Assembly (NCBI GenBank): GCA_038226425.1
Contig: JBBRQL010000002.1
Coordinates: 1 to 46,946 of the forward strand
DNA length: 46,946 nucleotides
Source: Verrucomicrobiota bacterium
Lineage (GTDB): Bacteria; Verrucomicrobiota; Verrucomicrobiia; Limisphaerales; UBA9464
Reading direction: 5' to 3'
Below, piece by piece: positions 1 to 46,946 of this stretch. How positions within the stretch are numbered: the stretch's first letter is position 1; every line of letters starts with the position of its first letter. The notes beneath the pieces are model-generated. The model did no database searches and was not told the DNA's origin. It was given only the letters and a program-made list of their open reading frames with translations. The translations under genes were made by a program, and so were the position numbers.

Positions 1-160
1 CGGTGAACGTGACGGCATTTGTCAGCTTTGCCGCAGGTACGGGTCCACTGACGGCGTCGGACGCGATGGTGGTATCGTAATCAGTGAGCGAAGCTCCCGC
101 CGGCGACATTGTCAGCGCTAACGCGAGACCGGCGTAAATCGCGGGGATGAAGAACTTCAT
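1..160 (-). CDS. partial secreted protein of unknown function (N-terminus only; gene runs off the left edge)
   Basis: ATG at 160 (minus) follows an AT-rich leader. Translation is MKFFIPAIYAGLALALTMSPAGA/SLTDYDTTIASD..., a classic signal peptide. The frame stays open to position 1. An in-frame upstream ATG at 343 is possible but less likely. Confidence 0.4.
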   Translation of the reverse strand, partial: MKFFIPAIYAGLALALTMSPAGASLTDYDTTIASDAVSGPVPAAKLTNAVTFT

Positions 161-612
161 AAATAATTCGCTTTTTACAAAGGGTGATAAGCCAACGGGA
201 ATCTTTATGCTGTAGAGAATCTCGCCGGTAACGACAGCCATGCATCCCACGATGAGGTCCTTGGTTCTATGCACAGCACTATCGGTAAACGGTAGGACCG
301 CGCCCGTCACGCCTTTGAACGGTCGGCGCCAAGGTCGGCTCATGGAAACCCTGTCTCGGCATATTGGCGGCTCCCTATCGACCGGAAGTTGGAGGTTAGA
401 TGGACGCGCTGCACGGCAAAACGGTGAGATAACGGATTGGGCGATGCCGGATGGCGCAGCTGAAAAATAGCACCTTGGCCACGATAAAGCACAGGCATTG
501 CGAAAACCTAACGCCGAGCGCCGGTTTAAGGTGGAAGGGTGAGCGTGTGAAGCCTGGGCAGAGAGATGTTTGGCCCATTTGGCGGCAACGATGTCCCGGA
601 CCTGACGATTGG

Positions 613-1005
613 TTATGTTCGGCTGGCGTGGGTGAGGACGTCGCGAAGGTAGGCGTAGGCATCGATGCCGCGGCGTCGACAGGATTCGATAAGTGTAGAT
701 AGGATGGCGCCGCGCTAGCCGGCGCCGGCTTCTCCCACGAAGAGCCAGTTCTTCCCGATGGTGGTGGGACCGATGGCGTTCTCGACCAGGTTGTTGTCGA
801 TCTCGACCCGGCCGTCGTCCAGGTACACGGTCATGCCTTGCCACTGGCCCAGGGCATAGGAGATGGCTTGGCCGAGCAGGCTCTTGGGAAGGATCCGGGG
901 CTGGCCCCGGGCCAAAGCTCGGAGGAAGCGTTCCGCCACCATCCGGCTCTTGCCGGCCCGCACCGCGGCCATTAACCGAGGTTTTCGGATGGAGAGGGAA
1001 CCGCG
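613..1005 (-). pseudogene. IS66-family transposase, C-terminal remnant (5'-truncated, in-frame TAG at 715-717)
   Basis: Translation ...LGQAISYALGQWQGMTVYLDDGRVEIDNNLVENAIGPTTIGKNWLFVGEAGAG*RGAILSTLIESCRRRGIDAYAYLRDVLTH matches the conserved IS66 Tnp C-terminal motifs (YLDDGRxEIDNN, GRKNWLF, Y.Y/AYLRDVL). Only about 130 of the roughly 500 expected residues are present. It is interrupted by an in-frame stop. No terminal inverted repeat was recognised. Confidence 0.75.
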
Positions 1006-1096
1006 CTAAGTCTTCCGCAATGACGAATCGTCACTGAAGTGCGGTTTGGCCGTGACAAGCAGGCGGCACATCGGCAAAACCCCAATAGCACACCCC

Positions 1097-3013
1097 ATGG
1101 ATTCGCAAGATCCAAACGCTTTGGCCAAGCCCTCCTTCTTCCGGGCCTTCCTGCCGTTCTGGGTCACCGCGTCCCTCAGCCTCGCGATCTTCTGCACCGA
1201 GTACCATCGGCGGAACGCTCCCCTGACCGTGCTTTCGATGCAGGTCACGGTGGATGGGGCGGAACCAGAGGAAGGCTATTCGCTGACGCTCAACGGCCGG
1301 TCCGCTGATCCGAGTCGTCCCGTGGGTTTGGGACCCAAGACCATCGTCGTGTCGACCCCTTACACGGAGCCGGTGAGCCTGAAGCAATTCGTCTGGTACG
1401 GTCCCAATCTGCTCGGCCCGATCGAGTTGAAGCGTTCTCAGGTCAAAGTCGCCTTGGATGTCCAGCCTCGGCCGGAGCTGGTCGAGCTTCGAGGTCCTTC
1501 CGGGAGTTTCACCAACGCAACGGGCCAGTTCGGGCCTTTGCCGGCCGGCCGGTACGATGCGACCTTCCGCTATGGCGAACTGACGGATGTCCAGAGGGTC
1601 CGGGTCGTCCGCGACCTGCCCGAACCGCTCAAGATCATCTCCGGGTTCGGAAGCCTCGAACTGAGCTTCGAGCCCGCCGACGCCGTCTTCAAGTTGGCCA
1701 CGCGGTCCAGCGGCCGCACCTGGGAAGGGACCACTCCCGGTGGGATTCCGCGGCTCCCCAAAGGTGGATACATATTGACGGTCGCTCGTGGCGAATATCG
1801 CCGATCGCTCGACGTGACCGTCCAGCCGAACGAGACGAACCGTATGCACGTGAAGTTCGTCTATGGAATCCTGGAAGCGACCAGCGAACCCACCGGGGCG
1901 ACCGTGGTGCTCGGAGGGAATGTCTTGGGCCGCACACCACTGGTCGTGTCGAACGTTATCCCGGCCCGGTATCGTCTCGAGATCACGAAGCCGGGATTCG
2001 ATGCCGGGACCTCCGAGGTGGAGGTCGAAGAGGGCGGAAGCCGAAAAGTCGCGACCCGCTTGGTGAACACGCGCTATCGGGAGGCGTTGGCGGCGGCAAA
2101 GGCGGCGACCGGGAACGGTCGGCAACGTGAGGCTTTGAGGTATCTGACCACGGCACTGGAAGAACAGGCTCAGGACGTTGCCGTCATGGTGCTCTTGCCC
2201 GGGGTCCGGCGCGCGGCGCGACTGGAGGAATCCGAAGACCTCGCACACCGAGGGCTTTTCGCTGAAGCCATCGCGAGCCTGGACCAAGCGGACAAATCGG
2301 AAACGCAGGATCCGGAGGCGACGGCGCTCCGGACCAAGATTGCTCAGCTCAAAGCGCAAGCAGACCAGCAGACCGCCACAACGAAGGCCCGGGAAGCTCT
2401 CGACGACGCGAAGCGCGCGGCCTCGGCCCGGGACATCAACCGCGCGTTGACCCGGTTGGCGGACGCAAAACGGCTGGTCCCGGACTTGGCGGGCATCGCC
2501 GAGACTGAGCAAGAGATACTGCGGACCAAAGCCGACCTCGATGCCGAGACCGCCCGGCGGCAACGGGCGGCACAGATCACCACCCGGTTGCAGGAACTGG
2601 AGACCGCTTTTGCCCGGGTCCAGACCAAGGACAAGTACCCCGATTCGTTCATCACGGGAGCGTGGCGGACGACCCGGCCGGTGCAGGACGTGTTGAGCAC
2701 GATCGAGGCCCTCGACCGCAGTGAGCGAGCTGGAAAGATATCCGAGCTGAGCTGGCTCAGCGACCACCACGCGACGATCAAGGCGGGCGCACTCGTCCCG
2801 CTTGTGGACATCGGGACCTACGTACGGATCGCGACTGCGACGATCGAAGATGGCCGGACCGAGATCCGGGCGAAGGTCTTCACGTACCAATTCGGCGATC
2901 AAGGCCCGGTGCCCGATTCCAATCCGGAACATCAGCGTCTACGCTTGGAAGATCTGCGCTCCAAATTCGATCGAGCCTTCTCCGGCGACCTCAAGCCCGC
3001 CAACACACCATGA
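1097..3013 (+). CDS. membrane-anchored PEGA-repeat / coiled-coil protein, function unknown (module gene A)
   Basis: Long ORF; the track starts it at TTG 1046, and I prefer ATG 1097. It has an N-terminal TM helix (FFRAFLPFWVTASLSLAIFC) and several beta-rich repeats. One repeat is a clear PEGA-like unit (GILEATSEPTGATVVLGGNVLGRTPLVVSNVIPARYRLEITKPGFD). A long Ala/Arg/Glu-rich helical region follows. The stop overlaps the next start (ATGA at 3010-3013). Confidence 0.75.
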   Translation: MDSQDPNALAKPSFFRAFLPFWVTASLSLAIFCTEYHRRNAPLTVLSMQVTVDGAEPEEGYSLTLNGRSADPSRPVGLGPKTIVVSTPYTEPVSLKQFVWYGPNLLGPIELKRSQVKVALDVQPRPELVELRGPSGSFTNATGQFGPLPAGRYDATFRYGELTDVQRVRVVRDLPEPLKIISGFGSLELSFEPADAVFKLATRSSGRTWEGTTPGGIPRLPKGGYILTVARGEYRRSLDVTVQPNETNRMHVKFVYGILEATSEPTGATVVLGGNVLGRTPLVVSNVIPARYRLEITKPGFDAGTSEVEVEEGGSRKVATRLVNTRYREALAAAKAATGNGRQREALRYLTTALEEQAQDVAVMVLLPGVRRAARLEESEDLAHRGLFAEAIASLDQADKSETQDPEATALRTKIAQLKAQADQQTATTKAREALDDAKRAASARDINRALTRLADAKRLVPDLAGIAETEQEILRTKADLDAETARRQRAAQITTRLQELETAFARVQTKDKYPDSFITGAWRTTRPVQDVLSTIEALDRSERAGKISELSWLSDHHATIKAGALVPLVDIGTYVRIATATIEDGRTEIRAKVFTYQFGDQGPVPDSNPEHQRLRLEDLRSKFDRAFSGDLKPANTP

Positions 3014-3786
3014 TCCCGGACAACTATGTCGACCGGCCGAACCTGGTCGCCCTATTTTCGTCGAATCCCGGCACTTCCGCAGGCGAGGCGGTCAAGACGC
3101 TGGCCTGGCTGAAGTTCCTTTGGACCGGCCCGAATCCCAACATCGCCATCGATCACAGCTCCCTTTACTTCCACACGAAGCTTTCCGCCCTGACCATCTA
3201 TGAATCCATGGTCACGGAAGTGGACCGGCACAAGGTTCCCGGCGTCCAAGTCGGCCGACAGATCCTGCATGAGAGCGGGCCGTTCTCGCCGTATCGGGCC
3301 TACCTGAGCATCCGCCGGGAATTCGACGAATTCCTCGTCTGCGCCGCCCCGGTGGGCGAGGCCTATATCCTGACCGTGCGGAAGATCGACTACTTCCCGC
3401 ATATCAAATGGTTTCACTACATCCCCTTCTTCCTGCTCTCCGGCGGAGCCTTCCTCGGCGGACTGGCCTGGGACGGTTGGGTCGGGGCGCTGGTCGTGGT
3501 GGCGCTGCCGGCGTCCTTGGTGTGGTCCCTCTTTCGGTATGCCGCTCATTCCACGATGAACTGGTTTTCCAAGCACCTGCCCTACATCCCGTTCATCGGA
3601 CACCTCTACATGCGCTGGTTTCTGCCCGACACTTACTATCGGCAGGATGTCCATGGCGCATTCCTGACCATCGTCGACAAATGCATCCACGCGGTGATCG
3701 ACGATCTCAATCCGGAGAACATGGCCCGGCCTTCCACCGTGCCCATTGAAGGTCCGGTCCAAAGTGATCTGCACACCAGGGCCTGA
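3010..3786 (+). CDS. small membrane protein, function unknown (module gene B)
   Basis: 258-aa ORF. It has a soluble N-terminal part of about 135 aa and central hydrophobic helices (FHYIPFFLLSGGAFLGGLAWDGWVGALVVVALPASLVWSLF). It is coupled on both sides: ATGA overlap upstream and TGATG overlap at 3784-3788 downstream. Confidence 0.7.
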   Translation: MIPDNYVDRPNLVALFSSNPGTSAGEAVKTLAWLKFLWTGPNPNIAIDHSSLYFHTKLSALTIYESMVTEVDRHKVPGVQVGRQILHESGPFSPYRAYLSIRREFDEFLVCAAPVGEAYILTVRKIDYFPHIKWFHYIPFFLLSGGAFLGGLAWDGWVGALVVVALPASLVWSLFRYAAHSTMNWFSKHLPYIPFIGHLYMRWFLPDTYYRQDVHGAFLTIVDKCIHAVIDDLNPENMARPSTVPIEGPVQSDLHTRA

Positions 3787-6700
3787 TGTCGATCAGCCAT
3801 CAGGTCGCGCGGGCGCTGGCGGAGCAGTTCTACTGCTGGGAACTTCGCGGACGCGGCTGGGTGGTCTGGCCGAGCCCGGTCCAGCTTGAGCCGCCATTCC
3901 GGCCGTTTGAAGGCCACTTTCTGCCACGGCGACTCACGGCGGACGACGGCCAGATTGAAAGCACCGGCAGCCGTTTTGCGAAGGGCTTTGGCCGGCTGCT
4001 GGGCATCTCGACCCAGCCGATAGCTGAACTGTCGCCAGAAGACATCGAGGAACCGCACGCGAACGAAGCTTCTGGACCCGACGAACTGGTCGAACTCCAG
4101 ATCGCGCTGCCACCGGACTACCAACCGCAGGCAAACGTCTTCGAGCAGTTCCTGTTCAGCATCGGCTACGCACGCGGGCCGGTTGCCTTTGAAGTGATCG
4201 GAACACCCGAGGAACTCGTGGTTCAGATCACCGTGCAACCGGATGACGCCGGGGCGGTGAGGCGGCAGCTCAAAGCCTTCTTCCCGGAAGCCATCATCGT
4301 CACCGGCGAGCAGCACCTTCGAGGAGCCCTGGTTGAGGAATCCGATGGCGACGTCCAAGTCATGGACTTCGGTCTGGAGCGGGAGTTCATGGTCCCGATC
4401 AACAGTCTCAAAGCGCTGGCCACAGATCCCTTGGTGGCGATCTGCGGCGCCTTGGACCAACTGGGGCCGGGGGAGGTGGGAGTTTTCCAGGTCCTGCTGG
4501 AACCGGCGCGACATCCGTGGGCCGCTTCGATGGTGCGAGCCGTATCGCTCGGCGACGGGCAGCCGTTCTTCTCGAACGATGCGGAACTCCTGGCCCAGAC
4601 CCGGGCAAAGGTGTCCCGCCCGCTGTACTCGACCGTCGTGCGGATGGCGGCTCGGACGGCCAGCGACCACCGGACCCTTGAACTGATCCGGGCGCTGGCC
4701 GGAGCGCTGCGTCCCTTGGGCAACCACCAAGGCAACCGGCTCGTGCCGCTCAACGAGGACGGGTACGAGGACGGCGACCACATCGCGGCGTTGGTGCGAC
4801 GAAAGACCCAACGGTCCGGGATGCTTCTGAACAGCGACGAACTGGTCGCGCTCGCTCATCTTCCCACCGCCGCCGTCCGGGCCAAGTCGCTACGAAGAGT
4901 CCTCAGCAAGACGAAAGCTGCCCCCGACGCGTTGACCGGAGACGTGGAGGGCGTGCTGCTGGGCCGCAACGGACACGAGGGCATCTCGAACGAAGTCCGC
5001 CTGCCGGACCAGACCCGGCTCAACCACTGCCACATCCTGGGCGGCACAGGCAGCGGCAAATCCACGCTACTGGGCCTGATGGCTTGGCAGGACATCTTGG
5101 CAGGTCGCGGGGTGGCGGTCATCGACCCTCACGGGGACCTGATCGACCTGCTGATCCCGCACATCCCGCCGGAGCGGATGCAGGATGTGATCCTGTTCGA
5201 TCCGACCGACGAGGAGTTCGCCATCGCCTTCAATCCGCTGGCCGCGGCCTCGGACCGGGAAAAGGAACTGCTGGCGACGGACTTCATCGCGGTGATGAAG
5301 CAGCACACGGCGAGTTGGGGAGACCAGATGTCCTCGCTGCTCGGCAACGCTGTGCTCGCGTTCCTCTGTTCGTCGAAGGGCGGCACGTTGCCGGAACTGC
5401 GGCGGTTCTTGGCGGACACCAAGTTCCGGTCCGAATTCCTTCGATCGGTGACCAATTCGGAGGTCGTCTATTTCTGGGAGAACGAGGCGCACCGCGCCAA
5501 CAAGAACTCCATCGGCTCGATCCTGACCCGGCTCGACGGGCTCCTGCGCTACGAATCCTTGCTCCATATCCTCGGGCAGCGGGCCAACCGGCTGGACTTC
5601 GCCGACATGATGGACACCGGGAAGATCTTCCTGGCCCGCCTCTCGAAGGGGCTGATCGGCGCCGAGAACGCCTACCTGCTGGGAAGCCTGCTGGTCTCGC
5701 GGTTCTACCAGACGACCATCGCCCGGCAGGCCCGTTCCCGTGAGCAGCGCCGGCCGTTTTTCCTGCTCATGGACGAGGCGGGCGATCTGCTCACCTCCAC
5801 GATCAGCGAGATCCTCACAGGCACCCGCAAGGACGGGCTGGGATTGACGCTCGCCCATCAGAACCTCTCCCAGCTCGGCGACGTCCACAGTTCGGTGATG
5901 GGCAATTGCGGTACGAAGGTCTGCTTCCAGGTCGGCGGGGATGATGCCCGGAAGATGGCGGAAGAGTTCGCTGGCTTCACCGCGACCGACCTGATGGGCC
6001 AGCCGCCCCTCCATGCGGTGGCCCGGGTCGGCTCCCGCAACCACGCTTTCAACCTGGTGACGCAGTTCGTTCCCGAAGCCGATCGACCATTGGACGAGGC
6101 CTACGCGGAGGTGCTCGGCGAGACCCGCAAACGGTACTGCACACCCCGCGCCACCATCCGCGCCGCTTTGGCCGAACTGCGCCGATCGATGCCCCGCGAC
6201 CCCGATGCGGATCCGTTCGCCCAGCTCGCGGCCAAACAAAAACTGGAACGCGAGCGGCGGGACCGCGAAGGGGACGCCCAAGGAGAACCGGCAACACCGA
6301 CGGCCCCGCGCAACAACCCGGGAAGTCCGAAAGTTGGACGTCCCGAGTCGAAGGCCCCGGCAACGGCGCCGACGATGCCGGAGGAGGCCGACACATCGGC
6401 AGAAGCTCGTCCGACGACTGCCAGCGGCAAAGCGGAGAGCATCAAGAACGCGATCATCCAAGCGGCCGGCGGTTGGGGCTATTCGTACCAGACGGAACAA
6501 GAGGTCGACGGAGGAAAGGGGAGGGTCGACATCATGCTCACCCTGGGCTCCTTGGTGATCGCCTGCGAGATCTCGGCGACCACTTCGGCCGAGCATGAGT
6601 TCGAGCGGAGCATCCGGAAATGTCTGCGAGCCGGATTCGCCCGGATCTTCCTCGTCTGCGACCACAACGCGCGGAGAGGCCAGATCCGCGAGATGGTCGA

Positions 6701-6950
6701 CGCCGGCTGCTCGCCGGAAGAGAAGCGCCGCGTGGACTGCATGACCACACGCGAGCTGATCGCGCACCTCGGCGTCTTGGCCGAACGGCAACGGGCGGAA
6801 TCGACCAAGGCGGAAAAGTCTTCCGGCAAGACCGTGCTCCAGGAGGCGGCAGGGGTGACGGTCGACGATCGGACGAAGGCCGTGGACGACGCGTGGTCCA
6901 AGATCTCCAAGAACATGAATCGCGACCGGAAGCCGACCGACCGCGATTGA
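3786..6950 (+). CDS. orphan TraD/VirD4(T4CP)-like FtsK-HerA superfamily P-loop ATPase with unknown N-terminal domain and C-terminal PD-(D/E)xK-like domain (module gene C)
   Basis: 1054-aa ORF. Walker A is HCHILGGTGSGKSTLLG (about 5040-5066), followed by VAVIDPHGDL. Walker B is RRPFFLLMDEAGDLL (about 5755-5790). GLGLTLAHQNLSQL and GTKVCFQVGGDDA are typical of coupling-protein/TrwB-type ATPases. The N-terminal 400 aa were not recognised. A Pro/Ala/Glu-rich linker is followed by GRVDIMLTLGSLVIACEISATT...RKCL...IFLVCD. Confidence 0.8.
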   Translation: MSISHQVARALAEQFYCWELRGRGWVVWPSPVQLEPPFRPFEGHFLPRRLTADDGQIESTGSRFAKGFGRLLGISTQPIAELSPEDIEEPHANEASGPDELVELQIALPPDYQPQANVFEQFLFSIGYARGPVAFEVIGTPEELVVQITVQPDDAGAVRRQLKAFFPEAIIVTGEQHLRGALVEESDGDVQVMDFGLEREFMVPINSLKALATDPLVAICGALDQLGPGEVGVFQVLLEPARHPWAASMVRAVSLGDGQPFFSNDAELLAQTRAKVSRPLYSTVVRMAARTASDHRTLELIRALAGALRPLGNHQGNRLVPLNEDGYEDGDHIAALVRRKTQRSGMLLNSDELVALAHLPTAAVRAKSLRRVLSKTKAAPDALTGDVEGVLLGRNGHEGISNEVRLPDQTRLNHCHILGGTGSGKSTLLGLMAWQDILAGRGVAVIDPHGDLIDLLIPHIPPERMQDVILFDPTDEEFAIAFNPLAAASDREKELLATDFIAVMKQHTASWGDQMSSLLGNAVLAFLCSSKGGTLPELRRFLADTKFRSEFLRSVTNSEVVYFWENEAHRANKNSIGSILTRLDGLLRYESLLHILGQRANRLDFADMMDTGKIFLARLSKGLIGAENAYLLGSLLVSRFYQTTIARQARSREQRRPFFLLMDEAGDLLTSTISEILTGTRKDGLGLTLAHQNLSQLGDVHSSVMGNCGTKVCFQVGGDDARKMAEEFAGFTATDLMGQPPLHAVARVGSRNHAFNLVTQFVPEADRPLDEAYAEVLGETRKRYCTPRATIRAALAELRRSMPRDPDADPFAQLAAKQKLERERRDREGDAQGEPATPTAPRNNPGSPKVGRPESKAPATAPTMPEEADTSAEARPTTASGKAESIKNAIIQAAGGWGYSYQTEQEVDGGKGRVDIMLTLGSLVIACEISATTSAEHEFERSIRKCLRAGFARIFLVCDHNARRGQIREMVDAGCSPEEKRRVDCMTTRELIAHLGVLAERQRAESTKAEKSSGKTVLQEAAGVTVDDRTKAVDDAWSKISKNMNRDRKPTDRD

Positions 6951-7106
6951 GCGCGAAGCGGGAAAGCAATCGATCACGCAAGCCGGCGCGCGGCCTCCGG
7001 TTCCGGGCAGACATCAACCGCATTCGCAGGGCACGAATCACGCTCGGGTTTGTCCGCCTTTGATCCGGAGATAGTTCGTTTCCTTCTCGAACCAGTGGCG
7101 CGCGGA

Positions 7107-7233
7107 ACTTCCCACTGGCCGAAAGCAGCATCGGTCCAGATTTGCCGTGGAAAACGCTCAGGAATGGGCGGAAAATCAAACTCCGACTTCCCAAAAAACT
7201 TCCCACTCACGTGCTCGAACTTTTCTTCCCACT
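7107..7233. repeat. four direct copies of (A)CTTCCCA(CT) in the non-coding stretch next to the tRNA 3' end
   Basis: ACTTCCCACT at 7107-7116 and 7198-7207. ACTTCCCA at 7186-7193. CTTCCCACT at 7225-7233. Related inverted copies (GGGGAAGTG, GCGGAAGT) lie at 7246-7268. The local G+C is visibly lower. Confidence 0.6.
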
Positions 7234-7268
7234 GAATAACCTGTTGGGGAAGTGATACTTGCGGAAGT

Positions 7269-7342
7269 TGGAGCGGGTGAAGGGAATCGAACCCTCGTCT
7301 CAGGCTTGGGAAGCCCACGTTCTACCATTGAACCACACCCGC
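7269..7342 (-). tRNA. tRNA-Gly (anticodon CCC), CCA encoded
   Basis: The reverse complement reads GCGGGTG TG GTTC AATGGTA GAAC G TGGGC TTCCCAA GCCTG AGAC GAGGG TTCGATT CCCTT CACCCGC T CCA. That gives a 7-bp acceptor stem, D and T arms, a GTTCGATTC T-loop and the anticodon loop TT-CCC-AA. Length is 74 nt. Confidence 0.93.
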
Positions 7343-7627
7343 GGAGCGGAAGAAGTGGTAGCCGAGGGCTTCGACATCCGCAACGGCGGAGTTCGATCTG
7401 GGTGCAGGCCGCAGTGGAGGACACCATTATCCAACGTCCCGGCGCTGGTCGGGGGCGGTATCCCAAAGACTCGGTGTCGCCCGCGGAACAGACAGCCCGG
7501 ACGAATGGGCACGATCACGACGCTGCCTTCCAGACCGGATTTCCCCGCTGTCCGGCAGCGCCGCTGAGCTGATGGCTTGCACCGACGCGCCGGCCGCATC
7601 GGCGGACCTGCGCTCACCGGAGGCGCT

Positions 7628-8845
7628 TCATTTCTTCTTCTTCGGAGCGGGCTTGCCGACGTCTTCTGCTTTCTTGGGCGGGAGAGCGCCGAGCACTTTC
7701 TCGAGCTGCTCCTCGGAGATGGACCGCGGCTTGAGCGTGGCCTCGGCGCGCTCTTTGGCGGTGAGCGCGGCGAGCTGGCCTGCCGCAGGCACGATGTGCG
7801 GCGTGAGGAAGATCATCAGCTCGGTCTTGTTGTCCTGCTTCTGCTTCCTCTTGAAGAGATTTCCCAGCCAAGGGATGTCGCCGAGCAGGGGCACTTTGCT
7901 CTCGGAGATGGTCTGCTGCGTCTGCATCAGGCCGCCGATGATGACGGTCTGGCCGTCCGGCACGATCACCACGGTGTCGGCGACGCGCGAGTTGATGACC
8001 GGCGCGAGGGCGTCCTTGGAGATGGGCACCCATTGGGTCCGGTCGGCGAGCTGCGAGGTCTCGGGGGAGACGATCATCTCGACCATGCCGTCCTTCGAGA
8101 TGAACGGCGTGACGCGGAGGATGATGCCGACGCTCTGGTAGGTGACGGTGTTGATCTGCCCGTTGACCGCGTCGAACCGCGTGTTGCTGACGAGCGGGAC
8201 CTGCTGGCCGAGGCTGATGGTCGCCGGCTGGTTGTTGCGGGTGAGGATGGACGGTCGGGACAGGATCTCCGCGTTGCCGGCCTGCGCGATGGCCCGGAGC
8301 GTGACCTCGAAATCGGAGCCGAGCAGCTGGTACAGGCCGGCGCCCGGAGGGGTCGGGCCGATGCCGCTGATGTTCTGGCCGATCGAGTTCAGCACCGCGT
8401 TGCTGGAGGATCCGCCGATGCCGGATTGGCCGAAGGAGTTGGCGAACTTGCCGACGCCGACGTCGCCGATGTTCTGGGAGCGTCCGCCTTCGACACCGAA
8501 ATCGAGGCCGTCGTTGTGGGTGACTTCGAGGAACACCACCTTGATCAGGACCTGCGGACGCGGTTTGTCGAGGCTCTGGATGACCTCCTTGATCTGGAGG
8601 TTGGTCTCCTCGTCGGTCACGACGACGACCTTGCGGGTCTCGGGGTCGACGGAGATGACCGCCTCGCCGACCTGGGTGTTGCTAGGATACTCGCGGGCCG
8701 TGGTGCTTCCGCCGGTGCGGCGTCCCGCGGCTCCGTTGTTCTGGCCTTGGGCCTGGGCGAAGGCCGGGACGGCGAGCAGGCCGCCGAGCAGCAAGACCGC
8801 GAGCGACCGAGGGAGGATGACCGGCGGGAAAATCGTGGTGTGCAT
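7628..8845 (-). CDS. gspD: secretin, short form (signal peptide + one N3-like domain + C-terminal secretin beta-barrel domain)
   Basis: Own signal peptide (LAVLLLGGLLAVPAFAQAQ). N3-like segment: AVISVDPETRKVVVVTDEETNLQIKEVIQSLDKPRPQVLIKVVFLEV. Canonical secretin core: AEILSRPSILTRNNQPATISLGQQVP...VIIGGLMQ...SKVPLLGDIPWLGNLFK...TELMIFLTPHIV. A GGAG lies 8 nt upstream of the ATG. Confidence 0.9.
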   Translation of the reverse strand: MHTTIFPPVILPRSLAVLLLGGLLAVPAFAQAQGQNNGAAGRRTGGSTTAREYPSNTQVGEAVISVDPETRKVVVVTDEETNLQIKEVIQSLDKPRPQVLIKVVFLEVTHNDGLDFGVEGGRSQNIGDVGVGKFANSFGQSGIGGSSSNAVLNSIGQNISGIGPTPPGAGLYQLLGSDFEVTLRAIAQAGNAEILSRPSILTRNNQPATISLGQQVPLVSNTRFDAVNGQINTVTYQSVGIILRVTPFISKDGMVEMIVSPETSQLADRTQWVPISKDALAPVINSRVADTVVIVPDGQTVIIGGLMQTQQTISESKVPLLGDIPWLGNLFKRKQKQDNKTELMIFLTPHIVPAAGQLAALTAKERAEATLKPRSISEEQLEKVLGALPPKKAEDVGKPAPKKKK

Positions 8846-8856
8846 GGAAGGATCTC

Positions 8857-10473
8857 CTAGTTCTGACGTCCGGTCTGGCCTGCGCCGCCGCCTTGGCCGA
8901 AGCCGGTGGTCGTGCCGCGGCTCTGGTTCTGGTTCTGCGTCTGGCGGGTGGTCAGCGCGCTGCCTTGGGTCTGCGAGGTCCGGCTCTGCGTGCCGCGGTT
9001 CTGCGAGTTCTTGCTCTCGAACAACGACCTCAGGACGGTCTCGACCTCGGTGGGGTCCGCGTTGTCGAGCTCATAGACGTAGACCTTCTGTTTTTTGGCC
9101 GGGTCGGAATCGAGCTGCTCGACCATCTGCGAGATCTGGCCCATCAGGTCGCGCGCCGCCTTGACGATGACGGATCCGGTCCGCGGATCGGGCACGGCGA
9201 GCACCTTGCCCTTTTTCTTCGCGAGCTCGCTGTCGCCTGAAGCGGTCGTCGCGCCGCCGCCGCCCCGGCCGCCGAATCCACCGCCGAAGCGCACCTGGTT
9301 GCCGCCGGTGTTGTTCGCGTTCTGTGTCTCGTCCGGGAACAGGTTGGTGAGCAGGTCCGCCATCTCGACGGGATCGGCGTACTTGAGGCGGAAGGCGCGG
9401 ACCTCGGTGATGTCCTCGACGTTGCGGTCGACCTTCTTCACGAGCTCCTCGATGGCCGGGAGGACATCCTCGGGCGCGTTGACGACCAGCGAGTTGCTGT
9501 GCTCGTCGGCGACCGCAGTGACCCGCGATGCCGCCGCCCGTCCGCTGCCCGAGGTGTTGCCGCCGGCCGCACCGCCGCCCGCGCCCCTGCCGCCACCCGC
9601 ACCCCCGCCGCCGCCACCGAATGGTCCGGCACCTCCGAACGGTCCGCCGCCGAACCCGCCGGCGGCGCCTGTGTTGCGGTTGTTGCCGCCGGCGTTGGCC
9701 TGCGAGGGGAACAGCTCCTTCACCAGCGTCGCGAGTTCTTTGGCATCCGAGTATCTGAGCGGGAAGACCCGGATCGTCGTGGCCCCGGACATCGAGGTGT
9801 CGAGGGCGCGGATGATCTCGGTCATGCGCTTGATGCTGACCTGGGTGTCGGTGAGCACGAGCGCGTTGCCGGCCTCGTTCGCGGTCATCTCCGAACCGGT
9901 CGGCAGCAACGGCTGGAGGTTCTGCACCAGCTGCGTGGCCGTGATGAAGTGGATGGGGATGATCTGCGTGACCAGCTCCTCGTTCTTCGGGATGGCTTCG
10001 GGATCGTTGCCGCTCTTGACCGGGATGTCGCGGCGTTTGGCGTTCTCCTTGGTGACGATCGTGAGCGTGCGGCCGTTGCGGAGCGCGGTGAGCCCGTTCT
10101 TGTTCAGCGCGGAATCGAGGACCGCCAACGCCTCCTCCTGGGTCACGGGCTGGTTGCTCCAGACGTCGATCTTCCCGCGGACCTCGGTCTCGGAGACGAT
10201 GATGAAGCCGGCGGCCTCGCTGAGATAGTTGAGGACCATGTCCAGCGGCGCGTTGCGGAAATTGAGGCGCAATGGCTTGTCGGGAGTGGCCGGCCCGGGC
10301 TCCGGCGCTGGCTTCGCCTCAGGTGCTTTCGCCTTGGGTGTCGCGGCCGGAGCGTCGGGCTTGGCAGAAGCCTCGGGCTTCGCCGGCGCCGCGTCCTGCG
10401 CAGGCGCGGACACCGTGATCAAGAGGCCCAGCATGAGGCTGGACGCGGCGGGGACAAACTTATGGGTTCTCAT
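8857..10473 (-). CDS. GspD-like periplasmic N-domain protein (N0-N1-N2-N3 type repeats) lacking a secretin barrel
   Basis: Signal peptide (LMLGLLITVSAPAQDA). N0-like segment: LNFRNAPLDMVLNYLSEAAGFIIVSE...TLTIV. Repeated N1-N3-like units: IRVFPLRYSDAKELATLVKELF; VTAVADEHSNSLVVNAPEDVLPAIEELV; VRAFRLKYADPVEMADLL; VYVYELDNADPTEVETVL. Gly-rich linkers separate them. It ends in a Q/N/S/T/G-rich tail at TAG 8857-8859 with no barrel domain. Confidence 0.85.
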   Translation of the reverse strand: MRTHKFVPAASSLMLGLLITVSAPAQDAAPAKPEASAKPDAPAATPKAKAPEAKPAPEPGPATPDKPLRLNFRNAPLDMVLNYLSEAAGFIIVSETEVRGKIDVWSNQPVTQEEALAVLDSALNKNGLTALRNGRTLTIVTKENAKRRDIPVKSGNDPEAIPKNEELVTQIIPIHFITATQLVQNLQPLLPTGSEMTANEAGNALVLTDTQVSIKRMTEIIRALDTSMSGATTIRVFPLRYSDAKELATLVKELFPSQANAGGNNRNTGAAGGFGGGPFGGAGPFGGGGGGAGGGRGAGGGAAGGNTSGSGRAAASRVTAVADEHSNSLVVNAPEDVLPAIEELVKKVDRNVEDITEVRAFRLKYADPVEMADLLTNLFPDETQNANNTGGNQVRFGGGFGGRGGGGATTASGDSELAKKKGKVLAVPDPRTGSVIVKAARDLMGQISQMVEQLDSDPAKKQKVYVYELDNADPTEVETVLRSLFESKNSQNRGTQSRTSQTQGSALTTRQTQNQNQSRGTTTGFGQGGGAGQTGRQN

Positions 10474-11176
10474 TCTTCTCCTCCTGCTGACGTTTCTGGA
10501 GCAACCGCTTCAACACCTCGCCGGCAGCGTCGCCAGCGTCGCCGCCGGCATCGCTGGCCGGCGTCGCGGATGCGGCGGACGGCACGGTCACGGCATGGGA
10601 CACGCCGGCCGCCGCGACTTTCCACGGACCTTCGTCCTCGCGGCGCATCTGGGCGCCGACCTTCATCGTCACCGGCTTGCCGTCCGCTTCCATGCGGACC
10701 TCGTCGGGCGTGACTGCGACGACTTTATGGCCGGCGATGGTCTCGCCGGTCTTCACCGCCTTGCGGTAGAGCGCGCTGCTGCCGTCGAAAAAGGCGACCT
10801 CGCCCTTCGCGTAGATCATCGTCCCGACGACCGTGAAGGTGTCCACCTGCGGCTGGCGCGGTTTCTCCTCTCCGCCGCGCGCGGAGCGGCTGCTGCGTCC
10901 GGCGTTGAAGATGTTGCGGTCGGCGATCTGGCGGAACGACGCGTAGTCGATGCCGACCGTGGCGGCGGAGGCATCTGTGGCGCCGCGCACCGGAGCGTTC
11001 GTGACGGCAGATGCCTTCGCGACGGCTCCGTTGGTCATGGCTTTGGAGGCGACGTCCGGCACGACGGGCACGGGGTCTCTTGGGTCCGCCGCGCGCGACG
11101 GCGCGATGGCGAGGCCGCAGCCGAGCGCGAGGACGGCGAACGAGATCCGCGCCGCGTTGGAAAGGTCGGTTCTCAT
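10460..11176 (-). CDS. PilP/GspC-like lipoprotein of the secretion apparatus
   Basis: ATG 11176 overlaps the upstream stop (ATGA). Lipobox in MRTDLSNAARISFAVLALGC. The C-terminal beta-rich domain FTVVGTMIYAKGEVAFFDG...TIAGHKVVAVTPDEVRMEADGKPVTMKVG resembles PilP/GspC HR domains. The longer ORF in the track is an Arg-rich extension that overlaps the upstream gene. Confidence 0.65.
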   Translation of the reverse strand: MRTDLSNAARISFAVLALGCGLAIAPSRAADPRDPVPVVPDVASKAMTNGAVAKASAVTNAPVRGATDASAATVGIDYASFRQIADRNIFNAGRSSRSARGGEEKPRQPQVDTFTVVGTMIYAKGEVAFFDGSSALYRKAVKTGETIAGHKVVAVTPDEVRMEADGKPVTMKVGAQMRREDEGPWKVAAAGVSHAVTVPSAASATPASDAGGDAGDAAGEVLKRLLQKRQQEEKNENP

Positions 11177-11712
11177 CGCTTCTCGGTGCTCAGCACGAGT
11201 CCGCTCACCTGGAGCCCGAGAGTCAACTGCGCGCCCGTCGTGTCGCGCGCGCCCAGCTCCACGGAATCCACGCGCAGGGCGAGCGGGTCGGATTCCACCT
11301 CGTGCAGGAACCGCGTGATGGTCGACAAGCTGCCCGAGGCGTCGACGCGGCATTCGAGCGCCATGAAATCGTCGGCCGTGCGTTTCCACTGCGGCTTGAT
11401 CGAGGTGACGGTCACGCGGCTCACGCGGGACCATCCGTCGAACGCGCCGAGCACGCGGCCTTCGGCGGCCGAGGCATCGGCCGGGAGCGTGTTCGTGCGC
11501 ATCGCGGTCCAGCGGTCGCGGATGCCGCGCTCGCGCTGGAGCATCTGGCGGCCGTCGCCGATGCGCCTCTGCAGGTCGGTGATCGCTTGGCCGCGGCTTT
11601 GCCAGCTCTTGGTGAGCGGCGTGAGCACCAGGTTGTCGGCCGCCCACAGGCCGACGATCCCGAGGGTGACGGCGGTGAGGAGCTGCTGCCGGTTCTTGGG
11701 GTCGAAGTTCAT
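11173..11712 (-). CDS. PilO/GspM-like inner-membrane assembly protein
   Basis: ATG 11712 overlaps the upstream stop by 4 nt. It begins MNFDPKNRQQLLTAVTLGIVGLWAADNLVL (single N-terminal TM), followed by a coiled segment and a ferredoxin-like C-terminal part. Size and position match PilO/GspM. Confidence 0.65.
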   Translation of the reverse strand: MNFDPKNRQQLLTAVTLGIVGLWAADNLVLTPLTKSWQSRGQAITDLQRRIGDGRQMLQRERGIRDRWTAMRTNTLPADASAAEGRVLGAFDGWSRVSRVTVTSIKPQWKRTADDFMALECRVDASGSLSTITRFLHEVESDPLALRVDSVELGARDTTGAQLTLGLQVSGLVLSTEKR

Positions 11713-13151
11713 GGGAGGGACGGGCCCGCGGCCCATCGGAAGTTGAAGTTGAACTGGACCGGCGCCTTGCCGCGGGACTGCTCGAGCTGGAGTTCGGCGA
11801 TGTCGGGCGTGGCGCGGAGCTTCTCCAGCGTCCGGTTCATCGCGACGCTGTCGGTCGCCGTCGCCGAACAGCTCACCTGGCCGGATCCGCGGATCTCGAT
11901 CGTCTTGGCCGTCACGTCGCCGTTCTCCGGGAAGGCCTCGGTCATCCGCCGCAGGATCCCCAGGCTGCGGACCGAGTCGTCGAACCACGGCCGGAAGCGC
12001 TTGATCTGCTGCTGCAAGGTCTCCAGCTCGCGGACCTTCGGCTCCATCCCGGACCACTCGGAGCGGAGCATCGTCAACCGCACCTGTTGCACGATGAACG
12101 CGAAGGCCACGGCGGCGACGACGGCACCGCCGACCTTCGCCGCCAGCATCAGTTTGCCGGAGGAATGCTTGCCCGCGAACTGCTGCCAGGCCGAGACCTG
12201 CGGCGGCAAGAACTCCAGTCCGGTCGCCGTGCCCGCCAGGTATCGCGTCGCCACGGCCATGGCGGCGCCCACCGGGGCCGAGCCGGGGACCTTGAGCCCC
12301 AGTTCGCCCGGAGCGAAGGCGACCACCCGCTCGACCTGCAGGCCGAGGGCCTCTGCGCGCGGAGCCATTTCCGCGGCGAGCCGGTCCGCGGCGGCGCCGG
12401 TGCCGAAGATACGAAGGCGGCGCAGGTCGTCGCGCAAGTTCGGCGGCAACTGGCCCGTGGTCACCCGCAGCTCGCGGCCCACGCGATCGGCCGCGACCTG
12501 GGCCTCGGCTCCTTCGCCTTGGACCGCCGGCTCCAGGATCCTCAGCGCCGCGATGCCCCCGCCGGCGACCGCCAGGAGCGCTATGTCCCGGGCGCCGACG
12601 AAGAGCGCCACCACGCCGCTGCTTCCCGCGTTCTTGCCGGACGGTTGCGATGCCGCGACGCCGATGGTGAACGACACCGGCGTGAGCCGGGCCGCGCGCA
12701 GCATCGACCCGATCTTCGCGATCTGCTCGAGCGGCACCGCCAGCTGCGTCGCATGCACCGGGCCGCCCGCGACCTGCGACCGCGAGACCGCGATGCCCAA
12801 GGCCTCTGGCGGGTAGGGGAAGCCGTTCTCGGCCTCCAGCTGGAGCAGGTCGCGGGCATCCTCGTCGGAAAGCTCCGGCAGCACCGACTGCAGCGAGAGC
12901 ACCCAGCTCGCCGGCAGCGCGACGACGCACCGGCGCTCGCGGATCTCCGCGGCGTCGAGCATCGCTTTGAGCTCGGCCCCGAGGACCGCCGGGTCCGCCT
13001 TGGCCGGATCGGCGCTGAAGGTGCCCGCGGCCGTCTGCGCGATCCCGGCGGCATCGCCGTCGCGTCGGACGACGACCGCTTCGATCCGCGTGCCGTCGAA
13101 GGCCAGGCCGAGCACGGCCTGCGGACGCTGTTTCTGGAACCAGTCCTTCAT
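11709..13151 (-). CDS. PilM-PilN fusion / GspL-like assembly protein (actin-like cytoplasmic domain + TM + periplasmic domain)
   Basis: ATG 13151 overlaps the gspK stop (ATGA). The N-terminal 330 aa or so look like the PilM/GspL actin-like fold (LGLAFDGTRIEAVVV..., VVALFVGARDIALLAV). A TM helix follows (LMLAAKVGGAVVAAVAFAFIV), then a PilN-like tail. Confidence 0.7.
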   Translation of the reverse strand: MKDWFQKQRPQAVLGLAFDGTRIEAVVVRRDGDAAGIAQTAAGTFSADPAKADPAVLGAELKAMLDAAEIRERRCVVALPASWVLSLQSVLPELSDEDARDLLQLEAENGFPYPPEALGIAVSRSQVAGGPVHATQLAVPLEQIAKIGSMLRAARLTPVSFTIGVAASQPSGKNAGSSGVVALFVGARDIALLAVAGGGIAALRILEPAVQGEGAEAQVAADRVGRELRVTTGQLPPNLRDDLRRLRIFGTGAAADRLAAEMAPRAEALGLQVERVVAFAPGELGLKVPGSAPVGAAMAVATRYLAGTATGLEFLPPQVSAWQQFAGKHSSGKLMLAAKVGGAVVAAVAFAFIVQQVRLTMLRSEWSGMEPKVRELETLQQQIKRFRPWFDDSVRSLGILRRMTEAFPENGDVTAKTIEIRGSGQVSCSATATDSVAMNRTLEKLRATPDIAELQLEQSRGKAPVQFNFNFRWAAGPSLP

Positions 13152-14554
13152 CGGGAATCCATCGCCAAAGTTTGCAATCGTGAACGTGCTTGTCTCCCGA
13201 GCGCCCAGCCGAGGTCGCCGAGGTCCTGCCGGTAGATGATCCGCGGCGTGCCGGCCGAGAGATCGAAGACGAACCGTGCGCGCCGGTAGCCGCGGCCGAG
13301 GTGGCCGACGGCGGCGATGTCCGCGGAGAAATGGTAGCTGCGGCCGGTGATGTAGCGTCCGGCGCGGGCGGCGTTCTGCGCGCCGAGCAGCTCGGCGGCC
13401 CATGCCACGGTGTCCCGCTTCCCCGCGTTCGACTGCCGGTAAGCCACGAGCGTCGGGGCGAGCTCGGTGCCGATGCCCGGGATGCAGGCGAGGACCTGTT
13501 CGCCGGCGGTGTTGATGTTCACCAAACCGCTCGGGGCGTTGGTGCCTTGCGCGGAATAGAGGTCGCCCTCGACGAGGGCCAGCTCGTCCGTGGTCATCCG
13601 GCTGCGCATGTAGAACTCGAGCACGCTGTTGATCGTCACCGGTTGCCCGCCTTGTCCGCCACGGAGCTGTCCCATGACCTGGTTCGCCCGCGCCGTGCCG
13701 AGCGCCGTCTGGAGGAGCGTCCGCAGCTGCGCGTTCTGGCCGGCGTTCTGGCGGATGTTGATGCGGGGCGTCCCGTTCGTGGTGGTCAGGGGTTCCTTGG
13801 CGGCGACGGTGACGAACTCGAGGATCCCCGGGTCGAGACGGCCGTTGCGGTCGTCGACCGGGAGGGCGGCCGTGCCATCGTTCTCGTTCACGTCGAGCAC
13901 GCCGTTCCGGTTGAGGTCCTCGCCGTAGAGGATCTCTGCGTCCGCCCCTTCCACCAGACGCAGCTCGTCGATGCTCTCGAAGGGCGCGTTCTTGCAGTGG
14001 TAGGGCGGGTTCTTGAGCAGATAGGTCTCGTCCTCGGCGCCTAGTTCGGTGACCTGGCTGTCGGCGTCGCGCCAATCGACGATCGCGGCGGCCAGCTCCG
14101 GAGTCATGCGCGGCAACAGCTGCAACATCGCGGCGGTGGCCGTGTTCAGGTCGAGCTTCGACGCCTCGTCCACGAGCGCGAAGTACGGGAGGTCCGTGGT
14201 GACCTGCGCCGGCTGCTTCGGGTCGCGGCCGATGAACCAGAACGTGGAATCGCCGACCGCAGCCGCTTCGTGCTGGTAGGTCGCCATATCGGGCAGCACG
14301 CCGGGCGGGTCGAGCTTGCCGATCAGGTAGGTGGCATAGCGGGCCGCGCCTTCGATGGCCTGGTCGGCCTCGAGGCTGGCGGCGCGGTTGTCCGATGCGC
14401 GCAGGTCGAGCGCGGAGGTGTTGCCGAAATAGAGCGCGAGCGCCACCAGACCGAACGCGACCCAGAGCGTGATGATGAGCGCGGATCCGCGTTCGCCGCG
14501 AGGACGCGAGCGGTCGGATGCAAAAGCCGCGGCAGCGCTGCGCGGAAGCCTCAC
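13148..14554 (-). CDS. gspK: type II secretion minor pseudopilin GspK
   Basis: Proposed GTG 14554 overlaps the upstream stop (GTGA). N-terminal RGSALIITLWVAFGLVALALYF. The hallmark GspK helix-hairpin-helix region is present: LLPRMTPELAAAIVDWRDADSQVTELGAEDETYLLKNPPYHCKNAPFESIDELRLVEG, and later INTAGEQVLACIPGIG. Start codon is uncertain. Confidence 0.85.
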   Translation of the reverse strand: MRLPRSAAAAFASDRSRPRGERGSALIITLWVAFGLVALALYFGNTSALDLRASDNRAASLEADQAIEGAARYATYLIGKLDPPGVLPDMATYQHEAAAVGDSTFWFIGRDPKQPAQVTTDLPYFALVDEASKLDLNTATAAMLQLLPRMTPELAAAIVDWRDADSQVTELGAEDETYLLKNPPYHCKNAPFESIDELRLVEGADAEILYGEDLNRNGVLDVNENDGTAALPVDDRNGRLDPGILEFVTVAAKEPLTTTNGTPRINIRQNAGQNAQLRTLLQTALGTARANQVMGQLRGGQGGQPVTINSVLEFYMRSRMTTDELALVEGDLYSAQGTNAPSGLVNINTAGEQVLACIPGIGTELAPTLVAYRQSNAGKRDTVAWAAELLGAQNAARAGRYITGRSYHFSADIAAVGHLGRGYRRARFVFDLSAGTPRIIYRQDLGDLGWALGRQARSRLQTLAMDSR

Positions 14555-15384
14555 GGCGCGCCTCCCGTCGTGCTGGTCGAGCCGGTGCTGTTCGTCACCG
14601 ACGCCACCATGACCGGCACGATCATCTGGATCGACCGGACCGCCTGCGCCGGGCCCTGGCGGACGCCCGGCGCGAAGGGCTCCGGTGCCATGGTGATCTC
14701 GACCTTGATCGCTTTGGGCAACGTCGTGGCGTCGTTGGTGGAGTTCCAAGATGTCCGCCAGGTCGTGCCGTCGTAGAACGACAGGTCGAGCCGGTCCACG
14801 CCGGTCATCAGGCGCTGCTCGTCGGCCTGTTCATCCGAGACGGGGCCGAGGTTTCGCTTCACCACGCGGACGAGGTCGCGGCCGACGGAGGCGGTCCGGT
14901 TCGTCGCGTCGCGCAGCACGTAGGCGACCTTCTGGATGTCGGCCCACGGCGAGCGGTCGCGGAAAACGCCCGACGTGGTGTGGATCTCGGTGCCGACGCT
15001 CTGTTCGTTGATGCCTTCGATCGTGGCGGCGCTGTCGAGGATGCCAGCGTAGGTGCCGCCGGGCATGACGATCCCGGACAGATCGCGGCGCAGCGTGGCC
15101 AGAGCGAGCTCCACCGGCATCGCCTTCGCGGCGGAATCGGCGGTCTTCTGCCGGAGCCGCATGGCGCCGAAGAACACGGCGTTCACGGCCGCCAGCACGA
15201 GCGAGAAGATGACGATGGCGAGCAGGACCTCGATGTGGGTGAAGGCGCGGCACCTGGGAGGCGGGGAAGCGGGGGAGCGGGGGGGCAGGGGAGAAACGAA
15301 GGTCCGCTCGCCCTCCCGCATCTCGGCTACAGGGACGCCCGTCGCGACGGACCGGGCACCGGTCATGGATGGAGGGATGCTCAT
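14551..15384 (-). CDS. gspJ: GspJ-like minor pseudopilin
   Basis: ATG 15384 overlaps the upstream stop (ATGA). The prepilin-type hydrophobic N-terminus RAFTHIEVLLAIVIFSLVLAAV follows an unusually long leader of about 45 aa. An internal start at MREGER is possible. Position is between I-like and K. Confidence 0.7.
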   Translation of the reverse strand: MSIPPSMTGARSVATGVPVAEMREGERTFVSPLPPRSPASPPPRCRAFTHIEVLLAIVIFSLVLAAVNAVFFGAMRLRQKTADSAAKAMPVELALATLRRDLSGIVMPGGTYAGILDSAATIEGINEQSVGTEIHTTSGVFRDRSPWADIQKVAYVLRDATNRTASVGRDLVRVVKRNLGPVSDEQADEQRLMTGVDRLDLSFYDGTTWRTSWNSTNDATTLPKAIKVEITMAPEPFAPGVRQGPAQAVRSIQMIVPVMVASVTNSTGSTSTTGGAP

Positions 15385-15770
15385 GGCTGGCTGCTGTCCA
15401 CGAGCGTGCTGAGGCGCACGTCGTAGTCCTTGCCCTGGACCTGGTAGTTCACCTGCATCGTCAGCAGGCGCAGGGTGTCCTTGTCCCAGGAGCGGCTCTG
15501 CAGGTTCCAGCGGAACGGGCGTGCGCCTTCCTCGGCGACGCCGCTGGAGACGGACTGCTTCCACTGACCCGTGACGATCATCTCGTTCATCAGGCGGTCC
15601 GCGACCCGGGCGGCGACGGATTTCCGCTCGGCGACCTGGCCGGCGAGGTTCGCGACCTGGATCGCCTTGACCGCGACGGGGATCACGATGGCGAGGAACG
15701 CCATCGCGGCGAGCGCCTCGGCCAGCGTGAAGCCGGCTCGGTGCCGGTCACCGGCGGACGAAGGCGACAT
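15381..15770 (-). CDS. gspI: GspI-like minor pseudopilin
   Basis: 129 aa. It begins MSPSSAGDRHRAGFTLAEALAAMAFLAIVIPVAV (prepilin G-F-T-L-x-E motif). Size and position fit GspI. It overlaps the upstream gene by 23 nt. Confidence 0.75.
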   Translation of the reverse strand: MSPSSAGDRHRAGFTLAEALAAMAFLAIVIPVAVKAIQVANLAGQVAERKSVAARVADRLMNEMIVTGQWKQSVSSGVAEEGARPFRWNLQSRSWDKDTLRLLTMQVNYQVQGKDYDVRLSTLVDSSQP

Positions 15771-16356
15771 CGTTGGTCTGGACCTCATAGCTGGCGCGGT
15801 TCTGCGATTGCGTGATCCAGACCGAGCTCCGGACGCGCGGGTCGCGGGCCGGACCGCCGGCGCGTCCGCGTTCGCGGAGACAAAAGCTCTGCGGGCTCGA
15901 TTCGGCGACAAAGCCGTCGGGCTGGAAACGGATCGAGACGGCACCGGCGCCGAGCCCCGGCGTCCCGGGCAGGACCGGCGCCTGCGTTCCGTCGACGCGC
16001 TCGCGCGGATCGAGCTGCAGCTCGACATCCTCGTCGAGCTGGAACGTGACCGCCTTCTCGTCGCGCGCCGAGAAGCCGTACTCCTCGGTGAGGCCGTAGG
16101 CGCGCCGGACAGGATCGAGCCACAGGAGCATGGGCACGCCCTCCGAGACGGCCCGGCTGCGGGCGTAGCGGGCGAGCGCCAGAAATCTGGTCGATTCGGA
16201 ATCAAGATTGCGGCCGCGGAAGAAATTGCCGAGCGACGGGGCGACGAGGGCGATGACGACCATGAGCAGGGTCATCACGAGGATCAGCTCGATGAGCGTG
16301 AACCCCGCGGCCCGGCGTCGTTCAGCGCTTGTTGGAGCTCCAGTTGTGGATGTCAT
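15748..16356 (-). CDS. gspH: GspH-like minor pseudopilin
   Basis: 202 aa, with RRRAAGFTLIELILVMTLLMVVIALVAP followed by SESTRFLALARYARSRAV, which is typical of GspH/FimT-type pseudopilins. Confidence 0.78.
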   Translation of the reverse strand: MTSTTGAPTSAERRRAAGFTLIELILVMTLLMVVIALVAPSLGNFFRGRNLDSESTRFLALARYARSRAVSEGVPMLLWLDPVRRAYGLTEEYGFSARDEKAVTFQLDEDVELQLDPRERVDGTQAPVLPGTPGLGAGAVSIRFQPDGFVAESSPQSFCLRERGRAGGPARDPRVRSSVWITQSQNRASYEVQTNDVAFVRR

Positions 16357-16780
16357 CTTCGGTCCCCATCTGGCCGTCGGGCCCCATCGACGACACGTCG
16401 TAGGAGGTCGGGTTGTTCTTGCCCGGGCACTCGTAGACGTAGTCGTTGCCCCAAGGGTCCTTCGGCACCTCCTTGAGGTAGGGCCCGCGCCAGTTCTTGG
16501 CGTCGCGCGACGCTTGGACGAGGTCGTTGAGGCCGCTCTTGCCCTTCGGATAGAAGCCGTTGTCCACCTCGTAGGCGTCGAGCACGGTCGCGAAGCTGGA
16601 GATCTGCGTCTTCGCGGCGGCCTGGCGGGCCTGCTCGGTGCGGCCGGCGAACTTCGGCACGACGATGGCCGCGAGCACGCCGAGGATGACGAGCACGAGC
16701 AGCAGCTCGATGAGGGTGAAGCCCGCGCGGCGAAGGGGCCTTCGGTTTCCGGTTCTCGGTTTATGGGTCGGAGTTCTCAT
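16322..16780 (-). CDS. gspG: type II secretion major pseudopilin GspG
   Basis: 152 aa. Motifs: RRAGFTLIELLLVLVILGVLAAIVVPKF, DAYEVDNGFYP, WRGPYL, DPWGNDYVY, GPDGQMGTEDDI. These are the canonical GspG signature. Confidence 0.92.
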   Translation of the reverse strand: MRTPTHKPRTGNRRPLRRAGFTLIELLLVLVILGVLAAIVVPKFAGRTEQARQAAAKTQISSFATVLDAYEVDNGFYPKGKSGLNDLVQASRDAKNWRGPYLKEVPKDPWGNDYVYECPGKNNPTSYDVSSMGPDGQMGTEDDIHNWSSNKR

Positions 16781-16790
16781 AGGGAATGGG

Positions 16791-18086
16791 TCACTTGATC
16801 TGGTCCTGGAGCGAGAAGATCGGCAGCACCATGCCGATGACGATGACGCCGACGAGGCCGGCGACGATGAACAACATCAGCGGCTCGGCCAAGGAGACGG
16901 CGGCCTTGAGCTGCCGGTCGAGGTCGCCCTCGGTGACGTTGGCGATGCGGACCAGCTCCTGGTCGAGCCGTCCGCTCTCCTCGGCGACGGCGATCATCTC
17001 CAAGGTCGCGCCGGAGAAGAGCACGCGGCAGTCGCCGAGGCTCGGCCCGAGCTGGCGGCCTTCCTTCACGCGTTCGATCGAGTTCGAGACGGCGTCGACG
17101 AGGATCTGGTTGCCGATGGACCGGCGCGCGACGTTCAGGCCGGCGATCAGCGGGACGCCCGCGCCGAGCAGCGTCCCGAGCATCCGGCAGAAGCGCGACA
17201 TGGCGAACTGCGCCACGAGCGGTCCCACCACCGGCGCCCGCAGGACGCCGCCTTCCCACGAACGCCGGCCCGCCTCGGAGGCGAACCACGTGCGCAGCAT
17301 GAACAGGCCGATGCCGATGCCCAGCGCGCCGAGCAGCCCGTAGGACCGCATCGCGTCGCTGATGCCGACGATGATCCGCGTGATGAGCGGGAGCTGTCCG
17401 CCGAAGCCGGAGAAGATCAGCTGGAACCGCGGGATGAAGAAGACGAGCAGGAAGATGAGGACCGCGACGGCCAGCACCAGGATGATCACCGGATAGAGCA
17501 GCGCGTTGACGACCTTCGACTTCATGTCGCCCTCGCGCGCCTGGAAATCCGCGATCTGCGCCAGCACCACGTCGAGGAAGCCGCCGGTCTCGCCGGCCTC
17601 GACCATGGCGACGTAGACCCGCGGGAAGGTCTCCGGATGCCGCGCCATCGCGGCCGTGAGCGAGAGGCCGTCCACGACGCCGTCGTGGATCTGCCGCCAC
17701 TTCGAGCCGGCCAGCGGCGTCGCCGCTTCCCTGGTCATGATGACCAGCGCGCGGCTCAGCGGGACGCCGGCGGCGAGCAGGCTCGATAGCAGGCGGGTGA
17801 AGTTCTCGAGGATGCGCGGCGTGATCTTGCCGGATCCGCCGAAGGCGATCTTCGGGCCGGCGGCAGGCTTGCCCGCGGCAACGCCGTCCTTGCCGGCTTC
17901 CTTGGGTCTCGACGCGGATTTCGCGGGCTTGGCGGGGCTTCCCGGCCCGCCGCGTTCGGTGAGCCGGATCGGCCGCAGCCCGCGGCCCGACACGAGCTTC
18001 ATCGCCTCTTGGCGGCCGCCGGCCTCGATCTCGCCCTCAAGGGCCCGACCGTCGGCTTGCAGCGCTTTGTAGGTGAAGAGCGGCAT
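16791..18086 (-). CDS. gspF: type II secretion / type IV pilus platform protein GspF/PilC
   Basis: Starts at MPLFTYKALQADGRALEGEIEA (ATG 18086, 5 nt after the gspE stop). It has two GspF repeats (FTRLLSSLLAAGVPLSRAL and FCRMLGTLLGAGVPLIAGL) and three TM segments. The track ORF extends further upstream across gspE. Confidence 0.92.
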   Translation of the reverse strand: MPLFTYKALQADGRALEGEIEAGGRQEAMKLVSGRGLRPIRLTERGGPGSPAKPAKSASRPKEAGKDGVAAGKPAAGPKIAFGGSGKITPRILENFTRLLSSLLAAGVPLSRALVIMTREAATPLAGSKWRQIHDGVVDGLSLTAAMARHPETFPRVYVAMVEAGETGGFLDVVLAQIADFQAREGDMKSKVVNALLYPVIILVLAVAVLIFLLVFFIPRFQLIFSGFGGQLPLITRIIVGISDAMRSYGLLGALGIGIGLFMLRTWFASEAGRRSWEGGVLRAPVVGPLVAQFAMSRFCRMLGTLLGAGVPLIAGLNVARRSIGNQILVDAVSNSIERVKEGRQLGPSLGDCRVLFSGATLEMIAVAEESGRLDQELVRIANVTEGDLDRQLKAAVSLAEPLMLFIVAGLVGVIVIGMVLPIFSLQDQIK

Positions 18087-18090
18087 GGCG

Positions 18091-19860
18091 TCAGGCGCGG
18101 TCCACCGCGAGCTCGGCCACCGATGTTTCGCCGCCGGCGCGACCGTCCACCGTGGAGCGCGAGACCTCCTTGGCGGTGGTGACGCTGAGCACCTCCTCGA
18201 CGGTGGTGATCCCTTGGCGGACCAGGCGCCAGCCGTCCTCGGCCAACGTCCGCATGCCATCGCGCCGGCCGGCGTCGCGGATCTCGTCGGTGGACGCGTT
18301 CCGGAGGATCAGCTGCCGGATCTCGTTGCTGGAATCCATCCACTCGTAGATGGCGTGACGTCCGTGGAAGCCGGTGTTCCGGCACTCGCGGCAGCCGACC
18401 GAGCGGTAGGTGGGATGCGACGCAGGGATGCCGAGCCGGACCTTGAAGGTCTGAGCCGTCGGCGAGTCGTCCACCACTTTGCACTGTTTGCAGAGGACGC
18501 GGACGAGGCGCTGCGCCAAGACGGCCTCGAGCGACGAGGCGACAAGGTAGGGCTCGACGCCCATGTCGACGAGGCGCGTGCAGGCACCGGCGGCGTCGTT
18601 GGTGTGCAGCGTGGAGAAGACGAGGTGGCCGGTGAGCGACGCCTGCACCGCGATCTGCGCGGTCTCGGCGTCGCGGATCTCGCCGATGAGGATGACGTCC
18701 GGATCGTGGCGCAGGATGGAGCGGAGCCCGCGGCCGAAGGTCAGGCCGGACTTCTCGTTCACCTGGATCTGGTTGACGCCGCGGAGCTGGTACTCGATCG
18801 GGTCCTCGATGGTGATGATCTTGCGCTCGGTGTCGTTGATGGCGTTGAGCGCGGTGTAGAGCGTGGACGTCTTGCCGGAACCGGTCGGCCCGGTGACGAG
18901 CACGATGCCGTGCGGAAGCTGGAGGACGTGGTCGAAGCAGGAGAGCTCCCGGGCGTCCATGCCGAGGTCCTTCATCCCGCGGAGCGTGGAGTTCTGGCGC
19001 AACAGACGCATCACGACGGCCTCGCCGTGGAGCATGGGGATGATCGAGACGCGGATGTCGACCTCGGCGTCCTCGATGCGGACCTTGATGCGGCCGTCCT
19101 GCGGCAGGCGTTTCTCGGCGATGTTGAGATGGCTGAGGATCTTGACTCGGGAGACGATGGCCGGCTGGAAGCGCTTGATCTGCGCCGGCACGGGGACCTC
19201 CTGGAGCACGCCGTCGATGCGGTAGCGGATGCGGAGCTCGTCCTCGAACGGTTCGAGGTGGATGTCGGACGCGCGCAGCTCGATGGCGTCCTTCAGGAAC
19301 TGGTTGACGAAGCGGATGATCGAGGCGTCCTCGGCCTTCGAATCGAGGTCGCCGTCGTCTTCCGCGCCCTCGTCCACCACCTGGAAGCCGGCACCTTCCT
19401 CGGCCAAGGTGTCGATGGTGTCGGCGCCGACGCCGAGACGCTTCTTCATCTCGCGCACGATCGCCTCGCGCGGTGCGAGCACCGGCTGCAGGCGCAGGCC
19501 GGTCATCGTCTTCAGCACGTCGAGCCCCTGCGTGGAGAAGAGGCGCGAGGTGGCGATCTCGACGGCGCCGTCGACGCGGCGGAGCGGGAGCAGCTCCTCC
19601 TTCAACAGGATGCGCGCCGGGAAGAGCGAGAGCACCTGCTTGTCGGGATCGACGTCCTCGAGGTCGGAGAACGGCACCTCGTATTCCGCCGCGAGCCAGC
19701 GCAGCACCGCGGCCTCCGAGCCGTCGGGCACCGCCGCCGGTCGGCAGGACAGGGAAAGCGCGTCGGCGGCCGACAGTTGTCTGTCGGCCACCATGCGTGC
19801 GACCAGTTGCGAGAGAGGACCGGCGTCAGCCATGCGTTTGCCGTCGGGGATGGGGCCCAC
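18091..19860 (-). CDS. gspE: type II secretion ATPase GspE (PilB-like)
   Basis: Walker A VTGPTGSGKTSTLYTAL. Asp box and Walker B (DPDVILIGEIRD). His box (GHLVFSTLHTND). Tetracysteine motif CKQC...CRECRNTG. N-terminal T2SSE_N-like domain. Start is either GTG 19860 or ATG 19833. Confidence 0.93.
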   Translation of the reverse strand: MGPIPDGKRMADAGPLSQLVARMVADRQLSAADALSLSCRPAAVPDGSEAAVLRWLAAEYEVPFSDLEDVDPDKQVLSLFPARILLKEELLPLRRVDGAVEIATSRLFSTQGLDVLKTMTGLRLQPVLAPREAIVREMKKRLGVGADTIDTLAEEGAGFQVVDEGAEDDGDLDSKAEDASIIRFVNQFLKDAIELRASDIHLEPFEDELRIRYRIDGVLQEVPVPAQIKRFQPAIVSRVKILSHLNIAEKRLPQDGRIKVRIEDAEVDIRVSIIPMLHGEAVVMRLLRQNSTLRGMKDLGMDARELSCFDHVLQLPHGIVLVTGPTGSGKTSTLYTALNAINDTERKIITIEDPIEYQLRGVNQIQVNEKSGLTFGRGLRSILRHDPDVILIGEIRDAETAQIAVQASLTGHLVFSTLHTNDAAGACTRLVDMGVEPYLVASSLEAVLAQRLVRVLCKQCKVVDDSPTAQTFKVRLGIPASHPTYRSVGCRECRNTGFHGRHAIYEWMDSSNEIRQLILRNASTDEIRDAGRRDGMRTLAEDGWRLVRQGITTVEEVLSVTTAKEVSRSTVDGRAGGETSVAELAVDRA

Positions 19861-19872
19861 CGGGACGGGACG

Positions 19873-20445
19873 TCATTTGAGATATCCGGCGAGGACCGCG
19901 GCCGCCTCCTGCTTGGCGGTGAGGACCTGGCGGAGGTCGTCCTGGGCTTTGGCCAGCTTGGCTTCCTTCTCTTTCTGGGCTCCTCGGTACGCGGCGAGCT
20001 TGGCCTTGATGTCGTCGGCCGACGCATTGTTGTCGATGGCGCTCTTGAGCGCGGTCGCCTCGGGGCTGGGTTCGCCGCCGAAACCGCCGCGTCCTCCGCC
20101 GGCACCACCCGCACCGCCGGGACCGCCGCGTCCGCCGAACATGCCCATGCCGCCGCCCATCTCGCGGCGGGCCGCGCTGACCTTCTCGACGCGTTCGGAG
20201 ATGATCTTCCATTCGGCGTCGTCCTTGACCCCGAACTGCTCGCGGACGCGCTCCATCATGCGGGCGCGCATCTGCTCAGGGGTCATGTTGGCGCCCCCTC
20301 CTTGGCCGCGGTTGCGGCGGTTGCCGCCCGGGTCGGCGCCGTTGGCGGCGGCGGGCGCGGTGTCCTGGGCCGAGAGGCCGAGAGCACCGAGGGAGAGGAG
20401 CGCGGCGAGACCGGCCGCGAAGAGAGGACGGGACGATGTTTTCAT
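19873..20445 (-). CDS. small secreted Gly-rich helical protein (Spy/CpxP-like flavour), first gene of the secretion operon
   Basis: ATG 20445. Signal peptide MKTSSRPLFAAGLAALLSLGALGLSAQD. It has an MTPEQMRARMMERV-type helix and a GGGMGMFGGRGGPGGAGGAGGGRGGFGG tract. The stop is 13 nt from the gspE GTG. Confidence 0.6.
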   Translation of the reverse strand: MKTSSRPLFAAGLAALLSLGALGLSAQDTAPAAANGADPGGNRRNRGQGGGANMTPEQMRARMMERVREQFGVKDDAEWKIISERVEKVSAARREMGGGMGMFGGRGGPGGAGGAGGGRGGFGGEPSPEATALKSAIDNNASADDIKAKLAAYRGAQKEKEAKLAKAQDDLRQVLTAKQEAAAVLAGYLK

Positions 20446-20633
20446 GGCAGGGTTGTGGAATGGCGGGGACGGGGTCCGAGAGACGTTGCTGTGGCTGGGG
20501 AGACGCCGGCGGGCGCGATTGGTTACCAAGTTTCACGGAAGGTCCCGGGAAGGCTGCCCGCCCCAAAGATTCACAAGCGCCCCCTTGAATCTGCGGGGTC
20601 GGTTCCTACAGTCCGCGCGCAGACCAAATAGAA

Positions 20634-22598
20634 ATGAGCGAAACCACCGCCGCTTCGCCCTCCGCCGCCAACGGCGCATGGGACATCGCCGCCGCCCGCA
20701 CGACCTACAACATCGACCGTTGGGGCGCGGGCTACTTCGACATCGATGACGACGGCCACGTCGTGGCCAAGCCGCTGCGCGAGAAGGGCGCGAGCGTCGA
20801 CCTCACCGACCTGATCGAGGAGGCGAAGTCGCGCGGGCTGAAGTTCCCGCTGCTCGTGCGCTTCCAGGACATCCTGCGCGACCGCGTCGCGTCGCTGAAC
20901 GAGGCGTTCCGCGCGAGCATCGCGGAGTTCGGCTACAAGGGCATCTACCGCGGCGTCTTCCCCATCAAGGTCAACCAGCTGCGCGAGGTCGTGGAGGAGA
21001 TCCTCGACGCGGGCAAGGCCTACAACTTCGGCCTCGAGGTCGGCAGCAAGCCGGAGCTCTTCATCGGCATGGCGCTCCAGAGCGAGCCCGGCTCGCTCAT
21101 CATCTGCAACGGCTACAAGGACGCCGCGTTCATCAAGCTCGCGCTCCAAGGGATCAAGCTCGGCAAGAAGGTGATCATGGTGGTCGAGAAGCTCGAGGAG
21201 CTCCGGCAGATCATCACCGTGTCCAAGCAGGTCGGCGTCGAGCCGCAGATAGGCATCCGCGCACGGCTGCTGAGCAAGGGCGCCGGCAAGTGGGCCGAGA
21301 GCGGCGGCGAGAACGCGAAGTTCGGCCTCAGCACCGCCGAGCTCCTGGCGGCGACCGAGCTGCTCAACGCCGAGGGCCTCGGGCACTGCTTCAAGCTGCT
21401 GCACTTCCACATCGGCTCGCAGGTGCCGGACATCCTCACGGTGAAGAAGGCCGTGCAGGAGGCGGCACGCTTCTACGCGAAGCTGCGCAAGATGGGCTTC
21501 GACATCGAGTTCGTGGACGTGGGCGGCGGCCTCGGCGTGGACTACGACGGTTCGCGGAGCGCGTTCGACAGCTCGATCAACTACACGCTGCAGGAGTACA
21601 CCAACGACATCGTGTACTACCTCGCCGACGTGTGCAACGCGGAGGGCGTGGCGCATCCCGACATCGTGAGCGAGTCCGGCCGCGCGCTGGTGGCGCACCA
21701 CAGCGTGCTGCTGGTCGAGGTCTTCGGCGCCATCCACAAATCGCCGGTCGTGCCGCAGTTCACCTTCGGCGAGAACGGCGAGGGCGAGCATCCGCTGGTG
21801 AAGGAGCTGCTCGACATCCGCAAGAACTTGGCGCGCCTGAACAAGCTGGAGGCCTACCACGACGCCCTGGAGCGCAAGGAGGACGCCCACAACATGTTCA
21901 CGCTCGGCCTGATCGAGCTGCCCGCGAAGGCCAAGATCGAGACCCTCTACTGGGAGATCAGCCTCGGCGTCGTCGCCAGCTTCAAGGGCCAGGCCTACAT
22001 CCCCGAGGAGATCCGCAAGCTCGAGGATTCCCTCGGAGACCAGTACCTCTGCAATTTCTCGGTCTTCCAGTCGCTGCTCGACCACTGGGCGCTGGGGCAG
22101 CTGTTCCCCATCATGCCCGTCAGCCGGCTCGACGAGCGGCCCACGCAGGAATGCACGCTGGTGGACATCACCTGTGATTCCGACGGCGCGATCAACAAGT
22201 TCATCGACCTGCGCGACGTCCGGGACACGCTCCCGCTCCACACGCTGAAGCAGAACGGCCACGGGTCCGAGCCCTACTACCTCGGCTTCTTCCTGATGGG
22301 CGCCTACCAGGACATCATGGGCGACCTGCACAACCTCTTCGGCCGCGTGAACGAGCTCCACGTGTTCCTCGAGCCCGACGAACCGGCCGGCTACTACGTC
22401 GAGGAGGTCATCGAGGGCAACACCATCATCCAGTGCCTCAGCGCCGTGCAGTACGACGAGAAAGAGCTGCAGCGCCAGATGAAGGCCCAGGTGGACGCCG
22501 CGATCAAGAGCGACCGCCTGAAGCCCAGCGAGGCGATGCGCCTGCTCGACGACTACGAGCGCGGGCTGAAGGACTATACCTACCTCACGATCGGGTGA
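20634..22598 (+). CDS. speA: biosynthetic arginine decarboxylase
   Basis: 654 aa. N-terminus is YNIDRWGAGYFDIDDDGHV...LLVRFQDILRDRV, with YRGVFPIKVNQ (PLP lysine), FHIGSQ, GGGLGVDYDG and CDSDG. Full-length SpeA architecture. Confidence 0.93.
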   Translation: MSETTAASPSAANGAWDIAAARTTYNIDRWGAGYFDIDDDGHVVAKPLREKGASVDLTDLIEEAKSRGLKFPLLVRFQDILRDRVASLNEAFRASIAEFGYKGIYRGVFPIKVNQLREVVEEILDAGKAYNFGLEVGSKPELFIGMALQSEPGSLIICNGYKDAAFIKLALQGIKLGKKVIMVVEKLEELRQIITVSKQVGVEPQIGIRARLLSKGAGKWAESGGENAKFGLSTAELLAATELLNAEGLGHCFKLLHFHIGSQVPDILTVKKAVQEAARFYAKLRKMGFDIEFVDVGGGLGVDYDGSRSAFDSSINYTLQEYTNDIVYYLADVCNAEGVAHPDIVSESGRALVAHHSVLLVEVFGAIHKSPVVPQFTFGENGEGEHPLVKELLDIRKNLARLNKLEAYHDALERKEDAHNMFTLGLIELPAKAKIETLYWEISLGVVASFKGQAYIPEEIRKLEDSLGDQYLCNFSVFQSLLDHWALGQLFPIMPVSRLDERPTQECTLVDITCDSDGAINKFIDLRDVRDTLPLHTLKQNGHGSEPYYLGFFLMGAYQDIMGDLHNLFGRVNELHVFLEPDEPAGYYVEEVIEGNTIIQCLSAVQYDEKELQRQMKAQVDAAIKSDRLKPSEAMRLLDDYERGLKDYTYLTIG

Positions 22599-22625
22599 CG
22601 GCTTGCCGGACCGAACCGCCTGTCT

Positions 22626-23030
22626 ATGGTCCGACCCATGACCGTCGCTGAGAAGCCGACTCCCCGCCGAGTGCTCGACCTCGCCGGCCAACTCACCCAT
22701 CGCCAGTTGGAGCAGATCTGGCCGAAGCTGCACCACCTGCGCGTGCAGAAGACTCCGGGCGTCCTTTCTCCGCGGGAGACCGAGATCCTCAAAGGACTCA
22801 ACGCGCCGGCACCGGCCGCCAAGGTCGACCGCTTCCGCAAACTGACCGCGAAGCGCGACGACAAAGGGCTTACCACCGCCGAGCAACGGGAGATGGAGCG
22901 GTTGGTGGACGTGTTCGATACCCTGGACCTGGAACGGGCCGGATTGCTGGCCGAGCTTTCCCGGCTGCGCGGCGTCCCGGGCAGGACGCTGATCCGTTCC
23001 CTCGGCCTACCGCGGACCGAGTATGTCTGA
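22626..23030 (+). CDS. small helical protein, unknown function (possibly addiction-module/antitoxin-like)
   Basis: 134-aa ORF with Arg/Glu-rich helices (LSPRETEILKGLN...LTAKRDDKGLTTAEQREMERLVDVFDTLDLERAGLLAELSRLRG). The stop overlaps a 35-codon micro-ORF (ATGTCTGA at 23023-23030). No family was firmly recognised. Confidence 0.5.
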   Translation: MVRPMTVAEKPTPRRVLDLAGQLTHRQLEQIWPKLHHLRVQKTPGVLSPRETEILKGLNAPAPAAKVDRFRKLTAKRDDKGLTTAEQREMERLVDVFDTLDLERAGLLAELSRLRGVPGRTLIRSLGLPRTEYV

Positions 23031-23141
23031 AACGCGGGTGTCCACTGTCGCCGCGCTCCGGTTGAACCGTGACAAGGTGCGGCGCCTGCGCCGTCTCTTG
23101 GCCCTGCTCGAACTGCATCCACCGACCTGATCCCGCTTCGC

Positions 23142-23807
23142 ATGTCGTCCCCGGCCGTCATCCCTGCCTTGGCCCGCGTCGTCCGCGGGTTGTCGGCCGT
23201 GTTCTGGGGGTTGCCGGCCATGCTGCTTTTCGATGCCAAGGCGGCGCTGGAAGACTCGTGGAACCCGGTCGGGTTCGGTCCGGTGCTCGCCGCCAGCGCG
23301 CTAGTGCTCTACGGGGTCCATCAGTTCGGCCGGTTCCAGCCGCAGGAGCGGATCTGGGCCGCCGCCGTCGAGCGGGCACGTTTGTCGGCGATGCTCCTGC
23401 TCGCCCTCGCGCCGTTCACGGTGTGGTGGAGCCGACGGCCCGAGGAACCCTTCTTCGCGCACAGCATGGTGCTGCTGCTCGTCGCGGGCCTGGTGTTCCT
23501 GCTCGCGCTGAACCATCTGCTCGTGCGCCTCGCCGCCATGCTGCCGGACGAGGCGCTACGGGTGGAGACGCGCTTCTTCGCGCGGCTCAACGGCACGCTG
23601 GTCGTGACGCAAGGAATCCTCTTCGCGGCGTACCTGCTGCTCATGCGCTTGCCGGAACCGCAGGGTCCGCTCGTCTGGGTCCTGTCGGCGATGGAGGTCG
23701 CCAAGGCCTGGCTGGTCGTCGTGCTCGCGCTTCCGCCGGTGGCGCTCACCATGACGCTGCTCTGGAAGACCAAGGAGGTCATCATGACCAGCGTGTTCCG
23801 GCAGTGA
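23142..23807 (+). CDS. polytopic (about 6 TM) membrane protein, unknown function
   Basis: 221-aa ORF with repeated hydrophobic helices (LSAVFWGLPAMLLF, VLAASALVLYGV, LSAMLLLALAPFTVWW, MVLLLVAGLVFLLAL, LVVTQGILFAAYLLLM, WLVVVLALPPVALTMTLLW). Same strand as 22626-23030 and close behind it. Confidence 0.6.
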   Translation: MSSPAVIPALARVVRGLSAVFWGLPAMLLFDAKAALEDSWNPVGFGPVLAASALVLYGVHQFGRFQPQERIWAAAVERARLSAMLLLALAPFTVWWSRRPEEPFFAHSMVLLLVAGLVFLLALNHLLVRLAAMLPDEALRVETRFFARLNGTLVVTQGILFAAYLLLMRLPEPQGPLVWVLSAMEVAKAWLVVVLALPPVALTMTLLWKTKEVIMTSVFRQ

Positions 23808-23889
23808 CGCCCCGCGGATCCGCGGCGCCGTGCCGCGTCCGGCCTTTAACCTGTTGCTCCGGCCACGGCGCCTTTGGTTCCCTCCACGC

Positions 23890-25653
23890 ATGGTTCCTCG
23901 CAGCATCCGCCGGTCTCTTTTGTCGACCTTCGTCGCCCTCGGTCTCGCGGTTTTCCGCGGCGCGGCGGAGGACAACGACTACGTCCTCGGCCCCGATTCG
24001 CAGGTGGACCCCGGCGTGCCGCAGGGCTTCGTGCTGCAACAGGCCTTCAACGCCGGCACCAACTCGGTCTTCCCCGGCACCAGCCGCGACTACTGGATCT
24101 ACGTGCCGCGGCAGTACGACGGCAACAAGCCCGCCGCGCTGATGGTCTTCCAGGACGGCGGCGGCTATCTCTCGCCCACCGGCCAATGGCGCGTGCCGGT
24201 CGTGTTCGACAACCTCATCGCGAAGGGCGAGATGCCTGTGACCATCGGCGTCTTCGTGAACCCGGGCGTCGTCCCGTCGACCATCGGCACCAACGCGCTG
24301 CCCCGCTACAACCGCAGCTACGAGTACGACGGTCTCGGCGACGCCTACGCGCGCTTCCTCGTCGAGGAGCTGCTGCCCGAGGTCACGTCGCGCTACCTCA
24401 TCACGCCGTTCCCCGACGGCCGCGCCATCGCCGGTTCGAGCAGCGGCGCCATCGCCGCCTTCAACGCCGCGTGGGAACGACCCGACCAGTTCCGCCGCGT
24501 CTTCAGCACCATCGGCACCTACGTCGGCCTGCGCGGTGCCGATGTGTTGCCCACGCTCATCCGCAAGACCGAGCCGAAGCCGCTGCGCGTGTTCCTCCAG
24601 GACGGCTACAAGGACCAGGATATCTACGGCGGCAACTGGTGGATCGCCAACCAGGCAATGCTCAGCGCGCTCCAGTTCGCCGGCTACGAAGTCACCAACA
24701 AATGGGGCACCGGCGGGCACGACGGCAAGCAGGGCGGCAGCATCCTCCCCGACGCGATGCGTTGGCTCTGGAAGGACTATCCGAAGCCGGTGAAGGCCGG
24801 CAGCGGCGCGAAGCACCTTGCCGCCGGGCTCATCGACGGCGACTGGCAACTCGTCGGCCAAGGCTACCAGTTCCCCGGCGGCCTCGTGTCCGACGCCGCC
24901 GGCACGGTCTACTTCACTGACCAGCCGGCCAGCCGCATCTACAAGGTCGCCCTCGACGGCGCGGTCGCCGTCCTGCGCGACGCCGCCAACCATCCGCAAG
25001 CGATGGCCGTGACGCCGGACGGACGCGTGCTCGCTTCCCAGCCCGCGACCCGCGGCATCGTCGAGCTCGAGGGCAAGGCCGGCGAAAAGATCATCTCCAC
25101 CGATGCGGCCGCGAAGGCGATGGTCGTCCGGCACACCGGCACGACCTACTTCACCGACCCGGCCGCGCACGCGGTCAAGGCCATGGACGCCAAGGGCAAG
25201 ATCGCGACGCTCGACACGGGCATCGAGTTCCCCAGCGGCCTCGCCTTCTCGCCGGACCAATCGCTGCTCTACGTCAGCGATCTCGTGGGCCAGCTCATCT
25301 ACAGCTTCCAGGTCCGCGACGACGGCACGCTCGCCTTCAAGCAGCGCTACTTCCACCTGCACATGCCGGACGACCCGCGCGGATCCGGCGCGGACGGCCT
25401 GTGCGTGGACGCCGCGGGCCGGCTCTACGTGGCGTCGAGCGTCGGCGTCCAGTTCTGCGACCAAGCGGGCCGGGTCAACGGCATCCTCAACAAGCCTGAG
25501 CCGGGCGCGTGGGCGAGCAGCGTGTGCTTCGGTGGCAAGGACCGCGACGAGCTCTACCTCGCCGCCGGCGACAAAGTGTGGAAACGGAAGCTCAAGGCGA
25601 AGGGCGCGTTCGCCTTCGAGGCGCCCATCGTCCCGCCCGGACCGCGGCTTTGA
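23890..25653 (+). CDS. secreted fusion protein: esterase (enterochelin-esterase/esterase-D-like alpha/beta hydrolase) + SMP-30/gluconolactonase/LRE-like beta-propeller
   Basis: ATG 23890 gives the signal peptide MVPRSIRRSLLSTFVALGLAVFRGAA. The N-terminal half has RDYWIYVPRQYDGNKPAALMVFQDGG and the nucleophile-elbow-like AIAGSSSGAIAAF. The C-terminal half has propeller repeats (GTVYFTD, AVTPDGRV, PSGLAFSPDQSLLYVSD, ADGLCVDAAGRLYVAS, SVCFGGKDRDELYL). Confidence 0.8.
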   Translation: MVPRSIRRSLLSTFVALGLAVFRGAAEDNDYVLGPDSQVDPGVPQGFVLQQAFNAGTNSVFPGTSRDYWIYVPRQYDGNKPAALMVFQDGGGYLSPTGQWRVPVVFDNLIAKGEMPVTIGVFVNPGVVPSTIGTNALPRYNRSYEYDGLGDAYARFLVEELLPEVTSRYLITPFPDGRAIAGSSSGAIAAFNAAWERPDQFRRVFSTIGTYVGLRGADVLPTLIRKTEPKPLRVFLQDGYKDQDIYGGNWWIANQAMLSALQFAGYEVTNKWGTGGHDGKQGGSILPDAMRWLWKDYPKPVKAGSGAKHLAAGLIDGDWQLVGQGYQFPGGLVSDAAGTVYFTDQPASRIYKVALDGAVAVLRDAANHPQAMAVTPDGRVLASQPATRGIVELEGKAGEKIISTDAAAKAMVVRHTGTTYFTDPAAHAVKAMDAKGKIATLDTGIEFPSGLAFSPDQSLLYVSDLVGQLIYSFQVRDDGTLAFKQRYFHLHMPDDPRGSGADGLCVDAAGRLYVASSVGVQFCDQAGRVNGILNKPEPGAWASSVCFGGKDRDELYLAAGDKVWKRKLKAKGAFAFEAPIVPPGPRL

Positions 25654-25944
25654 GCCGGGACGGTGCCGGTGCCCTGCCCTGGAACGCCGGATCTCCGTGA
25701 ACTGCGGGCAGGCGGCACGCGTGGACGCGACGGCGTATGCCCGGTCGGGCGCATCTTGACACTGCCCCCGCGCCGAAACGGGTGGTGTCCGGAGCGCCGC
25801 TTTTCAAGCGGCCGGTGGCGGGCCAGGCTGCGACCAGCCGGTTGGAAACCGGCGCTCCCAGGGCAGTGTCCGGATGCTCCCTGCCTGGTCCGTCTTCCAA
25901 AGCGGTCCTCGCCGCGGCGGCCGCGGTCGGTCATCGTCGCGGCG

Positions 25945-27180
25945 ATGTCTTCGTCCGTCGCCAAGCCTCGTCTCCGCATCCGCGTCACCGCGACGGCGGA
26001 ATCCATCATCCGCGGCGGCCACCCGTGGGTCTACACCGACTCCCTCAGGGAGCAGAACCGCGACGCCGAGGCGGGCGAGCTCGCGGTCATCTTCGACCGG
26101 AGCGACAAGTTCCTCGCCATCGGCCTCTTCGATCCCGGTTCGCCCATCCGCGTCCGCATCCTCCACGCCGGCAAGCCGGTCACCATCGACGCCGCATGGT
26201 GGCGCGCGCGCTTCGACACCGCGGTGGCGCGCCGCACGCCGGAGGCCATCGGACCGGACACCGACGGCTACCGGCTCATCAACGGCGAGAGCGACGGTTG
26301 GCCCGGCCTCGTGCTCGACCGGTACGCCGAAACCTTGGTGCTCAAGCTCTACTCTCCCGTGTGGTTGCCGCGCGTTGCCGAGCTGACGTCGATGATCCAA
26401 GCGGCGCTCCGCCCTGCCCGCCTGGTCTTGCGCCTCAGCCGGAACAGCCAGGACGCGGCGCGCTTGATGGGCCTCGAGGACGGCTCGGAGATCGGCGGCA
26501 CCCGGCCGTCGGGCGACGAAGCGCCGGGCCCGGTCGTGGTGTTCCGTGAATCCGGCCTGCGGTTCGAGGTCGACGTCATCCGCGGTCAGAAGACCGGGTT
26601 CTTCCTCGACCAGCGCGACAACCGCCGGATCGTCGGGACCTTGGCTGCCGGCGCCGAGGTGCTGAACGCGTTCAGCTTCTCCGGCGGGTTCAGCCTCTAT
26701 GCCGCGCGCGGCGGCGCGAAGTCGGTGACCGACCTCGACCTGTCGGCCCACGCGCTCGCATCGGCCAAGCGCAATTTCGCGCTGAACCACGACGACGCGC
26801 GGATCAGCGCCGTGCCGCACGACCAAGTGCAGGGCGATGCCTTCGAGTGGCTCGCCAACGGTCCGGTGCGGGCCTTCGACATGGTGGTCCTCGATCCGCC
26901 GTCGTTGGCGAAGCGCGAGGCCGAACGCCACGGCGCGATCCAGGCCTACGGACGGCTCGCCACCTCGGGCATCGCACGCGTGCGGCCCGGAGGCACGCTG
27001 CTGGCCGCGTCGTGCAGCGCGCACGTGAGCGAGAACGAGTTCTTCGGCGCGGTGCGCGAAGCCGCCCGCCTCACCGGACGCCGCGTCACCGAGCTCCGCA
27101 CCACGACCCACGCACCCGACCATCCGGCCACCATCCCGGAGGCGAAGTATCTGAAGGCGATCTATCTGAAAGTCGCGTGA
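25945..27180 (+). CDS. class I SAM-dependent rRNA methyltransferase (RlmI/RlmK-like, PUA-type N-domain)
   Basis: Start at [14 protein letters not shown]. Motifs: [75 protein letters not shown]. The track ORF begins 282 nt further upstream inside a repeat-rich non-coding region. Confidence 0.85.
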
Positions 27181-27225
27181 GGCGTGGACCTGAGACTTGA
27201 GACCTTGGACCTGAGACCCTTCCCG

Positions 27226-28023
27226 ATGCGCCCTTATCTCGATCTCCTCCGGCACGTGCTCGAGCACGGCAAGTCCAAGTCCGACCGCACCGGCACCGGC
27301 ACCTACTCGCTCTTCGGCGCGCAGACGCGTTACCGGCTCGCGGACGGGTTCCCGCTGGTCACGACCAAGAAGGTCCATCTCAAGTCGATCCTGTACGAGC
27401 TGCTCTGGTTCATCCGCGGCGACACGAACGTCAGATGGTTGCAAGAGCACGGCGTCACCATCTGGGATGAATGGGCGGACAAGCAGACCGGCGACCTCGG
27501 CCGCGTGTACGGCGCGCAATGGTGCGACTGGCGCACTGCCGACGGCCGAAGCATCCATCAGCTCGACGACGTCATCGCCCAGATCCGGCGCGACCCGCAT
27601 TCCCGCCGGCTGATCGTCAGCGCGTGGAACCCCGGGGAGATCGGCACGATGGCCCTGCCGCCGTGCCATTCGCTCTTCCAGTTCTATGTGAGCGACGGCG
27701 AGCTGAGCTGCCAGCTCTATCAACGCAGCGCCGACCTGTTCCTCGGCGTGCCGTTCAACATCGCCAGCTACGCGCTGCTCACGCTCATGGTCGCGCAGGT
27801 GACCGGGCTGAAGCCGGGCGATTTCATCCACACCTTCGGCGACGTCCATATCTACTCGAACCATGTCGAGCAGGTGAAGCTGCAGCTCAGCCGCGAGCCC
27901 CGGCCGCTCCCGACGATGAAGATCAACCCGGAGGTGAAGGACATCCACGCCTTCCGGTACGAGGACTTCGAGCTGGTCGGATACGATCCCCATCCGGCCA
28001 TCAAGGCACCGGTGGCGGTGTAG
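27226..28023 (+). CDS. thyA: thymidylate synthase (ThyA type)
   Basis: [31 protein letters not shown]...[10 protein letters not shown]...IWDEWAD...GPVYG.QW equivalents...[10 protein letters not shown]...ALPPCH...[17 protein letters not shown]. At 265 aa it is collinear with E. coli ThyA from its first residue. Confidence 0.95.
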
Positions 28024-28071
28024 GCGGACGCGGAGCGCCGAGCGGCTTCGGCCGGAGCCGGCCCCGGGGCC

Positions 28072-29310
28072 TCAACGCGATGACGCGGGGTCCGGAGGCA
28101 ACGCGCCGGCGACGTGCGTGAAATCGAAATCTCTCACCGCCTCGGCTGCGAGCGTCCCGAGCCTGCGACGCAGCCCGATGACGTTGCCCGCCTCGGTCGG
28201 ATGGTTCCGGTTCGCGACGAAGATCACGGACGTGCCGGAGAACGGATCGATCCAAAGGCTCGTCCCGGTCCAGCCGGTGTGGCCGAAGCTACCGATGGGG
28301 AAATGAGCGCCGCGCGGGCCGGCATAGGGCGAATCGATGTCCCAACCGAACCCGCGCCGCGCCATCCCGGGCGGCGATTGCACGGACGTCATGAGCTTCA
28401 CCGTCTCCGGTCGCAGAACGCGCCGTCCGTCGAGCTCGCCGCCGCCGAGCATCATCCTGGCGAAGCGGGCCAGGTCATCGGCGGTCGTGAACAATCCGGC
28501 GTGCCCGGCCACGCCGCCCATACGCCGCGATGTCGGGTCATGCACGACGCCGCGCAGCAGGCCCTCCGCCCGATGTTCGGTCGGCGCGATGCGACCGCTG
28601 CCCGCGGCGGTGAAGGCGACCCCGGTCGCCGGGTCGAAGGGCCGGAATCCCGTGTCCTTCATCCCGAGCGGACCGAAGACCTCGCGGGCACAGAACTGGT
28701 CGAGCGGTTCGCCAGCCACGCGCCGGACGATCTCGCCGAGCAGGATGAAGTTGACGTCGCTGTACCGGGACTTCGTGCCGGGCGGTTCGACCAGCTTCTC
28801 GCCACAGGCGAGGGCGATGGCGGCAGCGCGGCCCGTCCACTCCTTTTGCAGCGAGAGCCCCGGCGGGAGGCCGGAGACGTGCGTTAGCAACTGCCGGACG
28901 GTGACGGCTTCCTTCCCGTTCGCGGCGAATTCCTGCAGATAGCGCCGCACCGGTGCTTCCACGTCGATGCGGCCTTGCTCGACGAGCTTCATCACCGCGG
29001 TCGTCGTCGCGATCACCTTGGTGAGCGACGCGGCGTCGAAGATCGTGTCCTCGGTCATCGGTTCGTGGACCGGCTCGACAGCGCGGACTCCGAAGGCCTT
29101 GTGGTACGCGGCGCCGCGACGCTCGAGCCAGAGCACGCCGCCCGGCGTCTGGCCTTCGCTGATCGAGGCGAGGATCGCCGCATCGATCTCCGCGAGCTTC
29201 TCGGAACGGAACTCGGTCGTGGCCGCGGGCGCGACCCGCGGGACCGTCCGGCACGAGACAAGGCAGACCGCGAGCACGACCGGCAACAACGCCAAGGAGG
29301 AGCGGAACAT
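28072..29310 (-). CDS. serine hydrolase, beta-lactamase/PBP4-like family (probable lipoprotein)
   Basis: Start MFRSSLALLPVVLAVCLVSC (lipobox). S-x-x-K motif in FDAASLTKVIATT. YSDVNFILLG (Y-x-N) and a later HTGWTG (H/K-T/S-G-like) motif. Confidence 0.85.
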   Translation of the reverse strand: MFRSSLALLPVVLAVCLVSCRTVPRVAPAATTEFRSEKLAEIDAAILASISEGQTPGGVLWLERRGAAYHKAFGVRAVEPVHEPMTEDTIFDAASLTKVIATTTAVMKLVEQGRIDVEAPVRRYLQEFAANGKEAVTVRQLLTHVSGLPPGLSLQKEWTGRAAAIALACGEKLVEPPGTKSRYSDVNFILLGEIVRRVAGEPLDQFCAREVFGPLGMKDTGFRPFDPATGVAFTAAGSGRIAPTEHRAEGLLRGVVHDPTSRRMGGVAGHAGLFTTADDLARFARMMLGGGELDGRRVLRPETVKLMTSVQSPPGMARRGFGWDIDSPYAGPRGAHFPIGSFGHTGWTGTSLWIDPFSGTSVIFVANRNHPTEAGNVIGLRRRLGTLAAEAVRDFDFTHVAGALPPDPASSR

Positions 29311-29371
29311 GCCGGACCCTGGACCTGGGAAGCGGACCAAGTCGAGCCACGGCAAACGCCGTTCGAGCTTC

Positions 29372-30175
29372 TCAGGCCGATGCCGCGCCGGTCGTCGTGC
29401 CTCCCGGTTCCGTCACGTGCGGCCTCTGCGGATCGAACGGGTCTTCTGCCCACTGCATCGGGTCACCGCGCAAGAACCCCATGAAGGAAGGTTCGGCAGG
29501 GGAGGCGAACTCGCGTTCCTCGCCGCCCCAAGGGATCCACAGCTTGGCCGCGTGCAGCGCTTGGTTGGGCAGCATCAGCTGCGCGCGATCGGCATCGGAC
29601 AACCGGCGTTCCACGAACCGGAGATAGAGCGTCTCGTCCGGGCCGTACATCTTCTCGCCGACGAGCGGATGCCCCAGGTGGGCGAGATGGATGCGGATCT
29701 GGTGCTTGCGGCCGGTGTCGAGCCGCACGCGCAGCAGCGTGAACCCGCCTTCCGGCCGGGTGAACTGCCGGACACGCCACCAATGCGTCCGCGCCGGCGC
29801 GCCGTCCGGCCGCACCCGGTCCTTCACCGACACGGCGCTGGCCTCGTCCTTGCCGAGCGGTCCGTCGACGTGCCCCGACTCCTCGCGGACCGCGCCGTGG
29901 ACGATCGCGACGTATTCCTTCGTGACCAAGCCCGTCTGCCACAGCCGCCGCAGCTCCTCCGACGCTTCCGCCGTCTTGCCGAAGACCATCACCCCGCTCG
30001 TCTCGCGGTCGAGGCGATGGACCATCTGCGGTTCCGCCGCGAGGCCGAGATGAATCCGGACGCGGCTGATGAGGCTGGACCACGCGTCGCCCTTGGTCGG
30101 ATGGCAGACCAATCCGGCCGGTTTGTGCAGCACCAGCAGGTCGGCGTCCTCGTGGAGGACCGGGAACAGCGTCAT
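29372..30175 (-). CDS. RluA-family pseudouridine synthase
   Basis: Starts MTLFPVLHEDADLLVLHKPAGLVCHP. Catalytic motif VHRLDRETSGVMVFGKT, and later GRKHQIRIHLAHLGHPLVGE. The N-terminal extension in the track ORF is not needed. Confidence 0.88.
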   Translation of the reverse strand: MTLFPVLHEDADLLVLHKPAGLVCHPTKGDAWSSLISRVRIHLGLAAEPQMVHRLDRETSGVMVFGKTAEASEELRRLWQTGLVTKEYVAIVHGAVREESGHVDGPLGKDEASAVSVKDRVRPDGAPARTHWWRVRQFTRPEGGFTLLRVRLDTGRKHQIRIHLAHLGHPLVGEKMYGPDETLYLRFVERRLSDADRAQLMLPNQALHAAKLWIPWGGEEREFASPAEPSFMGFLRGDPMQWAEDPFDPQRPHVTEPGGTTTGAASA

Positions 30176-30237
30176 GTGCACGCCATTGGGCAATCGGAAA
30201 TTGGCATTTGGCAATCCGCCGCTAATCTCCGCGCCCG

Positions 30238-30876
30238 GTGAGTCTCCGTCTCCGCCAACTGTTGCCGTACTTCTTCCTCGCGCTGGTCGCGTTGTCACGC
30301 TGGCCGGGGCTGATGCCGGTGAACTTCAGCGCGATGTACGCCCTGGTCTTCTGCGCCGGGGCCCTCTTCCCGGAACGGCTCACGTGGCGCGCTCCGTTCG
30401 GCGTGCTGCTTGCGACCGATCTGGCGCTGGATGCCTACTACCAGTTCGGCAAGGGCTACGAGGTCTTCACGGTCGGGGGGCTGCTCTATCTCGCCTGCAA
30501 ATACGCCGGGTTCGGCGCGCTGTGGTGGATCGGCCGTCGATTCCGCGGCACGCGCGACGTCTGGGGCCTGCTCGGCGGCGGCGTGCTCGGCGCGATCGTC
30601 TTCTACTTCGTCACCAACACCGCCGCTTGGTTGCTGAACCCCTTCCACAACCCCGAGTACACGAAGAGCCTCGCGGGCTGGCTCATCGCGCTGACCACCG
30701 GCACCAAGGGCTGGCCGCAGACCTGGGAGTTCTTCCGCAACACGCTGCTCAGCAGCGGTCTGTTCACCGGCCTTTTCGCGCTGGCGTGGCGCTTCACCCC
30801 GGCCGAATCGCCCCAGGAAAAGGGCGAAGAAGCCGACGGCGAGAAGGCGCCCGAAACCGAAGAGGCGAAGGCGTGA
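30238..30876 (+). CDS. polytopic membrane protein, DUF6580-like
   Basis: GTG start; 212 aa; 5-6 TM helices. The motif GAIVFYFVTNTAAWLL...SLAGWLIALTTG recalls the FF-V-TN-W signature I associate with DUF6580. Acidic C-terminal tail. Confidence 0.5.
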   Translation: MSLRLRQLLPYFFLALVALSRWPGLMPVNFSAMYALVFCAGALFPERLTWRAPFGVLLATDLALDAYYQFGKGYEVFTVGGLLYLACKYAGFGALWWIGRRFRGTRDVWGLLGGGVLGAIVFYFVTNTAAWLLNPFHNPEYTKSLAGWLIALTTGTKGWPQTWEFFRNTLLSSGLFTGLFALAWRFTPAESPQEKGEEADGEKAPETEEAKA

Positions 30877-30965
30877 AGGCAGGTCTCCCGTCCCTGGTCC
30901 TCCGAGTGCCGGAGAGAACTAGTTGGGTGCAGACGGGCTGAGGGCCGGGCACACAGGATTTCCCC

Positions 30966-31427
30966 ATGAAGATCGGCGTCATCTCCGACACCCACGGCCA
31001 TCTCGACCCGAAGGTCTTCGAGCTCTTCGCCGGCGTCGGGCACATCCTGCACGCGGGCGACATCGGGTACCCGAGCCTCGTCCTGGAGCTCGAAGGCATC
31101 GCGCCGGTGACCGCTGTGCTGGGCAACAACGACGCCGGGCTGGATTTTCGCGAGAGCGAGATCGTGGAGCTGGGCGGGAAGAAGTTCTTCGTCCACCACA
31201 TCGTCAACCCGCGCTCGCTCAGCGACGCGCTCCGCGTGCGTCTCGCGCGGATGAAGCCCGATGTCGTGGTCTTCGGCCACACGCACCAGCCGTTCTGCGA
31301 GACCATCGGCGGCGCGCTCTTCTTCAACCCCGGCTATTCGGGCAAACCACGCTTCAAGGTCGAGCGCAGCGTGGCCGTGCTCGACCTCGGCGGCGACGAG
31401 GTCACAGCGCAGTTCCATGCGCTGTGA
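30966..31427 (+). CDS. YfcE/MJ0936-type metallophosphoesterase
   Basis: MKIGVISDTHGH...HAGDIG...VLGNND...VVFGHTHQPF. These are the complete calcineurin-like phosphoesterase motifs in a 153-aa protein. Confidence 0.88.
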   Translation: MKIGVISDTHGHLDPKVFELFAGVGHILHAGDIGYPSLVLELEGIAPVTAVLGNNDAGLDFRESEIVELGGKKFFVHHIVNPRSLSDALRVRLARMKPDVVVFGHTHQPFCETIGGALFFNPGYSGKPRFKVERSVAVLDLGGDEVTAQFHAL

Positions 31428-31446
31428 GGCGCGGCGCCCGGATCTG

Positions 31447-31968
31447 CACAGAAGAGAACGAAGACCGCGAAGGAATCGCCGCCGGAACAACGGGGCCAAG
31501 CCTAGGAGGGTAGGCTTCCAGCCTGCCAGTCCTCGCGGGCTTCCAGCCTGCGGTGCCTGAGCCCGGATGATGCAGTCCAACGGATCACGGACGGTCACGT
31601 CCGCGCAAATTCCTGTGAGGAACTCGGTGCCGAGATCAGGACGGGCCGCCCACCGAAAGGTGCGGGTGCCCTGAGCTGGAACCATTCTTTTGAACAGAAG
31701 GAAACGAAGCCATCAGCAGAGGCGACCCTGGCCTTTGCGGAAGCGCACAGCCGCCACCCTTTGGTGATCATTTTCGTTTTGACCCGAAGTTCAATTTCTC
31801 GCCTCCCCGCTCTCTGCTCCCTTCGTTTCCTTCGTTCCCTTCTGATCCAACTGCAGGGTCTCGGCTGTGAGCTTGTTTGAAAAACGGGGCAGGCATCCGA
31901 CCCGGTTGCGGGCGGCACTCGCGGTCGCATCGTCCCGGCTTGCTGCGCTCCGTTCCCTTCTGTCGAAC
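31447..31968. repeat. nested inverted copies of a CAGAAG(G/A)GAACGAAG motif in a 570-bp convergent intergenic region
   Basis: Forward copies at 31447-31466 and 31692-31711. Reverse copies at 31819-31847 and 31948-31968. Positions 31698-31710 (GAAGGAAACGAAG) are perfectly complementary to 31821-31833. A direct duplicate GGCTTCCAGCCTGC lies at 31513-31526 and 31538-31551. Confidence 0.65.
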
Positions 31969-31998
31969 ATCCGGGCACGCCCGGCTGACCGGCTCCGG

Positions 31999-32526
31999 TC
32001 AACCCGGCATGAAGCGGCCCGCACCGATGATCTGACAAGCGAGCGCCAGCAAGCCGCCGCTGAGCACGCCCGCCGCAAGATCATCCGCGACCACGCCCCA
32101 GCCGCCGGGCAATCGTTGGAGAGCGCCGACCGGCCAAGGCTTCCAGATGTCGAACAACCGGAACAGGCCGAACCCGATCACCAAGACCGGCCACGCCTGC
32201 AGGAGTCCCGATGCGGTCGGGACGGTTCCTGTCCGGAACCACGCCCACAGCACGTGGCCACCGATCGTCAGAGGCAAGGCCACGATCTCGTCCAGGACGA
32301 CGGATCCCGGATCATGTTGGCCGAGGATCTGTTCGGCCTGCCCGCAGCACCAGACCGCGAGGCCTGCCGCGATAGCGGTCGCGAAGAAAAATAAAGACAA
32401 CGACCGAGGCCAGAGCAGGAGAAGCGCCCAGCCAATCCCCAGCACCGATCCCCACGTCCCCGGCGCGAAAGGGATGCGTCCGATCCCGAAGCCTTGGGCG
32501 ACCCACACGATGAGCTTGGACTTCAT
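31999..32526 (-). CDS. pgpA: phosphatidylglycerophosphatase A
   Basis: Starts MKSKLIVWVAQGFGIGRIPFAPGTWGSVLG. Also has DPGSVVLDEIVALP and FRLFDIWKPWPV, the PgpA signature motifs. 175 aa. Confidence 0.88.
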   Translation of the reverse strand: MKSKLIVWVAQGFGIGRIPFAPGTWGSVLGIGWALLLLWPRSLSLFFFATAIAAGLAVWCCGQAEQILGQHDPGSVVLDEIVALPLTIGGHVLWAWFRTGTVPTASGLLQAWPVLVIGFGLFRLFDIWKPWPVGALQRLPGGWGVVADDLAAGVLSGGLLALACQIIGAGRFMPG

Positions 32527-32549
32527 GCCTCCTTCGCCGGCACGCCGCA

Positions 32550-33140
32550 TCACATGTCCTGCAGGTACAGGTCGCGGTTCCGCCACAGGTAGATGGTGCC
32601 GCTGAGCGCGGTGAGCGCGACGGCGACCCACTTCGAGCACTGCTCCAACCGGACCGACCACGGCACGCCGAAGAGATGCCAGCCGAAGATCCACTCGCCG
32701 ACCGGGCCCCATTGCGGATAGCTGAGCACGGTGAGCACGGCCACGATCGACACGATCTGCGAGATGGTCTTGTGCTTGCCGTAGCCTTCGGCCGCCAGCA
32801 CGACGTTCTTCGACGCCGCCAGCAGCCGCAGCCCGGTGATCGCCAGCTCGCGTCCGACGATGATCACCACCATCCAGGCCGGCATCAGGCCGCGACCGAC
32901 GAAGGCGATGAACGCCGAGCAGGTCAGGATCTTGTCGGCCAGCGGATCCATGAGGATCCCGAAGTTCGTGATGAGCCCGCGCCGGCGCGCGATCCGGCCG
33001 TCGAGGAAATCGGTGATGCCCGCGAGGCTGAAGAACAGCAGCGCCACGCTCTCGTGGCCGGGGAACCGCCCGAACATCGCCGCGAGGAAAAGCCCCGTGA
33101 GCGCGAATCGGGAGACGGTGAGCTGGTTCGGGAGGTTCAT
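32550..33140 (-). CDS. pgsA: CDP-diacylglycerol--glycerol-3-phosphate 3-phosphatidyltransferase
   Basis: Starts MNLPNQLTVSRF. CDP-alcohol phosphotransferase motif DFLDGRIARRRGLITNFGILMDPLADKIL. 196 aa, directly upstream of pgpA. Confidence 0.9.
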   Translation of the reverse strand: MNLPNQLTVSRFALTGLFLAAMFGRFPGHESVALLFFSLAGITDFLDGRIARRRGLITNFGILMDPLADKILTCSAFIAFVGRGLMPAWMVVIIVGRELAITGLRLLAASKNVVLAAEGYGKHKTISQIVSIVAVLTVLSYPQWGPVGEWIFGWHLFGVPWSVRLEQCSKWVAVALTALSGTIYLWRNRDLYLQDM

Positions 33141-33333
33141 CAGGAACGCGGCCAGCGTGGCCACGGAACGGCGGGAACGCACGCGGGAAACCAAGGCGCG
33201 ATCCGATGTGCTGCCAGCATCCTGCTGGCAGGGCTCGCCGAAGCCGGAGCCGCGGGAATTTTCTGCGCGCGCCCAATCGCACCTTCTGCCTGCGAGACGT
33301 ACGGCAGCACGTTGGCGGCGCTCCCGCCGCTCC

Positions 33334-33780
33334 TCAAGGCAGCAGCTTGCCGACCAGCGTGCTCATCAGCTTGCCGTCCGCGCGGCCGGCGGCCTTCGCC
33401 TGGGCGGCCTTCATCACAGCGCCCATGTCCTTCTTGCTGGTCGCGCCGACCTCGGCGATGGCGGCCTTGACCAGTTCTTCGGTCTCCTCGGGCGAGAGCT
33501 GCTTCGGGAGGAACTCCTCGAGCACCTTCAGCTCGGCCCGTTCCTTGGCGGCCAGCTCGGCGCGCCCACCGCGGTCGAACTCCTCGATGGAATCGCGGCG
33601 CTTCTTGGCCTCCTTCTGCACCACGGCGAGCACGTCCGCGTCCGGGAGGACGTCCACCTTCTTCTCGATCTGGACGTAGCCGACGGCGGATTTGAGCATG
33701 CGCAGCGCGCCGGTGCGGTCGGCGTCCCTGGCCAGCATGGAGGCCTTGAGTTCCGCGTTGATCTTCTCAATCTGGGTCAT
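33334..33780 (-). CDS. GatB/YqeY domain protein
   Basis: MTQIEKINAELKASMLARDADRTGALRMLKSA...KKRRDSIEEF...ELKVLEEFLPKQLSPEE...MGAVMKA. Typical 148-aa YqeY-like protein. Confidence 0.85.
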   Translation of the reverse strand: MTQIEKINAELKASMLARDADRTGALRMLKSAVGYVQIEKKVDVLPDADVLAVVQKEAKKRRDSIEEFDRGGRAELAAKERAELKVLEEFLPKQLSPEETEELVKAAIAEVGATSKKDMGAVMKAAQAKAAGRADGKLMSTLVGKLLP

Positions 33781-33870
33781 GCTGTGAGGATGCGGCACGT
33801 CATGCCGCTTGGCGATGCCCGATCCGCGCGTCCTGCCCGGCGTCGTCGGCCGGGGTCCTGGTCCGGGCGG

Positions 33871-34635
33871 TCAGGTGTCGGACGCCTGGAGCTTGCGCAT
33901 CTTGTCGCGCACCTCGGCGGCCTTCTCGTAGTCCTCGATCTGGATGGCCTCGTCGAGCACGCGCTGGAGCTTCTCCAGCTCGCTGAGCGGCTTCTTCTTG
34001 CGGACCTCTTCGAGCCAATGGCGCAGCGAGGCGATCTCACCGCTGTTCTCCAGCAGCTCCTCGCGCTCGTTGTCGCGGTAGAAGGCCTCCAGCTCGGACA
34101 CCCCCTCCTCGATCGCCTCGATCGCGGCGACGTACTTCTTGCGCTTGATGGCGGCGGTGCCGCGGGCCCGGGTGCGCATCATCACCAGCTGCGGCGCGAA
34201 CTGCAGCAGCGACCAGGCGAGCTCGTCCGTCTCGGCGAACTCGGCGGCGAACTCGAACACCTTCAGGTTGCGCTCGCAGTCCCGCTCCACCGCCGCGTAG
34301 TCCTCCAGCTGGAAGTAGCAGATGTAGCGGTGATGGTACTGGATCGACTCCTGCTGGAGCTTGGCGCAGGCCTCCGGGTCGAGGCCGAACTCCTCGTCGT
34401 CGCCGTCGTTCTCCTCGCGGTGGGATTCAAGCCGGGCGAGGTGGAACTCGTGCCACGAGCCGTGGCCCATCGGGCGTTTCCCGTCCGGCCGTCCCTCAGC
34501 GTTCATCTGCAGGATCCCGAGGTCCACGCGGAGCTGCACCTTCTCGGCGCCGTCCTTGCCCTTGAACCGGCGCGCGACCACCTGGCCCGGCTGGTAGTCC
34601 CAGTCGGTCAAGAGTTCGGAGATGTCGTAGCTCAT
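33871..34635 (-). CDS. UVR (UvrB/UvrC-motif) domain protein, function unknown
   Basis: 254-aa ORF with good codon usage. The C-terminal LEKLQRVLDEAIQIEDYEKAAEVRDKMRKL is a UVR motif. The remainder was not recognised. Confidence 0.65.
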   Translation of the reverse strand: MSYDISELLTDWDYQPGQVVARRFKGKDGAEKVQLRVDLGILQMNAEGRPDGKRPMGHGSWHEFHLARLESHREENDGDDEEFGLDPEACAKLQQESIQYHHRYICYFQLEDYAAVERDCERNLKVFEFAAEFAETDELAWSLLQFAPQLVMMRTRARGTAAIKRKKYVAAIEAIEEGVSELEAFYRDNEREELLENSGEIASLRHWLEEVRKKKPLSELEKLQRVLDEAIQIEDYEKAAEVRDKMRKLQASDT

Positions 34636-34757
34636 TCGGCGCGAACATGGGAGCCGGCGCGGGGCTCGTCAATCCGCGGAAGGAACCCGCACCGGCACCC
34701 GGATCGGCGGACATCGGAGGCGCCCGGCCGCCCTGCGCGCTGCAAGCCCGGACGTTG

Positions 34758-35501
34758 CTATCCGGCCTTGTCGCACACCGCCGGTCCGTCGTCTTCGGCC
34801 GGGCCGACGCAGACCACGAACTCGCCCTTGCGCGGACGCGCCGCGAGCTGCGCCGCGAGCTCGGCGGGCGTGCCGCGCAGCCATTCCTCGAACTTCTTGG
34901 AGAGCTCTCGCGCCAGCACCACGCGCCGCGCCGGGAACGCCACCATCAGCTCCGCCACCAACCGCTCGATGCGGAACGGCGATTCGTAGAAGACCAGCGT
35001 CCCGGGCACCGTGACCAACGCCGCGAGACGGTTCGCGCGTTGTCCCGATTTGTGCGGCAGGAATCCCACGAAATGGAACTCGTCGGTCGGCAGGCCGCTG
35101 GCGGTCAGTCCCGCGATGAGGGCGCACGCGCCGGGCACCGGTTCCACCCGGCAGCCGGCCGCGACCGCCGCCGCGACCACGCGCCCGCCCGGATCGCTGA
35201 TGCCCGGCGAACCGGCGTCCGTCACCAGCGCGATCTTCTCGCCGCGCCGGAGCCGTTCGACGAACTCCGCGCTGCGCCGCGCCTCGTTGAACTTGAAGTA
35301 GCTCAGCAGCGGCTTGGTGATGCCGAAGTGCTTCAGGAGCTGTCCGGTGTGCCGCGTGTCCTCGGCCGCGACGACATCGCATTCCCGGAGCACGCGCAGC
35401 GCCCGGAGCGTGATGTCCTCCAGGTTCCCGATCGGCGTCGCGACGAGATAGAGCGTGCCCGGGACCAGCGGCGGCAAGGCGGGGACGACGGACGGTTCCA
35501 T
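34758..35501 (-). CDS. rsmI: 16S rRNA (cytidine1402-2'-O)-methyltransferase
   Basis: Start MEPSVV...GTLYLVATPIGNLEDITLRALRVLRECDVVAAEDTRHTGQLL. Also ALVTDAGSPGISDPG and VFYESPFR. Tetrapyrrole-methylase-fold RsmI signature. Confidence 0.9.
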   Translation of the reverse strand: MEPSVVPALPPLVPGTLYLVATPIGNLEDITLRALRVLRECDVVAAEDTRHTGQLLKHFGITKPLLSYFKFNEARRSAEFVERLRRGEKIALVTDAGSPGISDPGGRVVAAAVAAGCRVEPVPGACALIAGLTASGLPTDEFHFVGFLPHKSGQRANRLAALVTVPGTLVFYESPFRIERLVAELMVAFPARRVVLARELSKKFEEWLRGTPAELAAQLAARPRKGEFVVCVGPAEDDGPAVCDKAG

Positions 35502-35897
35502 GCGCGCGAAGCTATATGGCGCGCCGGTCCGCGACCCGCGCAAAGTGATGCCAGCGGAGGCGGCCGCCGCCGTGGCGCACTTTCCCAGGAGGGCGGATTT
35601 TCCAGGCCGCCTCCCTCCAACTCGTCCGGAACCAGCCTTCGTCCCACGCGCTGCCTGCCGCCGCGTGGTATCAACGCGCATCGGGCCACGTCCGGACCGT
35701 CTGGATGGCGCAAGGCGCGATGGTGGGATCCGACGGTTTTCCAAGCTCCGGGAAGGAGGAATCGCAACCGACGCGGATTACCACCCGAAGGGTGCCAGCC
35801 ATCAGCCGGGCTCAACGCAGCAATTCCCAGGACAAGGCCGCTCCAAAGAATCGCCCCCTGCAAGGGTGCCAGCAGCCCCCATAGCGCCGGAGAAGTT

Positions 35898-35984
35898 GCT
35901 GGCATCCCTCCGGGATGCTTCGGAAAAAACCGATGACCGGGGGTGTCGTCGCGCTCCGCGCTCCTCGACCCCCGGCTAATGGCT
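35898..35984 (+). repeat. dispersed structured repeat, copy 1
   Basis: GCTGGCATCCCTCCGGGATGCTTCG ... GACCGGGGGTGTCGTCGCGCTCC(GCGCTCC)TCGACCCCCGGCTAATGGCT. It contains the hairpins GCATCCC/GGGATGC and CCGGGGGT/ACCCCCGG. It matches 46781-46861 apart from the spacer and a 7-nt duplication. Confidence 0.85.
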
Positions 35985-36154
35985 GTCAACCCTCCGGGTT
36001 GCTCAACGCTGCTTAACGTTGCTCCGGGTTGCCCGGGCGCGGCACTTTCTCGCACAGGCTCTGGCCACTTCCAATCGCTCCCAGGTACGGGCGCGGGATT
36101 GCCGGGACCTGCCGGACCGGGCTAGCGTGTCCCCGATAAAATGAACCTATCGGA

Positions 36155-36667
36155 ATGAGCCCCATCTCCATCCGCCCCGCCGTCCGCTCCGATTGCCCGG
36201 GGATCCTCGCCATCTACAACGACGCGGTGCTGACCACGACGGCGACCTACGACTACGAGCCGCGTCCGCTCGAGCACCGGCAGCAGTGGTTCGACGACCA
36301 CGAGAAGGGCGGCTTCGCGATGTTCGTCGCCGTCGAGACCCCCGCCGACGGCCCGGAACTCGTGGTCGGCTGGAGCGCGCTGAACCGCTACCACGACCGC
36401 GCCGGATTCCGCTTCACCACGGAGAACTCGGTCTACGTGGCGGCCTCGCATCGCGGTCGCGGCATCGGCGCGCTGCTGCTGGCGCCGTTGATCCCAGCGG
36501 CGAAGGAACGGGGCCTGAGGACCATCATCGCCGCCATCGACGCGACGAACGAGGCGAGCATCCGGCTCCACGCGCGGGCCGGATTCGAGCATGTCGGGCT
36601 CTTCAAGGAGGTCGGCTTCAAGTTCGGCCGCTGGCTCGACGTGGCCTACATGGAGCGCCGCGTGTAG
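36155..36667 (+). CDS. GNAT N-acetyltransferase (phosphinothricin/MSO acetyltransferase-like)
   Basis: IRPAVRSDCPGILAIYNDAVLTTTATYDYEPRPLEHRQQWF...HRGRGIGALLL...IDATNEASIRLHARAGFEHVG. PAT-subfamily-like pattern. Confidence 0.82.
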   Translation: MSPISIRPAVRSDCPGILAIYNDAVLTTTATYDYEPRPLEHRQQWFDDHEKGGFAMFVAVETPADGPELVVGWSALNRYHDRAGFRFTTENSVYVAASHRGRGIGALLLAPLIPAAKERGLRTIIAAIDATNEASIRLHARAGFEHVGLFKEVGFKFGRWLDVAYMERRV

Positions 36668-36697
36668 CGGTGGCGGGCCCGTCCTCGCCGAAAAGCA

Positions 36698-36731
36698 GAC
36701 GGCCCGCGCTGCCGAGGGGCAGCGCGGGCCG
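36698..36731 (-). terminator. strong hairpin, probable intrinsic terminator of gnd (may also stop the convergent GNAT transcript)
   Basis: Perfect 15-bp stem ACGGCCCGCGCTGCC / GGCAGCGCGGGCCGT with a GAGG loop. On the minus strand it is followed by CTGCTTTTC. Confidence 0.7.
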
Positions 36732-36790
36732 TGGTGACGCCTCCAACGGATCGGGTGGAGCGATCGGCGCGGCATCAGCCGCGCGAAGGA

Positions 36791-38260
36791 TCAGGCGTTG
36801 TAGGTGCTGGAGCTCACGCGTCCGCCGGTGCCGGTCCAGTTCGTGTGGAAGAACTCGCCGCGCGGTTTGTCGACGCGCTCGTAGGTGTGGGCGCCGAAGT
36901 AATCGCGCTGGGCCTGGAGCAGGTTGGCCGGGAGGCGCGGGTTGCGGTAGCCGTCGAAGAACGCGAGCGCGGTGCTGAACGCCGGGACGGGCAGGCCCTT
37001 CTTGGCGGCGAGCGCGACGACGTTGCGCCAGCCCTTCTGCGACTTCTTGATCTCGCCGCGGAAATAGTCGTCGAGCAGCAGGTTCGCCAGCTTCGGGTTG
37101 TTGTCGTAGGCCTCCTTGATCTTGCCGAGGAAGCGGGAGCGGATGATGCAGCCGCCGCGCCACATGAGGGCGATGCCGCCGTAGTTGAGAGCCCAGCCGT
37201 ACTCCTTGGCCGCGGCGCGGAGCAACATGTAGCCCTGCGCGTAGCTGACGATCTTCGACGCGTAGAGCGCGCTCATGATGTCGCCGATGAGCGCCTTCTT
37301 CTTCGCGGGATCGCTCGCCTGCGACATGGCGGCGCGCGGGCCCTTGAGCTTGCGGGCGGCCTTCACGCGCTCGTCCTTCATCGCGCTGACGCAGCGGGAG
37401 AAGACGGCCTCGGCGATGAGCGTGACCGGTTGGGCGAGGTTGGCGGAATCGATGACCGTCCACTTGCCGGTGCCTTTCTGGCCGGCGGTGTCGAGGATCT
37501 TGTCCACGAGCGGCGAGCCGTCCTCGTCCTTCTTCGCGAGGATGTTGGCGGTGATCTCGATCAGGAAGCTGTCGAGCTCGCCGGTGTTCCATTCCTTGAA
37601 CACGGCGGCGATCTCGTCGGCGCCCATGCCCAGGCCGTCGCGCATCAGGCTGTAGGCCTCGCAGATGAGCTGCATGTCGCCGTACTCGATGCCGTTGTGG
37701 ACCATCTTGACATAGTGGCCGGAGCCGCCGTTGCCGACCCAGTCGCAGCACGGGGTGCCGCCGTCGACCTTCGCCGAGATGGCCTGGAAGATGTCCTTCA
37801 CGAACGGCCAGGCCGCGGGGCTGCCGCCGGGCATGATGCTGGGGCCGAACCGCGCGCCCTCCTCGCCGCCGGAGACGCCGGTGCCCACGTAGAGCAAGCC
37901 CTTCGCCTCGAGCTCCTTCACGCGGCGCTCGGAATCGCCGTAGAGCGAGTTGCCGCCGTCGATGATGATGTCGCCGGGCTCGAGGAACGGGACGATCTGG
38001 GCGATGAAGTCGTCGACCGCGCTGCCGGCCTTGACCATGCACATGATCCGGCGGGGGCGCTTGAGCTTGGAGACCATCTCCTCGATGGAATGCGCGCCCA
38101 GGACCTTGGTGCCCTTGGCCTCGTTCGCCAGGAAATCATCCACCTTCGAGGTGGTGCGGTTGTAGGCCACGACGGTGAAACCGTGGTCGTTCATGTTCAG
38201 CACGAGGTTCTGCCCCATGACCGCGAGGCCGATGAGCGCGATGTCGCCGGGAGGATTCAT
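36791..38260 (-). CDS. gnd: NADP-dependent 6-phosphogluconate dehydrogenase (decarboxylating)
   Basis: IALIGLAVMGQNLVLNMNDHGFTVVAYNRT...GGNS...GTGVSGGEEGAR.GPSIMPGG...HYVKMVHNGIEYGDMQLI...RDYFGAHTYERVD. Full-length, 489 aa. Confidence 0.95.
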   Translation of the reverse strand: MNPPGDIALIGLAVMGQNLVLNMNDHGFTVVAYNRTTSKVDDFLANEAKGTKVLGAHSIEEMVSKLKRPRRIMCMVKAGSAVDDFIAQIVPFLEPGDIIIDGGNSLYGDSERRVKELEAKGLLYVGTGVSGGEEGARFGPSIMPGGSPAAWPFVKDIFQAISAKVDGGTPCCDWVGNGGSGHYVKMVHNGIEYGDMQLICEAYSLMRDGLGMGADEIAAVFKEWNTGELDSFLIEITANILAKKDEDGSPLVDKILDTAGQKGTGKWTVIDSANLAQPVTLIAEAVFSRCVSAMKDERVKAARKLKGPRAAMSQASDPAKKKALIGDIMSALYASKIVSYAQGYMLLRAAAKEYGWALNYGGIALMWRGGCIIRSRFLGKIKEAYDNNPKLANLLLDDYFRGEIKKSQKGWRNVVALAAKKGLPVPAFSTALAFFDGYRNPRLPANLLQAQRDYFGAHTYERVDKPRGEFFHTNWTGTGGRVSSSTYNA

Positions 38261-38503
38261 TTAAGGTGAAGGAAAGATTTTCGGGAAACGGACTGTGAGA
38301 GATGCTAGCCGCGGGCGCTTTCCTCGCGCCAGCGCGGAATTTTCCTCCTCCGCGTCCCCAAGGTGGCTGGTCCTCCATGCGGAACACCCCGGACCGCCGG
38401 TTGGAAACCGCCGGTCCTTGGTGACGCCGCTGGGTTCCTTGTGCCGACGGCCCCCCAACTTTGCGCTTTGAACCGCGTCCTCGGAACCTACCCTCCCGCT
38501 GCC

Positions 38504-40093
38504 ATGACTCCTTCCAAAGCCGCTCTCTGGTCCCGCTTCCAGAAGTTCTACACCGAGTATCCGTCCCTCGGCCTCGCCATGGACATCAGCCGGGTGGATT
38601 TCCCGGACAACTTCCTCGCGACGATGGAGCGGCCCATGCAACGCGCCTACATCGCCATGGCCGAGCTGGAGAAAGGCGGCATCGCCAACCCCGACGAGAA
38701 GCGCATGGTCGGCCACTACTGGCTCCGCGCCCCGGAGCTCGCGCCGACCCGGACCATCGCCGACGAGATCGCGCAGACGCTCGCCGACATCAAGGCGTTC
38801 GCCGCCGCGGTGCATGCCGGCCAGGTCCAGGGCACGGGCGGCTCCTTCAAGAACGTGCTCGTCATCGGCATCGGCGGCAGCGCTCTCGGGCCGCAGTTCG
38901 TGGCAAAGGCGCTCGGCCAGCCGGCGACGGACAAGCTCAAGCCGTTCTTCTTCGACAACACCGATCCCGACGGCATGGACAAGGTGCTCGCCGAGCTCGC
39001 CGGCCAGCTCGGCCAGACCCTGGCGGTCGTCATCAGCAAATCCGGCGGCACGGCCGAGACGCGCAACGGGATGCTCGAGGCCAAGACCGCCTACGAGTCG
39101 GCCGGGCTCGACTTCGCCAAGCACGCGGTCGCCGTCACCGGTTTCGGCAGCGCGCTGGACAAGACCGCGGTCGCCGGCGGCTGGATCCGGCGTTTCCCGA
39201 TGTGGGACTGGGTGGGCGGCCGGACGAGCGAGCTGAGCGCGGTGGGACTGTTGCCCGCGGCGCTCCAAGGCCTCGACATCCAGGCGATGCTCGACGGCGC
39301 GAAGGCGACCGACGACGTGACGCGCGTGCCCGACACGAAGCGCAACCCCGCCGCGCAGCTCGCGCTGATGTGGTATTTCCTCGGCGACGGCCGCGGCGCG
39401 AAGGACATGGTCGTCCTGCCCTACAAGGACCGGCTCGAGCTGTTCTCGAAGTATCTCCAGCAGCTCCTCATGGAGTCGCTCGGCAAGGAGCTGGACCTCG
39501 ACGGCAAGATCGTGAACGCCGGCATCAGCGTCTACGGCAACAAGGGCTCGACCGACCAGCACGCCTACGTGCAGCAGCTCCGCGAGGGCGTGCTGAACTT
39601 CTTCGTCGTGTTCATCGAGGTGCTCAAGGACCGCGACGGCGCGAGCATCGAGGTCGAGCCGGGCGCGACGAGCGGCGACTTCCTCAGCGGCTTCTATCTC
39701 GGCACGCGCACGGCGCTCCACGACAACGGCCGGCAGAGCATCACCTTCACGGTGCGCGACGCGGGCGCGTCCAGCATCGGCGTGCTCATCGCGCTGTTCG
39801 AGCGCGCGGTCGGCTTCTACGCCTCGCTCGTCAACATCAACGCCTACCACCAGCCCGGCGTGGAGGCCGGCAAGAAGGCCGCCGCCAGCGTGCTCGCGCT
39901 ACAGGCCAAGGTCGTGGCCCGGCTCGATGCGGAACCCGCGCAGAGCTTCACCGCCGACGCTCTGGCCGCCGCCATCGGCCAGCCCGACAGCGCGGAGACG
40001 GTGTACAAGATCCTCGGCCACCTCGCCGCCAACGGCCGCAAGGCCCGGCTCGTCGGGGGCAGCGGTGCCGGCGCGATGTTCCAAGCGCTCTGA
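38504..40093 (+). CDS. pgi: glucose-6-phosphate isomerase
   Basis: Start [13 protein letters not shown]. Motifs: [63 protein letters not shown]. Divergent from gnd. Confidence 0.92.
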
Positions 40094-40145
40094 CGTCCCG
40101 ACGCGAGATGCGGGATGCGGGATGCGACCGCGTCCCTAGGAAAGC

Positions 40146-40175
40146 AAAAGGCCGGGCAACGATGCCCGGCCTTTT
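40146..40175. terminator. bidirectional intrinsic terminator between convergent pgi and the hydroxylase gene
   Basis: AAAA-GGCCGGGCA-ACGA-TGCCCGGCC-TTTT. A 9-bp GC stem and 4-nt loop are flanked by A and T tracts. Confidence 0.8.
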
Positions 40176-40205
40176 GTGTCTGCGCGATGGCGCCCGGTCG
40201 GCGGT

Positions 40206-40853
40206 TCAGCGCGACCGCACGCCGGTCAGGCAGAGCCCGACGAAACGCACGAACCGGCCCACGAACGAACGCGGCTCGGCCAGCGGTTGCACGTCCGGCA
40301 CCGAAGGCCCCTTGGGCTGCGGGAACGCGATCTTAGAGCGGACGACCAGCGTGCCGAGGCACAGGTCGGCCAACGGGAGCACCACGTTGAAGTTCTTGTG
40401 CATGTACCGGTGGTGGAGGATGTGGTGCCCGTTCAACCGGAAGAAGATCCCCGACCGCTCCACGGCGCGCTTCCGCGGCAGGTGCATGCACCAGTGGAGA
40501 TACTCGTAGGTCGTGAAGTAGCAGACCGTGGCGACCACAGCCCCGGCGTAGATGCCCCATTCGCCCACCAGCCACGCCGCCAGCAGGAACGGCGATTGGC
40601 ACAGCGCGACGAGCACCGGCCCGTGCCACCACGCCATCGGGATGGTGTGTTTGTCCTTCTCGTCCACGAGGTGGTAGGTCGCGTCCGCCTTGAAGATCTG
40701 GTGATGCACCAAGGCATGGGATTTGAACGGGTAGTCGAAGCTGCCGAGCGGCCGGTGCATCACGTAGCGATGCAGCGTCCACTCGAAGAACGACGACCAA
40801 GCGATCGCGCCGGCAAAGCCCAGCGCCATCCAGAACAGGAACGGAGTCACCAT
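40206..40853 (-). CDS. fatty acid hydroxylase / sterol desaturase superfamily membrane protein
   Basis: Start MVTPFLFWMALGF. His boxes HRYVMH, HALVHH and HHILHH(RY). Several TM helices; 215 aa. The 621-aa track ORF is an Arg-rich shadow extension. Confidence 0.8.
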   Translation of the reverse strand: MVTPFLFWMALGFAGAIAWSSFFEWTLHRYVMHRPLGSFDYPFKSHALVHHQIFKADATYHLVDEKDKHTIPMAWWHGPVLVALCQSPFLLAAWLVGEWGIYAGAVVATVCYFTTYEYLHWCMHLPRKRAVERSGIFFRLNGHHILHHRYMHKNFNVVLPLADLCLGTLVVRSKIAFPQPKGPSVPDVQPLAEPRSFVGRFVRFVGLCLTGVRSR

Positions 40854-41107
40854 CGCGGTAGCATACGCGAACCGCCCGCCGGTGCCACAAGGCGAATCAT
40901 CTTGGTGCGATGAGAAGCGGGGCATCTGGACACCGTGGTCGCCTGTGGGCCTGTGTGCTGCCGTGCGTCTCGCCGACAGGCGGTGCGGACGGAGACGTGC
41001 CGGGAGGATTTGCCCGGAGCCCGGCTTCGGCGTGCCCCTGCCAGCAAGATGCTGGCAGCACCCCGGCACGCCGAGACCGCCTGCTGCACGTTGCCAAGAC
41101 ACACCGC

Positions 41108-41137
41108 TTGACGAACAAACTACCGTGGTAGTATTAC
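41108..41137 (+). promoter_or_regulatory. putative sigma70-type promoter with embedded BlaI-family operator palindrome
   Basis: TTGACG (41108-41113), then 18 nt, then TATTAC (41132-41137), 20 nt upstream of the blaI-like ATG. The spacer contains the perfect inverted repeat ACTACC-GT-GGTAGT (41119-41132), of TAC-N4-GTA type. Confidence 0.55.
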
Positions 41138-41156
41138 CGCGGTCGTCGTCCACGCC

Positions 41157-41543
41157 ATGAACTCTCCTTCCCACCGTCTCGGCGATCTCCAGCTCCGCAT
41201 CCTCCAGGTGCTCTGGGCCGCGCCCGACTCTTCCGTCTCCGATGTCCACACCGCGCTCAAGCCCGAGCGCGAGCTCGCCCACACCACGGTCGCCACCATG
41301 CTGCGCAAGATGGAGGCCCGGAGCCTGGTCGCCCACCGTGAGGAAGGACGCAGCTTCCTCTACCGCGCCCTGGTCGCCTCCGAGGACGTGAACCGCAGCG
41401 TCGGCCGGCATCTCGTCGAGCGGCTCTTCGAGGGCAGCCTCGCCGACGCGGTGAGCCATCTGCTCACGACGCGCGACGTGAGCCGCGAGGAGCTCGACCA
41501 GTTGGCGAAGCTCATCGCCGACGCGAAACGGAGGACCAAGTGA
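41157..41543 (+). CDS. BlaI/MecI/CopY-family transcriptional repressor
   Basis: 128 aa. Winged-helix N-terminus LGDLQLRILQVLWAAPDSSVSDVHTAL...HTTVATMLRKMEARSLVAHREEGRSFLYRALV. C-terminal dimerisation helix. It overlaps the next gene (GTGA). Confidence 0.9.
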   Translation: MNSPSHRLGDLQLRILQVLWAAPDSSVSDVHTALKPERELAHTTVATMLRKMEARSLVAHREEGRSFLYRALVASEDVNRSVGRHLVERLFEGSLADAVSHLLTTRDVSREELDQLAKLIADAKRRTK

Positions 41544-44500
41544 ACCTCGACCTGCGCTGGTGGGGCCGTCTCGCCAGCCTGCTCGCGACCGAGGCGGCGC
41601 TCGTGGTCGCGGTCGCTTGGGCGGCCGAGCGGTGGCTCCGGTCGCCCCAGGTCCGGCGCGCTCTGTGGCAGACGGCCCTGCTCGCCGTCGCGCTGCTGTG
41701 GACCGCCGAACTCGCCGGCCTGCGCGGGCAATTGGCGAAGCTCCGCCCGGTGCCTGAACCCGCGCGGACGCTCCAAGTCCGGCTGCTCGATTCCTTCGCC
41801 GGCCAGCCGGTTGCCGAGCCGCTCTCCGAGCCCTTCCCGGACGAAGCGGACTTCGCCGCACCGCCACCGGCACCGAGGCCGGTCTGGTGGCCGGGATGGC
41901 TGTGGCTCGCCGGGCTCGCACTGTTATCCGGGCGCTTGGCATTTGCCCACGCCGGATTGGCGTGGTGCTCGTGGCGGTCGCGCGATCACGGCACCGGACG
42001 ACGCGCCAACGTCTTGGATCAGCACCCACTCCAAGACGCCGGTGCGCCCGCACCCGGTACATCGGATCCAACCGCCGCGACCTTGGCCGCTCAAGCGACT
42101 GCCGATGCCCTCCGCCGTCCGCTCGGCCTGGGCAAGGTCCGTGTGCTCACCTGGCCGCATCTGCGCGGGCCGGTGGCGTTCGGCGTGCTGCGCCCGACCG
42201 TGGCGTTGCCGGGCGATTTTGCGGACCGCTTCTCCCCCGCCCAACGCGAGGCGATGCTCGCTCACGAACTCGCCCACTTGGCGGCGCGGGACCCGCTGTG
42301 GTTGGCGATCGCCGACGTCGTCTGCGCCGTCGCGTGGTGGCATCCCGCCGTGTGGTGGGCGCGGAGAAAGCTCCGAGCGTCCTGCGAGAGCGCCGCGGAC
42401 GAGGCCGCAGCGCTGGTCCCCGAAGGACGCGCCGCGCTCGCGGAGTCCCTCGTCACCTTCGGACGCGAGTTGGCTTCGCCCCGCTGGGCGCGCGGCATCG
42501 GCGTCGCCGGCGACGGCATGAAGTCGCAGCTCGCCCGCCGCGTGAAGGCGTTGCTGGACGGCTCGGGAGACTGGCGCGCGGTGCGGCCATCGCGTCTGTG
42601 GCTGGCCCGCGGCATGGCCTTCGCGGCGACCGCGATGCTCATGGCGGTGCCATGGCCGGGGACGGGCGGTCCGGTGTTCGCAGATGTGATCGCAGCGGCC
42701 CAAGCCCCCGGGCCCGCGACCGAGGTGATCGGGACCGACCCGACGTTGCCGCGTATCGTCAAAGTGGAGGTGCTTGGAGACAAGGTGAAGACCATCCATC
42801 ACCTCGTCCCCGGGAATGACGGCAGTCCGACCGTTCCCGTGGTCTTCTCCAGGCGCGACCCGTTCGATGGATGGCGGTCCTTCGGCTACGAAGTCCCGAC
42901 CGGTCGGGTGGAATCGGTGGCACCGGCGGTCTATGTGGCGTTGCGTGACCCGCTGGCCGAACCCGCCGCGACCCAGCGCGCAACAAACGGGAGCGCTTTG
43001 TTCACTCGCCGCTACAAGTTGGAACCCGCCGATTTCCCTGCGTATGTCGCTGCGGTCCTTGGACTCGACCCGTCAGCATCCGCCACCACGAACCGGCCCG
43101 TGCAAGTCCAGCAGGATCTCCGCCGCATCTTTGAGGCCGCAGGGGTGGTCTTCCCGGAACCGACCGTGCAACCGACTGGCGGGGATACGGGCCTCGCATG
43201 TTTCTTCAACGACCGCACAGGCGACCTGCTCGTGCGTGCCACGGCAACGGATCTCGACGTGATCGAGCGCCTCATCCAAGCGCTGGTTCCGCCGCCGACA
43301 ACAGAGATCGCTGACCCAGCAATGCTGAAGACCAAGGCCAACGATGAGCGCGCCGAAATCGAATCCAAGTTGCGCTCTAAAGACGCCGAGCTCGCCATCC
43401 AAGCGCTCAACACGCCTCCGTTTTCCGGGGCGGTTGCGGGAGCAGCGACCAACATCTTCTCCAGCATCCAGCCAATCCAGCCGATGACCGTGTCGGACGT
43501 GCTCGGCGATCCGCAGTTCCGCGCCGCCCCGGAGGCTTTGGGGAAACCCGACGCGCTGACCGGTCTCGAATCCAAGCGCCGGACCAAGGACGTCGAGATC
43601 GCCGCGCTCCGCACCCGTTACAAGGACAACCACCCCAAGGTGCGCGAAGCCTTGGCGGTCCAAGCCGAGCTCCAGAAGCAGATCCAAGCACTGACACCGA
43701 AGCCGGCGACACCGCCGGCCTTCACGGCCGTGGTCACGCCGCGGTCCACCGGGCCGGTGCCGGAAGCGGCCCGAAGCGGGTCGTCCCGCCAGATCCAGCT
43801 TGAGATCCAGTTCGCCGAAGTCACCGAGCGCGGCACGGACGACCTCGGGCTCGACTGGCTTTTCGGCCAGTCGCCGACCAACAACCCGGCGTTGCAGAGC
43901 GGCCCGGCCACAAACCTTCTCACCGACCCCGAGGCGCCGCACGGCCAGAACCTGCGCGTGGACCTCCTTCGCACCGAAGGCCAATCGGCCACGATCACGG
44001 CGGCGCAGTTCGCCGCGCTCCGCAAGCGGCTCGAAGGCCGCGGTGGCGTGGATTTCTTGGCCGCGCCGAAGGTCATCACGACCTCGGGACGGCAGGCCCG
44101 CGTCTCGGTCAGCGACGTGAAGACCATCGTGACCGGAGTGGACGCGACCTCGGGGACCGCCACGAACCAGGCCGGCATCAACTACCAGACCGAGCAGGTC
44201 GCGGTCGGGCCGACGGTGGACATCATCCCTGTCCTTGAAGGCGCGGACGCCCGGCTCGGCATCATCGCCACGGTCACGGAGTTCTTGGGTTACGACCAGC
44301 CGAAGCCGGGCCAAGAAGTGGCCGTGCCCACGCCCGGCGGCAAGCCGGTGAAGGGAGTCGTGCCGTTGCCTCGCCTGCGGGTGCGGGCGACCCATGCCGA
44401 CTCGGTGGTGAAACCCGGCGAGACCATCGCGCTGCGTGGCCCGCTGGTGAGCGACACGGTGCGCATGGTGGACAAGGTCGTGGGGCTCGGCGACGTGCCG

Positions 44501-44605
44501 TTGCTCGGGCGGCTGTTCCGCAGCGAAAGCAAGAGCACGGTGCGCAAGCGGCTCTACGTCTTCGTCACGCCGACCGAAATCACCGCCACCGGGGAGAAGA
44601 AATAG
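41540..44605 (+). CDS. BlaR1/M56-family membrane metalloprotease fused to a periplasmic coiled region and a C-terminal secretin domain
   Basis: The N-terminal 370 aa or so have 4 TM helices and the HExxH motif in REAMLAHELAHLAARDPLW (M56). A secretin-N-like unit follows (ACFFNDRTGDLLVRATATDLDVIERLIQAL), then coiled segments including RTRYKDNHPKVREALAVQAELQKQIQAL. The C-terminal secretin core is IQLEIQFAEV...FLAAPKVITTSGRQARVSV...GETIALRGP...GDVPLLGRLFRSESK...RLYVFVTPTEI. Confidence 0.85.
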   Translation: MNLDLRWWGRLASLLATEAALVVAVAWAAERWLRSPQVRRALWQTALLAVALLWTAELAGLRGQLAKLRPVPEPARTLQVRLLDSFAGQPVAEPLSEPFPDEADFAAPPPAPRPVWWPGWLWLAGLALLSGRLAFAHAGLAWCSWRSRDHGTGRRANVLDQHPLQDAGAPAPGTSDPTAATLAAQATADALRRPLGLGKVRVLTWPHLRGPVAFGVLRPTVALPGDFADRFSPAQREAMLAHELAHLAARDPLWLAIADVVCAVAWWHPAVWWARRKLRASCESAADEAAALVPEGRAALAESLVTFGRELASPRWARGIGVAGDGMKSQLARRVKALLDGSGDWRAVRPSRLWLARGMAFAATAMLMAVPWPGTGGPVFADVIAAAQAPGPATEVIGTDPTLPRIVKVEVLGDKVKTIHHLVPGNDGSPTVPVVFSRRDPFDGWRSFGYEVPTGRVESVAPAVYVALRDPLAEPAATQRATNGSALFTRRYKLEPADFPAYVAAVLGLDPSASATTNRPVQVQQDLRRIFEAAGVVFPEPTVQPTGGDTGLACFFNDRTGDLLVRATATDLDVIERLIQALVPPPTTEIADPAMLKTKANDERAEIESKLRSKDAELAIQALNTPPFSGAVAGAATNIFSSIQPIQPMTVSDVLGDPQFRAAPEALGKPDALTGLESKRRTKDVEIAALRTRYKDNHPKVREALAVQAELQKQIQALTPKPATPPAFTAVVTPRSTGPVPEAARSGSSRQIQLEIQFAEVTERGTDDLGLDWLFGQSPTNNPALQSGPATNLLTDPEAPHGQNLRVDLLRTEGQSATITAAQFAALRKRLEGRGGVDFLAAPKVITTSGRQARVSVSDVKTIVTGVDATSGTATNQAGINYQTEQVAVGPTVDIIPVLEGADARLGIIATVTEFLGYDQPKPGQEVAVPTPGGKPVKGVVPLPRLRVRATHADSVVKPGETIALRGPLVSDTVRMVDKVVGLGDVPLLGRLFRSESKSTVRKRLYVFVTPTEITATGEKK

Positions 44606-44850
44606 CTGGAGGCATCACCCGAGGTCGGGCTTGTCCCGGGTTCCGGAGAAGCGGCCCGCGAACCACGCGAAAGGGCGCGAAACAGAGCGGGACGTAAACT
44701 GCCGCAACCTCTGCCGCCTCGGCTCCCGGCATCCGTGTTCATTCGCGTGATTCGCGGACAAAAATCCGGACAAGGACGCGGACGACGCCACCATCCGCTT
44801 CGCTGTTCCACCGCTGGCGTTCTGGGCGGCGCGCGGGTATAGCCTGTCCC

Positions 44851-46536
44851 ATGTTCCGCACTGCCGTCCTGCTGGCCCTCGCTTCCGCGCTGCTCTGGCG
44901 CGCGTCCGCGGGCGCGGATGACGACTTCATCGCCGCCTACAACCTCATCCAGCAGTCCGACACCTTCCGCGAGACCGGCCAGGTCAGCTCCGCCCGTCGT
45001 GGTTATGCCGAGGCCTTGACCCGGCTCCGCGAGCTGCAGCGCAGCTATCCCACGTGGAACGAGCGTGTGATCGCCTACCGTCTGCGCTACGTCGCCGAGA
45101 AGATCGGCACGCTGCCGGAGACGGCCGCCGCCGCTGAGTTGCCCGCGGATCCGGCCACCGCGCCGACCGCCGCCGCGACCGTCCGCGATCCGTCCGAGCT
45201 GGCGCCGAGCGGCGAGGTCATCACCCAGTTCAACACGCTCAACTCGCAGATCGCACAGCTCGGCGCGGACAAGAAGCTCCTGGAGGCCAAGCTCCGCGAG
45301 GCCCTCACCGCCCAGCCGGTGCCCATCGATCCGCGCGAGCTCCAGCAGGCCGTCGAGAAGATCAGCGCGCTCCAGGTCACCAACAAGGTCCTGCTCGCCT
45401 CGCTGGAGCAGCAGCAGGCCGAGCGGAAGAACCTGGTCGAGAAGGTCGTCGCCGAAGAAGCACAGAAGGCGCTGAACGATGCCAACCGCCAGTTGCTCGC
45501 ACAGAAGAAAGGTGCCGCCGCGCTCGCCAAGGAGAAGACCGACCTCGAGGCCGCGCTCAAGCGGCTGCAGGACGGCGACCTCAAGCAGCTCAAGGGCGAG
45601 AACAGCACGCTCAAGTCGCAGGTGACCGAGCTGCGTTCCGAGACCGAGCGCGGCAAGCTCGTCGCCGACCTCTCCGCCCGCCTCGGCAAGCTGCAGCTCA
45701 AGCTCGACGACACCGCCAAACAGAACGAGCTGCTGCTCGCCGACAAGACGAAGCTCGAGAAGCAGGTCGACGACCTCCGCGCCCGCCAGAGCGAGGAGAG
45801 CATCGTCCGCGTCAACAAGCTGGAGACCGACCTCGCCGTGGCCCGCGCCGATGCCGGACGCAACGCCGCCAAGGCCGAGGACATCGCCGTCGCGCTGGAC
45901 AAGGAGAAGACCACCCGCGGACGCCTGGAACAGGACAACCGGACGCTCACCGCGCGTGTCACCGTCCTCACCGGAGAGCTCGCTGCCGCCAAGGCGCTGG
46001 AGACCGCGCTTGCCGCCGAGAAGACCGAGCGCGCCGAGGTCGAGGCCCAGCTGAAGGCCGCCGAGGAACGCTTGGCCGCGACCCGCCTCGCCGCCCCTGT
46101 CGCCGCGATTCCCGGCGCGGCCCCGCAGCCGCCTTCCGCCGGCGATGCCGCCGTCGTCGCGCAGCTCCGCGTGCTCGAGGGCGAGACCACCCGGCTACGC
46201 GGCTCCTTGCGCGACAGCCACGCCCGCGAGACAGAGCTGAAGACCTTGCTCGCCGAGGCCGACGGCCAACGCATCCGGTGGGAGCAGGGCAAGGCCGAGC
46301 TGACGAAGCGCCTTGCGCTGGCCGAGCAGGCCGCCGCCGCGACGCCGTCCGCGAAGGACGGCCGGACCATCCGCGCCCTCGAGATGAAAGTCCGCGAGCT
46401 GGAGCAGCAACGCGATACCTTGGCCAAGAAGCTCGTCGCCGCCAGCCGCCGCGTGGGCACGCAGCTCGCGGCCGCGCGGACCTCGCGGCTCGGCTCCCCA
46501 CGCGACCGCGTGGTGGAGTTCTATCAAGAGCGGTGA
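44851..46536 (+). CDS. secreted long coiled-coil protein with TPR-like N-terminal helices, function unknown
   Basis: Signal peptide MFRTAVLLALASALLWRASAGA. About 450 aa of heptad-like Ala/Glu/Lys/Leu-rich sequence (LKGENSTLKSQVTELRSETERGKLVADLSARLGKLQLKLDD...). Clean 561-aa ORF. Confidence 0.7.
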   Translation: MFRTAVLLALASALLWRASAGADDDFIAAYNLIQQSDTFRETGQVSSARRGYAEALTRLRELQRSYPTWNERVIAYRLRYVAEKIGTLPETAAAAELPADPATAPTAAATVRDPSELAPSGEVITQFNTLNSQIAQLGADKKLLEAKLREALTAQPVPIDPRELQQAVEKISALQVTNKVLLASLEQQQAERKNLVEKVVAEEAQKALNDANRQLLAQKKGAAALAKEKTDLEAALKRLQDGDLKQLKGENSTLKSQVTELRSETERGKLVADLSARLGKLQLKLDDTAKQNELLLADKTKLEKQVDDLRARQSEESIVRVNKLETDLAVARADAGRNAAKAEDIAVALDKEKTTRGRLEQDNRTLTARVTVLTGELAAAKALETALAAEKTERAEVEAQLKAAEERLAATRLAAPVAAIPGAAPQPPSAGDAAVVAQLRVLEGETTRLRGSLRDSHARETELKTLLAEADGQRIRWEQGKAELTKRLALAEQAAAATPSAKDGRTIRALEMKVRELEQQRDTLAKKLVAASRRVGTQLAAARTSRLGSPRDRVVEFYQER

Positions 46537-46590
46537 ACAAGGAAGACGGCGGCGGCCTGAGCGGGAACCCAGCAACAAAGGTTGGGTGGA

Positions 46591-46723
46591 ACGGGCCACC
46601 GGCCCGTTTGGGCGGGCTACCAGCCCGCCGCGTTGGGTGCGCCGGGAACGCACCCTCCGGTGGGTGTGTCCTTGTGCCGAAACTCGGCGGCAAGTTGCCG
46701 CCGAGGACGGCCAAGTTGGCCGT
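46591..46723. repeat. battery of paired perfect palindromes downstream of the coiled-coil gene
   Basis: ACGGGCC-ACC-GGCCCGT (46591-46607) and GGCGGGCT-ACC-AGCCCGCC (46611-46629). CGGCGGCAA-G-TTGCCGCCG (46685-46703) and ACGGCCAA-G-TTGGCCGT (46707-46723). Confidence 0.75.
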
Positions 46724-46780
46724 TCCACCCTGATCCAGCTGCATGGTTCCGAGGTTGGGAGCCTGTCTGAAACGACAGTC

Positions 46781-46861
46781 GCTGGCATCCCTCCGGGATG
46801 CTTCGCATCGTGACCCGGGACCGGGGGTGTCGTCGCGCTCCTCGACCCCCGGCTAATGGCT
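46781..46861 (+). repeat. dispersed structured repeat, copy 2
   Basis: GCTGGCATCCCTCCGGGATGCTTCG...GACCGGGGGTGTCGTCGCGCTCCTCGACCCCCGGCTAATGGCT. Same orientation and same two hairpins as 35898-35984. Confidence 0.85.
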
Positions 46862-46869
46862 AGAGCGGT

Positions 46870-46946
46870 TTAAATGAAACTGTAGCCGCAAGAGGCGAAC
46901 CAGTTTTGGGCGTCTTTGGCGGTGACGGAGGCCAAGGCTGAGGCGA
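46870..46946 (-). CDS. possible 3' end of a gene entering from the right edge
   Basis: The minus-strand frame reads ...ASALASVTAKDAQNWFASCGYSFI* with TAA at 46870-46872. Only 25 codons are visible. G+C drops here. Confidence 0.25.
   Translation of the reverse strand, partial: ASALASVTAKDAQNWFASCGYSFI

What the first reader, a model, noticed from the sequence alone, without database searches (positions are those of the whole stretch)
1046..6950. Translationally coupled three-gene module: PEGA-repeat membrane protein + small TM protein + orphan TraD/VirD4-like ATPase-nuclease fusion (best candidate for an undescribed system)
Seen in the sequence:
- Three same-strand ORFs are fused by start/stop overlaps (ATGA at 3010-3013, TGATG at 3784-3788), so they are almost certainly co-translated as a unit.
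- Gene C has clear coupling-protein/FtsK-HerA-type Walker A and B motifs. These are normally found next to relaxase, VirB4 and pilus genes, but no other conjugation or T4SS gene is present in the window.
- Gene C is extended by an unrecognised 400-aa N-domain and a C-terminal nuclease-like module.
- Genes A and B are membrane proteins. A carries PEGA-type beta repeats plus a long helical stalk; B has 2-3 TM helices.

Context: the module lies between an IS66 remnant and the 3' end of a tRNA, a typical accessory or defence-island position.

Inference: this may be a membrane-tethered DNA translocase with a nuclease. It could act on incoming or outgoing DNA, for example in anti-plasmid or anti-phage defence or in non-canonical DNA export or uptake. 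I do not recognise this gene triad as any named defence or transfer system.
Basis: partly seen in the sequence, partly recalled or inferred. Interest (0 to 1): 0.8.

Follow-up and report, generated by a model that had tools for sequence, protein, structure and literature searches.

The report
Membrane-anchored DNA pump-nuclease of mobile islands
The three genes are real and encode a membrane-tethered DNA-pumping ATPase fused to a nuclease; it belongs to a large, unstudied family that travels on integrating mobile DNA elements in many environmental bacteria, and here it sits alone, so it may be either a new way of moving DNA or a new way of destroying incoming DNA.

Summary
Three same-strand genes, A (1097-3013), B (3010-3786) and C (3786-6950), have overlapping stop/start codons. 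C has TrwB/VirD4-type Walker motifs, and the window contains no relaxase, recombinase or T4SS gene.

The conserved unit is the B-C pair, not the triad. B sits directly upstream of C in 84 of 87 homologous loci from many phyla. A occurs in only 11.

C has three parts:
- a DUF8128 N-domain;
- a coupling-protein-like ATPase with no transmembrane anchor of its own;
- a C-terminal PD-(D/E)xK-fold domain with invariant acidic residues, found only in this family.

C is an orphan only in this window's clade. Elsewhere B-C lies beside a large serine recombinase (51 loci, often inserted at one site in comM) or a tyrosine integrase. In Verrucomicrobiota it lies inside compact elements with a MOBC relaxase, a short coupling ATPase, a primase, ArdC and RadC. 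About 60% of such elements lack B-C.

Nuclease-less relatives occupy the coupling-protein position on Bacillus conjugative plasmids and also occur in Bacillus/Geobacillus phages.

No named defence system matches, and I found no literature on the module.

Best reading: a coupling-protein-derived, membrane-anchored translocase-nuclease carried by mobile elements. Estimated roles: exclusion/defence about 0.4, self-mobilisation about 0.3, element maintenance about 0.15.

The parts
560..972 (-). IS66-family transposase C-terminal remnant (frame-shifted and truncated where gene A begins). It marks the decayed left side of the island.
   Evidence: ORF 715-972. The continuation at 560-714 was read from the sequence. 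IS66 identity rests on my recognition of the motif (NNLVENAIGP...KNWLF...LIESCRRRGIDAYAYLRDVL) and was not scanned. A full IS66 transposase lies next to the module in L004.
1097..3013 (+). Gene A: a single-pass PEGA-domain protein with a helical/TPR-like region (638 aa from ATG 1097; an alternative TTG start is at 1046).
   Evidence: Pfam PEGA 4.5e-14. Homologues in the same position in 11 loci. Start site inferred from homologue N-termini and the 638-aa database gene call.
1136..1204 (+). N-terminal hydrophobic anchor of A (FFRAFLPFWVTASLSLAIFCTEY). It is conserved across the A family.
   Evidence: (family N-termini).
1868..2071 (+). PEGA beta-sandwich domain of A (residues 275-342, counted from the TTG start).
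3010..3786 (+). Gene B: a 258-aa membrane protein with no known family. It is the universal partner of C. Its ATG overlaps A's stop (ATGA).
   Evidence: No Pfam, NCBIfam, PADLOC or PHROG hit. 32 close homologues. Present directly upstream of C in 84/87 loci, median offset -4.
3418..3540 (+). Hydrophobic hairpin of B (residues about 137-177), predicted to form two transmembrane helices.
   Evidence: Kyte-Doolittle scan and the sequence itself.
3786..6950 (+). Gene C: a 1054-aa coupling-protein-like ATPase with a C-terminal nuclease-fold domain. Its ATG overlaps B's stop (TGATG).
3786..4970 (+). N-terminal alpha/beta domain of C (DUF8128, PF26449). It is soluble and contains no TM helix.
   Evidence: Precomputed Pfam annotations. 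Model pLDDT is mostly above 90. The domain is shared with Bacillus plasmid and phage proteins.
4971..6185 (+). TrwB/VirD4-type P-loop ATPase domain with an all-alpha insertion. Walker A is at 5040-5063 and Walker B at 5763-5783.
   Evidence: Pfam PF10412 covers residues 404-732. Foldseek to TrwB gives TM 0.66-0.69. The motifs are invariant. Coordinates.
6186..6419 (+). Low-complexity, poorly conserved linker, predicted to be disordered.
   Evidence: pLDDT below 50 for residues 829-878. Only 34 of 120 homologues align here.
6420..6815 (+). C-terminal PD-(D/E)xK-fold domain (residues 879-1010). E904 and D915 are invariant, E928 is nearly invariant and K945 is conserved.
   Evidence: Model pLDDT 95. 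Foldseek top hits are R2 endonuclease, AF1548, Bax1, Can2, PspGI, EcoT38I and Hjc. Conservation. The domain is restricted to this family.
7107..7232 (+). Cluster of four (A)CTTCCCA(C) direct repeats between C and the tRNA. This may be a cis-acting end site of the island (att arm, iteron or oriT-like).
   Evidence: All three ACTTCCCA matches in the window fall here, against 0.74 expected by chance. The motif cluster is also present downstream of C in L011 and L005.
7269..7342 (-). tRNA-Gly(CCC). Its 3' end faces the module. The same tRNA follows the triad in L011.

Best explanation
**What it is.** B and C, plus the clade-specific gene A, form a membrane-anchored DNA translocase-endonuclease module carried by mobile elements.

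**Shown.**
- C is a TrwB/VirD4-type P-loop pump. It has a soluble DUF8128 N-domain in place of the usual transmembrane anchor, and a family-specific C-terminal PD-(D/E)xK-fold domain with conserved acidic residues.
- B is a small membrane protein encoded immediately upstream, with stop/start overlap, in almost every homologous locus.
- The pair rides at the recombinase end of integrative elements in many phyla.
- In this window it is a stand-alone copy at the tRNA-Gly edge of a decayed island.

**Inferred mechanism.** B tethers a ring of C to the inner membrane. C threads DNA that has a free end or a nick at the membrane, and its nuclease domain cuts that DNA. A is an envelope-exposed accessory protein, either a sensor or a scaffold.

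**Inferred role (the reading I favour).** The module is an exclusion/defence device, derived from a conjugative coupling protein, that intercepts and cleaves incoming foreign DNA (conjugative or phage). It benefits the island and, in stand-alone copies, the host.
For: **Architecture.**

**The B-C pair is the unit.** B is next to C in 84/87 loci with a median 4-nt overlap.

**Carried by mobile elements.** Serine recombinase in 51 loci, tyrosine integrase in 16, and a truncated comM fragment beside the recombinase in 13; tblastn confirms the same residue 346-352 split in 14 loci.

**Behaves as accessory cargo.**
- Only 17 of 42 verrucomicrobial relaxase-primase-ArdC-RadC elements with enough downstream sequence carry B-C.
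- In some elements without it, the region downstream of RadC holds a NACHT NTPase, Cas3/Csd1 or a kinase.

**Kept intact without any mobility gene.** In the window's own clade the triad is intact in at least six different contexts:
- between housekeeping genes;
- beside LexA-ImuB-DnaE2;
- beside ISL3, a DruA-like gene and a Gabija-like OLD-TOPRIM + UvrD pair;
- with host genes immediately downstream;
- in this window.

**Precedent for this ATPase type in defence.** Structural similarity to the DndH/DptH C-domain and a PADLOC mad8 hit at 2e-15.

**The nuclease domain is specific and conserved.** It is confined to this ATPase family (2361 representative clusters) and keeps invariant acidic residues.

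**Distribution.** Patchy and spread over many phyla, with island GC of 0.61-0.66 against 0.68-0.70 in the flanking genome.
Against: - No experimental data exist for any family member.
- No known defence family matches A or B, and C matches only at the ATPase core.
- In several phyla C's stop overlaps or abuts the serine recombinase start. That fits a mobility backbone better than cargo.
- Outside Verrucomicrobiota the only recurrent neighbours are recombinases, so B-C plus recombinase could itself be the mobility core.
- A distant nuclease-less homologue sits in the coupling-protein slot next to a MOBC relaxase and a Tcp-type T4SS. One variant is followed directly by Replic_Relax.
- The canonical lysine of the (D/E)xK motif is not conserved at the expected position, so nuclease activity is unproven.
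- I could not confirm that the NACHT and Cas genes lie inside the B-C-less elements.
Confidence: 0.4

Rival explanations
1. **Self-mobilisation module.** B plus C acts as a split coupling protein: B supplies the membrane domain and C the motor. C's fused PD-(D/E)xK domain acts as a MOBC-like relaxase/nickase. Together with the adjacent recombinase this would be a minimal integrative mobilisable element that pirates a helper mating pore. The window copy would be a relic that has lost its recombinase.
For: - C is TrwB-like in sequence and fold, including the all-alpha domain.
- The Bacillus plasmid homologue lies directly upstream of a Replic_Relax (MOBC) gene and a Tcp-type T4SS.
- The P0047 variant lacks the nuclease domain and is followed by an overlapping Replic_Relax gene, a gene-fusion/fission ('Rosetta stone') pattern.
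- MOBC relaxases are themselves PD-(D/E)xK enzymes (PMC5357655, PMC11104534, PMC3424549).
- Recombinases are tightly and often overlappingly linked across phyla, with variable content upstream.
- Conserved CTTCCCA repeats downstream of C could be an oriT- or att-like site.
- Integrative mobilisable elements with their own coupling protein are known (PMC5357655).
Against: - Verrucomicrobial elements already carry a separate short coupling ATPase plus MOBC relaxase, and about 60% of them lack B-C.
- Profile comparison of C's nuclease domain with the MOBC relaxases is negative (probability 2.5%). No Replic_Relax Pfam hit appears in any of 22 domain sequences.
- Intact stand-alone triads without recombinase or relaxase persist in several contexts.
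- Homologues occur in tailed phages, which do not conjugate.
- No T4SS was seen near any nuclease-bearing homologue.
Confidence: 0.3
2. **Maintenance of the excised element.** After excision by the recombinase, the circular element is replicated, resolved or segregated with the help of a membrane-anchored FtsK-like pump-nuclease. This would be analogous to the conserved helicase operon next to ccr serine recombinases in staphylococcal SCC elements (analogy from my own knowledge, not tested here).
For: - C and the serine recombinase are linked in an operon-like arrangement.
- Phage relatives lie among early, partition, replication and recombination genes: ParA/RepA and a RepB-type primase in 0105phi7-2; RecB-like, Erf and a replication initiator in TP-84; a partition protein in D6E.
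- The Bacillus plasmid homologue lies beside ParM and a long non-coding region.
Against: - It does not explain stand-alone triads that lack a recombinase.
- It does not explain the variable envelope partners A and A2.
- It does not explain why the module is optional in otherwise complete elements.
Confidence: 0.15
3. **Minimal unconventional mating apparatus.** B would be VirB3-like, C VirB4-like and A2 VirB6-like. Together with the short coupling ATPase and the MOBC relaxase, this would make the 14-kb verrucomicrobial elements self-transmissible.
For: - The best PDB Foldseek hits are TrwK/VirB4, with about 900 aligned columns (E 6e-16).
- A small 2-TM protein translationally coupled upstream of a large ATPase with an N-domain is the VirB3-VirB4 arrangement (background knowledge).
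- A2 has 4-5 TM helices plus a large domain.
- The compact element L098/L019 encodes little else.
Against: - The TM-score to VirB4 is only 0.32, against 0.66-0.69 to TrwB.
- There is no Pfam VirB4 N-domain hit.
- In the Bacillus plasmid a separate canonical VirB4-like ATPase coexists with the C-like protein.
- Nothing in these elements could cross an outer membrane.
- A and A2 are unrelated to each other, and both are absent from most loci.
Confidence: 0.07
4. **Non-functional relic.** The window copy is simply a leftover of a decayed island.
For: - An IS66 remnant abuts A.
- The window has no recombinase or relaxase, and no second att repeat.
Against: - All three ORFs are full length relative to homologues, and the catalytic motifs are intact.
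- The same stand-alone arrangement is kept in several unrelated contexts at 58-66% protein identity for C.
Confidence: 0.05

Closest known systems
Type IV coupling proteins (TrwB of R388, VirD4, TraD)
   Same: - The same P-loop fold with an all-alpha insertion: Pfam PF10412 E 1e-11, and Foldseek TM 0.66-0.69 normalised to TrwB.
- Expected to form a hexameric DNA pump at the inner membrane.
- A distant relative of C occupies the coupling-protein slot next to a relaxase and a T4SS on a Bacillus plasmid.
   Different: - C has no N-terminal transmembrane domain. It has a 400-aa soluble DUF8128 domain instead, and a separate membrane partner, B.
- It carries a C-terminal PD-(D/E)xK domain.
- It scores far below the NCBIfam cut-offs for TraD/VirD4 families (41 bits against 366).
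- No T4SS or relaxase lies in the window or near most homologues.
PHROG 5156 and the Bacillus/Geobacillus phage proteins (phage G gp156, phage JL 'MsbA-like', D6E ORF23, TP-84 gp48, 0105phi7-2 gp32); also the Bacillus plasmid 'DUF87 domain-containing protein'
   Same: - They share the N-domain plus ATPase architecture: PHROG E 1.5e-61 over residues 269-800, and BFVD Foldseek E 1e-43 and 9e-39.
- Plasmid tblastn hits cover residues 124-783.
- In D6E an unannotated 2-TM ORF precedes the gene and a large serine recombinase follows it.
   Different: - These relatives are 750-910 aa and lack the nuclease-fold domain.
- Sequence identity is only 21-25%.
- No homologue of B was detected.
- Their function is also unknown (the PHROG category is 'unknown function').
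DptH/DndH of the Dnd restriction system, and mad8 of MADS
   Same: Both are TraD/VirD4-like ATPase cores used in defence systems. The Foldseek match to the DndH C-domain has TM 0.68. The PADLOC mad8 hit is E 2e-15 over residues 413-720.
   Different: - None of the partner genes (DptF/G, mad1-7, methyltransferase) is present.
- The N- and C-terminal domains differ.
- The similarity is confined to the ATPase core.
MOBC (Replic_Relax, PF13814) relaxases
   Same: They have the PD-(D/E)xK fold, lie next to C-like ATPases in a plasmid and in one island variant, and occur in the same verrucomicrobial elements.
   Different: There is no detectable sequence relationship to C's C-terminal domain. C's domain is only the 130-aa core, without the N-terminal DNA-binding part.
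HerA-NurA, and the membrane-associated defence systems Zorya and Kiwa
   Same: The logic is the same: a ring translocase coupled to a nuclease (HerA-NurA; HerA is among the Foldseek hits), or a membrane complex that recruits DNA-targeting effectors (Zorya, Kiwa; comparison from my own knowledge).
   Different: No homology to NurA, ZorA-D or KwaA/B was found (PADLOC). Here the nuclease is fused to the pump, and the pump is coupling-protein-like rather than HerA-like.

Membership tests
Type IV coupling protein (VirD4/TrwB/TraD) | FtsK/HerA-superfamily nucleotide-binding domain with Walker A and B motifs and a TrwB-like fold | tested here: met
   PF10412 E 1.1e-11, PF02534 E 1e-5. Foldseek to TrwB: E 1e-13, TM 0.66-0.69. 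The motifs are invariant.
Type IV coupling protein (VirD4/TrwB/TraD) | All-alpha domain inserted in the nucleotide-binding domain | tested here: met
   The model shows helices across residues 490-650, between Walker A and Walker B. The PF10412 match spans profile positions 7-326 of 387.
Type IV coupling protein (VirD4/TrwB/TraD) | N-terminal transmembrane domain in the same polypeptide | tested here: not met
   There is no hydrophobic segment in C's first 900 residues, and the N-domain is modelled as a soluble alpha/beta domain. B may supply the anchor in trans, but this is an inference.
Type IV coupling protein (VirD4/TrwB/TraD) | Encoded with a relaxase and a mating-pore (T4SS) gene set | tested here: not met
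   None is present in the window. A relaxase was found in 9 of 87 homologous loci, and no T4SS gene in any neighbourhood examined. The criterion is met only for a 24%-identical nuclease-less plasmid relative.
Type IV coupling protein (VirD4/TrwB/TraD) | Reaches the curated NCBIfam family cut-offs | tested here: not met
   The best hit, TIGR03743, scores 41 bits against a cut-off of 366.
VirB4 ATPase | VirB4-type N-terminal domain (Pfam CagE_TrbE_VirB) plus C-terminal ATPase | tested here: inconclusive
   No Pfam hit to the VirB4 N-domain. The Foldseek best PDB hits are TrwK/VirB4 with about 900 aligned columns, but TM is only 0.26-0.32. The N-domain was not searched on its own.
PD-(D/E)xK nuclease superfamily | alpha-beta-beta-beta-alpha-beta core fold | tested here: met
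   Domain model pLDDT 95, with secondary-structure order H-E-E-E-H-E. The top Foldseek hits are all PD-(D/E)xK enzymes (probability 0.96-1.0, E 2e-3 to 1e-1, TM 0.34-0.56 normalised to the query).
PD-(D/E)xK nuclease superfamily | Catalytic D...(D/E)xK signature | tested here: inconclusive
   E904 and D915 are invariant and E928 is at least 90% conserved. The residue two positions after E928 varies (S/T/L/G/N/A), while K945 on the following helix is conserved. No sequence hit to any Pfam or PDB nuclease.
PD-(D/E)xK nuclease superfamily | Metal-dependent phosphodiester cleavage | not testable with these tools
   This needs biochemistry.
MOBC relaxase (Replic_Relax, PF13814) | Sequence membership of PF13814, or profile similarity to it | tested here: not met
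   hhalign of the C-terminal-domain profile against the relaxase profile gives probability 2.5%. None of 22 domain sequences hit PF13814, even at E up to 10.
MADS defence system | mad8-like ATPase together with the other mad genes, including a methyltransferase | tested here: not met
   There is a mad8 hit, E 2.3e-15, on the ATPase core only. A and B have no PADLOC hit to any system component, and no further mad gene lies in the module.
Integrative mobilisable element | Own integrase or recombinase, plus att sites | tested here: not met
   The window has no recombinase homologue and no repeat of the tRNA 3' end in 1-7400. The criterion is met in most homologous loci.

The most novel reading that the evidence does not exclude
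B-C, with variable envelope partners such as A, may be a previously undescribed system spread by serine-recombinase islands across Verrucomicrobiota, Acidobacteriota, Bacteroidota, Planctomycetota, Gemmatimonadota and other phyla. It would be a coupling-protein-derived ring translocase, held at the inner membrane by a dedicated 2-TM partner and fused to its own nuclease. It would do one of two things:
(a) capture and destroy DNA entering the cell, making it a new defence/exclusion class; or
(b) act as an all-in-one relaxase plus coupling protein, which would define a new minimal type of mobilisable element.
Probability: 0.6. Interest if true: 0.8.

Novelty: new variant of a known kind. Interest (0 to 1): 0.62.

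Why it matters
The family is large. The full-length search returned over 900 close proteins, and the nuclease domain alone matched 2361 clusters at 50% identity. It was found in more than 570 species-level genomes. It is confined to poorly studied environmental phyla and carries only generic labels ('type IV secretion system DNA-binding domain-containing protein', DUF8128, PHROG of unknown function).

If it is a defence or exclusion device, it adds a new effector logic: a conjugation motor turned into a membrane-sited DNA shredder. It would also help explain how small integrative islands compete with one another.

If it is a relaxase-coupling-protein fusion, it defines the mobility backbone of a widespread class of genomic islands in phyla where conjugation is barely charted. 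It would also explain how these islands, including those that split comM, spread.

Either way, it gives a testable function to related unknown-function genes in Bacillus plasmids and phages.

Tried and rejected
- **Known defence system.** PADLOC gave only an ATPase-core hit to mad8 and weak HerA hits. A and B gave nothing meaningful. Rejected as a member of any listed system.
- **C's nuclease domain is a diverged MOBC relaxase.** hhalign probability was 2.5%, and there was no PF13814 hit in 22 sequences. No support, though fold-level kinship cannot be excluded.
- **Sequence-level identification of the C-terminal domain.** A profile search against PDB and Pfam scans at E up to 10 found nothing. 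Only structure prediction plus Foldseek was informative.
- **The C-terminal domain also occurs in other architectures.** An exhaustive HMMER search found it essentially only in C-family proteins or their fragments. A few of these have a different N-terminal region.
- **A and the alternative partner A2 are homologous.** hhalign was negative.
- **The elements are prophages.** Only 3 full-length hits appeared among 2.9 million IMG/VR contigs, so the nuclease-bearing form is not typically viral. Distant nuclease-less relatives do occur in Bacillus/Geobacillus phages.
- **Delimiting whole islands from the two comM halves.** Only one half was ever inside the 10-kb flank, so island sizes of more than 13 kb are lower bounds. 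One compact element of about 14 kb was pieced together from two overlapping loci.
- **A second att copy of the tRNA-Gly 3' end in the window.** None was found in 1-7400.
- **Promoter/terminator scan and Rfam.** Nothing beyond chance and the tRNA.
- **Literature.** Searches for DUF8128, for coupling-protein-nuclease defence, and for verrucomicrobial mobilisable elements found no description of this module.

Full report
**1. The observation**

Three + strand ORFs occupy 1046/1097-3013 (A), 3010-3786 (B) and 3786-6950 (C). The junctions read ATGA at 3010-3013 and TGATG at 3784-3788, so each start codon overlaps the preceding stop. Long antisense ORFs also exist in this GC-rich DNA (633 and 636 aa), but homology supports the + strand reading:
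- A hits Pfam PEGA (E 4.5e-14).
- C hits TrwB_AAD_bind (1e-11), DUF87 and T4SS-DNA_transf.
- A, B and C homologues lie in the same order in other genomes.

A most likely starts at ATG 1097. Homologues begin just before the conserved hydrophobic segment FxRAFLPFW, and the database's own gene call is 638 aa.

tRNA-Gly(CCC) lies at 7269-7342 on the minus strand with its 3' end facing C. An IS66-type transposase C-terminal fragment lies at about 560-972 on the minus strand and is cut off where A begins (the family was assigned by eye). The island has 0.61-0.66 GC, against 0.68-0.70 further along the window. No homologue of a relaxase, primase, ArdC, RadC, serine recombinase or tyrosine integrase occurs anywhere in the window.

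**2. Anatomy of C**

An AlphaFold model built on 58 homologues has mean pLDDT 87. It shows four parts:
- Residues 1-395 form a soluble alpha/beta domain, which the precomputed Pfam annotations call DUF8128.
- Residues 396-800 form a P-loop domain with a helical insertion between Walker A (419-426) and Walker B (660-666).
- Residues 801-878 are disordered and poorly conserved.
- Residues 879-1010 form a compact alpha-beta-beta-beta-alpha-beta domain.

Against the PDB, the whole model matches TrwK/VirB4 (E 6e-16, about 900 columns, but TM only 0.26-0.32) and TrwB (E 1e-13, TM 0.66-0.69 normalised to TrwB). HerA, Cag-beta and the DndH C-domain follow.

I modelled the C-terminal domain separately (pLDDT 95). 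Its best PDB matches are all PD-(D/E)xK enzymes: the R2 retrotransposon endonuclease, AF1548, Bax1, Can2, PspGI, EcoT38I, Nt.BspD6I and Hjc. The E-values are modest (2e-3 to 1e-1) but the probabilities are 0.96-1.0. E904 and D915 are invariant and E928 is nearly so. The canonical lysine two residues after E928 is not conserved, while K945 is. The fold is therefore supported, and catalysis is plausible but unproven.

Sequence methods alone do not recognise this domain. An exhaustive profile search of 1.84 billion representatives finds it in 2361 clusters. The best 146 are all C-family proteins or fragments of them. The fusion is thus a hallmark of one family.

C has no transmembrane segment before residue 900.

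**3. B and A**

B matches no family in Pfam, NCBIfam, PADLOC or PHROGs. It has a hydrophobic hairpin at about residues 137-177.

A has one N-terminal anchor, a PEGA domain and an Ala/Leu/Arg/Glu-rich helical region. That region gives TPR-type Pfam hits in homologues. A evolves much faster than C: 34-47% identity against 58-66% in the same relatives. I could not determine A's membrane topology.

**4. What is conserved elsewhere**

C's family is large. The word-indexed search returned 935 hits, and hit number 120 still scored 780 bits. A pattern scan of one genome per species found more than 571 loci. These span Verrucomicrobiota, Acidobacteriota, Bacteroidota, Planctomycetota, Gemmatimonadota, Desulfobacterota, Binatia, Eisenbacteria and some Proteobacteria.

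I clustered all ORFs of 87 loci that carry C. The results:

| Neighbour of C | Loci (of 87) | Note |
|---|---|---|
| B | 84 | directly upstream, same strand, median offset -4 |
| A | 11 | divergently oriented in three of them |
| A2 | 7 | unrelated 780-820-aa protein with 4-5 TM helices in the same place |

The conserved unit is therefore B-C, not the triad.

The next most frequent neighbours are recombinases:
- A large serine recombinase (Resolvase + Recombinase) occurs in 51 loci. It is usually 0-340 bp downstream of C on the same strand, and in several loci its start overlaps or abuts C's stop (offsets 0 to +4).
- A tyrosine integrase occurs in 16 loci.

In 13 loci the recombinase is flanked by a truncated comM gene. 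tblastn confirms the split at the same point (residue about 346-352...AAMNP | CPCG...) in 14 loci from different phyla. That is direct evidence for site-specific integrative elements.

A small Xre-like HTH gene lies between C and the recombinase in at least ten loci.

**5. Verrucomicrobial elements**

Here B-C lies in compact, co-directional elements with this order: short TrwB-like ATPase (C', about 430 aa, no N-domain), Replic_Relax, DnaG-type primase, small ORFs, ArdC, RadC, (A or A2), B, C, serine recombinase. Replic_Relax is the MOBC, restriction-endonuclease-like relaxase family (PMC5357655, PMC11104534, PMC3424549).

One such element could be bounded at about 14 kb (L098 plus L019).

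I then centred a survey on the relaxase. Of 42 loci with at least 9 kb of downstream sequence, 17 carry B-C. In several of the others the region downstream of RadC holds a NACHT NTPase, Cas3/Csd1, a protein kinase or ordinary host genes. B-C is therefore frequent but dispensable in these elements.

Outside Verrucomicrobiota, I scanned 140 ORFs from the 7 kb upstream of B-C in 41 loci. They gave 124 different Pfam families. Only integrases and resolvases recurred, and no T4SS family appeared among the most frequent families listed.

**6. The window's own clade**

Relatives with C at 58-66% identity carry the co-directional A-B-C triad without mobility genes:
- one lies between housekeeping-type genes;
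- one lies beside LexA-ImuB-DnaE2 and a PLD-type gene;
- one lies beside ISL3, a DruA-like gene, a Gabija-like OLD-TOPRIM + UvrD pair and DUF932;
- two copies in one MAG lie next to RadC and two small island genes, amid IS elements;
- others have host genes immediately downstream of C.

L011 has the same tRNA-Gly(CCC) downstream of C as the window, and a conserved cluster of CTTCCCA repeats. The repeats recur downstream of C in L005, which has no tRNA there. In the window, all three ACTTCCCA matches fall in 7107-7205, against 0.74 expected by chance.

The window copy is therefore a full-length, motif-intact module at the edge of an island whose other side has been eroded by an IS66 element.

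**7. Distant relatives**

*Plasmids.* A tblastn search of plasmids finds 24%-identical proteins covering residues 124-783. On a 24.7-kb Bacillus subtilis plasmid this 'DUF87 protein' (886 aa, no nuclease domain, no TM) lies directly upstream of a Replic_Relax gene and a Tcp-type T4SS: TcpC, TcpE, an AAA_10 VirB4-like ATPase and a large membrane protein. That is the coupling-protein position. No B-like gene precedes it.

*A two-ATPase variant.* One island variant (P0047, 1227 aa) replaces the nuclease domain with a second ATPase domain. A Replic_Relax gene follows directly (overlapping C's end in L009, 8 bp downstream in L010), in an element with a tyrosine integrase and an excisionase-type HTH.

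*Phages.* PHROG 5156 (unknown function) matches residues 269-800 at E 1.5e-61. The BFVD structure library gives much stronger matches than the PDB: Bacillus phage G gp156 at 1e-43, and phage JL at 9e-39 with TM 0.51. The contexts are:
- In temperate phage D6E the gene lies after the lysis cassette. An unannotated 146-aa ORF with a 2-TM hairpin precedes it, and a large serine recombinase follows.
- In 0105phi7-2 and TP-84 it lies among early, partition, replication and recombination genes.

The nuclease-bearing form is rare in viral contigs: 3 full-length hits in IMG/VR.

**8. Interpretation**

*Shown.* The module is a coupling-protein-type pump without its own anchor, plus an obligatory small membrane partner, plus a family-specific PD-(D/E)xK-fold domain. 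It is carried by integrative mobile elements. It is optional in one well-defined element type. It also persists alone.

*Inferred.* B tethers a C hexamer to the inner membrane, C threads DNA, and the C-terminal domain cuts it.

*Biological role: three readings survive.*

- **Exclusion/defence (about 0.4, favoured).** It best explains three things: the optional, cargo-like distribution; the intact stand-alone copies in variable or defence-type neighbourhoods; and the fused nuclease. There is precedent for TraD-like ATPases in defence, namely the DndH structural match and the mad8 hit.
- **Self-mobilisation (about 0.3).** Here B-C is a split coupling protein and the nuclease is a MOBC-like nickase. 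This best explains the tight and often overlapping linkage to recombinases, the plasmid context and the fusion/fission pattern with Replic_Relax. It is weakened by three points: the separate C'-relaxase pair in the same elements, the negative profile comparison, and the phage and stand-alone occurrences.
- **Maintenance of the excised element (about 0.15).** This fits the phage contexts and the operon with the recombinase. It does not explain the envelope partners or the stand-alone copies.

A VirB3/VirB4-like minimal mating apparatus (about 0.07) and a dead relic (about 0.05) are less likely.

**9. Novelty**

PADLOC has no system that matches. Pfam offers only a DUF for the N-domain, and PHROGs lists the phage relatives as unknown function. 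Four literature searches found no description.

The parts are known kinds: a coupling-protein ATPase, a PD-(D/E)xK fold and a PEGA domain. The combination, its obligatory 2-TM partner and its distribution are undescribed. I therefore rate it a new variant of a known kind. It could turn out to be a new class of defence system or of mobilisable element.

**10. Limits**

- Neighbourhoods were limited to 10 kb on each side, so island boundaries are mostly unknown.
- ORF calling in the loci was a simple greedy longest-ORF method.
- Most genomes are MAGs, some with implausible taxonomic labels.
- I did not model B, A or the isolated N-domain.
- I could not confirm that the defence-type genes seen in B-C-less elements lie inside those elements.

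Noticed in passing
window 7107-7232 (also L011 about 12630-12720, and L005 about 13180-13250): A cluster of (A)CTTCCCA(C) direct repeats, with a near-inverted copy, lies between the end of gene C and the tRNA. All three exact ACTTCCCA matches in the 47-kb window fall here. The motif cluster recurs downstream of C in two relatives, one of which has no tRNA. It may be an att arm, an iteron or an oriT-like site.
   Followed up: partly
window 560-972 (minus strand): An IS66-family transposase C-terminal fragment with an internal frame break, cut off exactly where gene A's upstream region begins. This suggests an IS-mediated deletion of the rest of the island. A gene for a signal-peptide protein starts at about 165 on the minus strand and runs off the left end of the window.
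   Followed up: partly
L018, L021, L034, L036, L038, L039, L045, L051, L054, L059, L061, L069, L084: comM (the Mg-chelatase-like competence gene) is split at the same codon position (...AAMNP | CPCG...) next to a large serine recombinase, in genomes from several phyla. This is a cross-phylum integration hotspot for these islands. Integration would inactivate comM.
   Followed up: partly
L006 13100-13336, L012, L014, L015, L019, L023, L027, L045, L085, L007/L008 (just downstream of C, minus strand): A conserved 78-84-aa Xre-like helix-turn-helix gene lies between C and the serine recombinase. It is convergent with C. It may be the element's regulator or a directionality factor. It is absent from the window.
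   Followed up: no
L009 10001-13684 and L010 (protein P0047; also P0064): A variant of C with two tandem ATPase domains and no nuclease domain. A Replic_Relax (MOBC relaxase) gene follows directly (overlapping in L009), in an element with a tyrosine integrase and an HTH_17 excisionase-like gene. A separate short C'-type ATPase lies 7 kb further on.
   Followed up: partly
L179 (phage D6E) 5453-5893: An unannotated 146-aa ORF with a two-helix hydrophobic hairpin lies immediately upstream of, and overlaps, the phage's C-like gene. A large serine recombinase lies just beyond. This mirrors the B-C-recombinase order of the islands. Phage G similarly has two adjacent C-like genes (gp155 and gp156).
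   Followed up: partly
L003 and L004 (same MAG, STL-VER9): Two copies of the A-B-C triad occur in one genome. Each is preceded by the same inverted small island genes c15 and c30 (with RadC clearly present in L003), and each is surrounded by IS elements: ISL3 and rve-type near L003, IS66 and rve-type near L004.
   Followed up: no
window 7628-8845 and 8857-10473 (minus strand), continuing to about 14 kb: Directly beyond the tRNA lie two consecutive secretin-like ORFs. Each has its own signal peptide, and one has a long Gly-rich tract. Pilus-assembly-like genes follow. This looks like a host type II/type IV-pilus-type cluster. The assignment is from sequence motifs only and was not scanned.
   Followed up: no
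record titles of L002, L013, L016, L106, L143, L156 and others: Several MAGs that carry verrucomicrobial-type elements are labelled Akkermansia muciniphila, Bifidobacteriaceae, Klebsiella, Acetobacteraceae or CPR phyla. These are probably mis-binned or mislabelled, so the phylum counts are approximate.
   Followed up: no
L173 17095-19848 (minus strand): A 917-aa A-like (PEGA) protein lies next to a tyrosine integrase in a relaxase-primase-ArdC-RadC element with no B-C. A-type envelope proteins can therefore occur on these elements independently of the pump.
   Followed up: no

Follow-up and report, generated by a model that had tools for sequence, protein, structure and literature searches.

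The window, i.e. the whole 46,946-nt stretch of DNA that was analysed, carries a gene for a BlaI-like repressor followed by a gene in which an M56 protease is joined to a secretin. We consider, with slightly better than even confidence, that these form an autoregulated two-gene cassette for regulated proteolysis of the BlaI/BlaR1 type, in which the penicillin-binding sensor has been replaced by a secretin of the PilQ/Amuc_1098 lineage. The two genes are as follows.

41157–41543, + strand: blaI-like repressor gene; product of 128 aa without cysteine, comprising a winged helix and a dimerisation domain.
41540–44605, + strand: M56-secretin fusion gene, 1021 aa, with a GTG start overlapping the blaI stop.

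An overlapping pair of a BlaI repressor and an M56 protease had been proposed in a sequence-only reading of this DNA, and both ORFs were found where it had placed them. The GTGA at 41540–41543 is common to the blaI stop and the M56-secretin start, giving a 4-nt overlap. A stop/start overlap (ATGA or GTGA) between blaI and the M56 gene was kept in 50 of the 56 related loci, and, where the 5′ side of a locus was intact, blaI almost without exception lay directly 5′ of the M56 gene. Translation of the M56-secretin gene is coupled to that of the repressor gene.

The repressor matched Pfam Penicillinase_R (PF03965) with 98 bits (cut-off 22.6) over model positions 1–114 of 115, and its residues 2–120 could be aligned without gaps to MecI (1OKR). 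By its sequence, the ORF at 41157–41543 is a repressor of the BlaI/MecI family. The NCBIfam CopY_TcrY model gave 58 bits, under its cut-off of 122, and the C-terminal CxCxxxxCxC copper/zinc site of the CopY type is absent from the 128-aa protein. When the alignment was inspected at the scissile bond of MecI (N101|F102), the N-F residues of MecI/BlaI were not present at the aligned position of the repressor, which holds H101-L102 instead. Cleavage at this position is therefore no more than putative, and we count the replacement of N-F by H-L against our best explanation. However, H101-L102-L103 was at least 95% invariant among 57 orthologs and, given this invariant HLL, a conserved but different BlaI cleavage site is possible.

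The fusion protein begins with the following regions.

41540–41959, + strand: TM1–TM3 and the first periplasmic loop (aa 1–140), from hydropathy and AF2 helices.
42047–42589, + strand: predicted cytoplasmic zinc-protease domain (aa 170–350), from Pfam M56, Foldseek and invariant residues.
42593–42655, + strand: TM4 (aa 352–372), from hydropathy and an AF2 helix at aa 350–369, predicted to lead to the periplasm.

Peptidase_M56 (PF05569) was matched at aa 201–337 with 71.9 bits (Pfam cut-off 31). The HELAH motif occupies aa 242–246 (nt 42263–42277), with E283 and D287 further on; H242, E243, H246, E283 and D287 (HExxH...ExxxD) were invariant in 72 aligned homologs, and the domain showed 61% mean identity to its homologs. 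In Foldseek, the N-terminal half retrieved S. aureus BlaR1 (8EXR/8EXS/8EXQ) with probability 1.00. Hydropathy peaks were seen at aa 8–30, 41–61 and 115–139, where AF2 placed helices with pLDDT >90, and since the loop at 31–40 is positively charged, an N-out topology as in BlaR1 is expected. Hydropathy, the positive-inside rule and the AF2 helices were concordant. They agree in predicting four transmembrane helices, a cytoplasmic protease between TM3 and TM4, and a C-terminal part lying outside. The four-helix M56 module with an intact HELAH, read earlier from the sequence, is thus borne out by the Pfam match, the invariant catalytic residues and the predicted BlaR1-like topology.

The likeness to BlaR1 does not extend through the whole protein. 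The NCBIfam blaR1_generic model aligned only aa 199–290 to its positions 159–250 (42 bits against a cut-off of 400), sensor_MecR1 gave 14 bits against a cut-off of 1200, and the profile search found no match to the penicillin-binding sensor PF00905 in the fusion protein. Judged by these profiles, the fusion is a protease of MEROPS family M56 and not a BlaR1/MecR1 equivalog. In BlaR1 the periplasmic TM2–TM3 loop couples the sensor to the protease. The corresponding loop here was poorly conserved and had low AF2 confidence, which we count against our best explanation.

After TM4 the polypeptide continues for about 650 residues and ends in a complete secretin core.

43787–44602, + strand: N3-like unit and secretin core (aa 750–1021), from Pfam, NCBIfam, phmmer and Foldseek; contains VVGLGDVPLLGRLFRSES.

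Secretin (PF00263) was matched at aa 831–1012 with 63.0 bits (cut-off 27.5), over model positions 2–166 of 169, so that both this and the M56 profile score above the Pfam gathering thresholds. The NCBIfam GspD model aligned aa 750–1015 to its positions 336–591 of 600. The core matched 18 solved secretins in phmmer; in Foldseek, all 37 matches of the C-terminal half with E ≤ 1e-3 were secretins, the next match having E = 0.057. Solved GspD, PulD and ExeD were the best matches in both sequence and fold. The core had an occupancy of 0.98–0.99 and 51–54% identity among homologs. The VP-LGD-P-LG-LF motif VVGLGDVPLLGRLFRSES (aa 979–996), which we take to be the membrane-associated amphipathic helical loop of secretins, aligned to the same motif of ExeD, and its residues G984, P987, G990, F993 and R994 were at least 90% conserved. 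Hence the proposal that a full secretin core takes the place of the sensor was upheld by the Pfam, phmmer and Foldseek matches. The AF2 monomer superposed poorly on solved secretin protomers (global TM-score ≤0.42), and this modelling result weighs against the predicted formation of a ring.

To which lineage the core belongs was judged from its nearest relatives. Its best NCBIfam match was the Amuc_1098-type PilQ, with 86.7 bits against an equivalog cut-off of 750 bits. Fused and standalone Amuc_1098-like cores formed one clade, apart from T2SS cores, and this sequence comparison places the fused core in the PilQ/Amuc_1098 lineage and not with the T2SS GspD of the window. The standalone relatives (about 900 aa) share with the fusion the motifs TEFLGYD, LPLPRLRVR and VPVLGD-P-GRLFRSES and the preceding N-domain; they possess a signal peptide and an N-terminal TPR region, whereas the fusion has the M56 membrane module and no pilus genes nearby. 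Amuc_1098 PilQ of A. muciniphila was located to the outer membrane by immuno-EM (PMC4960237). T2SS GspD resembles the fusion in having N-domain units followed by a secretin core, but the core of the window's own T2SS secretin was only 22% identical to the fused one. In addition, the fusion lacks N0, a signal peptide and the S-domain, and lies outside any T2SS operon. No N0 domain was matched by Pfam in the fusion protein, while one is present in the N-terminal protein of the window's split GspD; no Sec signal peptide was present, the N-terminus being that of the M56 membrane module.

Such an ORF might be produced by a frameshift, a chimeric assembly or a pseudogene that fuses a blaR-like gene with a neighbouring secretin gene. 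We give this next to no credence. The identical 1021-aa protein, with identical neighbours, was found on an independent Logan contig (SRR19962015), so the ORF is continuous, as the sequence-only reading had it. The M56+Secretin architecture recurred in 84 of the best 120 database homologs and, among 53 complete M56 ORFs from a census of species-level genomes, in 43; it takes the form of a single ORF in dozens of these genomes. The GC3 of 0.84 in the frame of the fusion gene is typical for genes of the window, and the catalytic and secretin motifs are invariant. Moreover, protease and secretin identities were correlated (r = 0.84, 2556 pairs). Strong conservation is seen both in the catalytic residues of the protease and in the core of the secretin, and the two co-diverge. 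Together these observations refute an artefact or a decaying gene, for which we found no support. The census also showed that the architecture is widespread; a distribution across PVC did not hold, the carriers being nearly all Verrucomicrobiota MAGs.

In the mechanism that we favour, the four helices would hold the polypeptide in the inner membrane with the zinc protease on the cytoplasmic side, the part after TM4 would span the periplasm, and the C-terminal core would help to build an outer-membrane secretin ring. TM4 would relay a change in the ring or its tether (assembly, gating, pore occupancy or loss of the inter-membrane link) to the protease, which would then cleave the BlaI-like repressor and de-repress the cassette, with positive feedback, and unlinked genes bearing the same operator box might be de-repressed too. 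By homology, an outer-membrane multimer, regulated proteolysis and envelope sensing are plausible. That one polypeptide acts as the signalling protease of the inner membrane and also supplies a subunit to the secretin ring of the outer membrane we judge possible rather than probable. The BlaR1 structure (8EXP) is that of a dimer, described as C2-symmetric, and solved secretin entries contain 12–15 identical chains; this stoichiometric mismatch weighs against our best explanation.

The segment between TM4 and the core contains two further features.

42989–43297, + strand: secretin-N-like alpha/beta domain (aa 484–586), from a sub-threshold Pfam match and AF2.
43547–43693, + strand: helical hairpin (aa 670–718), within a lineage-specific insertion (aa 587–749).

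Secretin_N was matched at aa 522–585 with 16.7 bits, below the Pfam cut-off of 28.2. In the AF2 model of aa 484–586, most 10-residue blocks had a pLDDT of about 90 or above, and the pattern was beta-alpha-beta-beta-alpha. The unit is homologous to the one just before the core in standalone Amuc_1098-like secretins; its copy number in relatives ranged from 0 to 3, and some family members (L013, P0013) had none. Profiles, structure comparison and comparative genomics lend support to the secretin-N-like unit that had been noted in the periplasmic part, but with its sub-threshold Pfam match the unit is a putative ring-building N-domain. The hairpin was modelled by AF2 as helices at aa 670–693 and 699–718 (pLDDT about 95) and was aligned in only 42% of homologs. 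A polysaccharide-co-polymerase motif had also been suggested for this part of the protein. The NCBIfam polysaccharide chain-length model TIGR03007 gave a non-significant match to the fusion protein (E = 0.26), and the segment sits in the optional insertion, a region aligned in only 16–42% of homologs. These results do not support that suggestion.

Among orthologs the tether measured from about 60 to about 900 residues, with differing content, in proteins of 650 to 1550 aa. Such a variable length argues against a mechanism that requires fixed geometry. It bears on a special case of the favoured mechanism, in which the cassette is a checkpoint for assembly or envelope integrity: the protease would be active when the secretin is unassembled or the two membranes have lost their connection, and assembly and tethering of the ring would silence it. 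The cassette would in that case signal a damaged outer membrane or a secretin that has failed to assemble, in analogy with the Psp stress induced by secretins. A single polypeptide predicted to link both membranes suits this idea, and positive autoregulation fits a loop that makes more protein until assembly is achieved, but the tether is so variable that it is hard to square with a distance ruler. We regard this version as distinctly improbable.

Upstream of the repressor gene, the following elements were read.

41108–41113, + strand: −35-like hexamer TTGACG of a putative blaI promoter, by direct reading and tentative.
41118–41133, + strand: operator box 1, AACTACCGTGGTAGTA, a putative BlaI/CopY-type dyad TACC-nn-GGTA.
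41135–41144, + strand: degenerate operator box 2, TACCGCGGTC, 14 nt 3′ of box 1.

No complete promoter was called by a simple sigma-70 scan at the TTGACG upstream of blaI. Box 1 occurs once only in the 46.9-kb window; box 2 has one mismatch, in its 3′ arm, and a second box at the +14-nt offset was seen in many related loci. The consensus AACTACCnnGGTAGTA was located about 35 nt 5′ of blaI in 52 of 57 loci, its arms conserved and its centre free, and such a pattern is carried by 2% of random 172-nt windows. Of the 45 strict boxes in 1.06 Mb, 44 were in blaI promoters and the sole exception was intragenic. The TACC/GGTA arms differ by one base from the classical TACA-nn-TGTA box. It appears from these sequences that members of the family consistently carry a putative BlaI-type dyad operator in the promoter of the cassette itself. 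Outside that promoter none was found within about 8 kb of any locus, nor was any operator-linked target gene found beyond the cassette, which we count against our best explanation.

The surroundings of the cassette were also compared. Flanking genes were unrelated between loci, no secretion-system or other gene being a conserved neighbour, and therefore the unit is taken to be an autoregulated two-gene cassette. Gene sets for T2SS, T4P, T3SS or phage export did not flank it at any examined locus. The window's T2SS cluster, which has its own secretin (a split GspD), ends more than 20 kb upstream. On the other side lies one more gene.

44851–46536, + strand: coiled-coil protein, 561 aa, with a signal-peptide-like N-terminus, probably outside the conserved system.

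No Pfam domain was found in this protein, which gave only weak SMC-like coiled-coil matches in NCBIfam. The secreted coiled-coil gene described earlier is thus present downstream with its signal-peptide-like N-terminus, but it is not a conserved partner, a homolog being found downstream only in the four closest loci (L001–L004).

The sole operator within about 8 kb being that of the cassette, the only conserved output is the M56-secretin itself. This allows a different explanation, in which the secretin is the regulated product and not the sensor. BlaI would keep a potentially dangerous outer-membrane pore scarce, M56 would sense something else, e.g. through its membrane helices or its loop in the periplasm, the mode suggested for PetP, and the cassette would raise the number of its own pores for uptake or export of macromolecules. 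That sensor-less M56 proteases such as PetP can sense through other parts agrees with this, as do flanking genes that differ from locus to locus and a secretin core conserved as much as the protease. On the other hand, no pilus, pseudopilus or ATPase machinery is linked to the cassette; to our knowledge, all well-studied secretins work with partner machinery. It is hard to see what a plain channel would gain from having each subunit covalently tethered to the inner membrane, and BlaI may have unlinked targets. We consider a self-limited channel of this kind unlikely, though deserving of some weight.

Returning to the favoured cassette with a secretin in the sensor position, BlaI/BlaR1 and MecI/MecR1 of Staphylococcus and Bacillus share with it the Penicillinase_R repressor, the four-helix M56 protease with HExxH and ExxxD, the BlaR1-like fold, the adjacent genes and, in their own promoter, a TACA/TGTA-class dyad operator, which is putative in the cassette. 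The secretin core occupies the position that PF00905 has in BlaR1/MecR1 and, the host being Gram-negative, a second membrane would house the 'sensor'. The cassette also differs from BlaI/MecI in its operator arms (TACC/GGTA) and in the residues at the scissile position (H-L, not N-F), and no beta-lactamase or PBP2a gene is operator-linked here.

Outer-membrane protein state is known to control transcription through an inner-membrane protein and proteolysis in FecA-FecR-FecI, and VirB10 reaches as a single polypeptide from its inner-membrane anchor into the outer membrane. The fusion has no homology to either, and the likeness is one of analogy: it would join receiver, transducer and protease, and its output would be repressor cleavage, not sigma-factor release.

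Closer to the cassette are the non-canonical BlaIR systems (M. tuberculosis Rv1846c/Rv1845c, M. abscessus, P. aeruginosa PvmSR, C. difficile CenIR, Synechocystis PetR/PetP), which pair a BlaI-family repressor with an M56 protease lacking a beta-lactam sensor and respond to non-antibiotic signals. Their proteases end soon after TM4 or bear short unstructured tails, whereas the fusion bears a secretin core. The stop/start overlap of the M56-secretin cassette is seen in petR/petP as well, and PetP, an M56 protease without a penicillin-binding domain, degrades its BlaI-family partner PetR (bioRxiv 10.1101/2020.07.31.226407). For about 96% of the M56 proteins in InterPro, a BlaI-like gene is no more than five genes away (PMC13492132).

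M56 proteases joined to a periplasmic or outer-membrane-directed domain also exist, namely M56-TonB_C (B. thetaiotaomicron TonB1 and TonB10) and M56-Plug/CarbopepD_reg (InterPro). In these, we infer, the state of an outer-membrane protein is linked to a cytoplasmic protease, and they are the closest conceptual relatives of M56-secretin. However, TonB_C merely contacts outer-membrane receptors, whereas the secretin core would itself be the pore-forming multimer of the outer membrane. The nine InterPro M56 architectures with at least 100 entries do not include a secretin, and the word 'secretin' is absent from that survey (PMC13492132). No description of an M56-secretin/BlaI two-gene switch was found in the searchable literature. 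Other C-terminal domains have been described on M56 sensors before, and the secretin variant is what is new here.

If one polypeptide is indeed both signalling protease and ring subunit, a dozen or more tethered M56 proteases would read the assembly, gating or occupancy of an outer-membrane pore and convert it directly into repressor cleavage. The cassette would then be a one-component trans-envelope signalling device specific to Verrucomicrobiota, with a mechanism unlike that of the Rcs system, of the Psp response or of cell-surface signalling of the Fec type. Gene expression may in this way be linked directly to the state of a channel in the outer membrane.

The repressor and fusion genes proposed in the sequence-only reading were present exactly as claimed, joined by a GTGA-type overlap:

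41157-41543, + strand: blaI-like repressor gene, 128 aa (open reading frame read in the window)
41540-44605, + strand: M56-secretin fusion gene, 1021 aa, whose GTG start overlaps the TGA stop of blaI

The 128-aa protein matched Penicillinase_R of Pfam over its full length (BlaI/MecI/CopY; 98 bits, cut-off 22.6), and crystallised MecI was aligned to it free of gaps, residues 2-120 on 2-120. It belongs to the BlaI/MecI/CopY family but not to the CopY metal-binding subtype, since it contains no cysteine. In the 1021-aa protein, two Pfam domains scored above their gathering cut-offs: Peptidase_M56 with 71.9 bits (cut-off 31) at aa 201-337, and Secretin with 63.0 bits (cut-off 27.5) at aa 831-1012, where almost all of the model was aligned. 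This confirms that one reading frame carries an M56 protease and a secretin core. With NCBIfam, the GspD model aligned to aa 750-1015 and a generic BlaR1 model to aa 199-290. When the M56 part alone was searched with phmmer against PDB sequences, no match appeared at E <= 0.01; its relationship to BlaR1 is supported by profiles (Pfam, NCBIfam) and by Foldseek. Between the two domains, a secretin-N-like unit and a segment with a polysaccharide-co-polymerase-like motif had been described. The former was right in kind, being the unit directly before the core in standalone secretins (unfused relatives of about 900 aa from the same phylum), but its Secretin_N match (aa 522-585, 16.7 bits) fell under the cut-off of 28.2. 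The latter was rejected: the chain-length-determinant model of NCBIfam gave E = 0.26, and the segment, a helical hairpin, is a piece of an optional, lineage-specific insertion.

Could a sequencing error have fused two genes? An identical 1021-aa protein was found on an independently assembled Logan contig, with neighbours that match the window (an upstream fatty-acid-hydroxylase-like gene, blaI and a downstream 561-aa gene). A database search returned 322 relatives at E <= 1e-5, and both Pfam domains were present in 84 of the best 120. A genome census, covering one genome per GTDB species, gave at least 533 confirmed stretches, from which 76 loci were kept, almost all from Verrucomicrobiota MAGs. 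Using HMMs built from the homolog alignment, the core was found in frame (stop to stop) in 43 of the 53 complete M56 reading frames of these loci. The GC3 of the fusion, 0.84, is in line with other genes of the window. The fusion is thus not an artefact, being identical on an independent assembly and recurrent in architecture. Among the cluster members looked up, all those with an organism name were MAG proteins, and public annotations read 'M56 family metallopeptidase', 'beta-lactamase regulating signal transducer' or 'hypothetical protein'. The cassette also occurs, at 39-47% identity, in genome records with the labels Kapaibacterium, Saccharimonadales and Limnocylindria (loci L014, L030, L046; homolog P0016), which are probably mis-binned contigs.

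The membrane segments of the fusion protein were assigned by hydropathy and charge:

aa 8-30: TM1
between TM1 and TM2: positively charged loop RWLRSPQVRR
aa 41-61: TM2, followed by a proline- and acid-rich loop
aa 115-139: TM3
between TM3 and TM4: soluble domain with HELAH (aa 242-246)
aa 352-372: TM4

The predicted N-out topology, which we take to be that of BlaR1, gives a cytoplasmic protease and places residues 373-1021 on the other side of the membrane.

An AlphaFold2 monomer model, made with a 72-sequence alignment, was confident for the M56 module, an alpha/beta domain (aa 484-586), the helical hairpin (aa 670-718) and aa 750-1021, with low-confidence linkers at aa 393-483, 587-669 and 722-746. 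Compared with the PDB by Foldseek, it matched secretins of every class with probability 1.00 (ExeD, GspD, PulD, RcpA, PilQ, BfpB, InvG and phage pIV), and then S. aureus BlaR1 cryo-EM structures. The family assignment was cleaner with a second AlphaFold2 model of aa 484-1021 (mean pLDDT 80.8): all 37 matches at E <= 1e-3 were secretins and the next had E = 0.057, with TM-scores still no higher than 0.38. By sequence, phmmer matched 18 solved secretins. Global TM-scores of the monomer models to solved protomers were low (at most 0.42), which we attribute to comparing a monomer with protomers that are shaped only inside a 12-15-mer. The models support a secretin fold, the barrel geometry not being fixed by a monomer model.

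Conservation was examined in 72 aligned homologs, as mean identity to the query. The protease domain (61% identity at occupancy 0.93), the N3-like unit (51% at 0.99) and the barrel (54% at 0.98) were constant. Optional parts had lower occupancy: 0.67 for the N-domain, 0.42 for the hairpin and 0.16 for the second linker. The zinc-site residues H242, E243, H246, E283 and D287 (HExxH...ExxxD) were invariant, as were F915, G917 and Y918 (within the family signature TEFLGYD), P944 and G960 of the core, and the VP-LG-LF motif was at least 90% conserved. Members of the family range from about 650 aa (M56, short linker and core) to about 1550 aa, and contain 0-3 N-domain units. Additional periplasmic modules were also seen: SecDF-P1-head, ExbD-like and TPR domains sit between M56 and core in the homologs P0089 and P0078, and a thioredoxin-like (P0062) or ExbD-like (P0006) domain lies C-terminal of the core. 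At four census loci (L047, L048, L050, L054) one blaI is followed by two tandem M56 genes; in L047 the core is on the second, while the first has an insertion in its N-terminal region that splits the M56 HMM match.

The top NCBIfam match of the fused core was the Amuc_1098 family of type IV pilus outer-membrane proteins, for which the standalone relatives scored 364 bits. These relatives, with a signal peptide and a TPR-like N-terminal region, were found at L056, L057, L060, L068-L073 and L075. TEFLGYD and LPLPRLRVR signatures are common to standalone and fused cores. In a neighbour-joining distance tree, both formed one clade (35% mean identity), with the standalone secretins nested within the fused ones and the T2SS cores of the lineage apart (21%). 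Identities of the protease and secretin halves were correlated (r = 0.84, 2556 pairs), which fits long co-inheritance. Immuno-electron microscopy has located Amuc_1098 (PilQ) of Akkermansia muciniphila in the outer membrane (PMC4960237); by homology, this is the best available support for the predicted outer-membrane location of the fused core. A phage origin or a role in anti-phage defence was rejected, there being no PADLOC match and the sole PHROG match being a generic pIV C-terminal motif.

Upstream of blaI, between a TTGACG hexamer and a TA-rich stretch, lies a BlaI-type dyad:

41118-41133: putative operator AACTACCGTGGTAGTA
14 nt downstream of the first: degenerate second copy of the putative operator

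The AACTACCGTGGTAGTA box occurs once in the whole window. Of 57 related loci, 52 have a TAC-N4-6-GTA dyad about 35 nt ahead of the start of blaI, against a background of 2.0% in 15,200 random windows from the same loci. Its form is almost always (A/T)ACTAC(C/T)nn(A/G)GTAGTA, with conserved arms, a free centre and often a second box at +14. In 1.06 Mb, 44 of 45 strict boxes were in blaI promoters; the remaining one (L071:9717), inside a 1059-aa ORF, was set aside as chance. The blaI stop and M56 start overlap (ATGA or GTGA) in 50 of 56 loci. Flanking genes are wholly different between loci (pantoate transferase, penicillin amidase, NIPSNAP and others), and no secretion or pilus gene lay next to the cassette in the three other locus contexts examined. 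The downstream coiled-coil gene was rejected as a conserved partner: this 561-aa gene is common only to the four closest loci (L001-L004), and the three other contexts have unrelated neighbours. From the overlap, the operator in its own promoter and the unrelated flanks, the conserved unit would be a two-gene, translationally coupled, apparently autoregulated cassette. A metagenome scan with AACTACCNNGGTAGTA gave at least 120 loci; among the matches listed, about 20 were blaI promoters and the rest were, for a collection of that size, indistinguishable from chance. Some of these further blaI promoters serve M56 partners without a secretin, and the box is therefore a property of this BlaI clade. 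On the metagenome contigs L082, L133, L167, L174 and L193, such M56 partners have long, highly charged Glu/Arg-rich coiled-coil or low-complexity tails.

The window also contains a type II secretion cluster, a coupling-protein gene and a member of a serine beta-lactamase family:

3786-6950, + strand: 1054-aa protein with a TrwB/TraG/HerA-type coupling-protein ATPase domain (aa 404-732)
7628-8845, - strand: T2SS secretin core gene, 405 aa; it has a GGAG ribosome-binding site of its own, and the protein starts like a signal peptide
8857-10473, - strand: T2SS GspD N-terminal gene, 538 aa, N0 and three Secretin_N units
13148-14749, - strand: GspK-like
14551-15564, - strand: GspJ-like
15748-16356, - strand: GspH-like
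16322-16780, - strand: GspG
16791-18260, - strand: GspF
18091-19860, - strand: GspE
28072-29355, - strand: PF00144 (serine beta-lactamase / esterase family) gene, about 12 kb from the cassette

The best 120 homologs of the 405-aa protein (290-462 aa, nearly all about 390-460) have the Secretin domain only; hence the split of the T2SS secretin (7628-10473) is, on sequence grounds, the rule in the lineage and not a frameshift. The remainder of the cluster is at 13148-19860 (- strand), and the ORFs at 10460-13148 gave no Pfam match. The coupling-protein gene, preceded by a 258-aa ORF without a family, may belong to, or be left over from, a conjugative or DNA-translocation element. A link of the cassette to the T2SS or to the PF00144 gene was rejected because no operator was found near either; the 22% identity between the fused core and the T2SS core of the window was also counted against the former. 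No BlaI-type box was found in the window near the PF00144 gene, nor any sign of its control by the cassette.

BlaR1 and MecR1 cleave BlaI and MecI following a signal at the extracytoplasmic domain (review PMC7593790). An M56 protease without that domain can still degrade its partner repressor, as PetP does to PetR in response to copper (bioRxiv 10.1101/2020.07.31.226407), and about 96% of InterPro M56 proteins are near a BlaI-like gene (PMC13492132). The central interpretation stands. The sequence comparisons show two co-inherited modules that keep their catalytic and structural motifs, a link to a BlaI-type repressor and a putative operator in the promoter of the cassette itself. The functional steps are predictions: the secretin core would form a ring in the outer membrane, TM4 would pass a change in this ring or in its tether on to the protease, and the BlaI-like repressor would then be cut and the cassette de-repressed. 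At the MecI scissile position, the BlaI-like protein has H-L and not N-F (H-L-L is at least 95% invariant in 57 orthologs), and this speaks against a simple transfer of the BlaR1 mechanism, as do the poorly conserved TM2-TM3 loop, the widely varying tether length among orthologs, and the dimeric state of BlaR1 (8EXP) against the 12-15 identical chains of solved secretin entries. The main rival takes the secretin to be the regulated product and not the sensor, which would explain why the sole operator found is the cassette's own. A signalling ring that spans the envelope as one polypeptide is offered as a tentative proposal, with the odds somewhat against it.

By its domains the fusion belongs to peptidase family M56, but the defining sensor feature of BlaR1/MecR1 is absent; its C-terminal part belongs to the secretin superfamily, but has no signal peptide, N0 domain or linked machinery. 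A 2026 survey of about 15,000 InterPro entries documented 254 M56 architectures with varied C-terminal domains; TonB_C ranked second in frequency, about 6% were true beta-lactam sensors, and what the roughly 94% of 'BlaR-like' proteins without a beta-lactam sensor respond to is a question of recent surveys (PMC13492132). The word 'secretin' is absent from that survey paper, and full-text literature searches found no mention of a secretin fused with M56 or BlaR1. A possible role in signal transduction has been noted for the M56-TonB_C proteins of Bacteroides, and work on Mycobacterium, P. aeruginosa, C. difficile and Synechocystis has dealt with sensor-less BlaI/M56 systems. The cassette is a predicted proteolytic switch of the BlaI/M56 kind whose extracytoplasmic module is novel; it has a predicted double-membrane topology and is widespread in one phylum.

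The known role of secretins is that of a passive, gated exit in secretion, pilus and phage-export machines, and that of BlaR1-type proteases is mainly antibiotic sensing. The lineage shows the secretin core as a portable module: in the T2SS it has its own gene, and in the cassette it is joined to a protease. A conserved covalent union of M56 and secretin, apparently autoregulated and without secretion-machine genes, suggests either that a secretin ring serves as a signal receiver or that the cell sets the dosage of an outer-membrane pore by a dedicated proteolytic switch. Either outcome, if true, would widen the known roles of secretins. In both cases, the fusion would offer a tractable example of a protein predicted to reside in the inner and outer membrane simultaneously, and would make concrete the question of what M56 proteins without a beta-lactam sensor respond to.
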